Shown here: piece by piece, positions 1 to 64,000 of the stretch
Layout of the letters: every line of letters starts with the position of its first letter
Position numbering within the stretch: the first letter of the stretch is position 1
Assembly: GCA_016699245.1 (NCBI GenBank)
Contig: CP064968.1
Span: 448,317-512,316 of the forward strand
DNA from: Candidatus Kaiserbacteria bacterium
GTDB lineage: Bacteria; Patescibacteriota; Minisyncoccia; Phycocordibacterales; UBA918
Direction of reading: 5' to 3'
Length of the DNA: 64,000 nt
Notes under the pieces: generated by a model
Databases searched by the model: none
What the model was told of the DNA's origin: nothing
Seen by the model: only the letters and a program-made list of their open reading frames with translations
Translations under genes and position numbers: made by a program

Positions 1-3000
1 AGCTACTTGCTGCTGCAAGTGAGAATGTTGAAGTTGTTGTGCTCCATGATCCTTCCGCGCTCGCGGCATCCCAGAATTTAATACGCCAATAGTATGTCGT
101 ACTTGAGGCGAGAACAGTGCCACTATATGAAATATCGGCAATTCTAGTTCCATTTGAAGTCGTACTTGCAAGAGTTGTTGAGCTTGAATCCCACTTCGTA
201 CTTGTGAAGCTCGATGATGTTGATACTTGTATTTGATACTTTATGGCAATGTTTCCAGTGTCAGGATCAATAAATATTGCAGAGAATTCCGGAGTTGAGT
301 CAGTTGTACTTGTAGGATTTATTTGCCCTTCAGCAAGAAGTGATGACGGTGCTGAAGGAGCCGTGTTTGTTGCAGACGCTGCAAGTGAGAATGTCGATGT
401 GGCAGTACTGACTGTGCCTGTCGCACTAGCTGCATCCCAGAACTTTATTCGCCAATAATATGTGGTACTTGAAGCGAGGGCAGAACCTCCATAGGAAATA
501 TCTGCGATACGAGCTCCTTGTGAAGTAGAACTTGCAAGTGAGGTTTTACCTGAATTCCATTTAATAACAGCAAAGCTTGATGACGTAGAGACTTCAATCT
601 GATATAAGGTTGCGATATCAGATATATTCGGATCATTGTATATTGCAGAAAATTCAGGTGTTGAATCCGTCACATTTATTGGGTTTGTTTGTCCTTCTGC
701 AAGAAGAGAGCTGGGGGCCGAGGGTGCAGTATTTGTTGCAGACGCGGCAAGTGAAAATGTTGATGTGGCCGTACTCATTGTTCCTGTTGCATTGGCAGTA
801 TCCCAAAATCTTATGCGCCAATAGTAGGTAGTACTCGATGCTAAAGCAGAGCCACTATAGGAGATAGGTGCTATACGAGATCCCTGTGGTGTTGAACTTG
901 AAAGAGTCGTTTTAAGTGAGTCCCACTTAATACTTGAGAAGATTGATGATGTTGAGACTTGGATCTGATACGCAGTAGCCACATCATTGGTATCAGGGTC
1001 ATTATATATTGCAGAAAGTTCTGGAGTTGAATCCGTTACATTTGTTGGATTGGTTGCCCCCTCAGTTTCAAGTGAAGTTGGAGCGGTCGCCGTTGCGTTG
1101 CTAGAACTACCGGTAGCGTAGGTTATGTACACTGAATACTTACGAGTATCATGAGTGGCAGAACCAAGATTGGCAGGTGTCGTGTAACTATTAGTACTAT
1201 CAATATGTCCCTGATTTGCTGCCCCGGTATCATAGTAGAGTCGTGTGCGAACACCTTCTGAAACAGCACCAAGCACATACTCGGTATTTGCAGTGAGTGA
1301 GGGACTCGTAGGAAATACGGGAGTCTTCCACGCTGGAGACCCATTCACACAGGAAGAAGATGTCGCCACACCATTAGTAGCAAGATTTAGTGTGGAATGC
1401 ACGACAATCAATGCTTTGGAATTTTCGCTGCCACTTGTAGCCTTATCACAGTAGTACGACATGCTTGTGAATGAGCCATAATCAGATGGAGTAGTAAACA
1501 ATGACCCACTAAAGCGATCTGTACCTACTGCAACAGATGTACCACCAACGGAGGTATAACCAAATGTAGGGTCCACGGTAACCGGATATGTTGCATTCTT
1601 TAGGAATTCTTCTGGAACCGTAACTTTGAGCTCATTATTTATTATCTCAAGAGTCCCCCACACTTCATTGTTTGCACTATCAACAACGTGAGGTCTATAA
1701 ATATGTGCAATCTTTCCTGTCTTATATTCATTATCCTTTTTAGATTTGTGGTACACAGCATAAGAGCCTGAAACATTTTCTGGTTGTTCTGATCCAGCTT
1801 CTATCTCTTCCTGTGTTAATGCTGGTTGATATAGGAAATCGAGATCGTCAATATTTTCAATGGTAAACGTAAATACATTACTTAATGGTGCCTCATCAAG
1901 AACAACTTCCATTTCAAATCCACCTTGCTCCATTCCTTTCTTAGCTTCAAGTGGATACACCTGTACCGCCTCCTTCGGTGTCACAGCGTACTTAAGTTTT
2001 TTGCCTTCAATTAATTGCGGCGTTGAATTATCACCATAAAGAACTGAGAAACTACTCTCGCCTCCAAAATACTCAAATGTTACAGAAGGTTTCATTTTTG
2101 AAATTTCAATTTGGTTACCCCCATCCATCTCCAGAGAGAATTTATTTCCTCGATCGACATACTGGCTATTTGAAAAATCACTGGTGGGAACCGGTTCCTC
2201 TGTTTGCTCAATAACTGGTTGTGAACCTGTTTCATTTTCATTATTTTCATATAGGAATTCATCAGACGAAGACACAATATCATCATTGCTACTAACTGTG
2301 TTTGAAGAATCTGTACTACTTGAAACTATCTCTGTGGCATCCGCAGAAAGATGCTCTCCGTCATTTGGTGCAAATTCTAGAGTAAAGGGCTTACTCATTC
2401 CTACTAATTTTTTTACAAAACCTGTCTGCTCTAGCATAGCTAATACACCACCGCCACCCGTACCCCATATAGGTTCAGTCGAAGATTCTAGTGGTTCATT
2501 GTTTTTATTATTGTATGCAAATAAGTTTTGGTCTGATTCTTCCGGATCGGTGATTTCGTCAGATGAACTATTGATAGTGTCATATACTCTGTGCACAAAT
2601 GCATACGATGAGGATGCCGCAGATATGAACATATTCATTACTGTTGATGGTACTGAATCGAGCATTGCAAAAAAGTTGAAGAGTTCGTTCAGCGCCAGTG
2701 TAGATGTCGATAATTCATCATCATCTGAATACTCATGTGTGGTTGATGCATCAGTATTAAATTTTTCTATTAAATTACCCACTGTGTCATATTCGTATGT
2801 TTGGTCGAACACATCTCCATTTGTATTAATAAGACGCCCAGTTGCATCGTATTCATAATCAGTTTCTGTTAGGGCTGTAAAAGCCCCATCTTCACTAACA
2901 TCAGTGATAAAGCCCCGTGCATCGCGTGTATATGTCTCACGGAATATTACCGTATGTGCGGCGTTTCGATACGTTATAGAGGAAAGTCGATTTGCTGAAT

Positions 3001-6000
3001 CATATGCCCGCTTCATGGTTATACCGTTCGGCATGGTTGTTGTACTCAATAGACCTGATGATGTATAGGTATAAGTAGTGATGTCATTGTTCCAGTCTGT
3101 CTGTTGAGTTAGTTGACCAACCGCATTAAAGTCATTTTCTACTGTTTGGTTATCTGGGTAGGTAATCTCCACTAAATTATCAAGGTCGTCATATTCATAC
3201 CCTACAGTAAGTCCATAAGGATTTGTAACCTGAGTGACTCGATCCCTAATGTCATAAGTATAGGTAGTTGTTCCAGTTGAATCTGCAACAGTACTTACCC
3301 GACCAGCACTGTCATAGGTGTATTTTGTCATGATTCCACCTTTTTTTGATGTAATAAGACGATTAAGTGAGTCATAGGTAGATGTTGAAACCGTACCATT
3401 TGGCTGTGATGCCACAACCGGATTATTACCTGCGTCATATTGTGTTGAACGTACTTTTCCATTAGGAGTCTCGGCCGATATCTCACGATTAAGTGCATCA
3501 TGAGAAAACAAAGTTTCACGAGAAAGAGAATCTTTAACTTTACGTAAATTATTATAACTATCGTAGAAATAATTTGTAATTGCACTTAACGGATTGGTTG
3601 TAGTAGCTAATTTACCAACAGAAGAATAGCTATAGGTCGTATTTGCGTTACTAGGATCAGTAAAAGAAGAGAGTTGATCATTTGAATCATACGAGTATTG
3701 AGAAAGAGCAACGGTAGTACTCGCAGTAAGCCTATTTCCGTTTACGTCATATGTGTAGTTGGTTGCCGCACCTGCAGGATCGAGCACTTGCGTTACTCTT
3801 CCTGAATTATCGTATGTGTAGGTAGTATTTTGTCCAAGCTTGTTTTTCATTACAGTTGGTAAACCATACAAGTTATACGTAAATGCCACTGTACCTGAAT
3901 TACTGTCAGTAGTTGTTGCTATCTGTCCACGCGAAGTATAGGCATACGTTGTTGTTGCCTGTCCGGCAATTGATGATTGTGTAAGATTACTATTTACATC
4001 GTACGAATATTTAGTCTTTCGCGGACTACCAAATAATGAGGTGTATCTATGGTCATTAATCTCAGATACTGTGTTTGAAGCATTCCAAGTATATGCAATG
4101 AGGTCGCCATTAGGAGCTGTGTATGAGGTCAGATTTCCCCTTGAATCATAGGTAAATGTTGAAGTTGCATTCCGCGCATCTATAATTTGTTTCGGAACAT
4201 CTTCAGTCGAAGTACCGTATGCAAGAGTTGTAGTTGCACCAATTGAATTTACCTCTCGTGTAAGACGACCTAATTCATCGTAGACACTCCTTCCAGTACG
4301 TCCATTATTATCTACCCAAGACATGGTCAGATTTTCTTCATTGTATGTAATCGTTTTTGTTACATCATTAGCATCAGTTTGTGTAATGACACGTTTTAGT
4401 GAATCGTACGTGTTATCAACAAATTTTGTTTCTTCACGATCGGTGATTGATTCTAACAGATGATCGTTATCGTATGTATATGTAGTGGTAGCACCCCGAG
4501 CATCAATGACTTTCACGAGATCACCCGCACCATTGTAGCTATAATGAACAACACCTGATGGACCGGTCACTGTTGTAATTTTGCCATTACCGTCGTATCC
4601 AAAAGCAAGATTGTGACCATTGGTTGTTGTTGGAATTGAACTATTAGGATTCATATCCTGAATCGTCAAAAGCGTTGTTGTAGCAGCACCCCAGTTATAA
4701 ATCCGCATAAAACTGTTTTGGTCTCCGCTGTGAACATCGTAACTCCTCATTAATTTATACTCTGTAGTGGAAGCGTTTCCTGTATAGAAAAGATAATTGC
4801 TCTGATCCTTAGTCTGTATCCGAAATGTTCCATCCGAATCACGTTTGAGGGTCGAGTGATATTTAGAATCATCTGCGACGTAACCCGTAGGACAACTGAA
4901 TGTAAAAGTCTCTCGACCATAAGGAGAAGTAATTGCAAGACTTTTTGGAAAAGACCCAGAATATCCTCCAGAAACTGTACACGTTGTCTTAACTCCCGGT
5001 TTTAAGTTAGACAGCGAAGCAGGATATATATCCCATCCCGGACCAAAACCTACATCATTACCAACAGCAAACGAAGAATAAGAACGAGTAACTTCAAGGG
5101 GTAATGGGGACGCGGTCGGAGCAGACATATCTTCCGCGCTAATAGTGTATGCCCCTGCTGTTCTGAAAATTTCTGCAGATACTGAGACAGCCTCGTATAA
5201 CTCTCCATCAGAATTGAAAGTCCAGTGAATACCGTCACTTGACGAAGTGGCCGCAGCTTCAGAGTCAGTTTGAAGTTGAGTAGATGTACCATGGGTATCA
5301 TTCTCATAAGTGTTAGGGGTGTTGTAATCAATGCCCCCAAAAGCTTCATAAATGTATCCATTCGCTTCAACTTCAGGCGTGACTATCATTAAGGTTGTAG
5401 TGGGTGTACTTGTAGCTATGAGTTCGTAGTTTTTCGCCCATTCAAAATCAACACCAATCCCATTATCTTTAATCCACTTAACTACACCAACTATTTTAGC
5501 TAACTGCTTAGTCTTTGCATAAAAAGGTACTTCCTCAGCAAATTCATCAAAATGTTCAGTGTGATGAGTGACAAATTCTTCAGAGGCTTCTACCCAAGCC
5601 TGATCAGGATCTCCAATTATGGATTCAGTCTGGACCTGCATTACAACCTCATCAAAAATAAATGTATCACTGGAGGTTGCTTCTTTCAAAACTATTTCCT
5701 GTGGTGATATCCAGTATCTTGAATATGCATCTTTGTCGGGGTAAAGGGGATCGAGCTCAATATATCTTTCAAATACAGATTTATATCCTGTGACTGAAGT
5801 TGAAATGGGATTCTCATTTTCATCGTAGCCTAACGTAAATCTTTTCAACATCATATCTGCATCAAACAAGACTTTTCCAAAATTTGTATTTTCGATTTCA
5901 CCTGTATACACAACATCTTGCACAGGATCTATATCTGGATCAGGATCTATCCCCCGCATCTCTATACTCACTGCGGGAAGTGCGTTGTTGAAGATAACCG

Positions 6001-6346
6001 CCCTAATCGCCACAGCCAGGTCATCCTTGTTAAATTCAGGTAAGGTTGAAGTGGTTGTACCAATAAAAACTATTCTGTTGCTCTCTTCATCATAGTAGGC
6101 ACCAGTAATATCATCCATATCCGCCAAAAATTCTGCTGCCCTATCTAAAGCCACCCCTCCATAGTCTGGCGTAACATTAGGCTTAGGGCTACCAGAGGAA
6201 GGTGCCTTGCATGAACCGCCTGTTGCCGCATCTACTGTCCTTGGAGTAACTAAAATGGCAAGAGGTGAAAAAAGTTGGATCAGATAAACACAAATTACAA
6301 ACAAGGTCGTCAACTTTTTTGTTTTTAATTTCGTAGTTACGATCAT
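1..6346 (-). CDS. Giant secreted RHS/YD-repeat protein with C-terminal tandem FN3-like repeats; 5' (N-terminal) part only, ORF continues past window start
   Basis: Minus-strand ATG at 6346-6344 preceded by in-frame TGA; N-terminal signal-like MIVTTKLKTKKLTTLFVICVYL; repeated YTYD/GR-x-YxYD motifs (e.g. MTKYTYDSAGRV near 3330); ~365-nt tandem repeats at 1-1100 encoding YYWRI-containing FN3-like units. The ORF track presumably omits it for lack of a stop in the window; absence of in-frame stops was spot-checked only near 3250-3360 and at the start, and the full frame was translated by eye rather than verified codon by codon. Confidence 0.65.
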   Translation of the reverse strand, partial: MIVTTKLKTKKLTTLFVICVYLIQLFSPLAILVTPRTVDAATGGSCKAPSSGSPKPNVTPDYGGVALDRAAEFLADMDDITGAYYDEESNRIVFIGTTTSTLPEFNKDDLAVAIRAVIFNNALPAVSIEMRGIDPDPDIDPVQDVVYTGEIENTNFGKVLFDADMMLKRFTLGYDENENPISTSVTGYKSVFERYIELDPLYPDKDAYSRYWISPQEIVLKEATSSDTFIFDEVVMQVQTESIIGDPDQAWVEASEEFVTHHTEHFDEFAEEVPFYAKTKQLAKIVGVVKWIKDNGIGVDFEWAKNYELIATSTPTTTLMIVTPEVEANGYIYEAFGGIDYNTPNTYENDTHGTSTQLQTDSEAAATSSSDGIHWTFNSDGELYEAVSVSAEIFRTAGAYTISAEDMSAPTASPLPLEVTRSYSSFAVGNDVGFGPGWDIYPASLSNLKPGVKTTCTVSGGYSGSFPKSLAITSPYGRETFTFSCPTGYVADDSKYHSTLKRDSDGTFRIQTKDQSNYLFYTGNASTTEYKLMRSYDVHSGDQNSFMRIYNWGAATTTLLTIQDMNPNSSIPTTTNGHNLAFGYDGNGKITTVTGPSGVVHYSYNGAGDLVKVIDARGATTTYTYDNDHLLESITDREETKFVDNTYDSLKRVITQTDANDVTKTITYNEENLTMSWVDNNGRTGRSVYDELGRLTREVNSIGATTTLAYGTSTEDVPKQIIDARNATSTFTYDSRGNLTSYTAPNGDLIAYTWNASNTVSEINDHRYTSLFGSPRKTKYSYDVNSNLTQSSIAGQATTTYAYTSRGQIATTTDSNSGTVAFTYNLYGLPTVMKNKLGQNTTYTYDNSGRVTQVLDPAGAATNYTYDVNGNRLTASTTVALSQYSYDSNDQLSSFTDPSNANTTYSYSSVGKLATTTNPLSAITNYFYDSYNNLRKVKDSLSRETLFSHDALNREISAETPNGKVRSTQYDAGNNPVVASQPNGTVSTSTYDSLNRLITSKKGGIMTKYTYDSAGRVSTVADSTGTTTYTYDIRDRVTQVTNPYGLTVGYEYDDLDNLVEITYPDNQTVENDFNAVGQLTQQTDWNNDITTYTYTSSGLLSTTTMPNGITMKRAYDSANRLSSITYRNAAHTVIFRETYTRDARGFITDVSEDGAFTALTETDYEYDATGRLINTNGDVFDQTYEYDTVGNLIEKFNTDASTTHEYSDDDELSTSTLALNELFNFFAMLDSVPSTVMNMFISAASSSYAFVHRVYDTINSSSDEITDPEESDQNLFAYNNKNNEPLESSTEPIWGTGGGGVLAMLEQTGFVKKLVGMSKPFTLEFAPNDGEHLSADATEIVSSSTDSSNTVSSNDDIVSSSDEFLYENNENETGSQPVIEQTEEPVPTSDFSNSQYVDRGNKFSLEMDGGNQIEISKMKPSVTFEYFGGESSFSVLYGDNSTPQLIEGKKLKYAVTPKEAVQVYPLEAKKGMEQGGFEMEVVLDEAPLSNVFTFTIENIDDLDFLYQPALTQEEIEAGSEQPENVSGSYAVYHKSKKDNEYKTGKIAHIYRPHVVDSANNEVWGTLEIINNELKVTVPEEFLKNATYPVTVDPTFGYTSVGGTSVAVGTDRFSGSLFTTPSDYGSFTSMSYYCDKATSGSENSKALIVVHSTLNLATNGVATSSSCVNGSPAWKTPVFPTSPSLTANTEYVLGAVSEGVRTRLYYDTGAANQGHIDSTNSYTTPANLGSATHDTRKYSVYITYATGSSSNATATAPTSLETEGATNPTNVTDSTPELSAIYNDPDTNDVATAYQIQVSTSSIFSSIKWDSLKTTLSSSTPQGSRIAPISYSGSALASSTTYYWRIRFWDTANATGTMSTATSTFSLAASATNTAPSAPSSLLAEGQTNPINVTDSTPEFSAIYNDPNISDIATLYQIEVSTSSSFAVIKWNSGKTSLASSTSQGARIADISYGGSALASSTTYYWRIKFWDAASATGTVSTATSTFSLAASATNTAPSAPSSLLAEGQINPTSTTDSTPEFSAIFIDPDTGNIAIKYQIQVSTSSSFTSTKWDSSSTTLASTTSNGTRIADISYSGTVLASSTTYYWRIKFWDAASAEGSWSTTTSTFSLAAASS

Positions 6347-6351
6347 ATGAA

Positions 6352-6879
6352 CTATTGAATGTCAGAAATGTTTTGTTTGAGTCTTCTGGTATTTATCTCT
6401 TTGAAATTAGAACTAGAAGTGGGATAAATCGTTTTATTCTTAATAGAACCAGTATTCATAACTGACCCTTCCCTGTTTTTTACAACAGGAGAAACCTTTA
6501 TTTCTAATGGCTTTTCCGATATTAGTGGTAGTGCAGTTACAGTAACGACCGTTGAATCCCCCGCTGAAAGCGGAACATATGCAATGACTAATTCATCATT
6601 CTCCCATTTGTATCCAGTAGCTCCTTCAATTCTTATGTAGTTTAAAGTTCCTTTTTGAATACCGGTATTTATAGTAAAACGATCAAATCTTTGTGAATTA
6701 TTAGAAACATAAAAATATATTTTTATGTCAGAAATTTGATTGGGTACAGATTCTTCTGTATCTCCATTTCTAGAAAAGCCCATATCAATATAACTAAGAA
6801 CCTCAGACTTGCTTTCACTAGATTCATCAAGAAAAATCTTTTCTACTTCTTGTTTGTTTAAAAAAAGAGGCTCTTTCAA
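6352..6879 (-). CDS. hypothetical protein (175 aa) immediately upstream of the RHS gene
   Basis: ORF track; 6-nt gap to RHS start suggests an operon. Confidence 0.45.
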   Translation of the reverse strand: MKEPLFLNKQEVEKIFLDESSESKSEVLSYIDMGFSRNGDTEESVPNQISDIKIYFYVSNNSQRFDRFTINTGIQKGTLNYIRIEGATGYKWENDELVIAYVPLSAGDSTVVTVTALPLISEKPLEIKVSPVVKNREGSVMNTGSIKNKTIYPTSSSNFKEINTRRLKQNISDIQ

Positions 6880-7046
6880 ACTTGAAAGAGCCTCTTTTTA
6901 ATGTTCTGATCATTTGAAACAAATAATCCCAATTGCGCAAATGCAGGAATGGATTCAATATTAAATATCAATATAGAAAATACAAAAACAAATATACCTG
7001 TTAGAGTGAATAGTAATTTTTTACTTCTGAAATTAGACAGGATCAT
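6866..7046 (-). CDS. small hydrophobic protein (57 aa, single TM) below ORF-track cutoff
   Basis: Hand translation MILSNFRSKKLLFTLTGIFVFVFSILIFNIES...; overlaps next gene by 14 nt. Confidence 0.25.
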
Positions 7047-7300
7047 AACCTCCAAAGAAAATCGACTGCTCTAAATGTACGCAACTTCCTTAAAAAATTA
7101 AGGACATGAAATTAAGTTACTATCATAAGTGTAGCAATTTTAAAAAATTTCACTATGACCACAGGTGAATAACTCCTAAAAAATGCATTACTGCGCTATA
7201 AGCAACCTCAAGATTTTGTAAGTTAAATTAGGCATTGTTGTCGAACCGCCATCAGCCCAGCGCATTCACTAAAAATACTTACCAATTGCTATGATTATCA

Positions 7301-9258
7301 TTGGGCTGGAGTAGGTTTGGCATCTATGCTTTTATTTCATACTGTATACTGGAACAAATGAAACTTCCTTTTTTAAAAAAGTATTGGAGTGCATTCCTCA
7401 TTACTTTCCTGCTCATAAGCGTTGCAACCGGTTTCTATATATGGAATCTCGCACATGAGTTGCAAACCCGAGACGTACCCGAAAACCCGCTCTTTCAAAA
7501 TAGTGACGCTCCTCTTCCCCTCCGAGTCGCCGACCTACTCTCGTATATGACACTTGAAGAAAAAGTCGGACAAATGGCACTCGTGGAAAAAACAGTTTAA
7601 ACAGACTCACAGACGTTCGCACTTTCAGTTTAGGGGGGATGCTCAGCGGATTTGGAGGAAAGCCTGAAGACAATACTTACTCGGGATGGAAGAATATGGT
7701 GGATACATTTGTAGATGTATCACGCATGTCTCGCCTTGGTATTCCTATACTCTATGGTGTTGATGCCATTCATGGTCACAGCAATGTCCCGGGGGCTACT
7801 GTGTTTCCCCATATGATTGGCCTCGGGGCAAGTGGCGACGCTACATTAGTTGAAAGTGTTGCACGAGCAACCAGAGATGAACTCCTCGCTACGAGTATAC
7901 GTTGGAGTTATTCCCCCACCTACGACATGCCTGAAGATATTCGCTGGGGTCGCGTCTATGAGACATTTTCTGATGATCCAGTATTGGTGAGCAAACTGGG
8001 AAGTGCGTATATTCGCGGTCTCCAAGAAAACCCGTCCACTCCTTCCTCCACTATCGCAGTATTAGCGACGCCAAAACACTACATTGGTGCCGGAGGGATG
8101 CTTTGGAATACTGCAAGTAATGAAAATTTTAAAATTGACCAAGGAACAACGCCTATAGATGAAAAGAAACTTCGTGCACACTACCTACCCCCATTTAAAA
8201 AAGCAGTTGATACGGGAGCAATGAGTGTTATGGCTGGGCTTAATAGTTGGGGCGACACAAAACTCGCTGCTTCTTCATATCTCATACAAACTGTACTCAA
8301 GGATGAACTTGGATTTAAAGGTTTTGTGGTTTCTGATTGGTATGGTGTGTATGAAATCCCTGGCGGCAACTATAGGGCTGCAGTCACTGCTATCAATGCG
8401 GGTGTGGATATGGTTATGCTGCCGTTTGATTATGAAGAGTTTATCAAGAACGTCACACGTGCGGTAAGAAAAGGTGACGCATCCGAAGCCAGAATCAATG
8501 ATGCCGTAGCACGAATTCTTACCGCAAAGTTTCAGATGGGGCTTTTTGATGAGGTGCCAGAGGAAGATACTGTCACATTAGGGTCATCCGCTCATCGTGC
8601 ACTCGCGCGTGAGGCGGTAGCGAAATCACTTGTACTTCTTAAAAATGAAAATGAGCTACTCCCTATCAAAAAAAGTGCTGGTACCATTCGAGTTGCAGGA
8701 AGTGCTGCAGATAATATCGGAAGACAAGCAGGTGCTTGGACTGTCGAATGGCAAGGTATCGATGGGAATTGGCTCCCGGGTGCCACCTCCATCCTTCAGG
8801 GTATACGGGAGAATGCTCCCTTTGGAACCGCTATTGAGTTTGATACAAATGCAAACTTCTCTCCTAATTCACCAAAAGCTGACATTGGTATTGCTGTTGT
8901 GGGTGAGGCTCCGTATGCAGAAGGTTGGGGAGACAACCCTAATCCGTCACTGAGTGCGGAAGATATTGCCACCATTACGCGTCTAAAGGGAGTGAGTAAC
9001 GCAGTTATTGTTGTTTTAGTAACAGGACGGCCAATCATTATTACTGAAGAAATACCCGGATGGGATGCAGTCGTCGCTGCGTGGCTTCCCGGTAGTGAGG
9101 GCGCGGGTGTGAGTGATGTACTCTTTGGCAAAAAGCCATTCACAGGCACACTCCCTCTCTCTTGGCCAAGAAATACACAACAACTTCCTATTGTGGAAGG
9201 AAAAACAAAAGACGGAAATTCCCTCTTATTCCCACGCTCCTTTGGTTTAAGGTATTAG
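7301..9258 (+). CDS. glycoside hydrolase family 3 (beta-glucosidase/ExoP-like), interrupted by a 1-nt frameshift in the A6 run at 7587-7592
   Basis: MTLEEKVGQM N-terminal GH3 motif in frame 2; KGFKGFVVSDWYGV and IRWGRVYETFSDDP in frame 1; adding one A restores GQMALVEKKNSLNRLTDVRTFSLGGMLSG, which aligns to barley ExoI. Confidence 0.8.
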
Positions 9259-9324
9259 AAAACTACACTGAGAAAATGGTGCCCCGTGTGCGGGCGCTAT
9301 TGAATTTTATTTTCGGCAGTTTTT

Positions 9325-11856
9325 CTATTTCCCGCCACCATCCTTCCCTATTTTCTCAAATGGCTTTTCGAAGAGTGCGGTGAGAATAAAGAGAAGCCCG
9401 ACACCGAGGAAGGTCACGATACGACCGAGAATGTCCATCTCCCATACATCCACAATGAGTAAGCGAAGTACCACGCCACTGAGGAGAATAATTCCGACGT
9501 AGCGAATTATATCTTTCTGCATACTCTTTCCTGCACTATACAGAGCCAATCCTGAAACCGTATAGACAAAGAGTGCAACCGAAACCGCGACATCGGGAGA
9601 CGCAAAAACCGCATGGGTAATGAGCCACACGAGCGATATGACATAGAGCCCAACACCGCTCCACACAATGCGTGTGCACGCATCGAGAATCTCATGATCA
9701 CCTTGATATCCTGGTTTAATACGGATAAACGTAAGCCCGAGAAGTACAAGAAACAAGGTGAATGTGTAGAGCCCCATTGCGTCGGGATGAATCGCAGAAC
9801 TTCCCCACGCAGGGGCACCAAATGAAGCAAACGTGGTGACGAGAGGCACCACCAGTGTTACAAAAGCAAGCGCGAGCCAGCGTGACGAAAGCGCTGGATG
9901 CAGTGCCGCATTAATGAAGCAGTAGCTCACCACTGCCCATGAAATGTACGAGAGCACCTGTGTAATTCCCTGGTCCACACAGACAGCTGACCAAAAAAGA
10001 GACGACGCGGTCAGCATGTAGATCCAGAAAATACCAAGCCATATGCCGCCAATCCCCCGCAGAGATGCATTTTGGCGAATCATTCCCCATAGCACAAACC
10101 GCACGCCGATGAGAAGTGAAAGTAGCGTCATGAAATAGAGTCCTACTCCATTCGGATGAAGCCATTCTGTTGCCCACCTCGAATCAAATAATGCGCCGAA
10201 TGAGACAAAGACAGGAAGGGTGAAGGAGAAGAGTGCGAGATGCATCCACGAAGCGGGCATACCGCGTCGTATTACAAACACGAGTACGAGTACACAAATA
10301 ACACTCCACGTCATATACTGAAGCGCATATACAAGCTGACCGTCAAAGAGTGCAATCCATACCACCGAAGTACACGCACACGCATACACCCAAAACAATG
10401 TAGTGAACACTCCCCCGATGCTCTGATAGAGGAAATTTTGAGTCCGTTTGGACTCCATAAGTGCATACATCGCACTTACCGCAGTCGCCAGTGTGAGTGT
10501 ATAAATAGAAACTGCAGGCCCATGCCAGATACCCGTACTCCACTCAGGAGCATCAAACTCACGGATAGAAAGCACTACAGGGAGTGTAAAGAGCCATGTC
10601 GTCACGATGACCACATAGTGTGGGAGTCTGAGATGAAGCGCAAGCACAAGTGCTGTAGTAATCTCAAGTGTATACACCATCGTGAGTGTATATCCATCAA
10701 AAGTAAATGCTGTCGCAATACAGATGAGCAGTGCCGAGAGCCCAGCATACAGAGAGACTGTTTCTTTAGGACGCTGTGCAACATAGAGTACATACCCTGT
10801 GCCCGCAGCAATAAATGCAGCAATGAAAGTCACGAGACCCTCTGCATCAATGAGTGCATACGCCATCGTCACAAACGTTACGACAGAAAATCCGAGTGTA
10901 GTCACATCGGCACTTACCACACTCTTATTTCTGAACATACTCACCGAACTTGCACTATAGAACATGCTCGAGAAAAGAATCACAAAAAGCCATGCGATAT
11001 CGGGCGAGAGAGCGGAGCTATCGAGACATATATTCCAGAGAAAAATACTCGTACCAACGGCAAGTGTAAGCGTGACACCGCGCCAGTGCGTCATAAAGAC
11101 CACAGCAAGGAATCCGAGCGAAACAGCGAGAAGATAGATGAGGAAAAGTATGGGATCTAAGTCAGAAATAGTAACCAAGACTGGCGCGAGGAGCGCAGTG
11201 ATAGCCGAAAGCACACTAAGCCATTCAGTACGTGTCTGAAGACTCACCATTACGGCATACGCAATGGTACCGAGGAGAAGTACAAGCGCAAATACTGGTG
11301 GGAAAAGTTTGAAAAGAAATTGGCCGGTGAAAATACTTGCCGTGATAATACCCACACCAAGTGTCGTGAGAACGAGATACTGTTCAATATTTGTATATTT
11401 ACGCCAAACGCCCACGGCACATACCGCAATACCGAGAGTCACACCCATCACGATACGCATAAGCGGACTTACCCATCCCTGTGCTATTGCATAACTCACA
11501 AACCATACTGCGCCGAGGAAAAAGAGAAACGCACCAATCTTGATAAGTGTGTTTTCAGAAAACCATTCCATGAGTGGGTTGGGTGTTGAGACCGATGGCT
11601 GTGGTGGAGGTACTGGAACTGGCGTTTCTGTATACACCTCTGTAGGTGGAGGAGGTACTGTGTATACTGGCACTGTTTCAGACACATCTACGGGAGTGGG
11701 TTCATTGGCCGGAGCAGTAAATGTACCTGGTGCGTACATGGTATGTGGCTCTACCACCTCTTTTGCATCCTTCCCTTCAAGCACTGAAAGGCGATTACTC
11801 AAACTTTTGCACCACATAAAGAGTGCGATAATACCAAAGAAAATTATGGTCTCCAT
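9325..11856 (-). CDS. DUF2339-like polytopic membrane protein (843 aa) with N-terminal Pro-rich linker
   Basis: N-terminal TM, PPPP-rich segment, then >20 hydrophobic helices. Confidence 0.55.
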   Translation of the reverse strand: METIIFFGIIALFMWCKSLSNRLSVLEGKDAKEVVEPHTMYAPGTFTAPANEPTPVDVSETVPVYTVPPPPTEVYTETPVPVPPPQPSVSTPNPLMEWFSENTLIKIGAFLFFLGAVWFVSYAIAQGWVSPLMRIVMGVTLGIAVCAVGVWRKYTNIEQYLVLTTLGVGIITASIFTGQFLFKLFPPVFALVLLLGTIAYAVMVSLQTRTEWLSVLSAITALLAPVLVTISDLDPILFLIYLLAVSLGFLAVVFMTHWRGVTLTLAVGTSIFLWNICLDSSALSPDIAWLFVILFSSMFYSASSVSMFRNKSVVSADVTTLGFSVVTFVTMAYALIDAEGLVTFIAAFIAAGTGYVLYVAQRPKETVSLYAGLSALLICIATAFTFDGYTLTMVYTLEITTALVLALHLRLPHYVVIVTTWLFTLPVVLSIREFDAPEWSTGIWHGPAVSIYTLTLATAVSAMYALMESKRTQNFLYQSIGGVFTTLFWVYACACTSVVWIALFDGQLVYALQYMTWSVICVLVLVFVIRRGMPASWMHLALFSFTLPVFVSFGALFDSRWATEWLHPNGVGLYFMTLLSLLIGVRFVLWGMIRQNASLRGIGGIWLGIFWIYMLTASSLFWSAVCVDQGITQVLSYISWAVVSYCFINAALHPALSSRWLALAFVTLVVPLVTTFASFGAPAWGSSAIHPDAMGLYTFTLFLVLLGLTFIRIKPGYQGDHEILDACTRIVWSGVGLYVISLVWLITHAVFASPDVAVSVALFVYTVSGLALYSAGKSMQKDIIRYVGIILLSGVVLRLLIVDVWEMDILGRIVTFLGVGLLFILTALFEKPFEKIGKDGGGK

Positions 11857-11942
11857 AAAAAATACTTATCAAATAGTATCTATAGTATCCCATACCAGAG
11901 GAGTGAATGTGTAGACTTATCAAGAATAAAAAATAACCAGCG

Positions 11943-12165
<223 letters not shown>

Positions 12166-12267
12166 AACTATATCGACTATACATCGTTTATCATAAATAT
12201 CAAGGAGCGAGGGAGTGGCATTACTCGGATGTTTTCAATGTTCAAAACTTATATTTCATTTTCTCTG

Positions 12268-13200
12268 CTACCTAAATGTTGCAACTCCTCCTTCTCCGTA
12301 TTGCATCTCGAGTGTTCCCTTTTTTGTGAATGCAAACGATTTTACTTGACTCAGCATTGTGCCAAACATAGTTTCCTGTGAGCCTTCACAATACATAAGT
12401 GTCGACATCATCGGACCAAACGTCAATTTACTTCCGCTCGTCGTGTAGGTGCCACCCATGGTGTTGCAATCAGTTCCCACTGAGACCTTCCCGTCACTAA
12501 AGGTGAGTGTAAAGGCTCCGGCATTTGTGGGCACCATATACTCTCCCATTTCTACACTATCCACCCACCCCCATTTCTTCATTTCAAGATTCATTTTTGA
12601 AGTATCCGCCTCTCCCTCAAAATCTTTTACCCACTCCCCTATTTCTCCTGTTGTGGGGTCAAGGTGAATCCAAAGACTCTTACCAAGGGAAGGTGGTGTC
12701 GTCATAGGGTCACTTTCTTTTCGTACCGCATAATTGTATACCGCGCGTCCATTCTGAATTTCTAATGTTTGTGGCGCAATCCTATCGCCAAGGAACAGTG
12801 TGTTAGTGCTCGTATAGCTGTCTCCGTTTTTACGCGCTATTGCTGCATAAAAGAATGTGCCACTGCCATCCGCGCTATAGGTGAGCAGTACTGCAGCATC
12901 TTCATCTCCATCCTTATCGAGGTCGCCATACACAGGACCAGAAAAAATCGACACAGTGGTCATACTCGCACTTCCTGGTGCAGCGGGTGCAGTATACAAA
13001 CCGTTATTGAGTAGGTATTCAGTACCATCAATAGTGTAGGCGATAGAACTTGGGGTGCTTGCTACCACGGGCTTTTCAACTACTTCATCGGGAATATTAA
13101 CTACTTCTGGTACAGAAGTATCTACGTCACTGAAGAACGCAAGAACAATCGCAAGTGTTGCAAGTGCAATAATAATCACTGCAAAAATAATTTTTTTCAT
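12268..13200 (-). CDS. secreted protein with C-terminal META/HslJ-like domain
   Basis: Signal anchor; C-terminal GTDCNTMGGTYTTSGSKLTFGPMMSTLMYCEG pattern. Confidence 0.55.
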   Translation of the reverse strand: MKKIIFAVIIIALATLAIVLAFFSDVDTSVPEVVNIPDEVVEKPVVASTPSSIAYTIDGTEYLLNNGLYTAPAAPGSASMTTVSIFSGPVYGDLDKDGDEDAAVLLTYSADGSGTFFYAAIARKNGDSYTSTNTLFLGDRIAPQTLEIQNGRAVYNYAVRKESDPMTTPPSLGKSLWIHLDPTTGEIGEWVKDFEGEADTSKMNLEMKKWGWVDSVEMGEYMVPTNAGAFTLTFSDGKVSVGTDCNTMGGTYTTSGSKLTFGPMMSTLMYCEGSQETMFGTMLSQVKSFAFTKKGTLEMQYGEGGVATFR

Positions 13201-13203
13201 ATA

Positions 13204-13422
13204 TTACAATTTCTCAATTTCTTTAAGGTCATGGTCGGGAATATATAACATCAATATGCCGATAACGACTCCACCAATAGCAGTCCAGAGGCGGTTTCCA
13301 TCAAAGATATAAATGTCCATAGCATCAATGATGTGCCAAATACCTCGCCACACCAATACAAGCCCCACAATGATAGATAATGTTCGAACAAAGTATTTAA
13401 AGTCTTTATGTTTAGATTTCAT
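13204..13422 (-). CDS. small membrane protein (72 aa, 2 TM)
   Basis: ORF track; 3-nt spacing to the downstream gene. Confidence 0.35.
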   Translation of the reverse strand: MKSKHKDFKYFVRTLSIIVGLVLVWRGIWHIIDAMDIYIFDGNRLWTAIGGVVIGILMLYIPDHDLKEIEKL

Positions 13423-13440
13423 ATCTTATAGTATATCGCA

Positions 13441-13476
13441 AATCCCGCGAGGCCAAAGGCCTCGCGGGTTTTATCT
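13441..13476. terminator. GC-rich hairpin AATCCCGCGAGGCC-AAA-GGCCTCGCGGGTTTT
   Basis: Perfect inverted repeat plus T-run. Confidence 0.6.
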
Positions 13477-13491
13477 GTTGTTCCTCTCTAA

Positions 13492-13857
13492 CTATGCTGC
13501 CATTCTTTCATCGTCGCCGGGGTGTTTGTACGATTCTTCAATACGGGCGCTCATTGCATCGAGTTGTTCTTTCTTCTCAGCTTCTATATCAATTTGAGGA
13601 ACTAGCTCTCCGAGAGATCCGACTCCAGATGCGACACTTCCTTCGTATCCGCGATTAATTGATTCTGGTGAAATACCTTCCGGTTCAATCACAGATTCGT
13701 CAGGACGCATGAGTGGTTCTAATTTTCGTTCTCCCATCTGTCCTTGAGCTTTTTTTTCTGCCACCATTTCTGCCCAACTCTTTTCTTCCTCACGTGCTTC
13801 TCCTTGCCCCATTTCTCCACCTACTGCCTTTGGCTTTTCTCCTCCGAATCCAAACAT
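13492..13857 (-). CDS. hypothetical acidic protein (121 aa)
   Basis: ORF track only. Confidence 0.3.
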   Translation of the reverse strand: MFGFGGEKPKAVGGEMGQGEAREEEKSWAEMVAEKKAQGQMGERKLEPLMRPDESVIEPEGISPESINRGYEGSVASGVGSLGELVPQIDIEAEKKEQLDAMSARIEESYKHPGDDERMAA

Positions 13858-14027
13858 ATTTCTAAACCATTATTATTAGTACTTCCATTCAACCACGGTA
13901 TGACACGAAGTCAACAAAGGTCTCCACAGGGTGATTTTCGCTAAAAATACATCTTTTCTGTACATTTTGAGTTATAGGTATATATTCATAGGGAATTTGT
14001 TCTTACACATTAGGGAGGTACACCGTC

Positions 14028-14840
14028 ATGGAAACACTGTTGAGCAATATGCTCTTTGTCTTTTTCTTTTTGTGCACAATAGCGTTTGTGTGCGAACTCA
14101 TTGATTCATCAATTGGTATGGGGTATGGGACGATTCTTTCGCCACTCCTCCTCATTCTTGGGTTTGGTGCGCATGATGCAGTACCCGCCATTCTCATCTC
14201 ACAGATGATTGGTGGCGCACTCGCAGCGAGACAGCATCACATCCTTGGCAATGCATACTTTAACCGCATAGATGGTAAACTTTCGCCTGACACGAAAGCA
14301 GTACTCATCATTTCGGTACTCGGTATTTTTGCCAGCCTGTTTGCTGCATATGTAGGTACGCACATCATTGAAAAAAGCACATTGAATTACACCATTGGAG
14401 GACTCGTGCTTCTTATGGCGTTTGTGCTTATGATGGGTTTTACCTTTGAGTACACCACGGGAAAGATGTTTATTCTCGGTATCGTTTCTGCCTTCAATAA
14501 AGGTCTCTCGGGAGGTGGCTTTGGTCCACTCGTCACGGGTGGACAGGTAGTCATGGGAAAGGGGCATCGGTCTGCAATAGGTGTCACCACACTCGCGGAG
14601 GTACTCATTTGTCTTGTTGGTTTTATGAGTTACGTCTTCTACGGTAGCATCGAACGATGGGATCTCGTCGCCGCACTCTGTATCGGCTCCGCACTCGGTA
14701 GTAGTGTAGGGCCTAAGGCAACGCTTCAATTAAGCCAAAAGGAGTTGCTCAAAAAAATCATTCCGTTTGTCCTCCTTGTTCTTGGAACACTCACCATTTT
14801 GAAAACATCGGGAGTAATCCACCTCAATGTGTCGATGTGA
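14028..14840 (+). CDS. TauE/SafE (TSUP) family sulfite/anion exporter
   Basis: ELIDSSIGMGYGTILSPLL motif; ~8 TM. Confidence 0.75.
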   Translation: METLLSNMLFVFFFLCTIAFVCELIDSSIGMGYGTILSPLLLILGFGAHDAVPAILISQMIGGALAARQHHILGNAYFNRIDGKLSPDTKAVLIISVLGIFASLFAAYVGTHIIEKSTLNYTIGGLVLLMAFVLMMGFTFEYTTGKMFILGIVSAFNKGLSGGGFGPLVTGGQVVMGKGHRSAIGVTTLAEVLICLVGFMSYVFYGSIERWDLVAALCIGSALGSSVGPKATLQLSQKELLKKIIPFVLLVLGTLTILKTSGVIHLNVSM

Positions 14841-14844
14841 TGTT

Positions 14845-14878
14845 CTTAAATGCCCAGACTGCTACGCAGTCTGGGCAT
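14845..14878. terminator. bidirectional intrinsic terminator between convergent TauE and clpB
   Basis: AAATGCCCAGACTGC-TACG-CAGTCTGGGCATTT flanked by A/T runs. Confidence 0.75.
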
Positions 14879-14909
14879 TTATTTTATTTCGATGAAGAAT
14901 TGTATCTTT

Positions 14910-17600
14910 CTATACCATCACCGCTTCTTGAATTTTTTCTCGTACCTTCCGTGGCTCCTTCTTCCCTTTTTTCTTTACATCAAATGCAATTTCTCCTTTT
15001 TTCATGGTGACCGATACGGTTCCCCCTTGAAGCATTCCTTCACTAATCATCATCGAAGCTACTGGCGTCAAAATCTTAGATTGAATGACACGCTTCAGTG
15101 GTCGCGCGCCAAACTTTGGGTCGTACCCCTCTTTTGCAATGTAGTCCATAACCTCATCACTAATCGTGAGTTGAATATCCTTTTGTGCAAGACGCTCGAT
15201 AACCATTTCCACTTGAAGACCTACGATATTACGGATAGTTTCCTTTGAAAGAATATCAAAGATAATTATCTCATCAAGACGATTGAGAAACTCGGGGCGG
15301 AAAAAGTTCTTAAGACTTTCGAGCACTTTGTCTTTTGCTTGCTCGTACTGCGTAGTCTCATCGGAATGACTCATAAAACCAAACTTAGACATACGGTCGA
15401 TATGTTCCGCACCTATGTTCGATGTCATTATAATGACGGTATTTTTGAAGTTTACCTTACGCCCCTTTGCGTCGGTGAGATGCCCCGAGTCGAGAACCTG
15501 AAGCAGAATGTTAAACACCTCTGGGTGAGCCTTTTCAATTTCATCAAGGAGAATCACCGAGTATGGGCGGTGACGCACTATCTCGGTCACCGCACCCCCT
15601 TCCTCGTGTCCCACATATCCTGGTGGCGACCCAATGATTTTAGACACGGAATGCTTTTCCATGTATTCACTCATATCAATGCGCACGAGAGCACTTTCGT
15701 CGTTAAACATGAATTCCGCGAGCGCACGAGAGAGTTCGGTCTTTCCCACACCGGTAGGCCCGAGGAAGAGGAATGAACCAATCGGGCGATTAGGGTCAGA
15801 AATTCCTGCACGCGAACGCTTAATAGCATCACACACGCGACGTACCGCCTCGGTCTGTCCCACAACTCGCTCCGCAAGCACCTCTGCGATACGCGCAAGT
15901 TTCTTGGCCTCTGCTTCGAGCATGCGTGAGACGGGAATACCCGTCCAGCGTGACACGACACCAGCAATATCTTCCTCGGTTACTTCTTCTTTAAGGAGGC
16001 GACGTGTGCGCTGGAGTTTCTTCAGTTTTCCTGATTTTGCCTCGAGGTCTTTTTCGACTTTTGGAATGAGCGCATAGCGAATTTCCGCTGCACGGGTCAG
16101 GTCGGCACTGGCTTCAGCAGAGTCCGCTTCGAGGCGAAGTGACTCAAGCATTTTCTTCATTTCACGAATTTCAGTAACCGCATCTTTTTCATTATTCCAC
16201 TTCGTCTCAAGCGCTGAAGTCTTTTGCTTCAATTCTCCTATCTCGTGTTCAATTTCCTTGAGACGTGTTCTTATTTTTACTTTATTTTCTGATACTCCTT
16301 CTTCCTTCCGAAATGCTTCCCGTTCGATTTCGAGGCGACGCACCGCACGATCAGCGAAGACGAGTTCATCGGGCTTATTTTCAAGAGAGATACGAAGTGC
16401 TGATGCTGCCTCATCCACCAAGTCTACTGCTTTATCCGGTAAGAAACGGTCGGTAATGTATCGACTGGAAAGACTTACCGCAGAAACAATAGCGTCATCG
16501 GTAATACGTACACCGTGATAGATTTCATATTTTTCTGCCACCCCGCGAAGAATAGCGACCGCATCCTCTATTGAAGGTTCGTTCACATATACGGGCTGGA
16601 AGCGTCGTGTGAGCGCAGGATCACGCTCGATGTGCTTTTGATATTCCTTTAAGGTTGTCGCACCAATGACGCGCATTTCGCCACGCGCGAGCGCAGGCTT
16701 AAGCATATTTGATGCATCCATAGAACCCTCGGCTTGACCTGCTCCCACGATAGTATGGAGTTCATCAATGAAGAGAATCACCATTCCTTGAGCCTGCTCC
16801 ACCTCCTTCATCACATTCTTAAGACGCTCTTCAAATTCACCACGGAATTTGGTCCCCGCAATAAGGAGCCCAAGGTCGAGGGAAAGAATTTCTTTTTCCC
16901 GTACTGACTCAGGCACATTACCTTGCACAATGGCGGTCGCAAGTCCTTCTGCGATAGCAGTCTTGCCCACACCTGCCTCACCAATGAGGACGGGATTATT
17001 TTTAGTACGACGAGAAAGAATCTGAATCACCCGTTGAATCTCCGCATCACGGCCAATGACCGGGTCGAGTTTATTTTCTTGTGCTAACTTCGTAAGATTA
17101 CGTGCATACTTTGAAAGTGCACGAAACTTCTTCGGCGTCTGTGCATCATCGATATTGTGCTCACGTACTTCACGAAGTGCGTTTTGTACTTTCTTTTTAT
17201 CAATATGTGAACGTTCAATCACTTCAATCGCAGGTCCGGGGTGTTCGAGAAGCGCAAGGAAAAGATGCTCCACGCCCACATAGGAATCATTGAGGCTTTG
17301 TGCAATACGTCCCGACTCTTCGAGAGCCTGCGCCAAATCTGGCGTGAGATAGAGTTGATATGACTGTGAGAGTGTCTGTCCTACCGGGGCCTCGAGTGCT
17401 TCAAGCAGTAAGTCGGTAAAGGCAATAATGTCGATATCAAGACGGTCAAGCAGTGAAATAACCGTGTTTTCGTCCTGCATGACAAGAGACGTGAGCAAAT
17501 GTGTCGGGCTTACATGATTTTGACCACGCTCAATAGCAAGTTCATGAGCCTTTCGTATAGCTTCTTTTGCGCGTGATGTGAAATTGTGAAAATTTGGCAT
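14910..17600 (-). CDS. clpB: ATP-dependent chaperone ClpB
   Basis: Two AAA+ modules ([16 protein letters not shown]), long middle coiled coil, 896 aa. Confidence 0.9.
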
Positions 17601-17704
17601 AGGTAACTATATTATACGCGAGTATCGCTTCACAGAAAACAGTATTCCCCGTCGTATGCACTTATAATTCAATATATATTATAGTACAACATTTTTATCG
17701 AGTG

Positions 17705-18922
17705 TCAACGACTCGTGGCTTCCCTGCTATCTTCATGCATGCGTACAGCAAATGATGCGAGGACTGTGGTTGCCGTCACTATATCTGTCTCTGTAGTTTC
17801 TTCACCAAGCGTGAAGCGAAGTGTTGCCGTAGCACGTGCTTCATCATGAGTCATCTCACGAACAACATATGAACCCGTACTTCCCTGTGCACCACATGCA
17901 CTTTTTGTGGATGCAGCGATACCTTTTGCATCGAGCCAAATGACCGCATATTCAGTATCAAGTCCAGGAATAGAGATGTTTACATTATTTGCAACACGTA
18001 GAGTGGCGCTGCCGTTTAAGACAATGCCGGGGATGGTCGAAAGAAGTGTGATGAAACGGTCTCGAAGCAAGGCTACCGTCGTGCTCCGTGACTGCCACTC
18101 CTTCTGTGCACGAAGGAGTGCCGTCACACATCCCACAATAAGTGGGACGCTCTCCGTGCCCGAGCGCAACCCCGCTTCCTGACCGCCACCAAATACCACC
18201 GGTACTATCTCCACCCACTGCCGATGCACGAGCACTCCGACTCCTTTTGGCCCATAGCACTTTCCTGCGTCCAAAGTCATCATGTCGACGCCCAGCATAT
18301 CAAGTGCACACGGAAGCCAGAGTGGCGCCTGCGAGGCATCAGTATGCACGAGTACGTGCTCACTATGCGCCTCATTCCATTTGCGTACCATGCGTGTAAT
18401 TTTCTTCACCTCCTGAATCACCCCTACTTCAGAGTTCACATACGCAAAAGTCACTAATACTGTTTTTGTATTCAAAAGCGTTTCAAGTACCTGTATGTCA
18501 ACCAACCCTTCATTGTCTACAGGCACATAGGTAACCACCACCCCCCGCTTCGCAAGATATGCAAGTGTCTCCATAATAGAAGGGTGTTCTATACGCGTCG
18601 CAATAATCTCTATATCAGTATATGCACGTCCTTTTTTATGCTGTGCTCCTACCGCACCAATGAGTGCGAGGTTATTTGCCTCAGTGCCACCGCTCGTAAA
18701 TGTCACATCACCTGGCCGTACACAAAGTACACGTGCAAGTCTCTCTCGTGAATTCTCAATCACTTCTCGTACGGCGACACCCTCGGCATACAATGCACTT
18801 GGATTTGCCCACATATCACATACATATGGTTGCATTGTCTTATAGACGTCAGCATGCACCGGAGTTGCCGAAGCATAATCAAGATGAATGCGTTTTTTCT
18901 TTTTCGCAATGAAAAATTCCAT
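17705..18922 (-). CDS. cysteine desulfurase (class V aminotransferase, IscS/NifS-like)
   Basis: HLDYASATP...SGGTEANNLA motifs; start chosen at MEFFIAKKKKRIHLDYA (ORF track's upstream Met unlikely). Confidence 0.8.
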   Translation of the reverse strand: MEFFIAKKKKRIHLDYASATPVHADVYKTMQPYVCDMWANPSALYAEGVAVREVIENSRERLARVLCVRPGDVTFTSGGTEANNLALIGAVGAQHKKGRAYTDIEIIATRIEHPSIMETLAYLAKRGVVVTYVPVDNEGLVDIQVLETLLNTKTVLVTFAYVNSEVGVIQEVKKITRMVRKWNEAHSEHVLVHTDASQAPLWLPCALDMLGVDMMTLDAGKCYGPKGVGVLVHRQWVEIVPVVFGGGQEAGLRSGTESVPLIVGCVTALLRAQKEWQSRSTTVALLRDRFITLLSTIPGIVLNGSATLRVANNVNISIPGLDTEYAVIWLDAKGIAASTKSACGAQGSTGSYVVREMTHDEARATATLRFTLGEETTETDIVTATTVLASFAVRMHEDSREATSR

Positions 18923-19033
18923 TCGCTGATAATGCCATACCCTTGACTTCCATGCAAAAGAAATATCTGCTATACTCCTCACATATTCGCTGCTTTGCGC
19001 CTTTTTCGGGCGTTTTTCAATAATCCGAACGGT

Positions 19034-20539
19034 ATGGCAAAACAAAAAACTACACAATCACATATCGGAAGTCGACCACCGATTGTCGTTATCATGGGTC
19101 ATATTGACCATGGAAAATCGACACTCCTCGACTACATCCGCAAAACAAACATTGTCGCTGGTGAAGCGGGTGGTATTACCCAGCATCTTTCCGCATACTG
19201 TGTGGAGCACACCACCAAAGAAGGCGAAAAGAAACAGATCACTTTTCTTGATACCCCAGGCCACGCGGCATTTCAAAAGATGCGTCTTCGCGGTGCCGAT
19301 GTTGCCGACATAGCAATACTTATTGTCTCTGCAGAAGACGGTGTAAAGCCTCAAACGCTTGAGGCACTTGAGAGTATCAAAGTTGCGGGAATACCCTATA
19401 TTGTTGCGATTAATAAAATCGACAAGCCTGGTGCTGACCTCGTGCGTACACAATCTTCACTCATTGAAAACGAAATCTATATCGAGGGTATGGGGGGCGA
19501 CATTTCCTGGACTGCTATCTCCGCAAAAAGCGGTCAGGGTGTTCCTGATCTTCTCGATATTCTCCTGCTTACCGCAGAAATTGCAGAACTCAAATCAGAC
19601 AACACTGCCCCTGGTACCGGAAGTGTCATTGAAGGTAATCTCGATGGCAAACGAGGTGCCACCGCCACACTCATGGTGCAAGACGGCATCGTGCGTTCTG
19701 GAGACTTTATTGTGTCGGGTACGAGTTTTGCGCCCGTACGCATTATGGAAGATTGGGCGGGGAAAACTATTCGTGAAGCACACGCATCACAGCCAGTCGG
19801 AATTGTGGGATGGACTGAGGTACCAAAGATTGGTGATACATTCACTATTGTTGCCACAAAGAAAGAAGCCGAGGCAATCATACTTTCTCGTAAAAATGCA
19901 GAGCCAAAAGCAACAGCACAAAACAACACTTCAAATCTACCCACTATTCCCCTTCTCATCAAAGCGGATGTACTCGGTACTATTGATGCGATTATCCATG
20001 AACTTGAAAAATGTGTTTCCGATCGAGTGATGGTCCGTATTATTGGTACAGGCGTCGGTACCATTTCTGCAAATGACGTCCAAAATGTGAGCGCGACTGA
20101 AAACGCTATTATTGTGGGGTTCAATGTAAAGCCTGACCGTGCCGCTATTGACCTTGCCGAACGTCTCGGTGTTGCCGTGGAGACGTTTGATATTATCTAC
20201 AAACTCTCTGAGTGGCTCGAAGAAGCTGTCAAAGCACGCACACCAAAGAAGGAGGAGGAACGTATCACGGGCAACGCAAAGATACTCCGAGTCTTTAGTG
20301 TTCAAAAAAATGCCCATGTGCTCGGCGGACGCCTTGAAACAGGAACGCTTACGCTGAATCAACACGTGCGCATTACCCGACGCGATATAGACATGGGTCG
20401 TGGAGTTTTGAAAAATCTTCAACAACAAAAATCCAATGTGCAGGCAATCACTGACGGTGAGTTTGGTATGCAATTAGATACAAAAGTGGACATCGCACCA
20501 GGAGACTATATCGAGGCATACAACATCATCATTACGTAA
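19034..20539 (+). CDS. infB: translation initiation factor IF-2 (short form)
   Basis: GHIDHGKSTLLD, DTPGH, NKID G-domain motifs; start at MAKQKTT. Confidence 0.9.
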   Translation: MAKQKTTQSHIGSRPPIVVIMGHIDHGKSTLLDYIRKTNIVAGEAGGITQHLSAYCVEHTTKEGEKKQITFLDTPGHAAFQKMRLRGADVADIAILIVSAEDGVKPQTLEALESIKVAGIPYIVAINKIDKPGADLVRTQSSLIENEIYIEGMGGDISWTAISAKSGQGVPDLLDILLLTAEIAELKSDNTAPGTGSVIEGNLDGKRGATATLMVQDGIVRSGDFIVSGTSFAPVRIMEDWAGKTIREAHASQPVGIVGWTEVPKIGDTFTIVATKKEAEAIILSRKNAEPKATAQNNTSNLPTIPLLIKADVLGTIDAIIHELEKCVSDRVMVRIIGTGVGTISANDVQNVSATENAIIVGFNVKPDRAAIDLAERLGVAVETFDIIYKLSEWLEEAVKARTPKKEEERITGNAKILRVFSVQKNAHVLGGRLETGTLTLNQHVRITRRDIDMGRGVLKNLQQQKSNVQAITDGEFGMQLDTKVDIAPGDYIEAYNIIIT

Positions 20540-20540
20540 T

Positions 20541-20882
20541 ATGGAATTCGACAAACACCAAAAGGTACGCTCCGTGCTCACTGAAATAATTGCGCGCTTT
20601 ATCCGTGAAGAAGCAAATCATAATCCACTTATTACGGTTACTAATCTTGTGGTATCGGCGGACTACAAAAGTGTATCCGTGCATATCACTACCATCCCTG
20701 ATGGAGGTGAAGCTGATGCGCTTATTTTTCTCAAACGCAAAGGGACTGAATTACGTGAGTATATCAAAAAGCATGCACGGTTGCGCTACATTCCTAATAT
20801 CGACTTTGCTATTGATTATGGTGAGCGCCACCGCCAACACATTGATCTCCTTATAAAAGATATTGGGGATGGGAAAAAATAG
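20541..20882 (+). CDS. rbfA: ribosome-binding factor A
   Basis: Directly follows infB; ITVTNLVVSADYKSVSVHI pattern. Confidence 0.8.
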   Translation: MEFDKHQKVRSVLTEIIARFIREEANHNPLITVTNLVVSADYKSVSVHITTIPDGGEADALIFLKRKGTELREYIKKHARLRYIPNIDFAIDYGERHRQHIDLLIKDIGDGKK

Positions 20883-21015
20883 GAAAATCCCCTATGTCAA
20901 AGGCGCTGGGGATTATATTTTGAGACCAGGACGGGATTTGAGTCCTACAGACTCCGTTCAGGTTGTAAGATATTTTTTAAAAATATTAACAACCTCTTCA
21001 AATCCCTTGGTCAAG

Positions 21016-21045
21016 AAAAAAACTCCACAGAGTGGAGTTTTTTAC
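21016..21045 (+). terminator. intrinsic terminator of infB-rbfA
   Basis: AAAAACTCCAC-AGA-GTGGAGTTTTTT. Confidence 0.7.
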
Positions 21046-21048
21046 TTG

Positions 21049-21120
21049 AGACCAGGACGGGATTTGAACCCGTGAATGTCGGTTTTGCAGACCGATGCGT
21101 TACCGCTTCGCCACCTGGTC
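21049..21120 (-). tRNA. tRNA-Cys (GCA)
   Basis: Hand-folded cloverleaf: acceptor GACCAGG/CCTGGTC, anticodon loop CTGCAAA, T-arm ACGGGTTCAAATCCCGT. Confidence 0.8.
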
Positions 21121-21227
21121 AAACAAGGGCAATCTACTCTACCATTTACTCCTCAAACTGGAAATTATCTCACTGAATAACGACCATAAATAAAACCCGT
21201 CTAGAAAACTAGTCGTGTTTCATTTTG

Positions 21228-21308
21228 TGCGCGAGAGAGGACTTGAACCTCCATGCCTTGCGGCACCTGCTCCTAAGGCAGGCGTGTCTACCGTTTCACC
21301 ACCCGCGC
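21228..21308 (-). tRNA. tRNA-Leu (TAG), long variable arm
   Basis: Anticodon stem CCTGC/GCAGG, loop CTTAGGA; T-arm GGAGGTTCAAGTCCTCT. Confidence 0.75.
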
Positions 21309-21346
21309 ATGGAAATGAATATACCATGAGAGACAAGGAATCGCAC

Positions 21347-21616
21347 CTACTCTTTAATCTGATTCAGTAAATTTTCTTCTTGCTTCAACACTTCTTCCAT
21401 CACGAGGGGATCTCCTGATTCGAATGCGGCACGCTTTGCTTTAAAATTGTCATTGATAATTGAAATCCAAGAATTATCTTCTAGAAAGAGTTCGAGTAAT
21501 CCCTCGAGTTCGACATCGTCTACCTGCGCAAATACCTCTAAAAGAATTTGTTTGTCTTCTGGTGCAAGTTCAGAGTGTTGCAGAACAGTCGTTAGTTTTT
21601 CAAGATTTGTTTCCAT
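21347..21616 (-). CDS. hypothetical acidic protein (89 aa)
   Basis: ORF track only. Confidence 0.3.
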   Translation of the reverse strand: METNLEKLTTVLQHSELAPEDKQILLEVFAQVDDVELEGLLELFLEDNSWISIINDNFKAKRAAFESGDPLVMEEVLKQEENLLNQIKE

Positions 21617-21627
21617 ACACTATTGGA

Positions 21628-22434
21628 TTAATAGCGATTCATTCTAAATCGCTGCATCATTTTCCTCTTTGCTTCTTGTTCTTTTTGAAACGAGTACGAT
21701 GTCTGCTGGTCTAGGTTTACAATAACTTTATCGAGACGTGCTACGCGCGTTTCATAATTATCAACACCAAACGTACCATGTAGGTCTTTCATAATCACCT
21801 TTAGCATCTCTGCGCACTCTATTGCAAATTTTGCATCATCAGTGGTGTACACACGTGCAGGTGCATTGTAGATAGGCCGTTTTGAAGAACCATGAGTAGG
21901 AGTGTAAAATTCGTTCGCAAATCCATCTACGTACAATCGCACCAACCATTCTGCATCTTGTGCCGTCTTAATTTCTTTTAAGTCATTTTGCGCACCTCTC
22001 ACCTTTTCTCCTGCCCATTTGCTTGCGTGTGTAAGTCTCTGTCTTTCAGGTTGCCCTAAATTATTTCTTTCTCCCTGCTCCGCTCGCGGTGTATCTTTAT
22101 AGTAACGGTACTGACCTGCTTCTGCGTCATTTGAAAATACTGAGAGTGATGAAAGTGCGGTGACGAGCATCATTACTTTTGCAGCCTTACGTGCGGTGCC
22201 CTGAAGGCGTTCCGAAAAACTTTCTTCACGGTCAATGATGGTATTGGGATTTAGAGAAACCACCTCAATATTTCGTAATTCCTCAACAACTTCTTCATCT
22301 TCAGTAGACTCGCACAGAACAGATTCGTTCAAATCTGGATTAAGCGCGGCATGTAAATCCTTCTCACACGTTTTTCTATCAGGATGCTTTACATCCATTC
22401 CAAAACTCATGTTTCCACCTTCTAATGAAGTCAT
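21628..22434 (-). CDS. hypothetical protein (268 aa)
   Basis: ORF track only. Confidence 0.4.
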   Translation of the reverse strand: MTSLEGGNMSFGMDVKHPDRKTCEKDLHAALNPDLNESVLCESTEDEEVVEELRNIEVVSLNPNTIIDREESFSERLQGTARKAAKVMMLVTALSSLSVFSNDAEAGQYRYYKDTPRAEQGERNNLGQPERQRLTHASKWAGEKVRGAQNDLKEIKTAQDAEWLVRLYVDGFANEFYTPTHGSSKRPIYNAPARVYTTDDAKFAIECAEMLKVIMKDLHGTFGVDNYETRVARLDKVIVNLDQQTSYSFQKEQEAKRKMMQRFRMNRY

Positions 22435-22615
22435 AGTATAAAAGTTTATAAACAGTATAAGCCTTCAGAGATTAACATACAGGCTACTACTGATTACTCT
22501 AGTATAGCCCACAGGTAATTACTTCCCTATCCTCGTGGGGATAAAATATTGCCAAGGCGTCGCCTTGATATATCTTGACCAAAATAAAACACCAGAGGAA
22601 TCTGGTGTTTTATTT

Positions 22616-22705
22616 TGGTGCCCAGGGCGGGAATCGAACCCGCACGGTCATTTATAAACCACAGGATTTTAAGTCTTGCGCGTCTACCAATTTCGCCACC
22701 CGGGC
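22616..22705 (-). tRNA. tRNA-Leu (TAA), CCA encoded
   Basis: Acceptor GCCCGGG/CCTGGGC, loop CTTAAAA, long variable arm, T-arm CGGGTTCGATTCCCG. Confidence 0.75.
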
Positions 22706-22798
22706 GTGGCGGTATCATAACATAAATTTAATATAACTGCGTACAAGCACTTGTTTTTATGTCATAATTTTAGTACACTCTCAACTGTTCAATTCCAT

Positions 22799-22871
22799 CC
22801 GCCCATAGCTCAGCTGGTAGAGCAGATCGCTCTTAACGATAAGGTCCCAGGTTCGATCCCTGGTGGGCGGA
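22799..22871 (+). tRNA. tRNA-Lys (CTT)
   Basis: Acceptor CCGCCCA/TGGGCGG, D-arm AGCTCAGCTGGTAGAGC, loop CTCTTAA, T-arm CCAGGTTCGATCCCTGG. Confidence 0.7.
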
Positions 22872-22918
22872 CTAATTTAAAAAACCACACAATTTTGTGT
22901 GGTTTTTTAAATTAGTCC
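22869..22918. terminator. 23-bp-arm perfect palindrome right after tRNA-Lys (GGACTAATTTAAAAAACCACACA / TGTGTGGTTTTTTAAATTAGTCC)
   Basis: Read directly; second short hairpin GCGAGCAA-TTTGTT-TTGCTCGC follows at 22923-22945. Confidence 0.65.
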
Positions 22919-22945
22919 GCCCAAGCGAGCAATTTGTTTTGCTCG

Positions 22946-23115
22946 CGGCCAGGGATCGAAAACCTTGCGAGGGATTTTGCGAGTGATAACGAAGCAAAAT
23001 ACCCACAAGGCAAAAACGATTCGTTTTTGAAGGTTGTCGAAATTTGTCAAAATTTCCTACAACCTAAACGGAATCTGTAAGATTTACTGGTCATGTAATG
23101 ACCGATTCCCTGGTG
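22946..23115 (+). repeat. structured repeat element family, copy A (core hairpin 23030-23064; CTGTAAG hairpin at 23069-23083)
   Basis: Closing inverted repeat GGCCAGGGATCG...CGATTCCCTGGTGG; about 90 nt roughly 97% identical to copy B. Confidence 0.6.
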
Positions 23116-23258
23116 GTACGCAATGAAAGAAAATACTAAGAGACTCGTAACGACAAATATACCCAAAATGTACGAAGTGAATAATTATAGTTAGTAATCT
23201 GTGAAGACTAATGATCTCTGTACGCAATGAAGGAAAATACTAAGAAACTCGTGGCGTC
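23115..23258 (+). repeat. two 39-nt direct repeats (23115-23153 and 23220-23258) upstream of tRNA-Leu(CAG)
   Basis: GTACGCAATGAARGAAAATACTAAGARACTCGT...; possible operator duplicate. Confidence 0.4.
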
Positions 23259-23287
23259 TTCAACACCCCTACAGTCTATGCTAAAAT
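23259..23287 (+). promoter_or_regulatory. sigma-70-like promoter of tRNA-Leu(CAG): TTCAAC-N17-TAAAAT
   Basis: -10 ends 10 nt before the tRNA 5' end. Confidence 0.5.
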
Positions 23288-23297
23288 CTCCTCTGTT

Positions 23298-23379
23298 GGG
23301 CGTATGGCGAAATTGGTAGACGCGCACGGTTCAGGTCCGTGAGCCGCAAGGCATGGAAGTTCGAGTCTTCTTACGCCCA
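23298..23379 (+). tRNA. tRNA-Leu (CAG), long variable arm
   Basis: Acceptor GGGCGTA/TACGCCC, anticodon stem CACGG/CCGTG, loop TTCAGGT. Confidence 0.75.
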
Positions 23380-23380
23380 C

Positions 23381-23425
23381 AAAATAACTAATCCTCAGAT
23401 ACTTCTGAGGATTAGTTATTTTTGG
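23381..23425 (+). terminator. terminator hairpin AACTAATCCTCAGA-TACTT-CTGAGGATTAGTT plus T-run
   Basis: Read directly. Confidence 0.7.
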
Positions 23426-23640
23426 TAGAAGACTCGAAGACCTTGTGAGAGATTTTGCGAGTCTCAGTTGCCGGCAGGCAGATGAGACGAAGTAAAATAT
23501 CCACAAGGCAAAAACGATTTGTTTTTGAAGGTTGTCGAAATTTGTCAAAATTTCATACAACCTAAACGGAATCTGTAAGATTTACTGAAACTGTGCCGCG
23601 TTCCAGTGAACGAAAAGTTTCAAGTCCTCTCGCGCCCACC
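23425..23640 (+). repeat. structured repeat element family, copy B (core 23529-23563), ending in a tRNA 3'-end-like GTTTCAAGTCCTCTCGCGCCCAC
   Basis: Begins with antisense of the tRNA-Leu(CAG) T-arm (GTAGAAGACTCGAAGACC); tail CTGTGCCGCGTTCCAGTGAACGAAAAG shared with the 46.7 kb copy. Confidence 0.6.
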
Positions 23641-23646
23641 CTTATA

Positions 23647-23680
23647 AAATCCCCCAAGCGCTTCGCGATTGGGGGATTTT
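23647..23680 (+). terminator. hairpin AAATCCCCCAA-GCGCTTCGCG-ATTGGGGGATTTT
   Basis: Read directly. Confidence 0.6.
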
Positions 23681-23732
23681 GATTCCCTACCCATATTCGA
23701 GAAGAAAAAATAACCTTAAAACACATTTTACC

Positions 23733-23776
23733 AAACTTACCGTATATGTAACACCTGTTACATATACGGTAAGTTT
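23733..23776. repeat. 44-bp perfect palindrome with non-palindromic CC centre (AAACTTACCGTATATGTAACA-CC-TGTTACATATACGGTAAGTTT); related copy at 55726-55763
   Basis: Immediately 3' of trhO stop; could be a terminator, operator or serine-recombinase att-like site. Confidence 0.6.
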
Positions 23777-23782
23777 GATTTC

Positions 23783-24826
23783 CTACCGAACTACAGATTT
23801 GAGTCGATGTTTTTTAAATTGCTCGAGTTTCTTTGTGTGATTATTTTTCACCAGTGTCTTCTTAATTTTTTCTGGGAGTACATCAAAAATCAGGCATTTA
23901 TATGAGCAATACCCTTTCTTCTTTTTCTTGCACTCATCACAACAAATAAAGAGCACGTGACAGGCCTGATTTTTGCAATGAATATGCTCATCACATTTAT
24001 TTTTTGCACATAGATGGCACGTCGCTATCACCTCATCACTGATGCGCTCACCAAGTCGTTCATCAAAGACAAAGTTTTTCCCCTTAAAGCGATTCGGAAG
24101 TCCTTCTTCTTCCACTTGGCGCTTGTAGTCAATAATCCCTCCCTTCAAATGCTTGACGTCAGTAAAACCATTATGACGGAGCCATGCACTTGCCTTTTCA
24201 CAGCGAATGCCGCCGGTACAATAAATCGCGATTTTCTTGTTCTTATGTACCCTAAGCATGTCTGGTGCGACTTTCAATTCCTCACGGAATGTATCCACGT
24301 CTGGTAGAATAGCCCGCTCAAAGTGCCCCACTTCACTCTCATAGCCATTTCGCATGTCAAAAATAACCGCATCGGGGTCATCAATATAGGTGTTCATTTC
24401 TGCAGCACTGAGGTATGCGCCTGTCTTCGTCACATCAAAAGAATCATCATCGAGTCCATCTGCCACGATCTTCGGACGCACCTTGATAGTGAGTTTATAG
24501 AATGACACCACGTCAGTTTCCTCGACCGCAACTTTGTATGGCACCCTCGCAAACTCGGGAATTGATTGCAGATATGCATCAAGTGCGTCAAAGTTTGCTG
24601 TGGGCACATTCATTTGCGCATTAATACCCTCAGATGCCACGTAGATACGCCCCATGCAGTCCAACTCACTCATGCGGAGAAAGAGCGTGTTACGCATCGC
24701 TATAGGGTCACTGAGCCGCACATACCGATAAAACGAGAGTGTCGTGCGTGGAATATGTGCTTCCTGCACCTTTTCCTTCAAAATCTTCCGTGGTGTTAAG
24801 TCTTTTTTCATACCAGTACAGAGCAT
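23783..24826 (-). CDS. trhO: rhodanese-domain tRNA U34 hydroxylase TrhO (YceA/UPF0176) with C-terminal Cys-rich zinc ribbon
   Basis: IYCTGGIRCEKASAWL rhodanese active-site loop. Confidence 0.7.
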   Translation of the reverse strand: MLCTGMKKDLTPRKILKEKVQEAHIPRTTLSFYRYVRLSDPIAMRNTLFLRMSELDCMGRIYVASEGINAQMNVPTANFDALDAYLQSIPEFARVPYKVAVEETDVVSFYKLTIKVRPKIVADGLDDDSFDVTKTGAYLSAAEMNTYIDDPDAVIFDMRNGYESEVGHFERAILPDVDTFREELKVAPDMLRVHKNKKIAIYCTGGIRCEKASAWLRHNGFTDVKHLKGGIIDYKRQVEEEGLPNRFKGKNFVFDERLGERISDEVIATCHLCAKNKCDEHIHCKNQACHVLFICCDECKKKKKGYCSYKCLIFDVLPEKIKKTLVKNNHTKKLEQFKKHRLKSVVR

Positions 24827-25071
24827 GATACCGCATCAAAGCGGATTTGCTACCTTATTTTGGGGTAAAACAGGTGCAAAATCGGGACGATTCTAAACAA
24901 AAATTGCCAAAAATGGCTTATATACTGCATATTCTATTTTTCTTGCATCTCAAAACCTTGACTTTTATATCAAATTATGCTACTATTTTAGCAGATAGGG
25001 GTAGTCCCCTACCCCTCCACAATCCGCACTCTCGGGTGCATAGTTTTTTGAAAATTGAAAGGATTAAAATC

Positions 25072-26226
25072 ATGACTGAACTATTCATCCTAATAATGGT
25101 TCCCATCGGCGTTCTCATAGCGGTAATGCTTTTTCTGTTCATTTTGCCTGTCATCCCGACAGCAGTTGAACGCCTGAGCAACAGGCCGAATCGTTTTCGC
25201 GGGGATTCCAAAATTGCGGATTACCCGGTTTCAAGCTTTGGCTTCTTTACCAGTCTCGCTCCGGGACAAGTAAAGATTATCGAAGCGGGCGACCGATTCA
25301 TTCGATGTATCATGCGTTACAACGGCCACACCTTTAAAGGCTTTGTGGATTCGAGTATATCGGAAACTACGAGCGAGTATTGGGAAGTTGTTGAAACACC
25401 TCCTGGTCGTCAGGACGCTCATCCATTCCCTCTACCAAAAAATGGAATCTACATTCTTTTTTGGGCATGGCAACGCTGGGTATATCACTTGACTGGGTAT
25501 GTGTGTGTCGGTATTTATCCGTTTCGGCGGGTTCGTACGTACACTCTCGACCGCCTCAAAAAGGCACGAGGTGGTAGTATCGTCGAAACTCAGGATTACA
25601 GCGACCATTTCAGGGTAGCCGACTTTATGTTCCCAGTGGAAGTACCTGAGGCCGACACAAGTGACATGAGCACGGTGCGTGTTGAAGTGGAATCTATACC
25701 ACAAGTACACAACCCGTTCATGGTGGCGTATCAAACCGATGATTGGGCAGATCGTCTTGCAAGTGAAATCAAAAGTGACGTGACGGGATACACTCCGACA
25801 CGCCCACTTTCTGAAGTCCTTGCTGCAAAAAACGATTCTGGTCCAAACGGGCTGATACACATCCTTATGAAGGAAGCAGCGACACCAGGTATCAGGATGA
25901 AGCAAGTACTCATCACTGACATCTCCTTGGTTGAGCCGCGCACCGAAATAGGAAAAAAGACCGCTGGTCTAGCAGTTGCGCGTGTCGAGCGTCAGGTAAA
26001 GGAAGAACTTGCGAAGGGTGATGCTGCACAGTTAGACGCGCAGATTGCTGTAGTGAAGGCGGGTGGGCACATTGGTTTAGCAGTTCTTGCTGCCGAACGT
26101 GATGTGCGTACTGCCCAAGCTGCGGGTGATCGTGCTGTCGTGGTGTTGGGTGGGGGTGGCGGAAATGCCGACCCTATCCAGGCAGCGATGCTTCAGGAAT
26201 TGAAAGACATCAGCACTAAAACCTAA
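25072..26226 (+). CDS. membrane protein, possibly SPFH/band-7 (flotillin-like)
   Basis: Start moved to MTELFILIMVPIGVLIAV; C-terminal VVVLGGGGGNADPIQAAMLQEL resembles flotillin tails; weak. Confidence 0.4.
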   Translation: MTELFILIMVPIGVLIAVMLFLFILPVIPTAVERLSNRPNRFRGDSKIADYPVSSFGFFTSLAPGQVKIIEAGDRFIRCIMRYNGHTFKGFVDSSISETTSEYWEVVETPPGRQDAHPFPLPKNGIYILFWAWQRWVYHLTGYVCVGIYPFRRVRTYTLDRLKKARGGSIVETQDYSDHFRVADFMFPVEVPEADTSDMSTVRVEVESIPQVHNPFMVAYQTDDWADRLASEIKSDVTGYTPTRPLSEVLAAKNDSGPNGLIHILMKEAATPGIRMKQVLITDISLVEPRTEIGKKTAGLAVARVERQVKEELAKGDAAQLDAQIAVVKAGGHIGLAVLAAERDVRTAQAAGDRAVVVLGGGGGNADPIQAAMLQELKDISTKT

Positions 26227-26246
26227 ACATTCGGAAGGAGAATCAC

Positions 26247-27020
26247 ATGTCAGTAGCATTAATACTGCTATTTGTTATAGGAGGATCGATAGCAGGTCTG
26301 GTTTTGGGAGTCCTCACCCTCATGGTGTGGGACTCCAACTCAAGAAGGGCTCCGGCTCCTCCAAGCAGTCCCAGCAGTTTCAAACTCAGTTTCAAGAGTC
26401 GTTTCGTCTGGGTACTTGGCGGCATCGTGGCACTTGTAGTTGCCGTATGGCTCTACTCAGCAGATAGCCTTTCGGGTCTTGGGGGTGTCGATGTCAATCT
26501 TTGGATTGCAATCTGCATTCTCCTCATCCTGGCTGTACGCGGGCTCATCAAAAAAGTGAGCACCGTGTGGGTTGAGACGGCTGCACTCATCATCGTTGGC
26601 GGTGGACTCTTGTTCTTTGGAGCAGATGCACCCAAGGTCTGGAAAAAGGTTCAAGGAGGTGTGTCATCCGTAGTGCTGAGCGAAAGCAAAGATACGAAAG
26701 ATGATTCATCCTCCTCTTCAAAGCAACTTGGGAACATACCTGCAGGAAGAAATTGGGAGACCAAGAGCGTGGTGTGGGAGGAGTTGAATCCTGACGGAAG
26801 CATCCTCATCAACACACCGTCCTTGACGATTCAAATCCCCGATTACTGCACGGTTTTGTACTCGGACGGCAATGGCCGTGAATACCAGGTACTCAACCAA
26901 GGAGTAGATGGGGAATGGGAAGTTCACCAACGAGGTGATCATGTCGCAGGAACAGGTTTTCGCATTATGGTCACCAAAAAAGGCATAAAAGAAGTGACCT
27001 ATCGGCAGTCATGCCCGTAG
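26247..27020 (+). CDS. membrane protein (3-4 TM plus C-terminal beta-rich domain; NfeD-like partner?)
   Basis: Strong RBS AAGGAG 9 nt upstream; translationally coupled to the previous gene. Confidence 0.45.
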   Translation: MSVALILLFVIGGSIAGLVLGVLTLMVWDSNSRRAPAPPSSPSSFKLSFKSRFVWVLGGIVALVVAVWLYSADSLSGLGGVDVNLWIAICILLILAVRGLIKKVSTVWVETAALIIVGGGLLFFGADAPKVWKKVQGGVSSVVLSESKDTKDDSSSSSKQLGNIPAGRNWETKSVVWEELNPDGSILINTPSLTIQIPDYCTVLYSDGNGREYQVLNQGVDGEWEVHQRGDHVAGTGFRIMVTKKGIKEVTYRQSCP

Positions 27021-27026
27021 GGAGAA

Positions 27027-27063
27027 GCAACAAAGCCCGGAATCCACCATGGATTTCCGGGCT
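27027..27063 (+). terminator. intrinsic terminator AAGCCCGGAA-TCCACCATGGAT-TTCCGGGCTTTTTT
   Basis: Read directly. Confidence 0.75.
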
Positions 27064-27083
27064 TTTTTATCGTTGTGTTTTTT

Positions 27084-27365
27084 TCAAATAGTTACTCCGA
27101 CTGTGCCCAGTGCAATAGTGAGTATTGCCATTGCGGAGACCATTACAAGAAGCCCAATGATGCCATACAACATGTGCGCCTTCCCTTCAGTGCGCTTAGT
27201 ATCGTCATCAGCATTCAGGACGAATTGGTACGCTCCCCAGATGAAGATAAAGAAGGCAACCGCCATCATGAGTGTCATGAGAGGAAAAAGTATTGCACTC
27301 TCTATCTTTGCCAGCATCGCCTTTGCTGCGGTGATGTGTGCTCCCCCGGCTGCGTATGCAATCAT
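27084..27365 (-). CDS. VirB2/TrbC-like pilin paralog 1
   Basis: Signal peptide plus two hydrophobic helices separated by a charged loop (DDDTKRTEGK). Confidence 0.5.
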   Translation of the reverse strand: MIAYAAGGAHITAAKAMLAKIESAILFPLMTLMMAVAFFIFIWGAYQFVLNADDDTKRTEGKAHMLYGIIGLLVMVSAMAILTIALGTVGVTI

Positions 27366-27390
27366 CTGTAGTTTTGTAACTTAACGATAC

Positions 27391-27747
27391 CTAGATTGAA
27401 ATAGTGTCTGGTATGTTAATAATTTGACCTTCTAATCCAAACGCATCAGCAAGTAGATTCACAATTCCCCAAAGCGACACCATGACAACGAAAGCAACAA
27501 TAGCATACACCATGAGTTGCCTTCCTTCTGACTGCTTGCCCTCATCGCTACCACCGAGAATAAAGGTCTTGAACATTCCCCAAAGGAATACGAGGAAGGC
27601 GATTACAAAAATAAGTGGTACAAGTGTACCATTTATAAAGGCAACGAAGTTTGAAATGAATGACGCCAACTCTGTCATATCACCTTGCGCAAGCGCAAGC
27701 ATAGGTGTTAATGCAGTAAACGGAAGGATCTTGAGTAATGTTTTCAT
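27391..27747 (-). CDS. VirB2/TrbC-like pilin paralog 2
   Basis: FLWGMFK...GGSDEGKQSEG...VSLWGI architecture. Confidence 0.5.
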   Translation of the reverse strand: MKTLLKILPFTALTPMLALAQGDMTELASFISNFVAFINGTLVPLIFVIAFLVFLWGMFKTFILGGSDEGKQSEGRQLMVYAIVAFVVMVSLWGIVNLLADAFGLEGQIINIPDTISI

Positions 27748-27848
27748 ACGATATGGACTTTTATCTTATTTTTTAATAATTATAGAATATCTTAACTATT
27801 GTAGCCCTTAATGACACTCCGTGGAAGAGACCCTGTGGATATAGAATT

Positions 27849-28160
27849 TCACGGACTAAAAAGAGACGATTGAAGCATGGTAAGAATTCCCCAAACAGAA
27901 ATCATTATAACGAATGCAATGACACCCACAATGACCACATTTTTACCACTTTTAACACCTTCAGCACTCCCACCATCAATAATCCATCCTTTCACGACAC
28001 CCCATAAAAATGCAATAAAGGTAAGTACAAAAGTGAGTGTCACAAGCGTACCTAAAATGTTAGTGAGCAAAGACACGAGACTTTTGAAATCTGTTGGTGC
28101 ATTAGCACCGAGCGTTATCTGGGGAAGTAGTGCTAAAAGTGTGACTATAAAGATATGCAT
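27849..28160 (-). CDS. VirB2/TrbC-like pilin paralog 3
   Basis: FLWGVVK...GGSAEGVKSG...SVWGI. Confidence 0.5.
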   Translation of the reverse strand: MHIFIVTLLALLPQITLGANAPTDFKSLVSLLTNILGTLVTLTFVLTFIAFLWGVVKGWIIDGGSAEGVKSGKNVVIVGVIAFVIMISVWGILTMLQSSLFSP

Positions 28161-28174
28161 AAAATGTATTCGTG

Positions 28175-28531
28175 TTAGAGGGCTCCTGCTGTCTGTTGTA
28201 TCACATCCACAATAATCTTAGCACCGAGGACTATCACACCGCCAACCACTGCCCACAGAAGCGCGGTGCGTGCTTCGGTTACTTTACCAGGGTTACCCTG
28301 TGCAGTCACAAAGAGATACCCTGCGTACATGATGTAGAGAATTATGAGCGGGAGTGCAAAGACGAGGAGGATATCGATAATATTAAGCAAAAACTCCGGA
28401 ATATCTTTTGCTTTAAGCCAATTAATAAATTTTCCATCGTCAGCAAACACAGCGTGCGGTATGTAAAGTGCACTCAATATACATGTATATGTATACAGAC
28501 ATTTTTTCATATTGTTTGGCATGGATGTCAT
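28175..28531 (-). CDS. VirB2/TrbC-like pilin paralog 4
   Basis: C-terminal ~80 aa differ by only 3 residues from paralog 5; N-terminal ~40 aa unrelated. Confidence 0.5.
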   Translation of the reverse strand: MTSMPNNMKKCLYTYTCILSALYIPHAVFADDGKFINWLKAKDIPEFLLNIIDILLVFALPLIILYIMYAGYLFVTAQGNPGKVTEARTALLWAVVGGVIVLGAKIIVDVIQQTAGAL

Positions 28532-28548
28532 GTACGCTATTATTAAAT

Positions 28549-28902
28549 TTACAACGCACGCGCTGTCTGTTGTATCACATCCACAATAATCTTAGCAGCA
28601 AGCACAATCACGCCACCAACCACTGCCCACAGGAGAGCGGTGCGTGCCTCCGTTACTTTACCAGGGTTACCCTGTGCAGTCACAAAGAGATATCCTGCAT
28701 ACATGATATAGAGAATTATGAGCGGGAGCGCGAAAACGAGGAGAATGTCAATGATTTTAAGCAAGAACTCAGGGATGGTCTTTGAACTCAGCGGATTAGT
28801 CAGGGTAGCACCTTGAGCAAAGGTCACAAAAGGTAGATATAAAGGGCTAAGTGTAAATACTCGAATTACATATTTATGTATTTTTGTAGATATAGGCGAC
28901 AT
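28549..28902 (-). CDS. VirB2/TrbC-like pilin paralog 5
   Basis: As paralog 4. Confidence 0.5.
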   Translation of the reverse strand: MSPISTKIHKYVIRVFTLSPLYLPFVTFAQGATLTNPLSSKTIPEFLLKIIDILLVFALPLIILYIMYAGYLFVTAQGNPGKVTEARTALLWAVVGGVIVLAAKIIVDVIQQTARAL

Positions 28903-28906
28903 ACTA

Positions 28907-30217
28907 CTATTTATTAAAAAGTGACTTCAGTGATGTCACGGTGTCGTTAATAATTTTACTTAGGTTTGTTTGATCAGTAAGTGCATCCTCCACCATCGCT
29001 CGGAACGCTTCACTGCTTTGGGATGGATTTGGGTCAAGCCATCCCCGAGCGATGAGTGCAGATCGGTAGAGCACATTTTTAAATGGATCTGCAACATCTT
29101 CACTATAGAGTGAGCGGTGTACCGGGGCAAAATTGAACGTTTCAGCAAATTTCTTTGCTTGCACGGGTTGCCCAAGGAAAGAGGCTACGGCGTATGCACC
29201 CTCAATGTTTTTAGATGAGCGTGGAATAGCAAGTGCGTAGAAATCGGCATAATTACGTTGAATGGTCGCCTCACTTCCCTGCGGAACTATTTCCACATCG
29301 TAATTTAAATTTGCGTTATCCCGCTCTAAAGAAGTTTTTTCACTCCCCATACCAAAGTACAGCGCAAGTTTACCTTCAAGAAACTCAGTTCGGTCCATAT
29401 TTTTTGACCTATTCCATGAATATGCTTCCTTGCTTGGGGTCGAAAACTGGGTATAGAAGGAGAGAACTGCACTTCCTGCTGACATGCCCCCATCTTGTGA
29501 TTTGCTTATTGTCACTGCGTATTCTCCGTCTTCATTCTCAGTGACAATTTCGCTACCTGCCTGCAACAAAAGCATGGACAGAATATTTTTTGCATGATTG
29601 ACATTCATAAACTCCCCAAAAGCAACAGCGCTCTGAGTGAGACTGAGCCAGTTGTCGGTGCGATTGATTGCACGGGTGGTTTGTGCAGTGAGTGTCTCCC
29701 ATGTCTTTGGGGGGGAAGCTACGCCACTCCCCGAAAAGATGTCACGGTTCCAGTACATAATGAGTGGGTCCGCAGCGATAGGGACACCATAGATACCATC
29801 GCTTCGCATAAAGATTTCAGCTCCTTCAATATAGGTATCACGGAATGCCTTTTGCGTAATGGTTTTAAATGATATGGGTTTTAATTTTGTACGATAGGTA
29901 ACGAGAAGCGTATGCGGCATAATGATTAAGTCTGGAGCTTTTCCGTCAGCAATAGCATTGAGAAGCTCATTTTGAAATGAGCGTTCTTCCACTTCATGGT
30001 AGCTGACAACATTGAAGGATTCATTATTTTTAGAGATAGAAAGGAACAAACCCTCCATCTTGTCTGCATCCTGGGTACCCCATATAACAACACTGTCTCC
30101 ATATAATACTGCCGTGGGGTCTGATTCTGGTTTATATTTCGCAAAATATATCAGCCCTCCTATGGCTCCTATAGCAAACACTGCGATAAGTATGATTTCA
30201 AAAGGGCGGATATTCAT
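28907..30217 (-). CDS. ABC transporter extracellular solute-binding protein (family 1, sugar-type)
   Basis: N-terminal anchor, ~430 aa, SBP_bac_1-like pattern. Confidence 0.65.
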   Translation of the reverse strand: MNIRPFEIILIAVFAIGAIGGLIYFAKYKPESDPTAVLYGDSVVIWGTQDADKMEGLFLSISKNNESFNVVSYHEVEERSFQNELLNAIADGKAPDLIIMPHTLLVTYRTKLKPISFKTITQKAFRDTYIEGAEIFMRSDGIYGVPIAADPLIMYWNRDIFSGSGVASPPKTWETLTAQTTRAINRTDNWLSLTQSAVAFGEFMNVNHAKNILSMLLLQAGSEIVTENEDGEYAVTISKSQDGGMSAGSAVLSFYTQFSTPSKEAYSWNRSKNMDRTEFLEGKLALYFGMGSEKTSLERDNANLNYDVEIVPQGSEATIQRNYADFYALAIPRSSKNIEGAYAVASFLGQPVQAKKFAETFNFAPVHRSLYSEDVADPFKNVLYRSALIARGWLDPNPSQSSEAFRAMVEDALTDQTNLSKIINDTVTSLKSLFNK

Positions 30218-30233
30218 ATATATATATGTTTAA

Positions 30234-30971
30234 CTATTTCTTATGACAAAGGAGACCGTAGTGGTGGTCACCTGCGGAAAATGTACCTTCACAGGAAAAA
30301 CCTGCCTGCTCAAGAAGACTTCGAGCATCAGTCTCACTAAAAACATCTTCAGGGCGAGGACCAAGACCACCAAATGAATCCGTCCAATCAATGACGAATA
30401 ATTTTCCACCTTTTCGGAGTACGCGCGCCACTTCGGTGAGTGCAGTATCTTTACGGACAAACTGGAAAAGAATGTTTGAAAGAAGACCTGCATCGAGGGT
30501 ACCATCGTTGAATTTTGTACCGCCTGGAGCTTCAATATCGCACCACACAGGTCGTATGTTATTGAGACGCTGCTCTGCTGCTTTGGTACCAAGAGCGTCA
30601 ACAAGATTTTTTTGAATCTCACATGCGTACACTATGCCACTTAAGCCTACGGCACTTGAAAGAGGCTTTAAATATGCTCCACTACCCGCGCCAAAATCTG
30701 CGACGACATCACCTTCCCGCAAATGGAAATGGGTAACGGTATTCTCTGGGTCTACAAACCTTCCAAGTTGGGTAGGATACATATGTACAGTATACAGGGT
30801 CGCAGGGATATCGGTATGGGCAGTAGTGGAAAATGAGCCGGAACTGCAAAGCAGTTCTGGCTCATTTTCACACACTCCCAAACGCGCAGCGCTGAGGAAA
30901 TTTGCTTGACTCCCAAACTTTCCAAAATTGATTGAGTACAAGGTGAGAAGCGAATACTTGGAGCTTCGCAA
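30234..30971 (-). CDS. class I SAM-dependent methyltransferase (true start may be the internal Met near 30782)
   Basis: VADFGAGSGAY motif I; 5' end of the ORF overlaps a repeat element. Confidence 0.65.
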   Translation of the reverse strand: MRSSKYSLLTLYSINFGKFGSQANFLSAARLGVCENEPELLCSSGSFSTTAHTDIPATLYTVHMYPTQLGRFVDPENTVTHFHLREGDVVADFGAGSGAYLKPLSSAVGLSGIVYACEIQKNLVDALGTKAAEQRLNNIRPVWCDIEAPGGTKFNDGTLDAGLLSNILFQFVRKDTALTEVARVLRKGGKLFVIDWTDSFGGLGPRPEDVFSETDARSLLEQAGFSCEGTFSAGDHHYGLLCHKK

Positions 30972-31150
30972 GAGGTTGTCGATATTTTATAAAAATATCA
31001 TACAACCTGAACAGCGACCGTAGGTCGGGCAAGAAAATGAAGACGAGGCGTGAGAAAGTCTGGGAGACTTTCGCAAGACCTTGAACAGTTTCTGTGAAAG
31101 GTTTACCGTCTCTGTAAGAGACAGATGTACGATGAGTCTTCATTTTTGCA
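30942..31150 (+). repeat. structured repeat element family, copy C (core 30973-31008; CTGTAAG hairpin at 31102-31117)
   Basis: GGTGAGAAGCGA lead-in, then the core module, then TTCGCAAGACCTTGAACAG; same modules as the 63.1 kb copy but in swapped order. Confidence 0.6.
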
Positions 31151-31186
31151 GCACAACGAAGTAATCAACAATTTTGGGAAGTTTGG

Positions 31187-33694
31187 TTAGAAATAGACAA
31201 TTGAGGCGATTGCATCCCCCACCCGCATCTTCATCACCTTTACTCCCTGTGTCTGTCTACCGAGTGATGGCACATCCTTCAGTGGGAGTTTAATCACCTG
31301 TCCCTTCTTGCTCATCACAATAAGTTCGCCTTCGGCTTTATCTTCAGCACTCACAATCGCTGCACCCACGACCGTGCCTGTCTTTGAGGTAATTTTAGCA
31401 GTCTTAATACCAGAGCCACCACGCTTTTGGACTTTGTATTCCTTTGCCGGTGTTGTTTTACCAAATCCATTTTCCATCACAACGAGTATTTCGTCACTTT
31501 TACTTTCCTTTGAAAGCACATCTGCAGAAACGATCACATCACCCTTGCCGAGTTTCATTACATTCACTCCAGCCGCAGTGCGTCCCATCTGACGTACATC
31601 ACTTTCCTTAAAGCGGATTGACTGACCCTTTGCCGTGACGAGTGACATCTCATCTCCCTTTCCGACAAATTTTGCAGAGATAAGCGCATCACTATCCTTG
31701 AGCGTAATTGCTATGAGTCCACTACGACGCACATCCTTAAATGATGCTGCATCAGACTTTTTACCCACACCGTCGCGTGTCACGAGTATAAGTGACCAGT
31801 CACCCTGCCATTCTTCCTTGCGTACCGCGAGCACTGAAGTGACTTTTTCTTCCATGGTGAGCGCAAGGAAGTTCATAATAGACTTGCCTTTCGTCGCACG
31901 GCGTCCTTCGGGGATATCATACATCTTAGTTTGATACACCCTGCCTTTATCCGTAAAGAAGAGGAGGTCGCTATGCATTGAGGTAGTAAGGAGTGTGGTC
32001 ACCACATCTTCTTCTTTTGTATCCAAATCCACCACACCCACACCACCGCGCTTTTGTGTACGGTATTCAGATGGGTTGGTGCGTTTTATGTATCCACCTT
32101 GGGTGAGTACGAGCACACTTTCTTCATCCGCAATCAAATCCTCCACACTGAGCATCTTTACACCACCTTTCACTATCTTGGTGCGACGGTCGTCACCAAA
32201 CTTTTCAGCCACTTCAGCCAAATCAGTTTTAATGATGGAAAGCATCTTCTTGCGACTTGCGAGAATTGCTTGTAATTCCTTAATAAGTGCCTGCACTTCT
32301 TTCAATTCATCTTCAATTTTCTTTCGTTCAAGACCTGCAAGTTTTTGGAGACGCATATCGAGAATCGCCTGTGCTTGAATAGCAGAAAACTTAAACTCCT
32401 TCATAAGGCCCGCATGCGCGGTCGGCACGTCCTTTGAGGCGCGAATGAGTTTGATAATAGCATCGATATGGTCAAGCGCTTTTTTGAGTCCGAGAAGGAT
32501 ATGCTCACGGTCTTGTGCCTTCGTGAGATCAAACTGTGTACGACGACGAATCACCTCCTCACGGTGTTTGATGTATTCTTCTAAGATTGCTTTGAGTGAC
32601 AGTGTCTGTGGCACACCATTCACGAGTGCCACCATGTTGTAGTGGAATGTATCTTCAAGTTGCGTGTGTTTGTAGAGTTTGTTGAGGACCGTTTGTGGCT
32701 GTGCACCAGTCTTTAATTCAACCACAACACGAATGTCGGTGGTGGACTCGTCACGCAAATCGCGAATACCCTCGATGCGCTTGTCGCGGACGAGGTCGGC
32801 TATCTTTACGAGCATGTCTGCCTTGTTGACGCGGTATGGAATGGAGGTAATGACAATCGAGAAATTTCCTTTCTTGTCTTCAATAATCTCTGCCTCACCA
32901 CGTACCACCACTCCTCCACGACCATTGGCATACGCGTGTGCAATGTCTTTTTGATTGAAGGCAATACCGCCCACAGGGAAATCTGGCCCTTTCACAAATT
33001 GGAGCAAGTCATTCGTGGATGCTTCTGGATTCTCGATAAGGTGCTCCACCGCCGCAGCTACTTCACGGAGATTATGTGGCGGGATATTCGTCGCCATACC
33101 TACCGCAATACCCAACGTACCTGCAAGGAGCAGGTTTGGTACCGCTGCAGGGAGTACTTCTGGCTCTTTTTTCGTTCCATCAAAGTTGGGTCGCCAACTG
33201 ACGGTATCTTTTTCCAAATCTCGGAGTAATTCTTCCGCGATTTTAGACATTTTTGCTTCAGTGTAACGATACGCAGCAGCACTGTCTCCATCGATAGAAC
33301 CAAAGTTACCTTGTCCCAACACGAGGGGGTAGCGTGTATTGAAATCTTGTGCGAGTTTTACCATTGCGTCATATACCGACGCGTCACCATGTGGGTGAAA
33401 ACTACCGAGTACATCTCCCACTACCGTTGCAGATTTTTTAAAACGGGCACCTGAGGTCAGACCATTGAGACGCATTGAGTACAGGATGCGTCTATGTACC
33501 GGCTTCAGGCCGTCACGCACATCAGGAAGCGCACGTTGCGTAATCACCGACATCGCATAGTCGAGATATGATGTGCGCATTTCACCCGTAATATCCTGCG
33601 TGATTACGTTTTGATGCCCCAAAATAGGCAATGCTTCCTGTTTCTTTGGGTCATTATTATCTCCCGCACTCGATGTTTTTTTCTTTGAAGGCAT
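31187..33694 (-). CDS. gyrA: DNA gyrase subunit A
   Basis: [12 protein letters not shown] and AAMRYTE-like motifs, 835 aa. Confidence 0.9.
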
Positions 33695-33731
33695 AGTATT
33701 AATTTCAGTGAATGGGTCCTAGTATATCAGA

Positions 33732-34238
33732 TTATTCGGGTTTTTGGCTGGTAGTGGTGCCAATAAGTATTATCTTAGGTGGCGGGGCTGGCTCTACGGG
33801 TACAACTTCTATGGGAGTCGAAGTGGCGAGTAGAGGTGCTGATTCTATAGGGGTAGATGTCGCTTCGCTTGTGGTAGCAACTGAAAGTGATTCAAGAGCG
33901 AGAGAGGAAGTATTTTCTGTAGGAACCTCATCCAATATGGAATCCTCTGCTGGGTCGGATTCGGGCGAAGTCTCACTCTCAAGTTTCTCTTTCCACTCCA
34001 TCAAACTTCCTAACTGATTTTTTGTTTCGCCAATCAACGAGTTGAGACCTCCTTCGCTTTCTTCGCTTTCTTCATTTGCGCGTTGTTGTTTGTCGACTGA
34101 AATCGTATCTCCTATGCGTGCAGGTAGTGTAGACACCCACACAAGCGCAATAAGCCCAGTCATTACACCCGCGGCCAACAGCGAAAACTGTGTCTTTGCG
34201 ATGGGGTCTTTTTCTTGAACACGCTTGAATATGCCCAT
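33732..34238 (-). CDS. hypothetical membrane-anchored protein with acidic S/T-rich tail
   Basis: ORF track. Confidence 0.4.
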   Translation of the reverse strand: MGIFKRVQEKDPIAKTQFSLLAAGVMTGLIALVWVSTLPARIGDTISVDKQQRANEESEESEGGLNSLIGETKNQLGSLMEWKEKLESETSPESDPAEDSILDEVPTENTSSLALESLSVATTSEATSTPIESAPLLATSTPIEVVPVEPAPPPKIILIGTTTSQKPE

Positions 34239-34241
34239 ACA

Positions 34242-34862
34242 TTAACTATTGAGTACGACAATAGACCCTTCCATTTCGGCAAGATCTTTTTTCTTGATGG
34301 TGAGTTTATCAAGTGGCTTTACAGGATCAACACCAAATTCCTTAAAAAAGGCCTTGAGCGCAGTATCAGTGTAATGCATGGGAATAATGCAGCTTGCTTC
34401 AAGTTTCGTAGCAAGTTTAGAAGCTGCGGGTACATCGAGCACATCTCCGCCACCTATGGGAACAAAGAGAATATCAATATCTCCGAGTTCACCAAGAATC
34501 TGCGGGTCAATAACACTGGTACCGAGTGTTCCGAGAAATACAATATTAATACCTTCAAGTTTCACTTGGTAAATAGTGTTGTATCGCTTCACATTTTCAT
34601 ACATAGTCTCTATACCGTAGCCACGCGCAGTCATTTCACCCACCTCGTATTCACCAGGACCATCAATGACAAAAGGTTGTTTCGAACCATATTCGAGTTC
34701 AGATACCCCATTAAAATCGGGATGATTGAGCGAAACGAGTGCTACATCAGCACCAAAACGAACAGGGGCAAGTTTAGATTTCTTTGAAATCGGGTCAAAC
34801 GCAAGTGTCGTATTGCCAAACGACACCTTAAAACACTGACCTCCATGGTGTGTGATAATCAT
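34242..34862 (-). CDS. metallo-beta-lactamase-fold hydrolase (UPF0173-like)
   Basis: MIITHHGGQCF N-terminus. Confidence 0.55.
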   Translation of the reverse strand: MIITHHGGQCFKVSFGNTTLAFDPISKKSKLAPVRFGADVALVSLNHPDFNGVSELEYGSKQPFVIDGPGEYEVGEMTARGYGIETMYENVKRYNTIYQVKLEGINIVFLGTLGTSVIDPQILGELGDIDILFVPIGGGDVLDVPAASKLATKLEASCIIPMHYTDTALKAFFKEFGVDPVKPLDKLTIKKKDLAEMEGSIVVLNS

Positions 34863-34920
34863 ACCGCTCTATGATACTAGACAGCACCCTGATGCGCAAA
34901 GAAAAATCCCCCACCAAAAA

Positions 34921-34983
34921 ATGACCGACATCGTAAGTCGGCCATATATATACTTTTTTGCCGACTTACGATGTCGGCATATA
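34921..34983. repeat. pair of mirror hairpins CCGACATCGTAAGTCGG / CCGACTTACGATGTCGG (REP-like); third copy at 39829-39850
   Basis: Read directly; the GTAAGTCG loop/stem resembles the CTGTAAG hairpins of the repeat element family. Confidence 0.55.
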
Positions 34984-35169
34984 GTGGCTGTGGACGAAAT
35001 CTTGTTTTTGTAGTACACTCCGCCCACCTTTTAAGGTAGAGAACACATATTCTTTTACAGAATATGTGTTCGAATTATTAGTTCTAACGGCATGCGGGTA
35101 ATCCCACGTTCGAGCACACGGCTACGAGACATGGTTTGCGTGGACACCCATCGCCGAGATAACACAATT

Positions 35170-36351
35170 ATGTCAGACGAAAAGTCGGTCTTAGACCGAA
35201 TTGCTGCTGCAGTACGCGGTACTGTTGCTCCAGTAAAAGAGGCTGAGGAGCTTGACGAAAAGCAAGCAGCCGCAGAAGCCGCACGTATTAAAAGCCCCAT
35301 GAACCAACTCGTCGAGGGTAGCCCAGTCCCGCCTAAGGACGGTGACCTTGTTGAGGGTAAGGTGTCCGCAATCGGACGCGCACGCGTATTTGTAGAACTC
35401 GTACCATTTGGTACCGGTATCATCTACGGCCGTGAGTACATGAACGCACGCGACATCCTCCGTAAGGTATCCGTGGGTGACACTATTGCTGCAAAGGTGG
35501 TAGATGCGGGTAATGAGGATGGCTATATCGAACTCTCTCTCAAGGAGGCTCGTCAGGCACTCATCTGGAGCGACGCTGAAGATGCGGTAAAGAAGCAGAC
35601 TATCATGTCACTTCTCGTCAAAGAGGCGAACAAGGGTGGACTTATTATCGAATGGCAGGGTATCCAAGGATTCCTTCCTGCATCACAACTTTCTGCAGAG
35701 CACTATCCACGTGTTGAGGACGGCGACAAGGACAAAATCCTTACCGCACTCAATGACCTCATTGGTAAGTCACTCTCAGTAATCATGATTACTGCCGACC
35801 AAAAGGAAGGCAAACTCATCTTCTCAGAAAAGGGACCACAAGAAAAAGATGAGAAGGAGCAAAAAGTAAGCCGCTACAATGTGGGTGACGTACTCGGTGG
35901 TACTATCACGGGTGCAGTAGACTTTGGTGTGTTTGTAAAACTCGAGGAAGGACTTGAGGGACTCGTCCACATCTCAGAACTCGACTGGGGACTCGTTGAA
36001 GATACCCGTTCACTCTACAAAGTAGGCGAGCAAGTAAAGGTAAAGGTGATTGAGGTGAAGGATGACAAGATCTCTCTCTCAATCAAACAACTCAAGGAAA
36101 ACCCATGGGTAAGCGCCGCAAAGAAATACCACAAGGACCAAGTCGTACAGGGTGTTATCATCAAGTACAACAAGCATGGCGCACTCGCCTCAATCGAGGA
36201 AGGTGTGGCAGGTCTCGTACATATTTCAGAGTTTGCGACTGAAGCAGAACTTCGCTCATCACTCTCACTCGGTTCATCATACGAGTTCACCATTACGCTC
36301 TTTGAGCCTAAGGAACAGCGTATGACCCTCGCGTTCAAAAAGAAAGCGTAG
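35170..36351 (+). CDS. rpsA: 30S ribosomal protein S1 (four S1 domains)
   Basis: Repeated S1 motifs; start at MSDEKSV. Confidence 0.8.
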   Translation: MSDEKSVLDRIAAAVRGTVAPVKEAEELDEKQAAAEAARIKSPMNQLVEGSPVPPKDGDLVEGKVSAIGRARVFVELVPFGTGIIYGREYMNARDILRKVSVGDTIAAKVVDAGNEDGYIELSLKEARQALIWSDAEDAVKKQTIMSLLVKEANKGGLIIEWQGIQGFLPASQLSAEHYPRVEDGDKDKILTALNDLIGKSLSVIMITADQKEGKLIFSEKGPQEKDEKEQKVSRYNVGDVLGGTITGAVDFGVFVKLEEGLEGLVHISELDWGLVEDTRSLYKVGEQVKVKVIEVKDDKISLSIKQLKENPWVSAAKKYHKDQVVQGVIIKYNKHGALASIEEGVAGLVHISEFATEAELRSSLSLGSSYEFTITLFEPKEQRMTLAFKKKA

Positions 36352-36375
36352 GCTAATAGACAAACGAACACAAAC

Positions 36376-36410
36376 AAACAACCGGCGCCCTTTGGGCGCC
36401 GGTTGTTTTG
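36376..36410 (+). terminator. intrinsic terminator AAACAACCGGCGCCC-TTTG-GGCGCCGGTTGTTTT
   Basis: Read directly. Confidence 0.8.
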
Positions 36411-36524
36411 TATCAGAACCTACAATAAATCGCTCATCTGAACGATTTTCTGTAGGTTGCATTTTTACATTTATGTTGTATAATACTTAAACTATCATGT
36501 GATAGTGTCACTCAGGAGTACGTC

Positions 36525-36731
36525 ATGGCAATGACTGAAGCACGAAAAGGTGAAATCGCGTTACTCGTCCTCAAGATGCAGATGCGCAGAGATGGTTTCC
36601 GTATCGGAAAACACATTCAACGCGATATCGGAAACGAAGCGAAAGCAATCGGCATCCCAGTCGAAGAAGCGCAGGAGTTCATTGAAGGTGTTGTTCGTGA
36701 ACTCGTCGAAGAAACGTTTCCAAAAAAATAA
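36525..36731 (+). CDS. hypothetical small protein (68 aa)
   Basis: RBS CAGGAG upstream; terminator at 36836-36866 downstream. Confidence 0.35.
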   Translation: MAMTEARKGEIALLVLKMQMRRDGFRIGKHIQRDIGNEAKAIGIPVEEAQEFIEGVVRELVEETFPKK

Positions 36732-36866
36732 TGCGTTAACTGACGACTAGGTGGACTTCGGTCCCTAAAAGGGTAATTGTTCCTCCCTACTCACGTAGGA
36801 CAAGAACAGGATAAGAACCTCTCCTCTCGTCAATTTGCTCGCAACTCAGTGTTGCGGGCTTTTTTA

Positions 36867-37460
36867 TTATCCCTTATTCACCTCCTGCATAGCATGTTCG
36901 ACGCCTTTTTCGAAAATATGCACGAGGGCTTCGTCTACTTTTTTGCTTATTGCGCCCAGTTGCTCACGCTCGCTTTTACTGAACTTCCCCAAGACAAAAT
37001 CTGAGAGTGCTTCGCCGAGGGGACGTCGTGCTTCCCCATCTAAAAAACTTTTTTGTGCGACGCCCACGCGAATACGCGCAAAGTTTTTTGTGGCACAGGT
37101 ATCAATAATAGACTGTACGCCGTTATGTCCCCCTGCCCCTCTATCGTATGAAACGCGAATATCACCAAAGGGTAAGTCCACATCATCATGGACTACAACA
37201 AGCCGCTCCAAACACTCATGATCCTTAAGGAACCGCGATACCGATAGTCCTGAGTTATTCATAAATGTCATAGGGAGAAGCATTGCCACATCAGTATGCT
37301 CAATCACCCCTTCAGAAATAAGTGCTCGATAGCGAGTAGACTCTGAAAATGATGGGAGTTTTCGTTCCTCTACAATGACACTTAAAACCATCCACCCCAC
37401 ATTATGCCGCGTGTCGCGATATTCTTTCCCAGGATTTCCTAAGCCCACCACCGTAAACAT
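36867..37460 (-). CDS. pth: peptidyl-tRNA hydrolase
   Basis: MFTVVGLGNPG...RHNVG motifs. Confidence 0.85.
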   Translation of the reverse strand: MFTVVGLGNPGKEYRDTRHNVGWMVLSVIVEERKLPSFSESTRYRALISEGVIEHTDVAMLLPMTFMNNSGLSVSRFLKDHECLERLVVVHDDVDLPFGDIRVSYDRGAGGHNGVQSIIDTCATKNFARIRVGVAQKSFLDGEARRPLGEALSDFVLGKFSKSEREQLGAISKKVDEALVHIFEKGVEHAMQEVNKG

Positions 37461-37552
37461 AATGCTTTCAATAATACCATAGGTATCATGTTTCTATCGC
37501 GAAATATTGCACGCACAGAGCACACTCTTTCTCGCTTTTTTTCACAGGCCTT

Positions 37553-38254
37553 GTGTCAAACACAATGCACCGTTATAATGGTGTTCGAATCAATTTTATG
37601 GAGCGCATTCCCGAGTCACAACACACAGAAAATTCTACTCAAGATACTACTGTGCACGCTATTTCACACGAATCGGAAGAAAAAAAAGAAGGTATGGTGA
37701 GCGAGATTATTCGCTTCTCTCTCGTAGCCCTTCTTATTGTGCTTCCCATTCGACTTTTCATTGCACAGCCATTTATTGTCTCTGGTGCGTCGATGGAGGC
37801 GACCTTCTCTACAGGTCAATACCTCATCGTCGACCAACTCACCTACCATTTTGATGAACCCTTGCGGGGGGACGTTGTGGTCTTTCGCTACCCCAAGGAC
37901 CCTTCAAAGTTTTTTATCAAGCGAGTCATAGGTCTTCCCGGTGACACCATTAGCATTTCTGGACACGATGTAACCATTACCAATAAAGAAAATCCTGGGG
38001 GTGTTCTTTTGGACGAGGCATATATACTCAGTATGAAATCAAGCACCACGCTAACTGAAACCCTTGGCGAAGGTGAGTACTTTGTCATGGGAGACAATCG
38101 CGATGCGAGTTCTGATTCACGAGCGTGGGGTGTCTTACAGCGAGACAATATTGTTGGGCGTGCATTCCTTCGTCTTTTTCCTATAACAAAGGTAGGTGTA
38201 TTCCCTGGTGAGCACAATATTCTCAAAGAGAACAATATTACGAGCATAAAATAA
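37553..38254 (+). CDS. lepB: signal peptidase I
   Basis: SGASM, KRVIGLPGD, GDNRDASSDSR boxes. Confidence 0.8.
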   Translation: MSNTMHRYNGVRINFMERIPESQHTENSTQDTTVHAISHESEEKKEGMVSEIIRFSLVALLIVLPIRLFIAQPFIVSGASMEATFSTGQYLIVDQLTYHFDEPLRGDVVVFRYPKDPSKFFIKRVIGLPGDTISISGHDVTITNKENPGGVLLDEAYILSMKSSTTLTETLGEGEYFVMGDNRDASSDSRAWGVLQRDNIVGRAFLRLFPITKVGVFPGEHNILKENNITSIK

Positions 38255-38261
38255 GACTTCT

Positions 38262-39449
38262 ATGACACAAAATGTAACTGTACCTGATTTCATTAAATCA
38301 GCCTCGCACACTGCCCATCATTTTGGTTTTTCTCCACTCGAAAAATTGAAGTCACATCCTGATTCTAAAAATTGCTCGGTTAAAGTTCAACACAAAACAT
38401 CTGCACAAGACCGCAAAACTGATTCCTTAAGCGGTATGCTTACTTCCGGCATGTGCTCATACTTTGACGGTAAATTGAACGGCATTGAGGGACCATCTCT
38501 TTTTTATTCTGCAGAACAAGTACCACGTACAGGCGACATTGCAATCACCTTTCACGTACTCAATGTAAAAAAGAGCATAGCAGAAGCACTGCTTATTCAA
38601 ACCATTCGCTCATTCCTTACTGACTTGGGCTTTGAAAAGCATTCAGTACGTATCAATTCTCTTGGTGACCAAGACTCGGTCACACGATACCTCAGGGACC
38701 TCACTACCTTCCTCAAGAAACGACTTGATGATATGCCCCCACAAGCACGTGAACTTATGAAGGACCACCCAATGTACGCACTCATGCATCTTATTGAAAA
38801 AGATCACGAACTCGTCCACAAAAGTCCTAATCCGCTTGAATATCTCACCGATGGCAGCAGAAAACATTTTCGGGAGATTGTCGAGTTCCTCGACATAAGC
38901 GGTACACCATTTGAAATAGACCCAAAGTTGGTAGGTCACCACGAATGTTATTCTGACGCTCTTTTTGCAATCGATCTCATGAATGAGGACAACGAAAAAA
39001 TCAAAAACAGTCCACTCTACATTCGTGGTGGTAGATACAATACCTTTGTCACCAAAATGACCAAAACAAAAACCCCTGCAGCGGGCGCTGTGGTGATACT
39101 CACAGACAAAAAAGCTCCTGTACACATTCCTTCTCCACGCAACAAGCACAATTCCGAAATTTATCTCGTACAGCTTGGTTTTGGACCCAAAGTGAAGAGT
39201 CTTCTCCTTATTGAGGAACTTCGCCGTGCAGGAGTAAGTGTTCACCAAAACATTACGAGTGACTCACTCAGTGAGCAACTGAAAAATGCGGAGGCAAAAG
39301 ACTCTCGCTATGCGGTCATTCTCGGGCATAAGGAGTTTATTGACGGAAACGTGATTGTGCGTGACCTAAAACTGCAAAATCAAAAAAACATACCGTTATG
39401 TGGAATAGCACTCCACCTCCGTGAATTACAAGACGCAACCTGCGTATAA
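38262..39449 (+). CDS. histidyl-tRNA synthetase family protein (HisS/HisZ-like, divergent catalytic motifs)
   Basis: GGRYN (HisA-like), C-terminal anticodon-binding-like AVILGHKEFIDGNVIVRDL; motif 2 degenerate. Confidence 0.45.
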   Translation: MTQNVTVPDFIKSASHTAHHFGFSPLEKLKSHPDSKNCSVKVQHKTSAQDRKTDSLSGMLTSGMCSYFDGKLNGIEGPSLFYSAEQVPRTGDIAITFHVLNVKKSIAEALLIQTIRSFLTDLGFEKHSVRINSLGDQDSVTRYLRDLTTFLKKRLDDMPPQARELMKDHPMYALMHLIEKDHELVHKSPNPLEYLTDGSRKHFREIVEFLDISGTPFEIDPKLVGHHECYSDALFAIDLMNEDNEKIKNSPLYIRGGRYNTFVTKMTKTKTPAAGAVVILTDKKAPVHIPSPRNKHNSEIYLVQLGFGPKVKSLLLIEELRRAGVSVHQNITSDSLSEQLKNAEAKDSRYAVILGHKEFIDGNVIVRDLKLQNQKNIPLCGIALHLRELQDATCV

Positions 39450-39515
39450 TAATTAAAACTGACCATTGGCTTGCGCTTGCAAAGCGGAGCGCACCATGGT
39501 ATTCTCTCGCGACAT

Positions 39516-39761
39516 ATGGCAACCAACGTTCAAGTAAAGAAAAATAATCAGGAAAGCACTGCAAACCTTATTCGTCGCTTCACCAAGCGTGTACAGGGTT
39601 CGGGCGTACTCAATCGACTTCGCAAAGAGCGCTATTTCGCTCGAGGAAAGTCACCACTCGTCGTCCGCTCAAGCAGACTCAAGAAATTGGCCAACAAGGT
39701 CAACTACGAAAAACTGCTCAAGTTGGGAAAGATTCAAGAACCAGTCCGCGGTCGCAAATAA
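39516..39761 (+). CDS. rpsU: 30S ribosomal protein S21
   Basis: VQVKKNNQESTANLIRRFTKRVQGSGVL pattern; start at MATNVQV. Confidence 0.65.
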   Translation: MATNVQVKKNNQESTANLIRRFTKRVQGSGVLNRLRKERYFARGKSPLVVRSSRLKKLANKVNYEKLLKLGKIQEPVRGRK

Positions 39762-39793
39762 AAAAATCCTCACCTCCCGGTGAGGATTTTTGT
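39762..39793 (+). terminator. intrinsic terminator AAAAATCCTCACC-TCCC-GGTGAGGATTTTT
   Basis: Read directly. Confidence 0.8.
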
Positions 39794-39936
39794 TATGTGC
39801 GCCCGCGCCTCTCACACTCTCACACATCATGGCCGACATCGTAAGTCGACCATCTTATTTTTATTGACTTATGGGTGTATGCATGGCAATCTGTGCAACG
39901 GATTGCCTTTTGAAACCAAACCTTGGAGAACTGCCA

Positions 39937-40505
39937 TGCATATTAACCTTTTTGATTTGCTTGATGATTACTTGATTGATCGTCTTTTTCAACCGATATG
40001 TGACCGCGTCCGAAAAATATTTGGATGGTCGAAACGAGTTCCTGTTGCAACAATGAAGTTTTTGATGATAATTGGAATCATTCCAGTGTGCGTAACGGCA
40101 ATCATCAGAGATCATGCATTCTCTATATTTATTGGCGTAATCACACTTCTCTGGATTATGAACCAGTCATGGCTCATCTTTACACTCATTAAGGACGAGA
40201 TACATGATGGAAAATCGGAAGGAAAAGGGGGTAGTAGTATTCTTGATGGATGGAGAGTTATTGGAAGAGGGTTTAGAAAAGCAACTCTTTTGCTTTCCGT
40301 GTTCCTCTTTCCTTTTGTCCTTGCGGGCATAGCGACACCCGAAATGAGTCACGTATCTCTCTTCTACGGCATAGGATTACTCGCAAACCTCGGTGATGAT
40401 TTCTTCAAAGCATGTACCGACCTCCCCAAGGGGAAAAGTGTATTTGCACGTATGAAGGAATGGTTTCGAAATCATTCTTTACGACCCGTACCACAAACTT
40501 CCTGA
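39937..40505 (+). CDS. hypothetical membrane protein (4 TM)
   Basis: Start moved to MHINLFDLL; hairpin terminator at 40527-40556. Confidence 0.4.
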
Positions 40506-40591
40506 AAACGGGAAATTACATGAATGGCTTCTGCAGTTACTGCGGAAGCCATTTTTATTTGTGAGTACCAGCGTGATACACTACTCGTATT

Positions 40592-40966
40592 ATGTTGTAC
40601 CTGTCACACAGTGCGCGCACCTTTCCCACCCTTCCCTACGAAGAAATGAAAGACGCGATTCTTGGCAAGAAGTATGCGCTCTCGCTCACTTTTATTGGAA
40701 AGGTGCGCGCACAGTCTCTCAACAAAACCTACCGCAACGCCACCTACGTACCCAACGTCCTTTCATTTCCACTCTCTGATGCTGCGGGCGAAATATACAT
40801 TGCACCTTCAGTTGCCGAAAAGGAAGCATATAAATTCTCTCTTTCACCCAAAGGATACGTAGGGTACCTGTTTATCCACGGGTTACTCCATTTGAAAGGG
40901 TACCCTCATGGGGCTACAATGGACAAAGCAGAGAAAAAATTTGTTTCTAAATTCAATTTGAAATAA
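40592..40966 (+). CDS. ybeY: endoribonuclease YbeY
   Basis: HGLLHLKGYPH metal-binding motif. Confidence 0.7.
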   Translation: MLYLSHSARTFPTLPYEEMKDAILGKKYALSLTFIGKVRAQSLNKTYRNATYVPNVLSFPLSDAAGEIYIAPSVAEKEAYKFSLSPKGYVGYLFIHGLLHLKGYPHGATMDKAEKKFVSKFNLK

Positions 40967-41009
40967 TGATTATCTCTCTGAGGCACCGACCAACAGCCGC
41001 GTTTTTTAT

Positions 41010-42173
41010 ATGAAACAACTCTATGTAACAGGAATCGATGTTGGCACGTACCACGTGAAGGTGGTTATTGCGAGCAACACTCCCGAATCAAAAGGGGTTC
41101 CACAAATCATCGGCACCGGCTACGCCGAGAGCCGTGGTCTTCGTAATGGCTACATCATCAATGAAAGCGACGTGGTAAGAAGTGTCCGTAATGCAGTCGC
41201 ACAGGCCGAAAAAGCCAGTGGTATAAAAGTGAAGCGAGCATATATCTCTATGGGGGGCATTGGTCTTGATGAAATCCACGCCCATGGCGAAGCTATCACC
41301 TCTCGTGCCGACTCAGTCATTACTCAGGCGGACATTGATAAGGCAGTTGAAGCAAGTGAAGAGCACATTAAAGACCGCATCCCGAATCGTAAAATCATCC
41401 ACGCCATTCCTCTTCATTTCACCGTCGACAACGAAAAAGTGCACGGGCGTCCCCATGAACTTAAGGGAACCAAACTTGAAACTGATGTTCTCTTTATTAC
41501 TGCATTTGAGCAACACCTCAACGACCTTGTCTCCGCTATTGAAAGTATTGGTATCAAGGTAGACGACGTCATGGCCTCACCTCTCGCAGGAAGCCTTGTG
41601 ATGCTCACCAAGGCTCAGAAACGCGCCGGGTGCGTCCTTGCCAATATAGGTGCCGAAACAGTCTCTATAGTCGTTTTTGAAAACAATACTCCCACTTCCC
41701 TCAAAGTCTTCCCTATTGGTTCAAATGATATTACAAACGACATCGCGCTCGGCCTCAAAGTCCCTCTCGACGAAGCTGAAAAATTAAAACGTGGTGGCAT
41801 GACCTCAATTCCCTATTCAAAAAAGAAACTCGACGAAATTATTTCTGCTCGTCTTATTGATATTTTTGAACTCATTGATGCTCACCTCAAAAAGATGAAA
41901 CGCGACGGTCTTCTCCCTGCAGGAGTTATCCTCACCGGTGGTGGCTCCGGTATCACGACCGTGCAAGACCTTGCACGTGCATCGCTTCGTCTCCCGTCAA
42001 AGATTGCTACCCTCGACCCTGGCCAAAACGGCAAGGTGCGCGACGCCTCATGGGCAGTCTCGTATGGACTCTGTATCTGGGGAATGACGGGTACCGAAGA
42101 AGAAAGTGGTATCAATCTCGCACGGAACACAGGAGGTAAATTCTTCAACTGGCTCAAACAATTCCTCCCCTAG
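41010..42173 (+). CDS. ftsA: cell division protein FtsA
   Basis: Actin-like ATPase motifs; precedes ftsZ. Confidence 0.9.
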   Translation: MKQLYVTGIDVGTYHVKVVIASNTPESKGVPQIIGTGYAESRGLRNGYIINESDVVRSVRNAVAQAEKASGIKVKRAYISMGGIGLDEIHAHGEAITSRADSVITQADIDKAVEASEEHIKDRIPNRKIIHAIPLHFTVDNEKVHGRPHELKGTKLETDVLFITAFEQHLNDLVSAIESIGIKVDDVMASPLAGSLVMLTKAQKRAGCVLANIGAETVSIVVFENNTPTSLKVFPIGSNDITNDIALGLKVPLDEAEKLKRGGMTSIPYSKKKLDEIISARLIDIFELIDAHLKKMKRDGLLPAGVILTGGGSGITTVQDLARASLRLPSKIATLDPGQNGKVRDASWAVSYGLCIWGMTGTEEESGINLARNTGGKFFNWLKQFLP

Positions 42174-42318
42174 CCTCACTCTCAGCCACTTTTTTACCAC
42201 ATTTATGTAAAATGTGAATCACACGAAACACAATACTGTCAATATAGTGACAGATATTTTTATGCACTGTATGATAGGCATACATTATTAGAGGAGGAGG
42301 TTTGGTGTAAGAAATTAT

Positions 42319-43575
42319 ATGGAACAAATTAAAACAGACGTTGAGTCATTCGCTCGGATACGCGTAGTAGGTGTCGGTGGTTCTGGAAACAACGCCGTTA
42401 ATTACATGATTGGGGCAAAGGTGAAGGGAGTCGAGTTTATCGCTATCAATAGCGACTCACAAGACCTTCATCATTCACTCGCAAAAAAGAAAATCAACAT
42501 TGGTAAGAATCTTACCCGTGGTCTTGGTGCAGGAGGCAATCCCGACATGGGTCGTCGTGCTGCTGAAGAGACACGTGAAGAAATTGCAAATGCAATCAAA
42601 GGTTCCGACATGATCTTCATCACCGGTGGTATGGGTGGTGGTACTGGTACTGGTGCTGCACCGGTGGTGGCAAAGATTGCGCGCGAGACAGGTGCACTCA
42701 CCGTGGGAGTAGTAACCAAACCTTTCCTCTTTGAAGGACAAGAGCGTATGCGCCTTGCGCTTCAGGGTATCGAAGATCTTAAAAAAGAAGTAGACGCACT
42801 CATCACTATTCCGAACGACCGACTCCTCGCTATCGTCGACCGCGAGACGAGCGTCAAGGCGGCATTCGAACTCTGTGACAATGTACTCAAGCAAGCAGTG
42901 GAAGGTATCTCAGACCTTATCACCATGCCAGGTATCATCAACGTAGACTTCGCCGACATTCGTTCCGTCATGGAAAACGCAGGTTCTGCACTTATGGGTG
43001 TTGGACTTTCTACGGGTGAAAAACGCTCGGAGGAGGCAGCACGGGCAGCCATCAATTCTCCACTCCTCGAAGTCTCTATTACGGGCGCAAAGGGAGTACT
43101 CTTTGCAATTGCGGGAGGTGATGACCTTGGTATGCTCGAGATTCAAGATGCAGCACGCATCATCACCGAGTCTATTGACCCTCATGCAAAGGTTATCTTT
43201 GGTGCTATCAAAGACGAAAAACTGAAGAAGAATGAGGTGCGTGTAACTGTAATTGCTACAGGATTTCCTGAGTCAGACACGGGACACCATCTGCCCCATG
43301 TGCGCATGACAAACGAACGAAAAGCGCCAGAATCTATTCCCGAGGAAAAACTAGAGACACGTGGTCGCATTTTCAATTCGATAAGTGCTCCACGAACTCA
43401 GGAGCCAGTTCCTGTCGCTTCGGAGCCGACTATGACACGCGAAGAATCTCGCCCACAAATACAGCAACAATCTCCCGGACAACGTGAACCAAAACCCATC
43501 GACGCCATCGACGAAGAGAACGATGACGATTGGGGCGCAGTTCCAGCATTTTTGCGCAGATCCAAACTTAAATAA
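42319..43575 (+). CDS. ftsZ: cell division protein FtsZ
   Basis: [13 protein letters not shown] tubulin signature. Confidence 0.95.
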
Positions 43576-43642
43576 GTTTGGATTGCACAAAAATGTGGAA
43601 CTGCGGGCCGGAGCGATATGAGTCGACCCTTCCTAGGGCGAC

Positions 43643-43720
43643 GAAACAGCGAGGCGGGATCGCGAACACTTAGTAGATTTTGAACGTAGTGAAAAAATAT
43701 ACTTAGTGATTTGTGATCGG
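43643..43720 (+). repeat. ~80-nt repeat (CAGCGAGGCGGGATCGCGAACACTTAGTAGATTTT...ACTTAGTGA) homologous to 63535-63617
   Basis: Two copies with a GCGAGGCGGGRTCG core and paired CTTAGTA...ACTTAG segments; both in gene 3' regions. Confidence 0.5.
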
Positions 43721-43762
43721 TTCCTGCGTTTCCCTATCTTGTATTCACTACCATATTTCTAA

Positions 43763-43792
43763 AATTCAAATCCCGCGCCATCAGCGCGGGAT
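43763..43792. terminator. hairpin AAATCCCGCGC-CATCAG-CGCGGGATTT
   Basis: Read directly; related to the 13441 hairpin. Confidence 0.6.
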
Positions 43793-43809
43793 TTCTTTGG
43801 TTTTGCACA

Positions 43810-44223
43810 TTATTCCACAACACACACATTCCCCGGACATGCCGGCTTATACTCAGGCATTTTCACCACACCGTGTGCAAGCAGAAAATTATATATCCTG
43901 CATCCCACACAAATACCAAAACTTGTCTCGAGAAACATAAACGTTAAACAGAGCATACAGATACTGAGATTAATAGGACCAGTGACACCAAGTATCCATA
44001 CGAGGAGAACCATGGTACCCGAAAGCACGAGACCAATACTCCATGCAAATCGCTTCTGAATTGCACCTACGTATTCAGGCTCTTGTGCACGAACTATCCA
44101 ATTTGCAATGATACTAATAGGGGAAAAGCGTGTCCCAATCACCACCTTCATCAGAAAATCAATAAAGAAAAAAAGTACTACGTACTTGAGATACACATAC
44201 TCCTTTACGTAAAACGCTTGCAT
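43810..44223 (-). CDS. hypothetical membrane protein with C-terminal CxxC pair (DUF4395-like)
   Basis: ORF track. Confidence 0.35.
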   Translation of the reverse strand: MQAFYVKEYVYLKYVVLFFFIDFLMKVVIGTRFSPISIIANWIVRAQEPEYVGAIQKRFAWSIGLVLSGTMVLLVWILGVTGPINLSICMLCLTFMFLETSFGICVGCRIYNFLLAHGVVKMPEYKPACPGNVCVVE

Positions 44224-44376
44224 AAAAGAAAAAAACCAAGGACAAACATAATACCCGCACCCGCGCGTGTCGCTCTTTCATTAAGTACCGGGTATGGTGC
44301 TGGCTTCCTATAGATAGTGAGTCAAGGAATTATTTTGCGTATGTAAAAAATCCTTTTGACTTGAGTGATGCTTTGT

Positions 44377-44610
44377 TCATGTTTTTGCAATAAGTAATTT
44401 AATAAGTTGGCGCATGGTATCGGTGTCTTTATCTTGCATACACCCATCTAGAGATGTTTCCAGATACACCCGGACGAGTGCGTCTACCGACCCTTTCACT
44501 GCTAGTAATTGGGGAATAACATTCTCACACGTATTCCCTTCACCAATGGAGGTCTCGAGACTCACCATTTGTCCACGCACACGTCGTATGCGATTCTGAA
44601 TTGCTTTCAT
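44377..44610 (-). CDS. CsoR/RcnR/FrmR-family metal-sensing transcriptional repressor
   Basis: 77 aa, IRRVRGQ...C...H pattern. Confidence 0.6.
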   Translation of the reverse strand: MKAIQNRIRRVRGQMVSLETSIGEGNTCENVIPQLLAVKGSVDALVRVYLETSLDGCMQDKDTDTMRQLIKLLIAKT

Positions 44611-44690
44611 ATTTTTCTAGTATACCCCCCTCGGGTATACATGTCTACCCTCGCATGCTATGCTATGCGCATACAATAATTTTAAGTTTT

Positions 44691-45611
44691 ATGTACGATC
44701 TCATCATCATTGGTGGAGGCCCGGCAGGTATTTCAGCTGGCATCTACGCGTCACGCAAACAACTCAAGACACTTTTTATTACAAAAGAATGGGGTGGACA
44801 AAGTGTTGTGTCTTCAGAAATTCACAATTGGATAGGCACAATAGCAATCTCGGGAGCCGACCTCGCAAAAAGCCTTGAAAACCATCTCAAAGCGTATGCC
44901 AAAGAGTGCGTCACCATCATGCCCGGTGTTACCGCTTCACACATTGCAAAAACGGAAACTGGCTTTACGGTAACGACAAGCGATGGGGCGGTACACACGA
45001 GTACCACCGTACTTATTGCAGCCGGTTCTTCCCGCCGTAAACTCACCGTACCGGGTGCAGTTGAGTTTGACCAAAAAGGTCTCACGTACTGTGCAACCTG
45101 TGACGGCCCTATGTTTAGTGGTATGGATGTCGCAGTGATTGGTGGTGGGAACGCTGGCTTCGAGACAGCCGCTCAACTCCTCGCATACACAAAGAGCGTC
45201 ACACTGCTCAACTCTGGCGATACGTATAAGGCAGACCCTATCACGGTAGAAAAGGTGCTCGCTCATCCCAATATGACAGGTATCTTGAACGCTCAAACCA
45301 CCGCAATTCTCGGAGATGGATTTGTAAACGGACTCACCTATACGAATGCACTGGGAGAGTCACACACACTTCAAGTCGGCGGTATTTTTGTAGAAATTGG
45401 TATGCTTCCTAATACTGATTTTGCAAAAGACATCATCGCACTTGATGTATACAACCGTGTCACCATAGACCCTTGGACTCAGCGTACCAGTGTTGAGGGT
45501 ATCTGGGCCGCCGGCGATTGCACTAACGTTCACTACCACCAAAACAACATCTCCGCAGGAGATGCCGTAAAGGCACTTGAAGACATTTATGTGTATGTGA
45601 AGACTAGGTAG
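44691..45611 (+). CDS. trxB: thioredoxin-disulfide reductase
   Basis: YDLIIIGGGPAG FAD motif, CATCDG redox centre, GGGNAG NADPH motif. Confidence 0.8.
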   Translation: MYDLIIIGGGPAGISAGIYASRKQLKTLFITKEWGGQSVVSSEIHNWIGTIAISGADLAKSLENHLKAYAKECVTIMPGVTASHIAKTETGFTVTTSDGAVHTSTTVLIAAGSSRRKLTVPGAVEFDQKGLTYCATCDGPMFSGMDVAVIGGGNAGFETAAQLLAYTKSVTLLNSGDTYKADPITVEKVLAHPNMTGILNAQTTAILGDGFVNGLTYTNALGESHTLQVGGIFVEIGMLPNTDFAKDIIALDVYNRVTIDPWTQRTSVEGIWAAGDCTNVHYHQNNISAGDAVKALEDIYVYVKTR

Positions 45612-45642
45612 TTTTTCCTACTTTAAAAACCAGACAGAGAAA

Positions 45643-45670
45643 AACCGCCAACGGCTTGGCGGTTTTTCTT
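45643..45670 (+). terminator. intrinsic terminator AAAACCGCCAA-CGGC-TTGGCGGTTTTT
   Basis: Read directly. Confidence 0.8.
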
Positions 45671-45903
45671 AATACAACGTAGAGCATGTCTTCTGGGCCT
45701 TCAAGCGTACTCTGTTACGAGCACTAAATATGTGAAGAAAAACACCACACCCAGAAGACCTCTCTAGTGTCCCTCTTTCACTCTTCTCCGTCAATACCAA
45801 AAATCAGTCAGTAAAATTGCTTTATAATAAGCCATTCTGTGTATATCCGTGTGAATAAACACGTGTATAAACATACGTACAATCCTGTGTATAGAGAGGT
45901 CTT

Positions 45904-46665
45904 TTAGAGAGTAAAGAGTGTACCAATGAAAAATGCTACTGAAGCAGCCATACTGCCGACCACAACTACTTCAAGCACCGAATACACGGGATGCGTACCC
46001 ACCACTTTCCATTTAAACATTCCAAGAATTATGAGTGCAATAAGTGCACCGAGTGCAGAAAACTGAAAGACTGTGTGAGGATCAATTGAACCCATCACCA
46101 TAAATGGCACCAGTGGCACTAAGCCAAATGAAATAAAGGCAGTGAATGTAGCGATACCGGTGTACACAGGACTTTCACCCATAGGGTTTGCCACTTTGAG
46201 TTCGTTACTCACAATAAAATCCACCCAATATGGTTCGTTCCGACGAAAAATTTCGGTGAGTGCTTGCGCATCTTCTTCCGAAAATCCTTTTCCCATGAGG
46301 GCAAGCTTGGTCTCGCGTGCCTCTACACTTCCATTTTCTGTCGATTCACTTTGCTCACGCTTCCAAAGATTTTTATAGAGCCCCTGCTCCGAGCGTACTG
46401 CAAGAAAATTTCCCAAACCCATAGAGACTCCGTCTCCAAAAAGATTTGCAAGACCAAAGAGAAGCACCATCATAAAAGAAAGTTGTGTGGTGGTATCACT
46501 CGAAAGTGCAGCGCCTGAAAACCCAGCCACCACTGCAAAGGTAGTAATGATACCGTCTATCGCACCATAGATTACTTCCTTCAAATATGAGGAAAGTGGT
46601 GAGCGCTTATGCGCAGATTTAATATGTGCCTCCGCCCTTTTCAAACGAGTACTGCGTAACATGCG
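45904..46665 (-). CDS. VIT1/CCC1-family Fe/Mn transporter
   Basis: YLKEVIYGAIDGIITTFAVVAG; start moved to MLRSTRLKRAE because the upstream 66 nt lie in a repeat element. Confidence 0.65.
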   Translation of the reverse strand, partial: RMLRSTRLKRAEAHIKSAHKRSPLSSYLKEVIYGAIDGIITTFAVVAGFSGAALSSDTTTQLSFMMVLLFGLANLFGDGVSMGLGNFLAVRSEQGLYKNLWKREQSESTENGSVEARETKLALMGKGFSEEDAQALTEIFRRNEPYWVDFIVSNELKVANPMGESPVYTGIATFTAFISFGLVPLVPFMVMGSIDPHTVFQFSALGALIALIILGMFKWKVVGTHPVYSVLEVVVVGSMAASVAFFIGTLFTL

Positions 46666-46696
46666 TATATCATAGCATGGAGGGTGTGATGGACTG

Positions 46697-46840
46697 GACG
46701 CGAGAGGGGGGATTCGAATCTTTTCGTTCACTGGAACGCGGCACAGATTCTGTTCAGGTTGTATGATAGTTTCTCCTTGCAGTCGAAACTTTCGACAACC
46801 TTTTCGAATCCCCCGCGTAAGCTCCCCCGGAGCTTACTCT
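46697..46840 (-). repeat. structured repeat element family, copy D (inverted; core 46756-46801) bounded by a 12-bp inverted repeat GGGGGATTCGAA/TTCGAATCCCCC and ending in a tRNA 3'-end-like TCCCCCCTCTCGCGTCCA
   Basis: Shares the CTGTGCCGCGTTCCAGTGAACGAAAAG tail with copy B. Confidence 0.6.
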
Positions 46841-46980
46841 CTTCCGCCAACAAAATATGCCCCTTGCGGGGCTATTTTGTATTGGCAGGCATCGTAGGTT
46901 CAGTATCAGAGCGGTGAGATGATGTAAGGATATTTGAGGATTGTTTTAAGAGTTGAAATGAGGTATGTGGGTTGGAGTAT

Positions 46981-47778
46981 TTAAATCCTTTCACTGGGAC
47001 TTGGAACTGTAGCGGCATGTGCTTCAACTAATTCAAAAGTGTATAAACCGTCTTCGTCCTTAAAAAATCTTGCCATAGATGGTAATTCCTCATCGGAAAG
47101 CTTTGTGAATTCTTTCGTACCGTAGTTATGATACTGGCCCATAAGATATTCAATCCTGCCCGAAGTGATACCAGGAATCTGTCTCTTTATATTCTCTCCC
47201 ATCGGATGCTGTTCGTCAGGTTCATTATCAAAAGTAATCGGTTCAGTCTTCGTGTGAAGATTTCCTGCAACTACGAGAGTCGGTACGTCTGAAAGATTGT
47301 TGAGAATATTTTCCGCCATAGCCGCATCTCGCGCATTCCATCCGTATCCACCAGAACCTCCGTCAAAACAGACAAGTCCTTCAAGCATTCCTTCGGACTT
47401 AAGCTTCTTAAGGAGAGCAAAGTGGCCTGCGGTGATGCGTCCATCCGGACTATCCTTAATAGCATCAAAATCAAGCTCTCCCGATTGCAGATACCTTTCA
47501 GCGACTGTTTTAAGCTCTGGCTCCCATTCTAGGGCAAGTTGGCGGAAGCCGAATTTCTTGAACAGTGTGTAAATTACATCTGCATTCTCTTTTACTCCGT
47601 GCATTTCGCCCAAGATGAACAGTTTGGTGTTTCCTATACTCTCCGCAAGTTCTTGAATTGACTGTTTATCAAATATGGTGGGAACTTCTTCAACTAAAAC
47701 GGAAGAAATCGTCTCAATAAATGAGTTTTTATCACCTTCCAGATTCCTTTCTTGTTTTGGCTTTTCAAACTTTTCCAT
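46981..47778 (-). CDS. ChaN/Tiki/TraB-superfamily protein (GEMHG motif), function unknown
   Basis: ILGEMHG motif; weak. Confidence 0.35.
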   Translation of the reverse strand: MEKFEKPKQERNLEGDKNSFIETISSVLVEEVPTIFDKQSIQELAESIGNTKLFILGEMHGVKENADVIYTLFKKFGFRQLALEWEPELKTVAERYLQSGELDFDAIKDSPDGRITAGHFALLKKLKSEGMLEGLVCFDGGSGGYGWNARDAAMAENILNNLSDVPTLVVAGNLHTKTEPITFDNEPDEQHPMGENIKRQIPGITSGRIEYLMGQYHNYGTKEFTKLSDEELPSMARFFKDEDGLYTFELVEAHAATVPSPSERI

Positions 47779-47830
47779 GACTTAATTTTAGCTCAGATCA
47801 AGCTTTTTAGGTACTCGGGTCTGCCGATAC

Positions 47831-47964
47831 TAAGTTCTATTGGCGGAAGAGGGGGGATTCGTCCTGACGGTCACTAATTCGCTGACGCTCATAAGTGCCG
47901 CGGGACACGACTCGCCGGCCCAGAGGGGCCCCGGCTCCGTCGTTCGAATCCCCCCTCTTCTCGC
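47831..47964. repeat. inverted-repeat element with arms copied from the tRNA-Ser 3' end: TGGCGGAAGAGGGGGGATTCG...(84 nt GC-rich)...CGAATCCCCCCTCTTCTCGC
   Basis: 16-bp perfect arms at 47836-47851 and 47945-47960; the left arm is the exact complement of an acceptor/T-stem 3' end plus CCA (primer-binding-site-like). Confidence 0.6.
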
Positions 47965-48008
47965 AACATGCAACAAACCCAATGCTTTCGCATTGGGTTT
48001 GGCAGTTG

Positions 48009-48095
48009 CGGAAGAGGGGGGATTTGAACCCCCGATCGAGTCTCCCCGATGCCGGTTTTCGAAACCGGTGCACTAAACCACTATGCGACTCTTCC
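48009..48095 (-). tRNA. tRNA-Ser (CGA), long variable arm
   Basis: Acceptor GGAAGAG/CTCTTCC, anticodon stem CCGGT/ACCGG, loop TTCGAAA, T-arm GGGGGTTCAAATCCCCC; terminator hairpin at 47970-48000. Confidence 0.75.
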
Positions 48096-48386
48096 AAATG
48101 TATGAACTATTAAACTAGCATTTTTTCCAATTTTTCGGTAGTATAGCGAGGTTCGGATTGTATTGTCCCTTACTAGGACGAACGAGGTGTCATGTAGGAG
48201 TTTTACTCATACTTGCACCGAGTGACGTCCTAGCAAGCTCTGCTTGCAGGGACTGTACACCTTGTCGATATTTTTCTTCAGCTCACGCCTTGAAAAATAT
48301 CAGGCAAGGTCTTGCGAAAGTCCCCCAGACTTTCTCACCCATCGTCATCGACGATGTGGCCGTACAAAATTCAAAGAATTTCGTCC

Positions 48387-48603
48387 GGCCCCATCGTCTA
48401 ACGGTGGCCAGAAATTAAAGAGCGCAAGCGATTATAATTTCTGAGTGGCCTAGAAGTTACTGAGCGCAAGCGACAATAACTTCTGGTCTGCCTACTTTTT
48501 CTTTCAAAATGAAAAAGTAGGCCAAGTCACTTTTTCTTCTTCCCAGAAGAAAAAGTGACGCACACGGCAAGACTAAAACTACAATGATGCAAAAGGTACA
48601 TAC
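48387..48603 (+). repeat. tRNA-Glu 5' fragment (19 nt, 48387-48405) followed by a four-hairpin cassette (48409-48443, 48452-48484, 48490-48522, 48526-48558)
   Basis: GGCCCCATCGTCTAACGGT is identical to tRNA-Glu nt 1-19; hairpins 1-2 carry GAGCGCAAGCGA loops; hairpins 3-4 have 12-15-bp stems. Confidence 0.6.
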
Positions 48604-48675
48604 GGCCCCATCGTCTAACGGTTAGGACATCAGGTTTTCATCCTGGAAATCGGAGTTCGATTCTCCGTGGGGTCA
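48604..48675 (+). tRNA. tRNA-Glu (TTC)
   Basis: Acceptor GGCCCCA/TGGGGTC, anticodon stem TCAGG/CCTGG, loop TTTTCAT, T-arm CGGAGTTCGATTCTCCG. Confidence 0.7.
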
Positions 48676-50368
48676 CATCCAGAGATTTATCATCTCTATT
48701 CTCATCACTTACCTTGAAAAACAAGGATATTTTAGGTGTTCCACTAAGTACTTCTTTGTAGGTCGGAAACTCCAAGAATAGTATCTTGTAAATTGCCATC
48801 TGTTCGGCATAACTACTTATATCTAGGAACATATCTATAGGGTGTTCCATTAGATTTTTTGAGTACTCTAAGAACAAGGTGACTTCTTCGTAACTCAACT
48901 CAATTTTCTTCCTTTCACCCTGCACTTGTCGTAAATCCATACTTAGTCTTTCAAAATCCCTCTCCATCTCGTCTTTCACCAACTCAGAGTTTGATTTCTT
49001 GATTGCAGTCAGCGTTTCTCTCAGTTCAGATTGGATTCCTGTGATTCTCTGGTTTATTACAATTTGAGTATCAAGCGATTTCTCCTGTTCTTGTTTATGT
49101 TTATGAGTAAGGACTTTTTTTAAGATAGAATGGTACTTATCACTAAACTTAATTTTACTCAAAAAGGTCATCATTGCCTTATCAACCTCACTTTGAGGTT
49201 TCCCGTAATATTTATGTGTACGGCTACAATGATAAAAAGAATATTTCTCCTTATTTTTGCTTGTCGATGGACTTGCTAAAAAAGGTTTTTTACAGACATC
49301 GCACAAGACTACATTCTTAAACAGGTAATCTTTACGGAACTTCTGTCTTCTCTTGAGTATTTTCTCAGGGTTTAAGTCGTAAAAGAGTTTGATTTTGTTT
49401 TCTGGTAATTCCTCAACATACACTTTGCCCTTGTTGGCTTGATTAAACTTCTCGATGCTAACCAATCCCTTGTATTGGGTCTTTGTGATTATTTTCTTTT
49501 TTTGAATCTTGCCCCAATTCTCAATATTGACTCCGCAGTAGATAGGATTTTTCCTGTACTTCTGCATTTGCTTGATTGTAAGTTTATTGCCTACTTTTAC
49601 ACCGATTATTCTTTTGTCACCCTTTTTTCCATTCCAAAGTTTCCTATCTCTTGATTTGTAGCCAAGCGAGTTTATGTGGTCTACGATTTCTTGTTCTGTT
49701 AAAACTCCCTCAACGGTTTTATCAAAAAGAGCAATGATTTGAGGTGCTTCCTGCTCGTGTGGAAGTTGTATTGTTTTTTGCTTTCCGTCATTAGCAAGAA
49801 TAACGACATTTTTATAACCATAATTAGCTTCTCTTAACTTGAAGCCAAGACTAGCTCTTGAGAAGCTCGTGTTTACAGTTCTAGTAAGGATATTTGCAAC
49901 ATCTTCTTTGCCCATCTCTGCAAGCAGTATTTCAGTGATACGACTTGGGCTCTTATTACTCCAATCAAAGGAAATGCCAAGATGTTCAAGAGTGTTTGAT
50001 ATTGGCTGGATTATATTTTGACTATCACGAAGTTCAACACCAAGACTTGCTAATTGGCTTTTTATTAAAAGATATTCTTCACTACCAGAGCGAGTACTCC
50101 TATCAATCCTGTTTATAACAAAATACTTTATTTTGTTAGGATTTTTCTTAATTAAATCAATCAGTTCATTATATTTTGGTCTTTTTGCTACTTCAACTTT
50201 TCTACCAGTAAAGATTTCTCTACTTACTTTCCCATCAGGAAAAAGAGTCCAGTGATTATTCTCGATATGACGCTCAATAGCTTTTATTTGATTCTCTAAG
50301 CCGTCACCCTTAAGCTGACTAGGGTCACTGATTCGAGCATATCCAATTGCGTAGATGGGATGGGTCAT
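48638..50368 (-). CDS. large serine recombinase (phage-type integrase)
   Basis: N-terminal YARISDPSQ catalytic Ser motif, recombinase domain, zinc ribbon CDVCKK...YHCSRT, coiled coil; last 13 codons are antisense to the tRNA-Glu T-arm. Confidence 0.85.
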   Translation of the reverse strand: MTHPIYAIGYARISDPSQLKGDGLENQIKAIERHIENNHWTLFPDGKVSREIFTGRKVEVAKRPKYNELIDLIKKNPNKIKYFVINRIDRSTRSGSEEYLLIKSQLASLGVELRDSQNIIQPISNTLEHLGISFDWSNKSPSRITEILLAEMGKEDVANILTRTVNTSFSRASLGFKLREANYGYKNVVILANDGKQKTIQLPHEQEAPQIIALFDKTVEGVLTEQEIVDHINSLGYKSRDRKLWNGKKGDKRIIGVKVGNKLTIKQMQKYRKNPIYCGVNIENWGKIQKKKIITKTQYKGLVSIEKFNQANKGKVYVEELPENKIKLFYDLNPEKILKRRQKFRKDYLFKNVVLCDVCKKPFLASPSTSKNKEKYSFYHCSRTHKYYGKPQSEVDKAMMTFLSKIKFSDKYHSILKKVLTHKHKQEQEKSLDTQIVINQRITGIQSELRETLTAIKKSNSELVKDEMERDFERLSMDLRQVQGERKKIELSYEEVTLFLEYSKNLMEHPIDMFLDISSYAEQMAIYKILFLEFPTYKEVLSGTPKISLFFKVSDENRDDKSLDVTPRRIELRFPG

Positions 50369-50390
50369 CGCAGTTATATTTTAGCATTTT

Positions 50391-50540
50391 TTATTTCTGA
50401 TTTAGTACTTTCTGTTCAATCCATTTTTTGTAAGCAAAGTTTGCAAAGCTTGTAGAAATACGAAAAAGAGACTCAACTTCTTTTTCTGGAAGATTTTTTA
50501 TATCGTCTGCACAAAGTTTTTTGAACTCCTCCAAGGTCAT
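50391..50540 (-). CDS. small protein (49 aa) just upstream of the recombinase; possible directionality factor
   Basis: Hand translation MTLEEFKKLCADDIKNLPEKEVESLFRISTSFANFAYKKWIEQKVLNQK; 22-nt gap to the integrase start. Confidence 0.3.
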   Translation of the reverse strand: MTLEEFKKLCADDIKNLPEKEVESLFRISTSFANFAYKKWIEQKVLNQK

Positions 50541-50597
50541 TGAAGTAGTGTGTGCTACTTCTAATGCTATAGAGATACTGGAAATGACTAGATTAGT

Positions 50598-51347
50598 TTA
50601 ATCCAGTAAGTGCTTGTTTGCCTCAGCTATTGAACGAATGGAGCCATTACTTAGTTTATTCTTAAATAGTTTTTGAACAAACAAGCAGATGATTTTCTCT
50701 TTTGCTTCTACCGCACTATATCTGTAGATATCCTGTAGATTTCGCTCAAAACCAAGCTCGATTGCTTGTTTTTTAAGTTGTGTCATTTCAGTGAAATAAA
50801 GCGTGGTCACAACCTTGTCTCTAAGTTCGTATTTTTTAGGTTTTAGGTTTGGTAACTTCATTTTACCGAAAGTCTGCTCCTGCTTCTTGAGAATGTTTCT
50901 TGAGTTTTGAGCAATAAAATCCTTGAGATTTTTTATTGAATTATTTGTACCAAAACGGATATAGATACCTTTAGGCAAAGCAATATTATTTTTAGTGAAT
51001 CCGTTTGGTAAACTGAAGACTTCACATCCATAGATGTTAAAGATTTCTCGTGATTTTTCTAATGGATAACCATAGATGAAATACTCAGTCCAAAAGTCCA
51101 CAGAAGACTCGTCTTGGCTAATGAGCGTATCAAACAGCTCTGGATACTTAATGAGCAATTTCGCTCTGTAGAGTGCCATATTTTGGCATATACGATGTAT
51201 GTCGTGTTTAGTCAGGTCAATCTGTTCAGTTCTTAGTCCTCGACTTGGTAAGCCAGCCCTAATACGCAAAAAACCAGCGAGTTTTCTGTTTGCTGGTTTG
51301 TTTAATATCTGAAGAAAACCTGTAACTTGAGACTCAGCTTTTGACAT
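50598..51347 (-). CDS. hypothetical protein (249 aa), island cargo
   Basis: ORF track. Confidence 0.4.
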   Translation of the reverse strand: MSKAESQVTGFLQILNKPANRKLAGFLRIRAGLPSRGLRTEQIDLTKHDIHRICQNMALYRAKLLIKYPELFDTLISQDESSVDFWTEYFIYGYPLEKSREIFNIYGCEVFSLPNGFTKNNIALPKGIYIRFGTNNSIKNLKDFIAQNSRNILKKQEQTFGKMKLPNLKPKKYELRDKVVTTLYFTEMTQLKKQAIELGFERNLQDIYRYSAVEAKEKIICLFVQKLFKNKLSNGSIRSIAEANKHLLD

Positions 51348-51378
51348 ACTGATATTCTAACAGTTTCGGTCTCAAATC

Positions 51379-51537
51379 TTAATTCTGAAAAAATCTCAGA
51401 AAAAGAAAGATTATTTGAATGCCAATAAATAACACCGCCCCGCCAATGATTAGACCAGCAAAGCAAGCTGATAAGAAACCTATTATTTCAGCAAGATTAA
51501 AAAATGCCGTAACAATTTTGTGTGCAAGTGCTTCCAT
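51379..51537 (-). CDS. small hydrophobic protein (52 aa, 2 TM)
   Basis: Hand translation MEALAHKIVTAFFNLAEIIGFLSACFAGLIIGGAVLFIGIQIIFLFLRFFQN. Confidence 0.3.
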   Translation of the reverse strand: MEALAHKIVTAFFNLAEIIGFLSACFAGLIIGGAVLFIGIQIIFLFLRFFQN

Positions 51538-51539
51538 AT

Positions 51540-52475
51540 TTATCGCCAAAACATCAACTGCTTAAAAAAGCCAACCACTTTCTGCACAAAATCCTCTTGT
51601 GGTTGCTCTGGCGTAGGTATTTCTTCAACCACTGGAAGTTGAGTAACTGGAGTTGTTGTAGGAGCCACTAAAACCTCCGACAGTTCTTTTGGCTCAGGTG
51701 GAGCTATATCAGGCGTCACAAGTGGTTTTTGAGCTATTGCGGGTGATACCACTGACACCTCCTTTGGAAGCGACTCAAGATACTCATCGTGCTGTGCTGT
51801 ACCCTCCTTTCCGTTCGGGTATTTTTGGTAATACAGAACCGCAATTCTGTCAGAAATATCAGGTCTGCTCGCTTTTATTCTCCCAAAGAAGTCTCTGGCG
51901 TCTGCGAGGGATAGTGAATCCATATAGACAAATCCTTCGTAAATATCAGCATCAGTGAATACCTCAGGGGTACTGTATGACTCCATCTGCTCATCAAGGA
52001 GCTCTTGATATTCCTCAATCTGTGAGAGGTTTTGCTTTTGTAACTCTAGGATTTGCTGACGTAATTTTTCAGCCTCTTTCTCAGCTTTTGCAAGAGCAGA
52101 GACTTCTGACGAGTGCTCATCTTTCTCGTCTTCAAGTTCACTTATTTGGGCATCGTACTTTGCATCAATCTCAGCAAGCTTGGCATCGAGTTGATTCCCG
52201 ATACCATAGCTTCCGTACAGTCCCGTAACATATCGCTTCTCCGTATCACGCTCTGCTTCAAGTGCTTTAATACGAGCATTGATAGTATCGACTGAAACCT
52301 GAGGACTGTTTGCGATTTGTGCCTCAAGCGTTTGGAGTCGATACTCCAGAGCTGAGAGTGCTTCATTCTGCTTTATCCCTACATCAGCAGGGAGATAGTT
52401 GTAGTCGGTGGCGTGTGCTACTGAGAAAAGACATAGGAAAAGTAATGTCGATATTGAAAAGGTTGTTTTTTGCAT
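51540..52475 (-). CDS. secreted coiled-coil protein
   Basis: Start moved to MQKTTFSISTLLFLCLFSVAHA (signal peptide); long EAEK-rich coiled coil. Confidence 0.45.
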   Translation of the reverse strand: MQKTTFSISTLLFLCLFSVAHATDYNYLPADVGIKQNEALSALEYRLQTLEAQIANSPQVSVDTINARIKALEAERDTEKRYVTGLYGSYGIGNQLDAKLAEIDAKYDAQISELEDEKDEHSSEVSALAKAEKEAEKLRQQILELQKQNLSQIEEYQELLDEQMESYSTPEVFTDADIYEGFVYMDSLSLADARDFFGRIKASRPDISDRIAVLYYQKYPNGKEGTAQHDEYLESLPKEVSVVSPAIAQKPLVTPDIAPPEPKELSEVLVAPTTTPVTQLPVVEEIPTPEQPQEDFVQKVVGFFKQLMFWR

Positions 52476-52502
52476 AGGGATGGGTTTGCAATTTAGGCAG
52501 GA

Positions 52503-52610
52503 ACATAAAGCTCCCCGCCAGTGATGCCTTGCGACACCTGTACCTGTTTCCAGATACAACCCATCCCTGAGTGCTCTGACGAGGAGCTTTATATCAGGGA
52601 TGGGTTTTAT
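52503..52610 (-). promoter_or_regulatory. leader region with mutually exclusive hairpins (attenuator or riboswitch-like)
   Basis: AAAGCTCCCCGCCAG (52507-52521) pairs with CTGACGAGGAGCTTT (52576-52590); overlapping stem AACCCATCCCTGA (52557-52569) / TCAGGGATGGGTT (52595-52607). Confidence 0.35.
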
Positions 52611-52738
52611 TTGTACCGTATCTTGCCGAGGCAAGACCTTAGGTAACTATGTTGTGGCTGGTAATTTTATTTCATCTGTGGATTGATAATATCAAAAAAT
52701 CCCGCTATAGACCAGCTTATTTTCTGCTTTATTTTTTA

Positions 52739-53122
52739 CTACATACGCTCAATCACCCTATCTGCAATTGCACTGTAGTCAAATCCAAATGCTGGAAAAT
52801 CAGAAACTGGCTCTTTTTCAAAATGTGGGTCTAACGAGAAGTCTTTCTTGAACTTACGCTCAAGAAGCCACGCATTTGCTTTCCAGTCCTTTTCACCTGC
52901 TTTTTCTATTTTCTTCATCATCTTACGCTTGTACTCGATTGCTTTTTGACCCATCTGCTCCGAAAACTCCGATTTTGTACGCTTCCAATTACACAAAGTA
53001 TCCTCGTTAATACCAGCGAGCATAGAAGCATCTCTTTGAGTCATTCCATCACCTAGGGCTTCGAGAATGATTGCGACCCTCTCAGGGGTCATTTTATAGG
53101 GTTTAGGGGCTATGTCGTTCAT
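52739..53122 (-). CDS. HTH-domain protein (phage terminase small-subunit-like or regulator)
   Basis: MTPERVAIILEALGDGMTQRDASMLAGINEDTLCNW helix-turn-helix. Confidence 0.4.
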   Translation of the reverse strand: MNDIAPKPYKMTPERVAIILEALGDGMTQRDASMLAGINEDTLCNWKRTKSEFSEQMGQKAIEYKRKMMKKIEKAGEKDWKANAWLLERKFKKDFSLDPHFEKEPVSDFPAFGFDYSAIADRVIERM

Positions 53123-53217
53123 AGAGTAACCACTGGTTATCTGATAATGAACGATTTAGTTTTGGCTTACTTTTATTATAGCAAATACGACCTCAATAAT
53201 GTTAAACTTTAAGGGTT

Positions 53218-53802
53218 ATGGAAATTAAATTATTTTTTGGGATAGCATCATCTATTCTTGCTGTTGTGTGTTTCGCCCCTTACATAAGGGACATTTTGAA
53301 GCGAAAGACTGAGCCACATACATATTCGTGGCTTGTATGGACAATCTTGCAGACAGTTGGCGTTATGGCACAACTGAAAGAGGGTGCTGGATACGGGGCT
53401 TGGGCTCTTGGGATTGGTGCTGTATTTTGTTTTGCTATCTTCCTACTCTCTTTCAAATATGGAACAAAGAACATTTCAAAGTTTGATGGATTTTGTCTCC
53501 TCGCCTCACTCGTTGCTATCGTCATTTATTTCACTATTGAAAATCCTGTGTGGGCGATTATAGCTGTATCGCTCATAGACTTCGTAGGTTTTTTACCTAC
53601 TTTCCGAAAGGGTTATCAAGAGCCATTTACAGAGACAGCAAGCACTTTCTTAATGAGTGGAACTGCAAATGTTTTGAGTATTATTGCTCTCCAAAACTAT
53701 AATGTGACAACTGTCCTCTATATCGGAAGTCTCTTTTTCACAAATATGTCTTTTGTATTGATGATTGTAGCCAGAAGAAAGTTACTTAAAAAGTCCGTAT
53801 GA
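53218..53802 (+). CDS. hypothetical 6-TM membrane protein
   Basis: ORF track. Confidence 0.4.
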   Translation: MEIKLFFGIASSILAVVCFAPYIRDILKRKTEPHTYSWLVWTILQTVGVMAQLKEGAGYGAWALGIGAVFCFAIFLLSFKYGTKNISKFDGFCLLASLVAIVIYFTIENPVWAIIAVSLIDFVGFLPTFRKGYQEPFTETASTFLMSGTANVLSIIALQNYNVTTVLYIGSLFFTNMSFVLMIVARRKLLKKSV

Positions 53803-54122
53803 GTTCCTTAAACGTAAAGCTTGTTGTTTTTGTACCTCTTACACATACCGATATTGTGCGTACTGCTTTAGGTGAGGCTGGTGCTGGAAAAATTGGAAAC
53901 TATGATTTTTGCTCATTCTCCACAAGAGGAATTGGACGCTTTCAGGGTAACGAAAAAACAAATCCTAGTGTCGGTACAGCTGGAGTGTACGAGTCAGTGG
54001 AAGAAGACCGAATTGAAGTTTTAGTGCCTAGAGCAATTCTCAAAGATGTTATTGACAGAGTCAAAGCAGTACACCCTTATGAAGAAGTGGCTTTTGATAT
54101 TTATCCATTAGAAGACTTTTAA
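53799..54122 (+). CDS. NIF3-insert/YqfO-like small alpha/beta protein
   Basis: VKLVVFVP...HPYEEVAFDIYPL pattern; overlaps neighbours by 4 nt. Confidence 0.35.
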   Translation: MSSLNVKLVVFVPLTHTDIVRTALGEAGAGKIGNYDFCSFSTRGIGRFQGNEKTNPSVGTAGVYESVEEDRIEVLVPRAILKDVIDRVKAVHPYEEVAFDIYPLEDF

Positions 54123-54124
54123 CT

Positions 54125-55423
54125 ATGTCTGTATCACCATTAGATACAGCATATAATCGCCTAGACGAGGCACACAGAGCTTGGCACACTGCACTTGATG
54201 GTTATCATCGAATTGACGATTTTCGAGCTGGAATAAATACAGCAATTCAAGCACTCAGAAACCTCACTTTTGCACTCCAGAAGCAGAAAGATAACTTGCC
54301 TGACTTTGATATTTGGTACGCTGGTTGGCAAGAAAAAATGCGAGTCAATCCGATACTCAAAGAGCTTCACGAGGCTAGAAATGTCATTGTAAAACAGGAA
54401 GATTTGAAACTTCATAGTGTCGCCACCGCAAGAACAAAAGGTTGGATAGATTTTCAGAAAATGGCTTTTACTTTTGACCCAACTAAAGATAGCTATGATG
54501 TCGCACAAGGCTTCTACAATACTTTCGCAAGGCACTTGCCAGTTGCGGAGGAAATTAAAAGTAGGCTCGTATTTGAGTTTGAAAGAAAATGGGTCTATGA
54601 CAAATTACCTGAGTACGAACTACTCAATGCAATTACTCAGGCATACTATTTTTTCTCTGAAATGCTCGTTGATGCAAGTCAAAGATTTGCTTTACCACAA
54701 AGAGAAAATCATAGTACTGGAGACTATTGCTCTGGCGAGCTGAATGACAAAAATCTATTGAAATGTATGGTGCTTACGCAACAAGAGCGTTGCTTAATTT
54801 TTAGTTTTGAAGATGGAGCAACTATCAAGGCACATACTGAAAGTATTCAACGTGACTCTGTTCATCTTGATAAAGTCCGTGAAAAATATGGTGACGAGTG
54901 GAAATCAGAAGCAACCCTCTCCCTGTTAGATGGTTTATTTCCTACAGAGTACCCATTTTCTCAAATGAAGCTTTTTGCCCAAGTAGCAGTGAGTAATCTC
55001 AAAAAAGACAAATATCTTGTTCCTACTACTTTTATTTTTAAGGGAATTGACGATGTTCCTGTAGTTATAGCCCATCCATTTCAGAATCAGGAACAAAAAG
55101 TGATGACAATGGATTTGATTTCTAGTTCAATCATTAAGAATAATGGGAAGTTCGTGCTCACCATAGCTGAAGTTTGGCAGTATGATTTCAACGATGGAAA
55201 GCCACTGATACCAACTCACGAAAATACGAATGGGGCAAAAGATATATTTGATATTTCCTGCATTTCATCAGAAAAGTTAAAGGTGATACACATACCTTTC
55301 CACAAAAATATCTTCGGAAAAATCATATTTTCAGAACCTACAGTTGAAGATGTATCAACTGACGAACATACGCACTACATACTTCAGCCACTTATTGATG
55401 CACTCAAACAGGTTAGTAAGTAG
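54125..55423 (+). CDS. hypothetical protein (432 aa), island cargo
   Basis: ORF track; no recognisable motif. Confidence 0.4.
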   Translation: MSVSPLDTAYNRLDEAHRAWHTALDGYHRIDDFRAGINTAIQALRNLTFALQKQKDNLPDFDIWYAGWQEKMRVNPILKELHEARNVIVKQEDLKLHSVATARTKGWIDFQKMAFTFDPTKDSYDVAQGFYNTFARHLPVAEEIKSRLVFEFERKWVYDKLPEYELLNAITQAYYFFSEMLVDASQRFALPQRENHSTGDYCSGELNDKNLLKCMVLTQQERCLIFSFEDGATIKAHTESIQRDSVHLDKVREKYGDEWKSEATLSLLDGLFPTEYPFSQMKLFAQVAVSNLKKDKYLVPTTFIFKGIDDVPVVIAHPFQNQEQKVMTMDLISSSIIKNNGKFVLTIAEVWQYDFNDGKPLIPTHENTNGAKDIFDISCISSEKLKVIHIPFHKNIFGKIIFSEPTVEDVSTDEHTHYILQPLIDALKQVSK

Positions 55424-55725
55424 TTCTACTACCTATCTGTTTGGAGTTTGCTGAAGCAAGATTTGTTAATTGAGCTTAATTTGCTACACATTCTCTATCT
55501 GCAAGAAGCTTGAGTTGTAGGCTTGGACACCAGTACAAGATTTCTTGCCACCTAATAACCTCATCCTGTAAGGTGTTCCAGTCAAGGCTCTGTAGGGTCA
55601 TGCAAGCAATCGCCGCCTTCGGGCGGCTTTTGCATGACCCCACGAGTAAACAGTTTGGGAGACTGTTTACGGGAGAATCGAAGCTGATACCTACCACCAA
55701 TTTCTATGACACCTATTTCTGCATG

Positions 55726-55763
55726 CTTACCGTATATTGTACACCTGTTACATATACGGTAAG
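55726..55763 (+). terminator. near-palindrome CTTACCGTATATTGTACA-CC-TGTTACATATACGGTAAG plus T-run; paralog of 23733-23776
   Basis: Read directly. Confidence 0.6.
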
Positions 55764-55821
55764 TGCTTTTTTAGTGCATAAAAAAATCCTGGGGTGCGCC
55801 CATGCACACATTACAACATTA

Positions 55822-55848
55822 TTGTCCCTGTCAGATTTCCAGGTATAA
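55822..55848 (+). promoter_or_regulatory. promoter TTGTCC-N16-TATAAT directly upstream of the DUF305 gene
   Basis: -10 ends 7 nt before the ATG (near-leaderless). Confidence 0.45.
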
Positions 55849-55855
55849 TACGATA

Positions 55856-56515
55856 ATGAAAATAACTAATCAGACTATTATTGTTGGTATTATTGCTCTC
55901 CTTATTGGTGGTGTTGGTGGGTACACTGTTGCAGATAGAGATATGTCATACGGGCAAAGACATGACGGAAAAATGTCAGAAAATAGTCCCATGGGGATGC
56001 ATCGTATGCACGACAACACGATGATGGATAATGATGACCCTGATATGGGCAGTATGAGTCAAATGGACCACATGATGGCGATGATGGTCGATAGCGAACG
56101 TGAGTTTATAGAAGGAATGATACCCCATCACCAAGAAGCGGTTGATACTGCGAAGGAGGTTATCGCACGTGGTGGCTCTACCCCCGAAATCAAAAAACTG
56201 GTGGAGAATATTGTGGTAGCTCAAGAAGTAGAAATCGCTGAAATGAAGAATTGGTATGAGGAATGGTTTGGAGAAAAGTACGCAGATAATGGAAAATACA
56301 TGCCAATGATGCGTGAATTAAAAAACCTTTCAGGAGCGCAACTCGACCAAGTTTTCCTCGAGGATATGATTGGGCACCACATGGGAGCAATCATGATGGC
56401 TCACAGTGTAGAGCCATACATCACCCATAATGAGATTACAGAACTTACTGAAGCAATAATCTCCTCTCAATCAGCAGAGATTGCACAGATGAGAAAGATG
56501 CTCCAAGGACTATAA
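55856..56515 (+). CDS. DUF305-domain protein (metal-resistance-associated), His/Met/Asp-rich linker
   Basis: Signal anchor, MHRMHDNTMMDNDDPDM region, two HH-containing helical repeats. Confidence 0.55.
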   Translation: MKITNQTIIVGIIALLIGGVGGYTVADRDMSYGQRHDGKMSENSPMGMHRMHDNTMMDNDDPDMGSMSQMDHMMAMMVDSEREFIEGMIPHHQEAVDTAKEVIARGGSTPEIKKLVENIVVAQEVEIAEMKNWYEEWFGEKYADNGKYMPMMRELKNLSGAQLDQVFLEDMIGHHMGAIMMAHSVEPYITHNEITELTEAIISSQSAEIAQMRKMLQGL

Positions 56516-56540
56516 GAAAACTACCTAGTTCATCAAAACC

Positions 56541-56578
56541 AAGGTTAAACCTCGGGCTAGCCCGAGGTTTAACCTTTT
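56541..56578 (+). terminator. 17-bp-stem palindrome AAGGTTAAACCTCGGG-CTAG-CCCGAGGTTTAACCTT plus T; identical copy at 59658-59697
   Basis: Read directly. Confidence 0.75.
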
Positions 56579-56661
56579 GCTGGAGGGCTCTGTACATGAT
56601 GCACTCTATGTGCTCTACTAGTGACTAGTAGCACTTTTACAATCATTCAAGGAGCATTGCC

Positions 56662-57540
56662 GTGAGCAAAAAAACTAGCGAGCATGAACTCGAGCCGTAT
56701 GCAGAAAGAGCATCGATTTATATATTTCAAGGAGATGCTAGAAAATTTAAACTTCTGAAACCCGCGGAGGAATATGCACTGGCAATAGAAAACCAAAATG
56801 GAAATAAAGCGGCGCGAGAGAGACTCATTCTCTGTAACCTGCGTCTCGTTGTGAACCAGGCGCGAAAGTTTAGTCGATCACCAGAGCAATTTGCTGATTT
56901 TGCACAATGTGGAAGTCTTGGATTACTCAAGGCGGTCAAGCATTTTGATCCGAAAAGAGGTATACGATTTTCGACCTATGCCTATAATTGGATAAATAGT
57001 GCCATCTTCAAGGCATTTTACAAATCATCGGCAGTGCTGATATCGCAAAGTATCTGGGCCGACATGCGTCGCATACTCAAAGCTGAATATGCACTCATGG
57101 TAGCGGAGCCTGAGAAAAATGTAACCAATCGGCGCATTGCAGAAAAACTTGGTCTTCCTGAAAAGCGCGTACGAGAACTTCGAGGAAGTTATCGTGCGTA
57201 TTCAATGGATAGTGAGCATGGAGATAGAGATGAAAGTACCTTGCATGACACTATTGCGGATACAAAACAAGATGTACCAAAGTCTGTTGCGAATAGGGAT
57301 CTCATTTCGAAACTACTTTCGTTAATTGACCATGCGAAGATAGCAGAAAAAAAGAAACCCTTGGTGCGAGAAGCGCTTATACGAAAGTTCGGCCTTACGA
57401 ATTGTGGTATTGATGATTGTTATGAACAAACAATCACTGAGATTGCTGAAGCAATGAACATAACACCACGAGAGGTTTTGGCCTGTTTGAAACTAGGCCA
57501 GCGGGTACTCAGACAACTCGGAAAAAAACTAGTCGAATAA
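56662..57540 (+). CDS. sigma-70 family RNA polymerase sigma factor
   Basis: Region 2 (LRLVVNQARKF...TYAYNWI) and region 4 HTH (ITEIAEAMNITPREV). Confidence 0.75.
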   Translation: MSKKTSEHELEPYAERASIYIFQGDARKFKLLKPAEEYALAIENQNGNKAARERLILCNLRLVVNQARKFSRSPEQFADFAQCGSLGLLKAVKHFDPKRGIRFSTYAYNWINSAIFKAFYKSSAVLISQSIWADMRRILKAEYALMVAEPEKNVTNRRIAEKLGLPEKRVRELRGSYRAYSMDSEHGDRDESTLHDTIADTKQDVPKSVANRDLISKLLSLIDHAKIAEKKKPLVREALIRKFGLTNCGIDDCYEQTITEIAEAMNITPREVLACLKLGQRVLRQLGKKLVE

Positions 57541-57630
57541 GACACACGACACTTCAAAAGCCCGTTCCCGTAAAGGACTGGGCTTTTTTATAATTACCCG
57601 CATCACGCTGAGGAGTAACCCAGAGAGGTT

Positions 57631-57664
57631 AAATCCCCCCTAGGGTTAACCTAGGGGGGATTTT
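57631..57664 (+). terminator. hairpin AAATCCCCCCTAGGGTTAACCTAGGGGGGATTTT; related motif at 63671-63690
   Basis: Read directly. Confidence 0.65.
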
Positions 57665-57749
57665 ATATCACCATATAACCGATACTATAATTTGCACTTT
57701 AGTGTATACTGCTCACTTAAATTATTATTACAATACTGAAATATACGTT

Positions 57750-59176
57750 ATGAAGAAGTGTTTTAACTCAAAAACTAAAATCGTCGCGACGCTCGGGCCT
57801 AATTCCACAGACGTAAAAGTAATCGAAAAGATGATTCTTTCGGGACTTAATGTGGCACGTATCAATATGAGCCATGGTGATTATACCGAGCATGCGCTCA
57901 AGATTAAAAATGCGCGCGCCGCTGCCGCAACTCTGAAACGACCACTTGCAATTCTTCAGGACCTCTCTGGCCCGAAAATTCGCATCGGTGACTTTGCAAC
58001 GGAGACGGTGACGCTCGTCCCCGGAGAAAAAATTACGCTCACCACAGAAAAATGCGTGGGGACGGTGTCTCGTGTATCACTCAACTACGCAAAACTTCCC
58101 AAGGAAGTAGAGCCCGGAATGGCGATTTTCCTCAATGATGGCAAATTAAAACTTGTGGTTGACTCATGCACCGACACCGAAATAGTAACCACTATCATTC
58201 ACGGAGGCACGATTCGCGGACGACGCGGAGTGAATGTACCCGATGCAAATCTCTCTATCTCTTCTCTCACACCAAAAGACAAAAAGATCTCGTGTGGGGA
58301 CTCACACAGAATCCTGACTTTGTTACTCTTTCCTTTGTGCGAAATGCAGCAGACATTCATCTGCTTCGAAAACTCATTAACAAGGACAAGAAACGACAAA
58401 TCATGATTGTTGCAAAAATTGAGACGAAGTATGCTATCGAAAACTTGCAGGAAATTATCGATGCAACCGATGCAGTGATGGTAGCTCGTGGCGACCTTGC
58501 TATTGAAGTTCCTCCAGAAAAGGTACCTCTTCTCCAAAAGCGCATCATTCGTGCTGCAAACCTTGCAGGAAAGCCAGTCATTACTGCCACACAGATGCTC
58601 GACTCAATGAAGACAGAGGCAACACCTACGCGTGCTGAAGTAAGCGATATCGCAAACGCAATCCTCGATGGTACTGATGCCATCATGCTTTCTGATGAAA
58701 CCGCAATCGGTGTTCATCCTGAGCGTCCTGTGGAGGTAATGTCACGAGTTGCGCGTGAAGTAGAGACAGATGCATTCTTTAGCGAACGAATGACCCAGTG
58801 GGAATTCAAAGCAAAAGAGACGTACGAGGCACTTGGAAAGTCGGTTGCAAAGACAGTTATCACCACCGATGCAAAGGCTATTGTAACCTTTAGTGAAAGT
58901 GGTCTCACAAGCCGTATGGTAGCAAGATACAAGCCGATTGTGCCAATCTTTGTACTCACACCCAACAAGGCAGCATATGCTCAGAGTCTTATATCTTTCG
59001 GATGTGAACCAGTACTTATTCATAAAGTACAGAATCTCGCTGATGCGCAAAAGGTGGCGCGTAAGGTACTCTCTGAGTACAATGTCGCGACTAAGGGGGA
59101 TGTGTTTGTACTCGGCGCGGGAATTCCCTTTGGAAGTTCTGGTGCAACCAATATGATGCTCGTTGAGCGAATCTAA
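57750..59176 (+). CDS. pyk: pyruvate kinase, interrupted by a 1-nt frameshift in the A5 run at 58281-58285
   Basis: KIVATLGP, NMSHG; one extra A restores LTPKDKKDLVWGLTQNPDFVTLSFVR. Confidence 0.85.
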
Positions 59177-59244
59177 GTATCAAAGAACACAGACATGAAA
59201 ATTCCCCCAGAAAACCTTCGGTTTTCTGGGGGAATTTAAAAAAA

Positions 59245-59275
59245 GCCCACGTGATGCGTGTGGGCTTTTATGTTT
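59245..59275. terminator. hairpin AAAGCCCACGTGATGCGTGTGGGCTTTT
   Basis: Read directly. Confidence 0.7.
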
Positions 59276-59285
59276 CCGCTGATTG

Positions 59286-59561
59286 TCAGTGGAATATAAC
59301 GACTGCGCGACGGCCGCGCCGTCCAAAGTGCGAATGTGTACACTTGCGGCGTTCTTTCCCGACCCGATTGTTGATGTGTTCTGGATCCTTCCGGCTGAAC
59401 TCGTGGTGAATACTCTTGCACGAGCAAGCGTATCCACAGCGGTGATTCACGGTTATCTTTGGTTCCGGTGTGGCCTGCTTTTGTGCAGGCTCTGCAGCCG
59501 GTGGATTGGTCTCGTGGCGCGTACCAACGAGACCAGTTTTTCCAGGAATTGCGATAAACAT
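59286..59561 (-). CDS. hypothetical Cys/His-rich small protein (91 aa)
   Basis: ORF track only; overlapping plus-strand ORF is equally possible. Confidence 0.2.
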   Translation of the reverse strand: MFIAIPGKTGLVGTRHETNPPAAEPAQKQATPEPKITVNHRCGYACSCKSIHHEFSRKDPEHINNRVGKERRKCTHSHFGRRGRRAVVIFH

Positions 59562-59657
59562 TTCTTTCTTCTCCTTAAGTAGTTAAACACAAATTACCCT
59601 CTATATTAGAGCACATATTCTTTAATAACACAAGTTTTTTAAGTGAAATGTGATGAC

Positions 59658-59697
59658 CCAAGGTTAAACCTCGGGCTAGCCCGAGGTTTAACCTTGG
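59658..59697. terminator. palindrome CCAAGGTTAAACCTCGGG-CTAG-CCCGAGGTTTAACCTTGG (copy of 56541-56576)
   Basis: Read directly. Confidence 0.75.
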
Positions 59698-59707
59698 TCT
59701 GGATATA

Positions 59708-61546
59708 CTACTCTGTCAAAAAGCCTCCGGCTTGATGTTCCCAGAGACGGGCGTAGGTGCCTCCAGCATTTGCGAGGGTTTCGTGAGTCCCATCTTCGAT
59801 AATAGCACCGTTTTCGAGGACGACAATTCTATCCATTTCGCGAAGTGTTGAAAGACGATGTGCAATCGCAATCACTGTCTTCCCTTTCATGAGTTCCTGC
59901 AGTGCCTTTTGTATTGCCACTTCGCTTTCACTATCAAGTGCACTCGTAGCCTCGTCGAGAATCAGTATTGGGGAGTTTTTTAAAATAGCCCGAGCAATCG
60001 CAATACGTTGCTTTTGCCCACCCGAGAGTTTCACCCCACGCTCACCCACCAGCGTGTCGTACCCCTCACTGATTGCTGAAATAAAGGTATGTGCCTGAGC
60101 CTTCTCTGCTGCGTTTTCTATTTCTTCTTGTGTAGCTTGGGGCTTGCCATACGCAATATTTTCGCGGATAGAACGGTGAAAGAGGAGTGGCTCCTGAGGC
60201 ACAATGGCGATGTGGTTGCGGAGTGAATCCTGTGTAATCATACTGATGTTTTGTCCATCAATACTGATATTTCCTTCTTGCACTTCGTGTTGACGAAGAA
60301 GAAGTGAGACAAGAGTGGTCTTGCCGGCGCCACTTGTACCCACAAGCCCCACCCGCTCGCCCGAGCGTATGGCGAGAGAAAAATCTTTAAATACCGGTTC
60401 ATTTCCATATGCAAAATGCACATGGTCGCACACTATTGCTCCTTCCCGCACAACAAGTGGCACTGCGCCTTCGGTATCGAGAATCTCGTGGGGCACGATG
60501 ATATCAGTAAGTCCTTCTTCAATTTCTGCATAGCGACGAATAAAACCGTTCATACTCATACCAATAAAGACCAAGGTACTCTGCACATTCATCATGAGTG
60601 TTGCAATCATAATGAGTTCACCCGTGGTGAGTTGTGTACTTATCCAAAGCTTCACCGATATAAAAAGCATCGCAGCCTCAAAGAGCACAATAATGGCATT
60701 ATTGAGCAAAAGCCCCCACTCACTGATGCGCCATTGTTTTATATTGAGACGACGCATCTCGTCGATATGCGCTTCAAAGGCGTTTTTTTCTTCATCCATC
60801 CGCACGTACTGGCGAATGGCGGCCATGTTGGAAATAGCATCCACGGCGTAGCCACGTGCTCTTGTTGCCTGTGCCGAAAACTCCACCACATGCGGGCGTC
60901 GAAGGCGCGCAAGCACGATATTGAGCGGCACGAGAATTACAATGAGTCCGATGAAGATAAAGGCGATAGTCGGACTCGAAAACCAGATAAATCCCACCGT
61001 AAAAATAAGTCCGAGAACTGAGGGGACGTAACTCCACATAAATGCCTCAAAAAGCGACTGTACCCCCTCACTCGCATGACTTATCTTGCTTGAGAGGGAG
61101 CCAGCAAATCGATCGGCAAAGTACGCGTGGCTGTGGTGCGCGAGGTACCCGAAGAGTGTCTTGTACGCAGTGGCGTTTGCGCGACTTGCCCACTCCATAC
61201 CAATAAAACCACTCAAGCGCCATGAGACAAATGTGAGTGCGGTCATGAGTGGAAAAAGAATCACCACGAGCCAGATGTCGGTCTGCACTGCTTCGCCGCG
61301 CCCTATCTCGCCCGCCGTATCAATAAACATCTTGAAAATATACGGAATACTCGTACCCGCGAGTTCCGCCACAAAAATCACGAGGAGTACACCAAAAAGC
61401 CACTTCGCGTGCGCGTGCGAGACATGCTTCATGAAAGCAAACGGCCGACTCAAAGCCAGCTTCATTTCTATTTCTTTCGTTTCGGTATGCATAATTATAT
61501 CTGACGTAGTATACCTGTCTTTCTTGCAAGAAAAAACCGGCGACAC
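59708..61546 (-). CDS. ABC transporter permease/ATP-binding fusion protein (MsbA-like exporter)
   Basis: 6-TM domain plus Walker A GTSGAGKTT, LSGGQ, Walker B ILILDEATS; the true start may be an internal Met. Confidence 0.85.
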   Translation of the reverse strand: MSPVFSCKKDRYTTSDIIMHTETKEIEMKLALSRPFAFMKHVSHAHAKWLFGVLLVIFVAELAGTSIPYIFKMFIDTAGEIGRGEAVQTDIWLVVILFPLMTALTFVSWRLSGFIGMEWASRANATAYKTLFGYLAHHSHAYFADRFAGSLSSKISHASEGVQSLFEAFMWSYVPSVLGLIFTVGFIWFSSPTIAFIFIGLIVILVPLNIVLARLRRPHVVEFSAQATRARGYAVDAISNMAAIRQYVRMDEEKNAFEAHIDEMRRLNIKQWRISEWGLLLNNAIIVLFEAAMLFISVKLWISTQLTTGELIMIATLMMNVQSTLVFIGMSMNGFIRRYAEIEEGLTDIIVPHEILDTEGAVPLVVREGAIVCDHVHFAYGNEPVFKDFSLAIRSGERVGLVGTSGAGKTTLVSLLLRQHEVQEGNISIDGQNISMITQDSLRNHIAIVPQEPLLFHRSIRENIAYGKPQATQEEIENAAEKAQAHTFISAISEGYDTLVGERGVKLSGGQKQRIAIARAILKNSPILILDEATSALDSESEVAIQKALQELMKGKTVIAIAHRLSTLREMDRIVVLENGAIIEDGTHETLANAGGTYARLWEHQAGGFLTE

Positions 61547-61579
61547 AGGGTGTCACCGGGATTTGAAGCGCCGTAGCGC

Positions 61580-61906
61580 TTAAATCAGAGATATTTCGTC
61601 AAAAACATTGCCATCGGGTTTTTGTGGAATCCACACACGTTCTGCTGGTGTATCCCCGTGCGGAACTTCGTGAATGAACACTGTCACGCCATTAACCATT
61701 GTCGAAGCGACATGATCGCGATTATGGTGGCGCGGGACAGTGCTGATGAAGTGATTGGGTATATCAATACCTCGCGTTTCACCATGCGAAAGTGGACGAT
61801 TACCGACAGATGCTTCGACACGTTTTTGCACCATGTGCGAGATTGCGCCCCGAGGTACTTGTACCGCATCTGCTGCCATGAAAAAACCCTTCATTGCTTT
61901 TTTCAT
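61580..61906 (-). CDS. hypothetical protein (108 aa)
   Basis: ORF track. Confidence 0.3.
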   Translation of the reverse strand: MKKAMKGFFMAADAVQVPRGAISHMVQKRVEASVGNRPLSHGETRGIDIPNHFISTVPRHHNRDHVASTMVNGVTVFIHEVPHGDTPAERVWIPQKPDGNVFDEISLI

Positions 61907-62037
61907 ACTTTGTTTCTCCTATATGTACACTCTGATAAATTCAGAGACTGGCGGGATTATAACACGTGATATGAAAATGTCCACATGCATACTTAAATCC
62001 CCATCCAAATTCGATATGCTACTATTATCAACATAAT

Positions 62038-62505
62038 TTGATACATATGCGATTTGAAGATACGAGAGCACAAAAAGAATCCGTTGAATCAGAAACACTG
62101 AGACTGGCACATGAATTTTGCGCCCTAGCACACACCACACCAGAGTCTGTCGCAGTCTTTGAACATCTTGAAGAAGATCTCGCTGATGCTGGATTTATTC
62201 TTGCTGAAAAAAATGTGGTTGCTGAAATTTTATTCAATCCCACGCTGCGTGCACGAAGCGAATCATTCACGCGCGCAATAGATCTTGTTCTCGAAGAAAC
62301 TCCTATCACACTGAAAAGCAAAGAAGGTGATGCAAATATGTGCATTATGGCGTCATCTCGTGGTTTTTCAACTGCGATGCAAGAAGGCTTTTCAGGAAAA
62401 GATGTCGAGGGTATGGTAAAGGTAGTTATTTCTTTTTCACCTACACATCTCCATACCGAACATACGATATCCCCCTACTCACGACCTTTGGCGTACAAAG
62501 CCTGA
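62038..62505 (+). CDS. hypothetical protein (155 aa)
   Basis: ORF track. Confidence 0.3.
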   Translation: MIHMRFEDTRAQKESVESETLRLAHEFCALAHTTPESVAVFEHLEEDLADAGFILAEKNVVAEILFNPTLRARSESFTRAIDLVLEETPITLKSKEGDANMCIMASSRGFSTAMQEGFSGKDVEGMVKVVISFSPTHLHTEHTISPYSRPLAYKA

Positions 62506-62714
62506 TACGGCACAAGTGTCGCGTTCTGGTGAAGGCACTATTCAACCCGAGGACGTACAACTCATTTCATTTCGATTCCCCATAGGTCATTTTCCCGAAC
62601 GATTACTCACTGAAGAAGAGCAGGAACGTCTTGAGGATGCACGTATCAGTTTTATCGTACGACACTACACACGCACAAAATAAAACTCATGCATAAAGTC
62701 ATGCATGAGTTGGG

Positions 62715-62981
62715 CTACTGTACTTCTATGAGTTTTGCGCAATGTGCGCAAAACGGGGTTTCCGGAATAATCTGGAGGCGCTCTTCTTGGATCGGCACCC
62801 CACAGCTCGTGCAAAGGCCATACTGACCTTCTTCGATACGCTTGAGAGCAAAATCAATTCGCGTAACATCGTAATAGGAGTGCGAAAGTGCTTGTTCGCC
62901 ACCCCTTTTGAGAATACGCACCTTCGATTCACGCCGCCGAAAAAGGTTTGCCTTCTTCTGCTCCAAATACTCCTCATTCAA
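62715..62981 (-). CDS. DksA/TraR-family C4 zinc-finger protein
   Basis: CTSCGVPI...CAHC zinc finger with an upstream coiled coil. Confidence 0.6.
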   Translation of the reverse strand: MNEEYLEQKKANLFRRRESKVRILKRGGEQALSHSYYDVTRIDFALKRIEEGQYGLCTSCGVPIQEERLQIIPETPFCAHCAKLIEVQ

Positions 62982-63109
62982 TATTTTCCCCTTTCCATAA
63001 GGAACTATAGAGTTTTATATTATGGCCTATATTAGTATATATGTCAACACTTGTTATGTGGCTTGTTTGCTTGTTTTTGTAGCGGGCTCACGTATACTTG
63101 TAGTTACCC

Positions 63110-63342
63110 GCGCGGTTAGCTCAGCTGGTAGAGTGAGAAATGGGTGAGAAGCGAGTTTACGCAGCTTCGCAAGACCTTGAGCAGTCTCTGCGAAAGGTGT
63201 ACAGCGACTGTAAGTCGGGGACCCATTTCGCAAGAGGTTGTCGATATTTTGACGTAAGGAAAAATATCATACAACCTGAACAGGTCCTGTTAAGGACTCA
63301 CATTGAGCGCAAAGGTGAGAAAAAGATACAAATGAATAGTAT
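63110..63342 (+). repeat. tRNA-Val 5' fragment (24 nt, 63110-63133) followed by repeat element copy E (core 63235-63277; CTGTAAG hairpin 63196-63208)
   Basis: GCGCGGTTAGCTCAGCTGGTAGAG is identical to tRNA-Val nt 1-24; then GGTGAGAAGCGAG, TTCGCAAGACCTTGAGCAG and core modules. Confidence 0.6.
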
Positions 63343-63415
63343 GCGCGGTTAGCTCAGCTGGTAGAGCATCACATTGACATTGTGGGGGTCACAGGTTCAA
63401 GTCCTGTATCGCGCA
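63343..63415 (+). tRNA. tRNA-Val (GAC)
   Basis: Acceptor GCGCGGT/ATCGCGC, anticodon stem TCACA/TGTGG, loop TTGACAT, T-arm ACAGGTTCAAGTCCTGT. Confidence 0.75.
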
Positions 63416-63423
63416 CCGAGGGA

Positions 63424-63468
63424 GATTAAAAATGGACCATTCATATGAATGGTCCATTTTTAATCTAG
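63424..63468 (+). terminator. perfect palindrome GATTAAAAATGGACCATTCATATGAATGGTCCATTTTTAATC
   Basis: Read directly. Confidence 0.7.
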
Positions 63469-63534
63469 GAAGCAAAAGGCTTTGCTTCCGGACCTCGGTG
63501 CGAGCCACAGCGATGTTTTTCTTTCTCCTTGAAA

Positions 63535-63617
63535 GAAAAACCGCGAGGCGGGGTCGAGAGTGCTTAGTAAAATAAACACAAAGTGTTTGATTTTACTTAG
63601 CAACTCGTGACCACTGG
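63535..63617 (+). repeat. second copy of the GCGAGGCGGGRTCG / CTTAGTA...ACTTAG repeat (see 43643-43720)
   Basis: Alignable over ~80 nt with substitutions. Confidence 0.5.
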
Positions 63618-64000
63618 GCGCGATACGCCGCAACTGTTGCGGATGCAACAGGAGGACGGACTTTCAATCTTCCTAGGGTTAACCTAGGGAGATTTGTAGC
63701 ACAAACAAATGAGAAAATGAGACAGTAATGAACCCCACCCCAAGATAAATGGGTCTTGTGAACCGTACCCCCTTTTCTCTGACTTCCTTTTCTTCTGAAA
63801 TGTAGTAGTATGTATACATATGAATCAAAAACTTTTGGAAACAAACGAAAGCAACCGTTCGGTTATTTCCGTTCATACAAAACCTGAGACGAGTAAGAGA
63901 CTAGACGCCCTCTCTTTACTCACTCGTCGTTCGAAGTCGTTTCTTGCAAACGATGCTATTGAACGATATCTCGCAGAAGAGGAGGCTTTTGTAGCGTCGG

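Follow-up and report, generated by a model that had tools for sequence, protein, structure and literature searches.

Tyrosine integrases that enter tRNA and tmRNA genes are said to fall into sublocation classes, reportedly laid out by Williams in 2002. To our knowledge, none of the known integrases leaves fragments of a tRNA 5' end. The Islander database (PMC4383910) covers genomic islands and prophages found in such genes, and archaeal examples have been described (PMC9897764). Like these islands, which insert at the anticodon or T-loop, the hairpin cassettes reported here enter at a loop, regenerate the gene, leave a displaced fragment and accrete in tandem. The direct repeat likewise consists of a regenerated tRNA segment and a displaced fragment with a breakpoint in a loop, but at tRNA-Glu and tRNA-Val it has a 5' polarity that is not known from islands. 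Islands are kilobases long, encode an integrase and regenerate the 3' part of the gene from a copy that they bring, whereas the cassettes are 100-230 nt long and non-coding, have a conserved hairpin cargo and regenerate either the 5' or the 3' part. They also contain an inverted copy of the target (X') and are found at the 3' end of rplL.

Cassettes share other features with small repeats. REP/BIME, REPINs, Correia, BOX, RUP, ERIC and Rickettsia palindromic elements are likewise short, non-coding, modular, multicopy and built of hairpins. Nesting is possible in small repeats and MITEs too, and some bring promoters or terminators. However, small repeats and MITEs make duplications of 0-10 bp or none, do not target tRNA loops and, unlike cassettes, do not regenerate gene ends with 15-60-nt copies. 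The cassettes have neither inverted repeats common to all copies nor a target-site duplication of fixed length, which are hallmarks of MITEs, and a MITE survey makes no mention of Patescibacteria or tRNA targets (PMC11602168).

The hairpins recall integron attC sites and the XerCD system of CTX-phi, by analogy only. The resemblance lies in imperfect hairpins, with shape conserved over sequence and variable terminal loops. A conserved asymmetric internal loop also resembles attC, and an X'/X pair resembling the inverse core and core flanks the hairpin. Like integron cassettes, ours stand in an array beside a fixed site and encode no recombinase. Unlike integrons, they target the T- or D-loop of a tRNA (GTTCRAN) and not GTTRRRY or dif, and their cargo is a gene end plus terminator rather than an ORF. 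The cassette junction falls between G and TTCRAN in the T-loop and X' ends in ...YGAA; these do not match the integron cores RYYYAAC/GTTRRRY. Transformable bacteria can also insert foreign DNA through one short homologous anchor, by homology-facilitated illegitimate recombination. A gene end could be such a single anchor, but this process predicts no conserved hairpin cargo, loop-specific breakpoints or inverted X'.

Group I introns have been described at unusual positions in Patescibacteria tRNA genes, with no mention of duplications or hairpin repeats (PMC13011429). These share with the cassettes the phylum and the interruption of tRNA genes at unusual positions. In contrast to cassettes, group I introns are spliced, are larger, are recognised by Rfam and do not duplicate the gene; at our loci, an intact tRNA stands beside the insert and part of the exon is duplicated. 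Literature searches returned no description of such cassettes.

Filled and empty sites at tRNA-Glu and tRNA-Val

The window, the whole 64,000-nt stretch of DNA that was analysed, contains an intact tRNA-Glu(UUC) gene at 48604-48676 on the forward strand (ARAGORN; Rfam, 60.4 bits). The earlier note had claimed that the 5' ends of this gene and of a tRNA-Val gene are duplicated about 220 nt upstream, and both duplications are real. For tRNA-Glu, GGCCCCATCGTCTAACGGT is found at 48387-48405 (+), where it forms a dead fragment of nt 1-19, and again at 48604-48622. This is an exact 19-nt repeat (20 nt with the preceding C included) with 217 nt from start to start. Folding of the spacer (MFE -80.9 kcal/mol, z = -9.1) gave the same four hairpins that had been noted before, at 48410-48442, 48452-48484, 48490-48522 and 48526-48559, and GAGCGCAAGCGA is the loop of the first two. 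Together with an A/T-rich tail, which holds a -10-like TACAAT at 48580-48585, they make up the inserted cassette at 48406-48603 (+).

This cassette is absent from three related genomes of Saccharibacteria, a lineage of the candidate phyla radiation (L003, L004 and L262). Their tRNA-Glu is uninterrupted, so a clean insertion of 217 nt follows tRNA position 19 in the window. The fragment stands where the intact tRNA of relatives begins, and the DNA upstream of it (48243-48386) shares 92% identity with that immediately 5' of the L003 tRNA-Glu. The window tRNA-Glu itself is 100% identical to that of L003. Elsewhere, the Glu-type first hairpin and its junction recur in L176 and L223, after '...GTCTAAYGGT'. 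Exact-protein look-ups of gyrA, VIT1 and the recombinase gave no match and the closest VIT1 contigs end before the tRNAs, so the Glu insertion itself was not recovered in a second assembly.

A native promoter-like motif, TTTCGGTAGTATAGCG, lies at 48143-48158 (+). It is conserved in the window, L003, L004 and L262, and in the empty site of L262 it lies 22 nt 5' of tRNA-Glu. Its position and its likeness to a -10 element suggest that it would serve as the promoter of tRNA-Glu. The spacer between tRNA-Ser and tRNA-Glu, which measures 72 nt in L262, 119 nt in L004, 218 nt in L003 and 508 nt in the window, also holds an older cassette on the reverse strand (48160-48362), which L003 shares and which L004 and L262 do not have. 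Within it lie two hairpins, one of A type (48310-48338) and one B-like (48260-48309), together with tRNA-Glu nt 1-12 in inverted orientation (48350-48361) and a nested hairpin insertion of 74 nt (48173-48246) that is missing from L003.

For tRNA-Val(GAC) (63343-63417, +; 66.3 bits), GCGCGGTTAGCTCAGCTGGTAGAG is found at 63110-63133 (+), as a dead fragment of nt 1-24, and at 63343-63366, an exact 24-nt repeat with a spacing of 233 nt. A -10-like TATACT lies 12 nt 5' of the fragment. When the window was searched with 2 mismatches allowed, the Glu and Val segments had exactly two occurrences each, with 0 matches expected from 100 shuffles.

The Val spacer (fold z = -3.9) begins with hairpin A (63135-63231, +), whose loop holds a nested A-B-C-like cassette (63145-63218) that is missing from L256 and L152. 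It is followed by hairpin B (63235-63277, +; AGGTTGTCGA...loop...TCATACAACCT), the module that defines the family, and by hairpin C (63282-63298, +), which has a stem of 5-6 bp and the loop TGTTA where the family has (T)GTA(A). The spacer had been assigned to a repeat element family, and the same hairpins are indeed present at five other sites in the window (20960-20995, 23031-23065, 23529-23563, 30973-31008 and 46756-46801). The tail of the cassette (63298-63342, +) consists of TCACATTGA, directly after hairpin C at 63298-63306, and an A/T-rich stretch with TACAAAT. TCACATTGA corresponds to tRNA-Val positions 27-35, a match of marginal significance (p about 0.03-0.05 in three orthologues), and in its place L152 keeps tRNA positions 31-42. 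The 24-nt fragment is probably the uninterrupted head of a longer dead copy.

Filled Val sites with diverged sequence were found in four independent assemblies (L255, L256, L195 and L152), all with the same promoter and, in L255 and L256, with the same upstream gene. L148 and L003 have empty sites without the 5' cassette. The fragments have decayed in L195 and L152, and the hairpins persist there. Native signals remain with the fragment: the terminator after the Val fragment of L003 is orthologous to the one immediately 3' of the window tRNA-Val.

The 3' version, the cassette family and rplL

The earlier note had regarded duplication of the 5' end as the special feature of these loci. That part did not stand, since a mirror-image 3' version occurs at four other tRNAs in the window (Cys, Ser, Lys and Leu(CAG)) and 3' duplication was about twice as common in a wider census (26 vs 13). 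In gene order, the tRNA-Cys locus (20920-21120, -) has the tRNA (21048-21120), a new terminator (21016-21043), X' (GGGATTTGAA, 20997-21006), hairpin B (20960-20995) and a displaced 3' fragment (20920-20941, a 22-nt repeat). The tRNA-Ser locus (47843-48095, -) has the tRNA (48008-48095), a terminator (47974-48001), Y'X' as an inverted copy (47943-47964), a cargo whose hairpin (47874-47894) has a GAGCGTCAGCGA loop, and a displaced 3' fragment (47843-47859). Two Logan contigs from other sequencing runs (L001 and L002) are 100% identical to window 46739-47898 and confirm the part of the Ser cassette at 47843-47898.

At tRNA-Lys (22799-23116, +), the tRNA end is part of the stem of the terminator that comes after the tRNA (22799-22872), with Y' at 22915-22923. 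Further downstream are X' (22949-22960), hairpin B (23031-23065) and, in degenerate form, a 3' fragment (23104-23116). At tRNA-Leu(CAG) (23298-23639, +), the tRNA (23298-23380) and its terminator are followed by X' (23427-23438) and hairpin B (23529-23563), and beyond these by a fossil 3' fragment (23619-23639). This fragment matches the 3' end of the L199 tRNA-Leu(CAG) at 21/21 positions and differs from the live gene of the window, a difference consistent with an element-borne replacement segment. Judged by such comparisons, the fragments are fossils of the resident gene, as seen for Leu(CAG) in the window and for Val in L152. The cargo cores of the Lys and Leu(CAG) cassettes are about 95% identical, the level that copies within a genome can reach, and where two loci have a core in common the borders (X' and the last hairpin) are locus-specific.

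Some cassettes have no adjacent tRNA. Two members of the family lie downstream of gyrA (30930-31130, +), one of them within a terminator-like hairpin (ATGAAGAC/GTCTTCAT). An orphan cassette with tRNA-Ser-like arms can be read at 46700-46848 (-), downstream of a protein-coding gene, with Y', X', hairpin B (46756-46801) and a distal fragment. A scan of the window for displaced copies of protein-gene 3' ends found only tandem paralogues and a palindromic ftsZ terminator.

Across the family, the modular hairpins have conserved GNA/GNRA-type loops, such as GCGAAGC and (T)GTA(A). The pattern of hairpin B matched more than 120 metagenomic loci. Its inner stem covaries (92% paired, vs at most 76% with shuffled partners), its 1x2 internal loop, with C opposite NT, is conserved, and beyond the stem the length of its loop varies between 0 and 23 nt. 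Hairpin C has a perfect 5-bp stem in 98 of 116 copies, with 60 different arm sequences. Near tRNAs (within 300 nt), which make up only about 9% of the sequence, we found 61 of 126 module copies.

To count self-copies, 120 metagenomic loci holding the hairpin module, with 95 tRNAs, were compared with 71 controls. Flanking self-copies were present at 51 of the 95 tRNAs (13 of the 5' end, 26 of the 3' end and 4 of both), compared with 3 of the 71 controls, none of which had an end copy. The architecture thus recurs beyond this assembly, as the earlier note had expected of a genuine feature. Breakpoints lie in the D-, anticodon and T-loops: fragments end at tRNA positions 15-24, comprise the last 12-24 nt (mode 19-22) or break in the anticodon loop. 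Each repeat is anchored to a gene end; repeat lengths vary from 12 nt to over 60 nt, and a promoter (L176) or a terminator (L144) may be part of the repeat. Cassette cargo recurs at more than 15 tRNA species. X', which lies beside the cargo, is complementary to the T-loop and T-stem of the adjacent tRNA itself, and the X'/X inverted segments are specific to each tRNA; complementarity of at least 9 nt was found in 20 of 40 own pairs, vs 4.6% of cross pairs. Tandem cassette arrays occur in L193, and nested hairpin insertions without a flanking repeat were also seen.

The source of the replacement end could be followed at rplL. L172 differs from L225 by a single fresh 206-nt insert at the rplL 3' end; in the 1 kb on each flank the two contigs differ by 1 and 0 substitutions. 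Over 24 nt, the new rplL end departs from the displaced copy at 4 synonymous sites, and it is the displaced copy that agrees with the empty site. As a synonymous variant, the new end shows that the cassette brings the replacement with it. Of 19 positions in the inverted copy, 18 agree with the new end and 15 with the old one. This cassette shares A-type and GAGCG-type hairpin modules with those at tRNAs. An end carried by the element, as proposed in the earlier note for a 5' half, is therefore established for this 3'-type case, and we infer that 5'-type cassettes bring their replacement end as well. The two copies of the Glu repeat, and of the Val repeat, are identical in the window, which fits an element-borne end and a target duplication alike.

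Proposed explanations for the gene-end fragments

Given the observed insertion polymorphism, recurrence, loop breakpoints and cassette structure, we think it probable that hairpin-rich cassettes hit tRNA genes and bring a replacement end, and that the upstream 5' fragments are displaced dead ends. The entry point would be a loop, namely the D-loop in Glu (after nt 19) and, in Val, the place where the D-arm ends (after nt 24), and the cassette would bring a substitute for the end that it interrupts. One flank would therefore have a complete tRNA again and the other would retain a fragment. For an insertion of the 5' type, this fragment would stay behind the native promoter with the live gene downstream of the cassette, and expression could depend on read-through, on a -10-like element of the cassette or on both. 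In the 3' type, the live gene would keep its promoter and gain a new terminator, and the old 3' end and native terminator would be displaced downstream. Since dead copies keep their target sites, they could be colonised again, giving nested and tandem cassettes.

The D-loop insertion proposed in the earlier note is supported by the precise empty sites and by the native promoter, which is located upstream of the fragment rather than of the intact tRNA. No terminator was found within 5' cassettes, and the native promoter lies upstream of both the fragment and the cassette. A sigma-70 promoter scan of the Glu and Val cassettes gave no convincing internal promoter, so a cassette promoter is suggested only weakly, by the -10-like hexamers.

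Several observations run counter to cassettes that bring their own ends. No recombinase, transposase or reverse transcriptase gene was found within or beside a cassette, and nested hairpin insertions have no flanking repeat. A separate version would be required for each of more than 15 tRNA species, and because the cargo core is shared but the borders are locus-specific, gene conversion or a target-templated step would be needed. Mixed results on the strand fit hairpins that act as DNA or as RNA. In addition, a number of dead copies are pseudo-tRNAs of almost full length, and in L211 unrelated filler sits where the duplication joins, which suits a prior tandem duplication. The fragment often appears to be the head of a longer pseudo-tRNA colonised by hairpins.

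Such a duplication could have come first. Part of a structure-prone tRNA gene would have been duplicated in tandem by replication slippage or template switching, and the dead copy would later have been invaded by loop-seeking hairpins; no element carries a replacement end in this scenario. We regard it as unlikely, although several loci fit it. Dead copies extend past the hairpins in L214 (positions 20-51), L211 (30-53), L144 (30-48) and L176 (36-53), and near-complete copies of a pseudo-tRNA-Thr are found in L224 and L243. The nested insertions in hairpin loops without a flanking repeat and the cargo core common to loci with locus-specific borders point the same way, as do direct-inverted-direct patterns and extended palindromic terminators, which are typical of template switching. 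However, rplL has just one insert in DNA that is otherwise the same, and the 4 synonymous differences in the new end mean that it cannot be a local copy. At tRNA-Glu the insertion forms one clean block directly flanked by the repeat, the 3' type comes with new terminators unrelated to the native ones, and the live Leu(CAG) allele is unlike its fossil.

It is less likely still that the cassettes are functional structured RNAs, either leaders and trailers transcribed together with the tRNA or tRNA-like minihelix RNAs, in which the copies of tRNA ends are mimics selected for a part in processing or regulation. The cassette is co-oriented with the tRNA in 49 of the 61 near-tRNA copies, the stems covary, the GNRA/GNA-type loops are conserved, and Y'X' can pair with XY to form an acceptor/T-stem-like helix. 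The upstream native promoter and the lack of a terminator in 5' cassettes would also allow transcription as a leader, but the 3' cassettes are located behind strong terminators. Tests of the strand were mixed: the whole-cassette fold slightly favours the sense strand, whereas hairpin B folds better antisense and G-U counts are equal. The persistence of hairpins beside decayed fragments in L195 and L152 argues against selected mimics. The cassettes are also not essential, since close relatives do without them, and the same architecture is found at the end of a protein gene, rplL. No Rfam family was matched: at the gathering score, Rfam 15 found only tRNAs and one LOOT RNA in the window, and permissive scans (E <= 1) added only weak sub-threshold matches, mostly to miRNA-precursor models and none to an intron model. 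Given the decay of the fragments and the absence of the whole structure from close relatives, we do not favour the structured leader mimicking a tRNA 5' end that had been offered as an alternative. A function in RNA is compatible with a mobile origin.

The scars of integrase islands or prophages, left as attL/attR remnants after deletion of the interior, are a very improbable source. Fragments beside regenerated tRNAs are a known signature of such islands (PMC4383910; PMC9897764), and a large serine recombinase (48638-50368), the sole recombinase in the window, abuts tRNA-Glu outside the cassettes, as does a region of about 10.5 kb that is absent from L003. This island, however, is on the 3' side of tRNA-Glu, and 5'-end fragments are unlike the products of known integrases. 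A conserved cargo of 100-230 nt at more than 15 tRNA species is not expected of random deletion remnants, and there are no integrase remnants. No ORF is present inside the cassettes, Pfam scans of 40 window proteins found no transposase or tyrosine integrase near them, no recombinase, transposase or reverse transcriptase was found in or beside them, and no IntI-like gene was seen in the window. The earlier suggestion of an integrase with a 5'-proximal att core thus falls away. The hairpin-module pattern had 0 matches in 2.9 million viral contigs, and blastn against annotated phages returned no cassette match. A 14-mer scan of viral contigs gave chance matches only.

Four narrower candidates were rejected. 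A tRNA-Glu split by the serine-recombinase island should leave a second 3' part, and none was found in the window with up to 3 mismatches. A phage attP mimic was discarded because 13 of 13 IMG/VR loci with the tRNA-Glu 19-mer are complete phage tRNAs. A cDNA of the mature tRNA does not account for the 3' fragments, as the distal fragments of genes without an encoded CCA are not followed by one either. A transposase making fixed-stagger duplications does not fit repeats of such variable length, some of them with a promoter or terminator. Finally, although the repeats are short (19-24 nt) and the assembly is of metagenome type, a collapsed repeat or chimeric join can hardly be the cause, because the diverged Val arrangement is present in four other assemblies, the Glu-type junction recurs in L176 and L223, the neighbouring Ser cassette sequence is identical in two other runs, dozens of loci have the same architecture, and the Glu flanks are orthologous to empty sites on both sides.

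For cassettes that bring a replacement end, the means of integration can be proposed only tentatively. By analogy with integron attC and CTX-phi, our preferred though doubtful guess is that a folded single-stranded hairpin is recombined by a recombinase encoded elsewhere. In a Campbell-type scheme, a small circle consisting of the tRNA 5' part, the cargo, the tRNA 3' part and a linker could cross over in either arm, which would yield both the 5' and the 3' types.

A possible class of miniature elements

The cassettes look like a widespread, apparently undescribed kind of miniature mobile element that replaces gene ends. It is possible, though doubtful, that they form a new class, integrase-less "gene-end replacement cassettes" with a length of about 100-250 nt, that move as folded single strands, with the hairpins as signals for recombination or replication and a recombinase acting in trans. 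Their targets would be the D-, anticodon and T-loops of tRNAs and, at the 3' end, conserved protein genes like rplL, and each cassette would supply a gene end plus a terminator or leader. A host or helper would provide the recombinase, possibly in the course of natural transformation, and most tRNA genes of Saccharibacteria would have had their expression signals remodelled.

If this is true, it points to a recombination activity that recognises tRNA-loop DNA or folded hairpins. Such an activity could be tested in Saccharibacteria that can be cultivated and might be worth exploring as a tool for site-specific insertion. Annotators would need caution over pseudo-tRNA pieces, and the cassettes would provide insertion markers at the strain level. 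The rule that elements target tRNA genes and regenerate the 3' part would gain an integrase-less miniature form with dual polarity. Many tRNA fragments, and part of the unusually long, structured intergenic DNA near tRNAs in these reduced genomes, would be explained. The tRNA genes and at least one ribosomal-protein gene would then routinely have their ends rewritten in a major uncultivated bacterial lineage.

Duplicated tRNA ends in the window and in related loci

ARAGORN and Rfam located eight tRNA genes within the window, including an intact tRNA-Glu(UUC) at 48604-48676 and an intact tRNA-Val(GAC) at 63343-63417. The earlier note held that the 5' ends of both are duplicated upstream, and this was confirmed: 48387-48405 is an exact repeat of tRNA-Glu nucleotides 1-19 (20 nt of identity counting the preceding C), and 63110-63133 exactly repeats the first 24 nt of tRNA-Val. 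With up to two mismatches tolerated, each segment has two copies in the window, compared to a chance expectation of 0. The Glu spacer, described in that note as four hairpins, two with GAGCGCAAGCGA loops, folded as such (z = -9.1). The Val spacer (z = -3.9) does belong to a repeat family, as proposed, since its hairpins recur at five further sites in the window.

These 5' cases are one part of a larger pattern, and mirror-image 3' duplications exist. In the window, the last 22 nt of tRNA-Cys are repeated 126 nt downstream and the last 17 nt of tRNA-Ser 165 nt downstream (start to start), and degenerate 3' fragments lie beyond similar cassettes at tRNA-Lys and tRNA-Leu(CAG). The tRNA-Val of a related contig, L003, has a 3' duplication across the same hairpin module instead of the window's 5' duplication.

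A structured search pattern built for hairpin B, the family-defining module, matched at least 120 metagenomic loci and none of 2.9 million viral contigs. One matching contig (1.03 Mb) also encodes a homologue of the window's VIT1 protein. Among the matches listed, 61 of 126 module copies had a tRNA gene no more than 300 nt away, although such zones make up just ~9% of the sequence, and 49 of these 61 were co-oriented with the nearby tRNA, typically 55-90 nt away. A masked census counted exact tRNA copies of 14 nt or longer. At the module loci listed, 51 of 95 tRNAs had copies of themselves in their flanks, compared to 3 of 71 in 1.2 Mb of control loci, where none was an end copy. This census found upstream 5'-end copies at 13 of the 51, the commoner downstream 3'-end copies at 26 and both at 4. 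More than 15 anticodon species were involved. Fragment boundaries fell at tRNA positions 15-24, in the anticodon loop, or in the last 12-24 nt, with a mode of 19-22 that corresponds to the start of the T-loop.

Uninterrupted sites and native promoter-like motifs

Relatives were retrieved with the neighbouring VIT1-family gene and are Candidatus Saccharibacteria MAGs. The VIT1-family proteins of L003 and L004 share 92% and 70% amino-acid identity with that of the window. tRNA-Glu is uninterrupted in both, and window 48243-48386, upstream of the Glu fragment, is 92% identical to the L003 DNA immediately 5' of tRNA-Glu. Therefore, the window contains a clean 217-nt insertion after tRNA-Glu position 19. 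In a third genome, L262, divergent tRNA-Ser and tRNA-Glu genes are just 72 nt apart. This spacer measures 119 nt in L004, 218 nt in L003 and 508 nt in the window, growth by successive, partly nested hairpin insertions.

The Glu promoter-like motif TTTCGGTAGTATAGCG is conserved and lies 22 nt 5' of tRNA-Glu in L262. tRNA-Val has no 5' cassette in L148 and L003, where a -10-like CTCTGGTATATT or CTCTGCTATATT is found 12 nt upstream. The order of -10-like element, fragment, cassette and tRNA is shared by the window and four other contigs (L255, L256, L195 and L152); the element is CTCTG-TATAKT in those four and TATACT alone in the window. The structure thus recurs across independent assemblies, contrary to the possibility that the fragments are confined to this one. 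Window 46739-47898 was also reproduced exactly by two Logan assemblies of other runs. Promoter-like motifs, CTCTG(G/C)TATA(T/G)T for Val and the Glu motif, occur at window 48140-48158 and 63070-63109 and in L148, L003, L255, L256 and L262. They lie just 12-22 nt or so upstream of the mature tRNA 5' end, so native tRNA leaders in these bacteria would be very short.

Cassette anatomy and dead copies

The 3' type is very regular: intact tRNA, new terminator (often long and palindromic), X', hairpin cargo, displaced 3' fragment and native terminator. X' is an inverted copy of the T-loop and T-stem of the adjacent tRNA, in some cases lengthened by an inverted acceptor-strand segment, Y'. This match is tRNA-specific: X' complementarity of at least 9 nt was seen in 20 of 40 own-tRNA pairs compared to 4.6% of cross pairs. 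The 5' type runs from the native promoter through the fragment, the cargo (often starting with (G)GAGTGAGA) and an A/T-rich tail to the intact tRNA.

The cargo is built of modules: hairpin A, with a loop of the GGGA type; hairpin B, of the form AGGTTGTCGA...TCATACAACCT; and hairpin C, whose 5-bp stem carries a (T)GTA(A) loop. A further type, with GAGCG(N)AAGCGA loops, builds the Glu cassette. In DNA, GCGAAGC and GNA loops are well-known mini-hairpins of exceptional stability. The parts left free by the hairpin B search pattern showed strong covariation. The inner stem of hairpin B was 92% paired, compared to at most 76% with shuffled partners. Among the matches listed, hairpin C had perfect stems in 98 of 116 copies, with 60 different arm sequences, compared to 17% in shuffles. 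Strand-asymmetry tests of the hairpins favored neither DNA-level nor RNA-level action, and no Rfam family or annotated phage matched the cassettes. Cassettes also nest in the loops of other hairpins without a flanking repeat, as at 48173-48246 (missing from L003) and 63145-63218 (missing from L256 and L152).

A recurrent module of GAGGCGGGGTCGA, a long A/T-rich hairpin and GACTNGTGAC(C) is found downstream of tRNA-Val at window 63545-63625 and L003 2290-2350, and at L172 3790-3852, the end of a cassette at rplL. An orphan cassette at window 46700-46848 (-), downstream of a protein gene (46981-47778) and 1.2 kb from the nearest tRNA-Ser, has tRNA-Ser-like Y' and X' arms and hairpin B, plus a distal fragment into which a hairpin is inserted. 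At tRNA-Lys (window 22864-22923), ftsZ (43555-43600) and downstream of tRNA-Val in L255, terminator stems reach into the upstream gene end, with an inverted copy of its last 9-22 nt after the terminator, an arrangement that seems to be widespread in these genomes.

Many fragments head a longer dead copy whose sequence resumes beyond the inserted hairpins, at tRNA positions 20-51 (L214), 30-53 (L211), 30-48 (L144) and 36-53 (L176). The continuation at the window's tRNA-Val (27-35) is marginal, and none follows the hairpins at its tRNA-Glu. At tRNA-Thr, 3' cassettes have near-complete pseudo-tRNAs as dead copies, in which A-B-C takes the place of the anticodon arm. Dead copies hold up to three cassettes (L227), an array in L193 is tandemly amplified, and two loci share a cargo core (~95% identical) with locus-specific borders. 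These arrangements could arise if cassettes integrate again and again into dead copies, whose target sites persist, and if cargos also undergo gene conversion with one another. The main rival, that duplication came first and hairpin colonization second, at least for some loci, also fits the long dead copies, multiple or tandem cassettes and shared core, and we consider it unlikely.

Movement and the origin of the live end

The window's genes are housekeeping (IF-2, RbfA, ClpB, GyrA, FtsA/Z, Pth and others), and none of them encodes a transposase, a reverse transcriptase or a tyrosine integrase; therefore, the cassettes must move in trans. The integrase sought to explain 5' insertion did not emerge in the window, which has just one large serine recombinase (576 aa, 48638-50368 (-); Resolvase N-terminal domain, E = 3e-12). 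Its frame runs into the tRNA-Glu 3' half, abutting the tRNA's 3' end. Its region, in which no split-tRNA signature was seen, is probably an element that integrated by way of the 3' side of tRNA-Glu; ~10.5 kb (48677 to about 59200) are missing in L003, which has 2.2 kb of other sequence instead. The L003-absent region holds a LOOT RNA (RF03000; 52523-52645 (-), 74.7 bits compared to a gathering score of 46.4) overlapping the 5' end of ORF 51540-52634, and overlapping ORFs (57702-58406 and 58166-59176 (+)) that by eye resemble a frameshift-split pyruvate kinase. ORF 56662-57540 resembles, by eye, a sigma-70-type factor. Near-identical long perfect palindromes, unrelated to the tRNA cassettes, occur at 56526-56584 and 59658-59710 (CCAAGGTTAAACCTCGGGCTAGCCCGAGGTTTAACCTTGG, bracketing ~3.1 kb) and at 23735-23773 and 55726-55764 (CTTACCGTATATGTAACACCTGTTACATATACGGTAAG). 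Elsewhere, a 366-nt unit is repeated three times in tandem at 12-970 (73-75% identity), probably within a coding sequence at the window edge, and four tandem small ORFs (103-118 aa) lie at 27391-28902 (-), at least the last two paralogous (374-nt period, 82% identity).

Cassettes might move as a small circle of tRNA 5' part, cargo, tRNA 3' part and linker, in which crossover in either arm would give the 5' or 3' architecture. Alternatively, a folded single strand could act as in integron attC or CTX-phi, its X':X stem mimicking a duplex T-arm, which would yield the exact order XY-terminator-X'-cargo-XY (X and Y being the direct segments). In the 5' type, whose cassettes hold no terminator, the native promoter may drive the tRNA by read-through. 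Hexamers in the cassette tail that are A-rich and -10-like (TACAAT at 48580-48585) may add to this; a consensus scan of 5' cassettes did not strongly support a promoter within them.

From sequence comparison, we argue that the live end comes with the cassette and that the resident gene's original end survives as the fragment, because the native promoter or terminator stays beside the fragment and because the Leu(CAG) and L152 Val fragments keep the other or common allele. The window's distal Leu(CAG) fragment (23619-23639) is 21/21 identical to the orthologue in L199 (2829-2911). The live gene (23298-23380), whose allele X' matches, differs from that orthologue in the acceptor stem, variable arm and T-arm. 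It seems that the entire live gene was replaced, or evolved quickly, while the fossil fragment stayed unchanged. At tRNA-Val of L152, it is the fragment and not the live gene that has the common acceptor sequence.

The most direct evidence that the live end is element-borne is a fresh insertion at the 3' end of rplL (bL12). Contigs L172 and L225 differ there by a single 206-nt insert (L172 3647-3852), and their 1-kb flanks by 1 and 0 substitutions. At the start of the insert, the last 24 nt of rplL are present in a new version, with four differences, all synonymous, from the displaced copy, which has the empty-site sequence. A terminator, an inverted copy (matching the new end at 18/19 positions and the old at 15/19) and hairpins of the tRNA-cassette families follow. 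Because the new end differs from the target, target-site duplication cannot produce this event. No displaced ends of protein genes were found within the window. The earlier note's element with a replacement end is partly supported, by the insertion after tRNA-Glu nucleotide 19 and, for the 3' type, by the end carried at rplL; for the 5' type, we infer the carried end.

The descriptive account of cassettes and displaced tRNA ends is well supported. tRNA-targeting integrative elements (PMC4383910, PMC9897764) share the logic of a loop breakpoint, a regenerated gene and a displaced fragment, but the cassettes are small and gene-less, with conserved hairpin cargo and an inverted target copy. The group I introns that interrupt tRNA genes of Patescibacteria (PMC13011429) are distinct from what is described here, and a MITE survey (PMC11602168) says nothing of such elements. 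Their size, lack of genes, hairpin cargo and inverted target copy, and most of all their use of a 5' end or a protein-gene end, set the cassettes apart from every known system found, and the rplL event extends the reach of the cassette system beyond tRNAs to a protein-coding gene.

What the first reader, a model, noticed from the sequence alone, without database searches (positions are those of the whole stretch)
48604..55800. Serine-recombinase island at tRNA-Glu carrying uncharacterised cargo; candidate novel accessory or defence module
The large serine recombinase ends antisense inside tRNA-Glu; its last codons PRRIELRFPG are the reverse complement of the T-arm. Cargo follows: a 49-aa putative directionality factor, a 249-aa protein, a 52-aa 2-TM protein, a secreted coiled-coil protein with a structured leader, an HTH protein, a 6-TM protein, a small NIF3-insert-like protein and a 432-aa protein with no recognisable domain. 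The region is visibly AT-richer than its flanks by eye (composition not computed) and ends near a palindromic terminator/att-like site. None of the cargo matches known housekeeping functions. The 6-TM, small and 432-aa trio (53218-55423, overlapping or abutting) is a plausible unstudied phage-defence or exclusion operon.
Basis: partly seen in the sequence, partly recalled or inferred. Interest (0 to 1): 0.6.

Follow-up and report, generated by a model that had tools for sequence, protein, structure and literature searches.

The report
Serine-recombinase island in tRNA-Glu, Parcubacteria
A 6.9-kb mobile island sits in the last six bases of a tRNA-Glu gene in a Candidatus Kaiserbacteria genome; its cargo is a shuffled mix of genes and not a demonstrable defence operon, and it places the orphan "LOOT" RNA in a concrete biological setting.

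Summary
A large serine recombinase (LSR, 48638-50368, minus strand) ends antisense inside tRNA-Glu(UUC) (48604-48676). The region has 38.3% GC against 44.8% for the rest of the window.

An unoccupied tRNA-Glu site from a metagenome and a second insertion, independent by its flank and cargo, fix both ends. The crossover lies within GGGTCA (48670-48675 and 55595-55600), giving a 6,925-bp island.

The island is a mosaic:
- **Recombination module:** LSR, a 49-aa protein and a 249-aa protein. Two other tRNA-Glu islands share it but carry different cargo.
- **Backbone:** A tRNA-Asn island with an unrelated LSR shares this backbone.
- **Swappable slot:** a 7-helix membrane protein with a SWEET/PQ-loop-like fold and a stand-alone NIF3-insert domain.

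The proposed three-gene defence operon is not a unit and has no PADLOC hit. Only the Ea47-family protein keeps circumstantial links to defence.

LOOT RNA lies close to a recombinase in nearly all the elements I examined. I found no report of this.

The parts
48604..48676 (+). tRNA-Glu(UUC). It is the chromosomal B arm of attL and stays intact after integration.
   Evidence: ARAGORN; Rfam tRNA 60.4 bits
48670..48675 (.). attL core GGGTCA, the last 6 nt of the tRNA. attL matches the empty site up to here and diverges immediately after.
   Evidence: Three-way alignment of attB (L027), attL and attR; four-element attL alignment
48638..50368 (-). Large serine recombinase, 576 aa. It has a YARIS motif near the N-terminus. 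The ORF crosses attL, so the ten residues PRRIELRFPG and the stop codon are read from the tRNA antisense strand.
   Evidence: Pfam Resolvase 3.4e-12, Recombinase and Zn_ribbon_recom weak; phrog_95 integrase 2.4e-34; 71% identity to the L033 LSR, 39% to L034, 30% to L022
50391..50540 (-). 49-aa protein that travels with the LSR. It is a candidate directionality factor; this is an inference.
   Evidence: 76% identity in L033 and 51% in L034, always between the 249-aa gene and the LSR; no family hit
50598..51347 (-). 249-aa protein of unknown function, part of the recombination module.
   Evidence: 74% identity in L033 and L034, 36% in L003, always next to the recombinase; 14 homologues, none annotated and none with a Pfam domain; no PDB match
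51379..51549 (-). 56-aa ORF with two hydrophobic segments, overlapping the end of the coiled-coil gene by 10 nt.
   Evidence: ORF list; the hydrophobic segments were read from the sequence, with no family hit
51540..52475 (-). Secreted coiled-coil protein, 311 aa counted from ATG 52475. Its N-terminus, MQKTTFSISTLLFLCLFSVAHA, looks like a signal peptide.
   Evidence: ORF and sequence; 42% identical homologue directly downstream of LOOT in L003; only coiled-coil noise in the family searches
52502..52645 (-). LOOT RNA. The Rfam model covers 52523-52645. A further 20-bp helix pairs LOOT positions 51-70 with the 3' flank. The RNA ends 47 nt upstream of the coiled-coil ORF.
   Evidence: RF03000 74.7 bits, gathering score 46.4; 3' helix ([I22], 68, 104)
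52739..53122 (-). 127-aa HTH protein resembling a terminase small subunit.
   Evidence: phrog_4102 'terminase small subunit' 3.6e-17; weak Pfam HTH_Tnp_1 and HTH_28; 61% identity in L003 and 35% in L022
53218..53802 (+). 194-aa membrane protein with 7 helices and a SWEET/PQ-loop-like fold. It occupies the swappable cargo slot.
   Evidence: AF2 pLDDT 91.7; Foldseek AtSWEET13 TM 0.60, KDEL receptor 0.57, cystinosin 0.56, all at probability 1.0; replaced in L021; last gene of the tRNA-Val island in L022
53799..54122 (+). 107-aa stand-alone NIF3 insert (PII-like) domain. It overlaps the upstream gene by 4 nt.
   Evidence: PDB 2gx8 residues 163-261 E 2.3e-31; 2nyd E 5.9e-11; 85% identity in L021
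54125..55423 (+). 432-aa protein of the phage-lambda Ea47 family (PF26900), function unknown. It is the last gene of the island.
   Evidence: tblastn to lambda ea47, 28% identity over aa 12-174, E 2e-9; phrog_19262 4.5e-14; homologues precomputed as PF26900; AF2 pLDDT 90.2; no PDB fold match; only uncharacterised phage proteins in BFVD
55560..55594 (+). P arm of attP, the element's right end: CTCATCCTGTAAGGTGTTCCAGTCAAGGCTCTGTA.
   Evidence: Conserved in L033 (CCTGTAGGGTGTTCCA..AAGG..CTGTA); L022 carries TAAGGTGTTCCAGT before its own tRNA-Val repeat
55595..55600 (.). attR core GGGTCA. From here on the window matches the empty site.
55601..55682 (+). Outside the island: the displaced native tRNA-Glu terminator (stem 55612-55627), then an inverted copy of the tRNA 3' end split by a hairpin (55635-55644 and 55672-55682).
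   Evidence: Near-identical to L027 positions 34-100, directly after an intact tRNA-Glu 3' end

Best explanation
The region is a 6,925-bp integrative island in a Candidatus Kaiserbacteria (Parcubacteria, CPR) chromosome.

**Integration.** A large serine recombinase inserted the island into the last six bases (GGGTCA) of tRNA-Glu(UUC).
- Shown: attL equals the empty site up to GGGTCA, and attR equals it from GGGTCA onward.
- Shown: the tRNA stays intact because only the core is duplicated.
- Shown: the tRNA's own terminator is displaced 6.9 kb downstream.
- Shown: attP overlaps the 3' end of the recombinase gene. In the integrated state the last ten codons and the stop come from the tRNA antisense strand.
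- Inferred: in an excised circle the ORF would read 39 different codons from the P arm.

**Composition.** The island is a mosaic of three modules that are exchanged among related elements.
1. LSR, the 49-aa protein (candidate directionality factor, inferred), the 249-aa protein and the att arms.
2. LOOT RNA, the secreted coiled-coil protein, the small membrane protein, the TerS-like HTH protein and the Ea47-family protein.
3. A variable slot, here holding a SWEET/PQ-loop-like membrane protein (probable small-solute transporter, inferred from fold) and a PII-like NIF3 insert protein.

**What it most likely does (inferred).** It is a small, possibly still mobile element that carries accessory genes. 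It has no capsid, large terminase, replication or conjugation genes of its own. I read the LOOT RNA as the element's own regulatory RNA, placed between the recombination module and the cargo operons.
For: **Island status and ends**
- LSR identity.
- Composition.
- Empty site and three-way att alignment.
- A second insertion into tRNA-Glu(ttc), independent by its different B' flank and cargo: LSR 71%, 49-aa 76%, 249-aa 74% identity, conserved P arm, and homology to the window ending exactly at GGGTCA.
- A third member at tRNA-Glu(ctc) (L034) and a fourth at tRNA-Val (L022). In both, the LSR ORF also ends inside the tRNA. L022 also carries a P-arm motif next to a 10-nt copy of the tRNA end.

**Backbone module**
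- Shared with a tRNA-Asn island that has an unrelated LSR: 249-aa 36%, coiled-coil 42%, HTH 61%, Ea47 60% identity, plus LOOT.

**Variable slot**
- R.HinP1I plus a methylase in L003.
- NUDIX plus a 135-aa protein in L021.
- An Mrr-like protein plus methyltransferases in L034.
- A HAD hydrolase plus an SDH-type protease in L033.
- The same membrane protein in L022.

**LOOT context**
- Eleven LOOT copies in ten distinct elements. Nine of the ten copies whose context was held lie within 3 kb of a recombinase gene and one lies about 6 kb away. For the eleventh (L032) only 2.7 kb was held and its neighbours were not examined.
- Absent from the 11 non-island control loci scanned.
Against: - No excised circle or attP junction was observed, so current mobility is not shown.
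- The empty site comes from a different metagenome, not from the same strain.
- The crossover dinucleotide cannot be placed more precisely than the 6-nt block.
- Pfam Recombinase (19.2 bits, cut-off 21.1) and Zn_ribbon_recom (18.6 bits, cut-off 25.3) fall below their curated cut-offs. No solved LSR matched by sequence.
- LOOT is missing from the two islands closest in their recombination module, L033 and L034. It belongs to the backbone module, not to the recombinase.
- Six of the nine cargo proteins have no assigned function.
- The transporter reading rests on fold resemblance with weak Foldseek E-values (0.04-0.07) and no sequence-family hit.
Confidence: 0.78

Rival explanations
1. It is a decayed prophage remnant that can no longer move. 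The Ea47-like and TerS-like genes would be leftovers of a once complete temperate phage of a Parcubacteria host.
For: - Two proteins have phage relatives: lambda Ea47 and phrog_4102 terminase small subunit.
- The island has no structural, replication or lysis genes.
- Larger relatives carry an S49 prohead-protease-like gene, Terminase_2, a ParB-methylase or a TerL-like gene (L017, L025, L030).
Against: - The LSR ORF is intact, and both att arms are conserved between independent insertions.
- The same small backbone recurs, under selection, in another genome with a different LSR and a different tRNA target.
- The slot content turns over between close relatives.
- IMG/VR holds no relative of the LSR, the 249-aa protein or the HTH protein.
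Confidence: 0.2
2. It is a phage satellite of the PICI/SaPI kind. It would integrate with its own recombinase and use its TerS-like protein to divert a helper phage's packaging machinery.
For: - It combines an integrase with a small-terminase-like HTH protein and has no large terminase or capsid genes.
- It is small.
- Its modular backbone is conserved in L003 and L022.
Against: - The TerS call rests on one PHROG family. Pfam Terminase_2 is not hit, and the best Pfam hits are transposase-type HTH domains.
- There is no primase or replication module, no capsid-remodelling gene, and no known helper phage.
- tblastn of the HTH protein against 50,697 phage records found nothing.
Confidence: 0.1
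3. 53218-55423 is a new three-gene anti-phage defence or exclusion operon.
For: - The three genes are tightly packed (4-nt overlap, then a 2-nt gap).
- Ea47 homologues elsewhere sit beside Shedu SduA_C, restriction-modification, Mrr, UvrD and PIF1 genes.
- Ea47-family members are fused to SEC-C and TPR-S sensor repeats.
- The slot holds restriction systems in sister elements.
Against: - The trio is not conserved. The membrane protein is swapped out in L021, and the 107-aa protein is absent from every other Ea47 locus.
- There are no real PADLOC hits.
- The membrane protein has a transporter fold and is 55-88% identical across Parcubacteria.
- The 107-aa protein is a NIF3 insert domain.
Confidence: 0.07

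Closest known systems
Large-serine-recombinase integrative elements (phiC31, Bxb1 and A118 prophages; SCCmec; Tn5397/Tn4451). Comparison from my own knowledge.
   Same: - One LSR with Resolvase, Recombinase and zinc-ribbon domains.
- attL and attR share only a very short core, here at most 6 nt.
- A small gene next to the recombinase could be the directionality factor.
   Different: - The target is the extreme 3' end of a tRNA gene, which is the usual habit of tyrosine integrases and not of LSRs. Three literature searches found no description of this for Parcubacteria.
- The ORF reads across attL into the tRNA.
- The host is a CPR bacterium.
- The element is only 6.9 kb.
tRNA-targeting genomic islands with tyrosine integrases. 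Comparison from my own knowledge.
   Same: - The island sits at the 3' end of a tRNA with the integrase gene next to it.
- It has lower GC than the chromosome and variable cargo.
- It lies in tandem with a small integrase-less module at the same tRNA.
   Different: - The recombinase belongs to the serine family.
- The identity block is 6 nt, against the usual 15-60 nt.
- The element does not need to carry a replacement tRNA 3' half.
Myxophage Mx8, where attP lies within the int gene (intP becomes intX). From my own knowledge.
   Same: attP overlaps the 3' end of the integrase gene, so integration changes the C-terminal residues of the enzyme.
   Different: - Mx8 Int is a tyrosine recombinase.
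- Here any functional consequence of the tail swap (10 residues against 39) is untested and may be incidental.
Phage lambda b-region gene ea47 (Pfam PF26900)
   Same: - The 432-aa protein is a homologue.
- In both cases the gene is a non-structural accessory gene of an integrating element.
   Different: - Identity is only 28% over the N-terminal 160 residues.
- The function of lambda Ea47 is itself unknown.
LOOT RNA motif (Rfam RF03000; Weinberg et al. 2017, PMC5737381)
   Same: Full-length match to the model, well above the gathering score.
   Different: - From memory, Rfam and Wikipedia describe it as a metagenome-only putative sRNA with no assigned organism.
- Here it lies in Parcubacteria integrative elements, 30-160 nt upstream of an ORF.
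- It has an extra covarying 3' helix and a U tract that the model does not cover.
PICI/SaPI phage satellites
   Same: An integrase together with a small-terminase-like protein in a small island that has no capsid genes.
   Different: - No replication module.
- No helper phage is known.
- The TerS assignment is weak (see the membership test).

Membership tests
Large serine recombinase | N-terminal resolvase catalytic domain with a serine nucleophile | tested here: met
   Pfam Resolvase E 3.4e-12, 47.1 bits against a cut-off of 23.3, residues 7-118. The YARIS motif at residues 10-14 is read from the sequence.
Large serine recombinase | Recombinase domain and zinc-ribbon domain C-terminal to the catalytic domain | tested here: inconclusive
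   Both are found in the right order, but both fall below the curated cut-offs: 19.2 against 21.1 bits and 18.6 against 25.3 bits. PHROG integrase family phrog_95 matches residues 2-495 at 2.4e-34.
Large serine recombinase | attL, attR and attB share only a very short crossover core | tested here: met
   The shared block is GGGTCA, 6 nt.
Large serine recombinase | Catalyses attP x attB recombination | not testable with these tools
   Needs an in vitro or in vivo assay, or junction reads.
Pfam PF26900 Phage_lambda_Ea47 | Sequence homology to lambda Ea47 | tested here: met
   tblastn to lambda ea47 E 2e-9. phrog_19262 4.5e-14. All 38 homologues are precomputed as PF26900. The local Pfam copy did not return the family.
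Rfam RF03000 LOOT | Covariance-model score above the gathering threshold over the full model | tested here: met
   74.7 bits against 46.4, model positions 1-121.
NIF3 (DUF34, GTP cyclohydrolase I type 2) family | NIF3 core fold with a dinuclear metal site | tested here: not met
   Only the inserted PII-like domain is present (107 aa; 2gx8 residues 163-261). Pfam NIF3 is not hit.
SWEET / PQ-loop transporters | A 3+1+3 bundle of seven membrane helices | tested here: met
   The AF2 model has 7 helices at pLDDT 91.7. Foldseek gives TM 0.56-0.60 and probability 1.0 to AtSWEET13, the KDEL receptor and cystinosin.
SWEET / PQ-loop transporters | Sequence-family membership (Pfam MtN3_slv or PQ-loop) | tested here: not met
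   No Pfam or NCBIfam hit. A profile search against PDB sequences found nothing.
Known anti-phage defence systems (PADLOC-DB 2.0) | A match to a defence-protein model | tested here: not met
   Only coiled-coil noise on the secreted protein, one sub-threshold REase_II match on the flanking DUF305 gene, and nothing for 53218-55423.
Terminase small subunit | A TerS family match with a partner large terminase | tested here: inconclusive
   phrog_4102 3.6e-17. Pfam Terminase_2 is not hit, there is no TerL in the island, and no phage record matched.
PICI-type phage satellite | Integrase, replication module, packaging-redirection genes and dependence on a helper phage | tested here: inconclusive
   An integrase is present and a TerS-like protein is weakly supported. 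No primase or replication gene was found. Helper dependence cannot be tested here.

The most novel reading that the evidence does not exclude
The LOOT RNA, the Ea47-family protein, the TerS-like HTH protein and the secreted coiled-coil protein would form the backbone of an unrecognised class of small mobile elements in CPR bacteria, possibly satellite-like. In this reading LOOT is the element's regulatory switch. The short modules found at the 3' end of many tRNA genes (terminator, hairpin-split inverted copy of the tRNA's own 3' end, conserved core, direct repeat) would be integrase-less miniature derivatives that occupy or prepare the same attachment sites. Swapping the recombinase's C-terminal tail on integration could distinguish the integrated enzyme from the excised one.
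Probability: 0.15. Interest if true: 0.7.

Novelty: new variant of a known kind. Interest (0 to 1): 0.45.

Why it matters
- **CPR mobile elements.** Mobile elements of CPR/Patescibacteria are poorly described. This analysis gives base-pair boundaries, an empty site, four related insertions and a modular map for one family.
- **Unusual recombinase target.** The large serine recombinases here target the very end of tRNA genes. The reconstructed attP and attB pairs could be tested as new integration tools.
- **LOOT RNA.** An orphan Rfam RNA gains a host lineage (Parcubacteria) and a setting (next to recombinases in integrative elements). Its function becomes testable.
- **Ea47 family.** The family of lambda's long-unexplained ea47 gene is very large: 3,133 clusters at 50% identity. 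It recurs in defence-rich islands and is sometimes fused to sensor-type repeats. That is a lead on a 40-year-old unknown gene.
- **Limits.** The specific claim of a new three-gene defence operon does not hold. The island as such is an ordinary kind of object.

Tried and rejected
- **Displaced tRNA 3' half at the far end.** No copy exists within 3 mismatches. The tRNA-like stretch at 55560-55594 is not a decayed tRNA half, because sequence immediately downstream is about 98% identical to the empty site. The same motif also recurs in L033 and L022, so it is the element's P arm.
- **Crossover in the T loop, or in the centre of the big palindrome.** Rejected by the three-way alignment.
- **Synteny route to an empty site.** I used the left-flank 265-aa protein in GTDB genomes. 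Relatives keep a tRNA-Ser next door, but none keeps the tRNA-Glu, so this gave nothing.
- **IMG/VR scans** with the HTH protein, the 249-aa protein and the LSR found no relatives. An Ea47 profile found one distant hit.
- **PDB sequence searches** for Ea47, the membrane protein, the 249-aa protein, the LSR and the HTH protein found nothing useful.
- **LOOT as a simple RBS-sequestering leader.** An 11-12-nt repeat lies next to the start codon in the window (and in L004) but is absent from the other copies examined.
- **Exact-sequence look-up of the Ea47-like protein** was not on record.
- **LOOT literature.** The motif is not discussed in the main text of the discovery paper, and no supplements are held.

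Full report
**1. What is in the window**

ARAGORN finds tRNA-Glu(ttc) at 48604-48676 (+). A 576-aa ORF at 48638-50368 (-) overlaps its 3' part, and its last residues (PRRIELRFPG) are antisense to the T arm and acceptor end. The ORF is a large serine recombinase (LSR). It hits Pfam Resolvase at 3.4e-12, and Recombinase and Zn_ribbon_recom weakly and in the right order. It also hits PHROG integrase family phrog_95 at 2.4e-34. The region has 38.3% GC against 44.8% for the rest of the window, lower than any of 174 same-size windows elsewhere.

Flanking genes are ordinary chromosomal ones: thioredoxin-reductase-like, VIT1, FtsA, FtsZ, DUF305/CopM, a sigma-70 factor, pyruvate kinase and an ABC transporter. 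Exact matches to NCBI proteins IPH92_02395 and IPH92_02410 place the window on a 1.05-Mb contig of a Candidatus Kaiserbacteria bacterium (Parcubacteria, CPR).

**2. Boundaries**

No intact copy of the tRNA 3' half lies at the far end. I then noticed an inverted, hairpin-split copy of the tRNA 3' end at 55635-55682. A metagenome scan for 'tRNA-Glu 3' end, 10-40 nt, TGACCCCACG' returned two contigs, L027 and L028. In both, an intact tRNA-Glu 3' end is followed directly by the sequence found at window 55601-55682.

A three-way alignment gives the junctions:
- attL matches this empty site up to ...CTCCGTGGGGTCA and then diverges.
- attR differs before ...GTAGGGTCA and is about 98% identical from GGGTCA onward.
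- The crossover therefore lies within GGGTCA (48670-48675 and 55595-55600), and the island is 6,925 bp.

A second line of evidence comes from L033. It carries a related element (LSR 71%, 49-aa 76%, 249-aa 74% identity) in tRNA-Glu(ttc) of another genome. Its P arm (CCTGTAGGGTGTTCCA..AAGG..CTGTA|GGGTCA) is conserved with the window's, and the similarity stops exactly at GGGTCA. Beyond that point lies a different terminator.

Two further relatives show the same layout. L034 sits at tRNA-Glu(ctc) with an LSR 39% identical. L022 sits at tRNA-Val with an LSR 30% identical. In both, the LSR ORF ends inside the tRNA. L022 also has the motif TAAGGTGTTCCAGT just before a 10-nt copy of the tRNA end.

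The 35 nt at 55560-55594 resemble the tRNA 3' half (about 67% identity). I interpret them as the element's P arm and not as a decayed tRNA fragment, for the reasons given above.

Because the crossover is at the tRNA's end, the tRNA is wholly chromosomal. The LSR ORF therefore crosses attL. In an excised circle it would read ...DVTLQSLDWNTLQDEVIRWQEILYWCPSLQLKLLADRECVAN*, that is 39 residues in place of 10. I derived this from the sequence and the ORF list. Whether the difference matters is unknown.

**3. The cargo, gene by gene**

- **49-aa and 249-aa proteins.** They have no family or structure match. They travel with the LSR in L033 and L034, and more distantly in L003. The 249-aa protein has only 14 homologues, all unannotated. 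The 49-aa protein may be a directionality factor; this is an inference.
- **The 'structured leader'.** It is a full-length LOOT RNA (RF03000, 74.7 bits against a gathering score of 46.4) at 52523-52645 (-). It lies 47 nt upstream of the true start (ATG 52475) of a secreted coiled-coil protein, whose N-terminus looks like a signal peptide.
- **127-aa HTH protein.** It matches PHROG 'terminase small subunit' phrog_4102 at 3.6e-17. It does not match Pfam Terminase_2 or any phage record.
- **194-aa membrane protein.** It models confidently (pLDDT 91.7) as seven helices. Its best structural matches are AtSWEET13, the KDEL receptor and cystinosin (TM 0.56-0.60, probability 1.0, E 0.04-0.07). It has at least 279 homologues at 55-88% identity across Parcubacteria.
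- **107-aa protein.** It is a stand-alone NIF3 insert domain (2gx8 residues 163-261, E 2.3e-31).
- **432-aa protein.** It belongs to PF26900 Phage_lambda_Ea47. Its model (pLDDT 90.2) has no PDB match and resembles only uncharacterised phage proteins.
- **PADLOC.** No real hit for any protein.

**4. Comparison with relatives shows a mosaic**

L003 is a tRNA-Asn island in another Parcubacteria genome, and its LSR is barely related to the window's. It nevertheless shares the 249-aa (36%), coiled-coil (42%), HTH (61%) and Ea47 (60%) proteins, plus LOOT. Between the HTH and Ea47 genes it carries R.HinP1I and a DNA methylase, where the window has the membrane and NIF3-insert genes.

L021 is a close relative of the window (86% nucleotide identity). 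It keeps the 107-aa and Ea47 genes but replaces the membrane gene with a NUDIX protein and a 135-aa protein that weakly resembles a nucleoside deoxyribosyltransferase. L033 and L034 share the recombination module but carry quite different cargo: a HAD hydrolase with an SDH-type protease, and an Mrr-like protein with methyltransferases. They lack LOOT, the coiled-coil gene and Ea47. In L022 the same membrane protein (88% identity) is the last gene of a tRNA-Val island.

So the element consists of a recombination module, a LOOT/Ea47 backbone and a variable slot.

Ea47 homologues elsewhere follow varied upstream partners: Shedu SduA_C at a 9-nt spacing, a DEAD helicase, or unknown 606-aa and 171-aa proteins. 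One sits among ribosomal genes with no integrase nearby. The family is large, with 3,133 clusters at 50% identity. Some members are fused to SEC-C motifs, TPR/TPR-S repeats or DUF5677. This suggests a role in conflict systems but is circumstantial. Lambda Ea47 itself has no known function.

**5. LOOT RNA**

LOOT occurs in every island that came in through an Ea47 homologue and holds a recombinase: L001, L003, L004/L005, L017 (two copies) and L020. It also occurs in L022 and in three IMG/VR contigs found with a LOOT sequence pattern (L030-L032). L030 and L031 have an LSR within 3 kb and carry GmrSD, a KAP NTPase, a ParB-methylase and a TerL-like gene. Only 2.7 kb of L032 was held, and I did not examine its neighbours.

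LOOT is absent from L019, where Ea47 sits in a housekeeping context, from L033 and L034, and from the 11 non-island control loci scanned. It always lies 30-160 nt upstream of an ORF on the same strand, and those ORFs are unrelated to one another.

In 9 of 11 copies, a 10-20-bp helix pairs LOOT positions 51-74 with the 20 nt just past the Rfam model. The helix sequence differs between copies. In most copies CUUUUUG follows it. This looks like a built-in terminator or pseudoknot and fits a discrete RNA of about 145 nt. I found no description of this context in the literature held.

**6. How it most likely works**

Shown by the evidence:
- The identity of the recombinase.
- The exact junctions.
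- An empty site.
- Independent insertions.
- Module exchange between elements.

Inferred:
- The LSR integrates a circular form at GGGTCA.
- The 49-aa protein directs excision.
- LOOT regulates the cargo side.
- The membrane protein imports a small solute, which could benefit a CPR host that depends on scavenging.
- The Ea47-like protein acts in phage-host conflict.

The island has no transfer, replication or capsid genes. Spread would need a helper or natural transformation, and the satellite reading stays a minority option.

**7. Verdict**

As an object it is a known kind of thing with unusual features: an LSR that targets the end of a tRNA, an ORF that crosses attL, and a LOOT RNA hallmark in a CPR host. 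I searched the literature for Parcubacteria or CPR integrative elements and for LSRs at tRNA genes and found no prior description. The library is incomplete, so this is not proof of novelty.

Noticed in passing
window 20930-21047, 22873-23110, 23381-23600, 47843-48007, 55601-55800; L001 3825-3906; L003 12150-12330; L022 4820-5070; L027 34-203: Many tRNA genes are followed by a structured module. It consists of a palindromic terminator, an inverted copy of that tRNA's own acceptor-3' strand and T arm (where both are present they are split by a 23-27-nt hairpin), a conserved core, and then a 10-20-nt direct repeat of the tRNA 3' end in most copies. The cores after tRNA-Lys and tRNA-Leu(cag) share about 130 nt. 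The motif CTGnTCATGTAATGA recurs at tRNA-Lys, at tRNA-Glu in L027 and at tRNA-Asn in L003. L027 and L028 diverge right after the repeat. There is no Rfam match. These could be miniature integrase-less elements or an RNA transcribed with the tRNA. Unexplained.
   Followed up: partly
window 52502-52522 and the equivalent 3' flanks in L001, L003, L004, L017, L022, L030, L032: LOOT RNAs have a covarying 10-20-bp helix between the top of the central hairpin and the 3' flank, usually followed by CUUUUUG. The Rfam model does not include it.
   Followed up: partly
window 48386-48603: A 20-nt exact copy of the 5' end of tRNA-Glu (CGGCCCCATCGTCTAACGGT) lies 217 bp upstream of the gene. The interval holds a 42-nt tandem repeat (48410-48493) and two further perfect or near-perfect hairpins (48490-48522 and 48526-48559).
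   Followed up: no
window 57702-59176: Pyruvate kinase is split into two overlapping ORFs in different frames (57702-58406 and 58166-59176), both with PK barrel-domain hits. This is a frameshift, a sequencing error or a pseudogene.
   Followed up: no
window 56541-56576: A perfect 36-nt palindrome (AAGGTTAAACCTCGGGCT/AGCCCGAGGTTTAACCTT) lies between the DUF305/CopM gene and the sigma-factor gene.
   Followed up: no
window 51540-52645 compared with L003 6185-7691: The LOOT and coiled-coil segment is on the same strand as the LSR in the window but on the opposite strand in L003. The segment has therefore been inverted or inserted in the other orientation between related elements.
   Followed up: no
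L017 1-21296: One Zambryskibacteria contig holds two LSR genes, two LOOT RNAs, two Terminase_2-like genes, an internal tRNA, an S49 protease and an Ea47 homologue. This looks like two elements in tandem.
   Followed up: no
L030 1244-4347; L025 2436-4681: Some elements holding LOOT or the 194-aa membrane protein carry a ParB-N6/N4 methylase with a gpA-like large terminase or an S49 protease. Larger relatives may therefore be true prophages of Parcubacteria.
   Followed up: no
window 48638-48640: The LSR stop codon TGA is the reverse complement of TCA in the tRNA anticodon loop (the last two anticodon bases plus position 37). The chromosome therefore supplies the stop codon in the integrated state.
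   Followed up: yes
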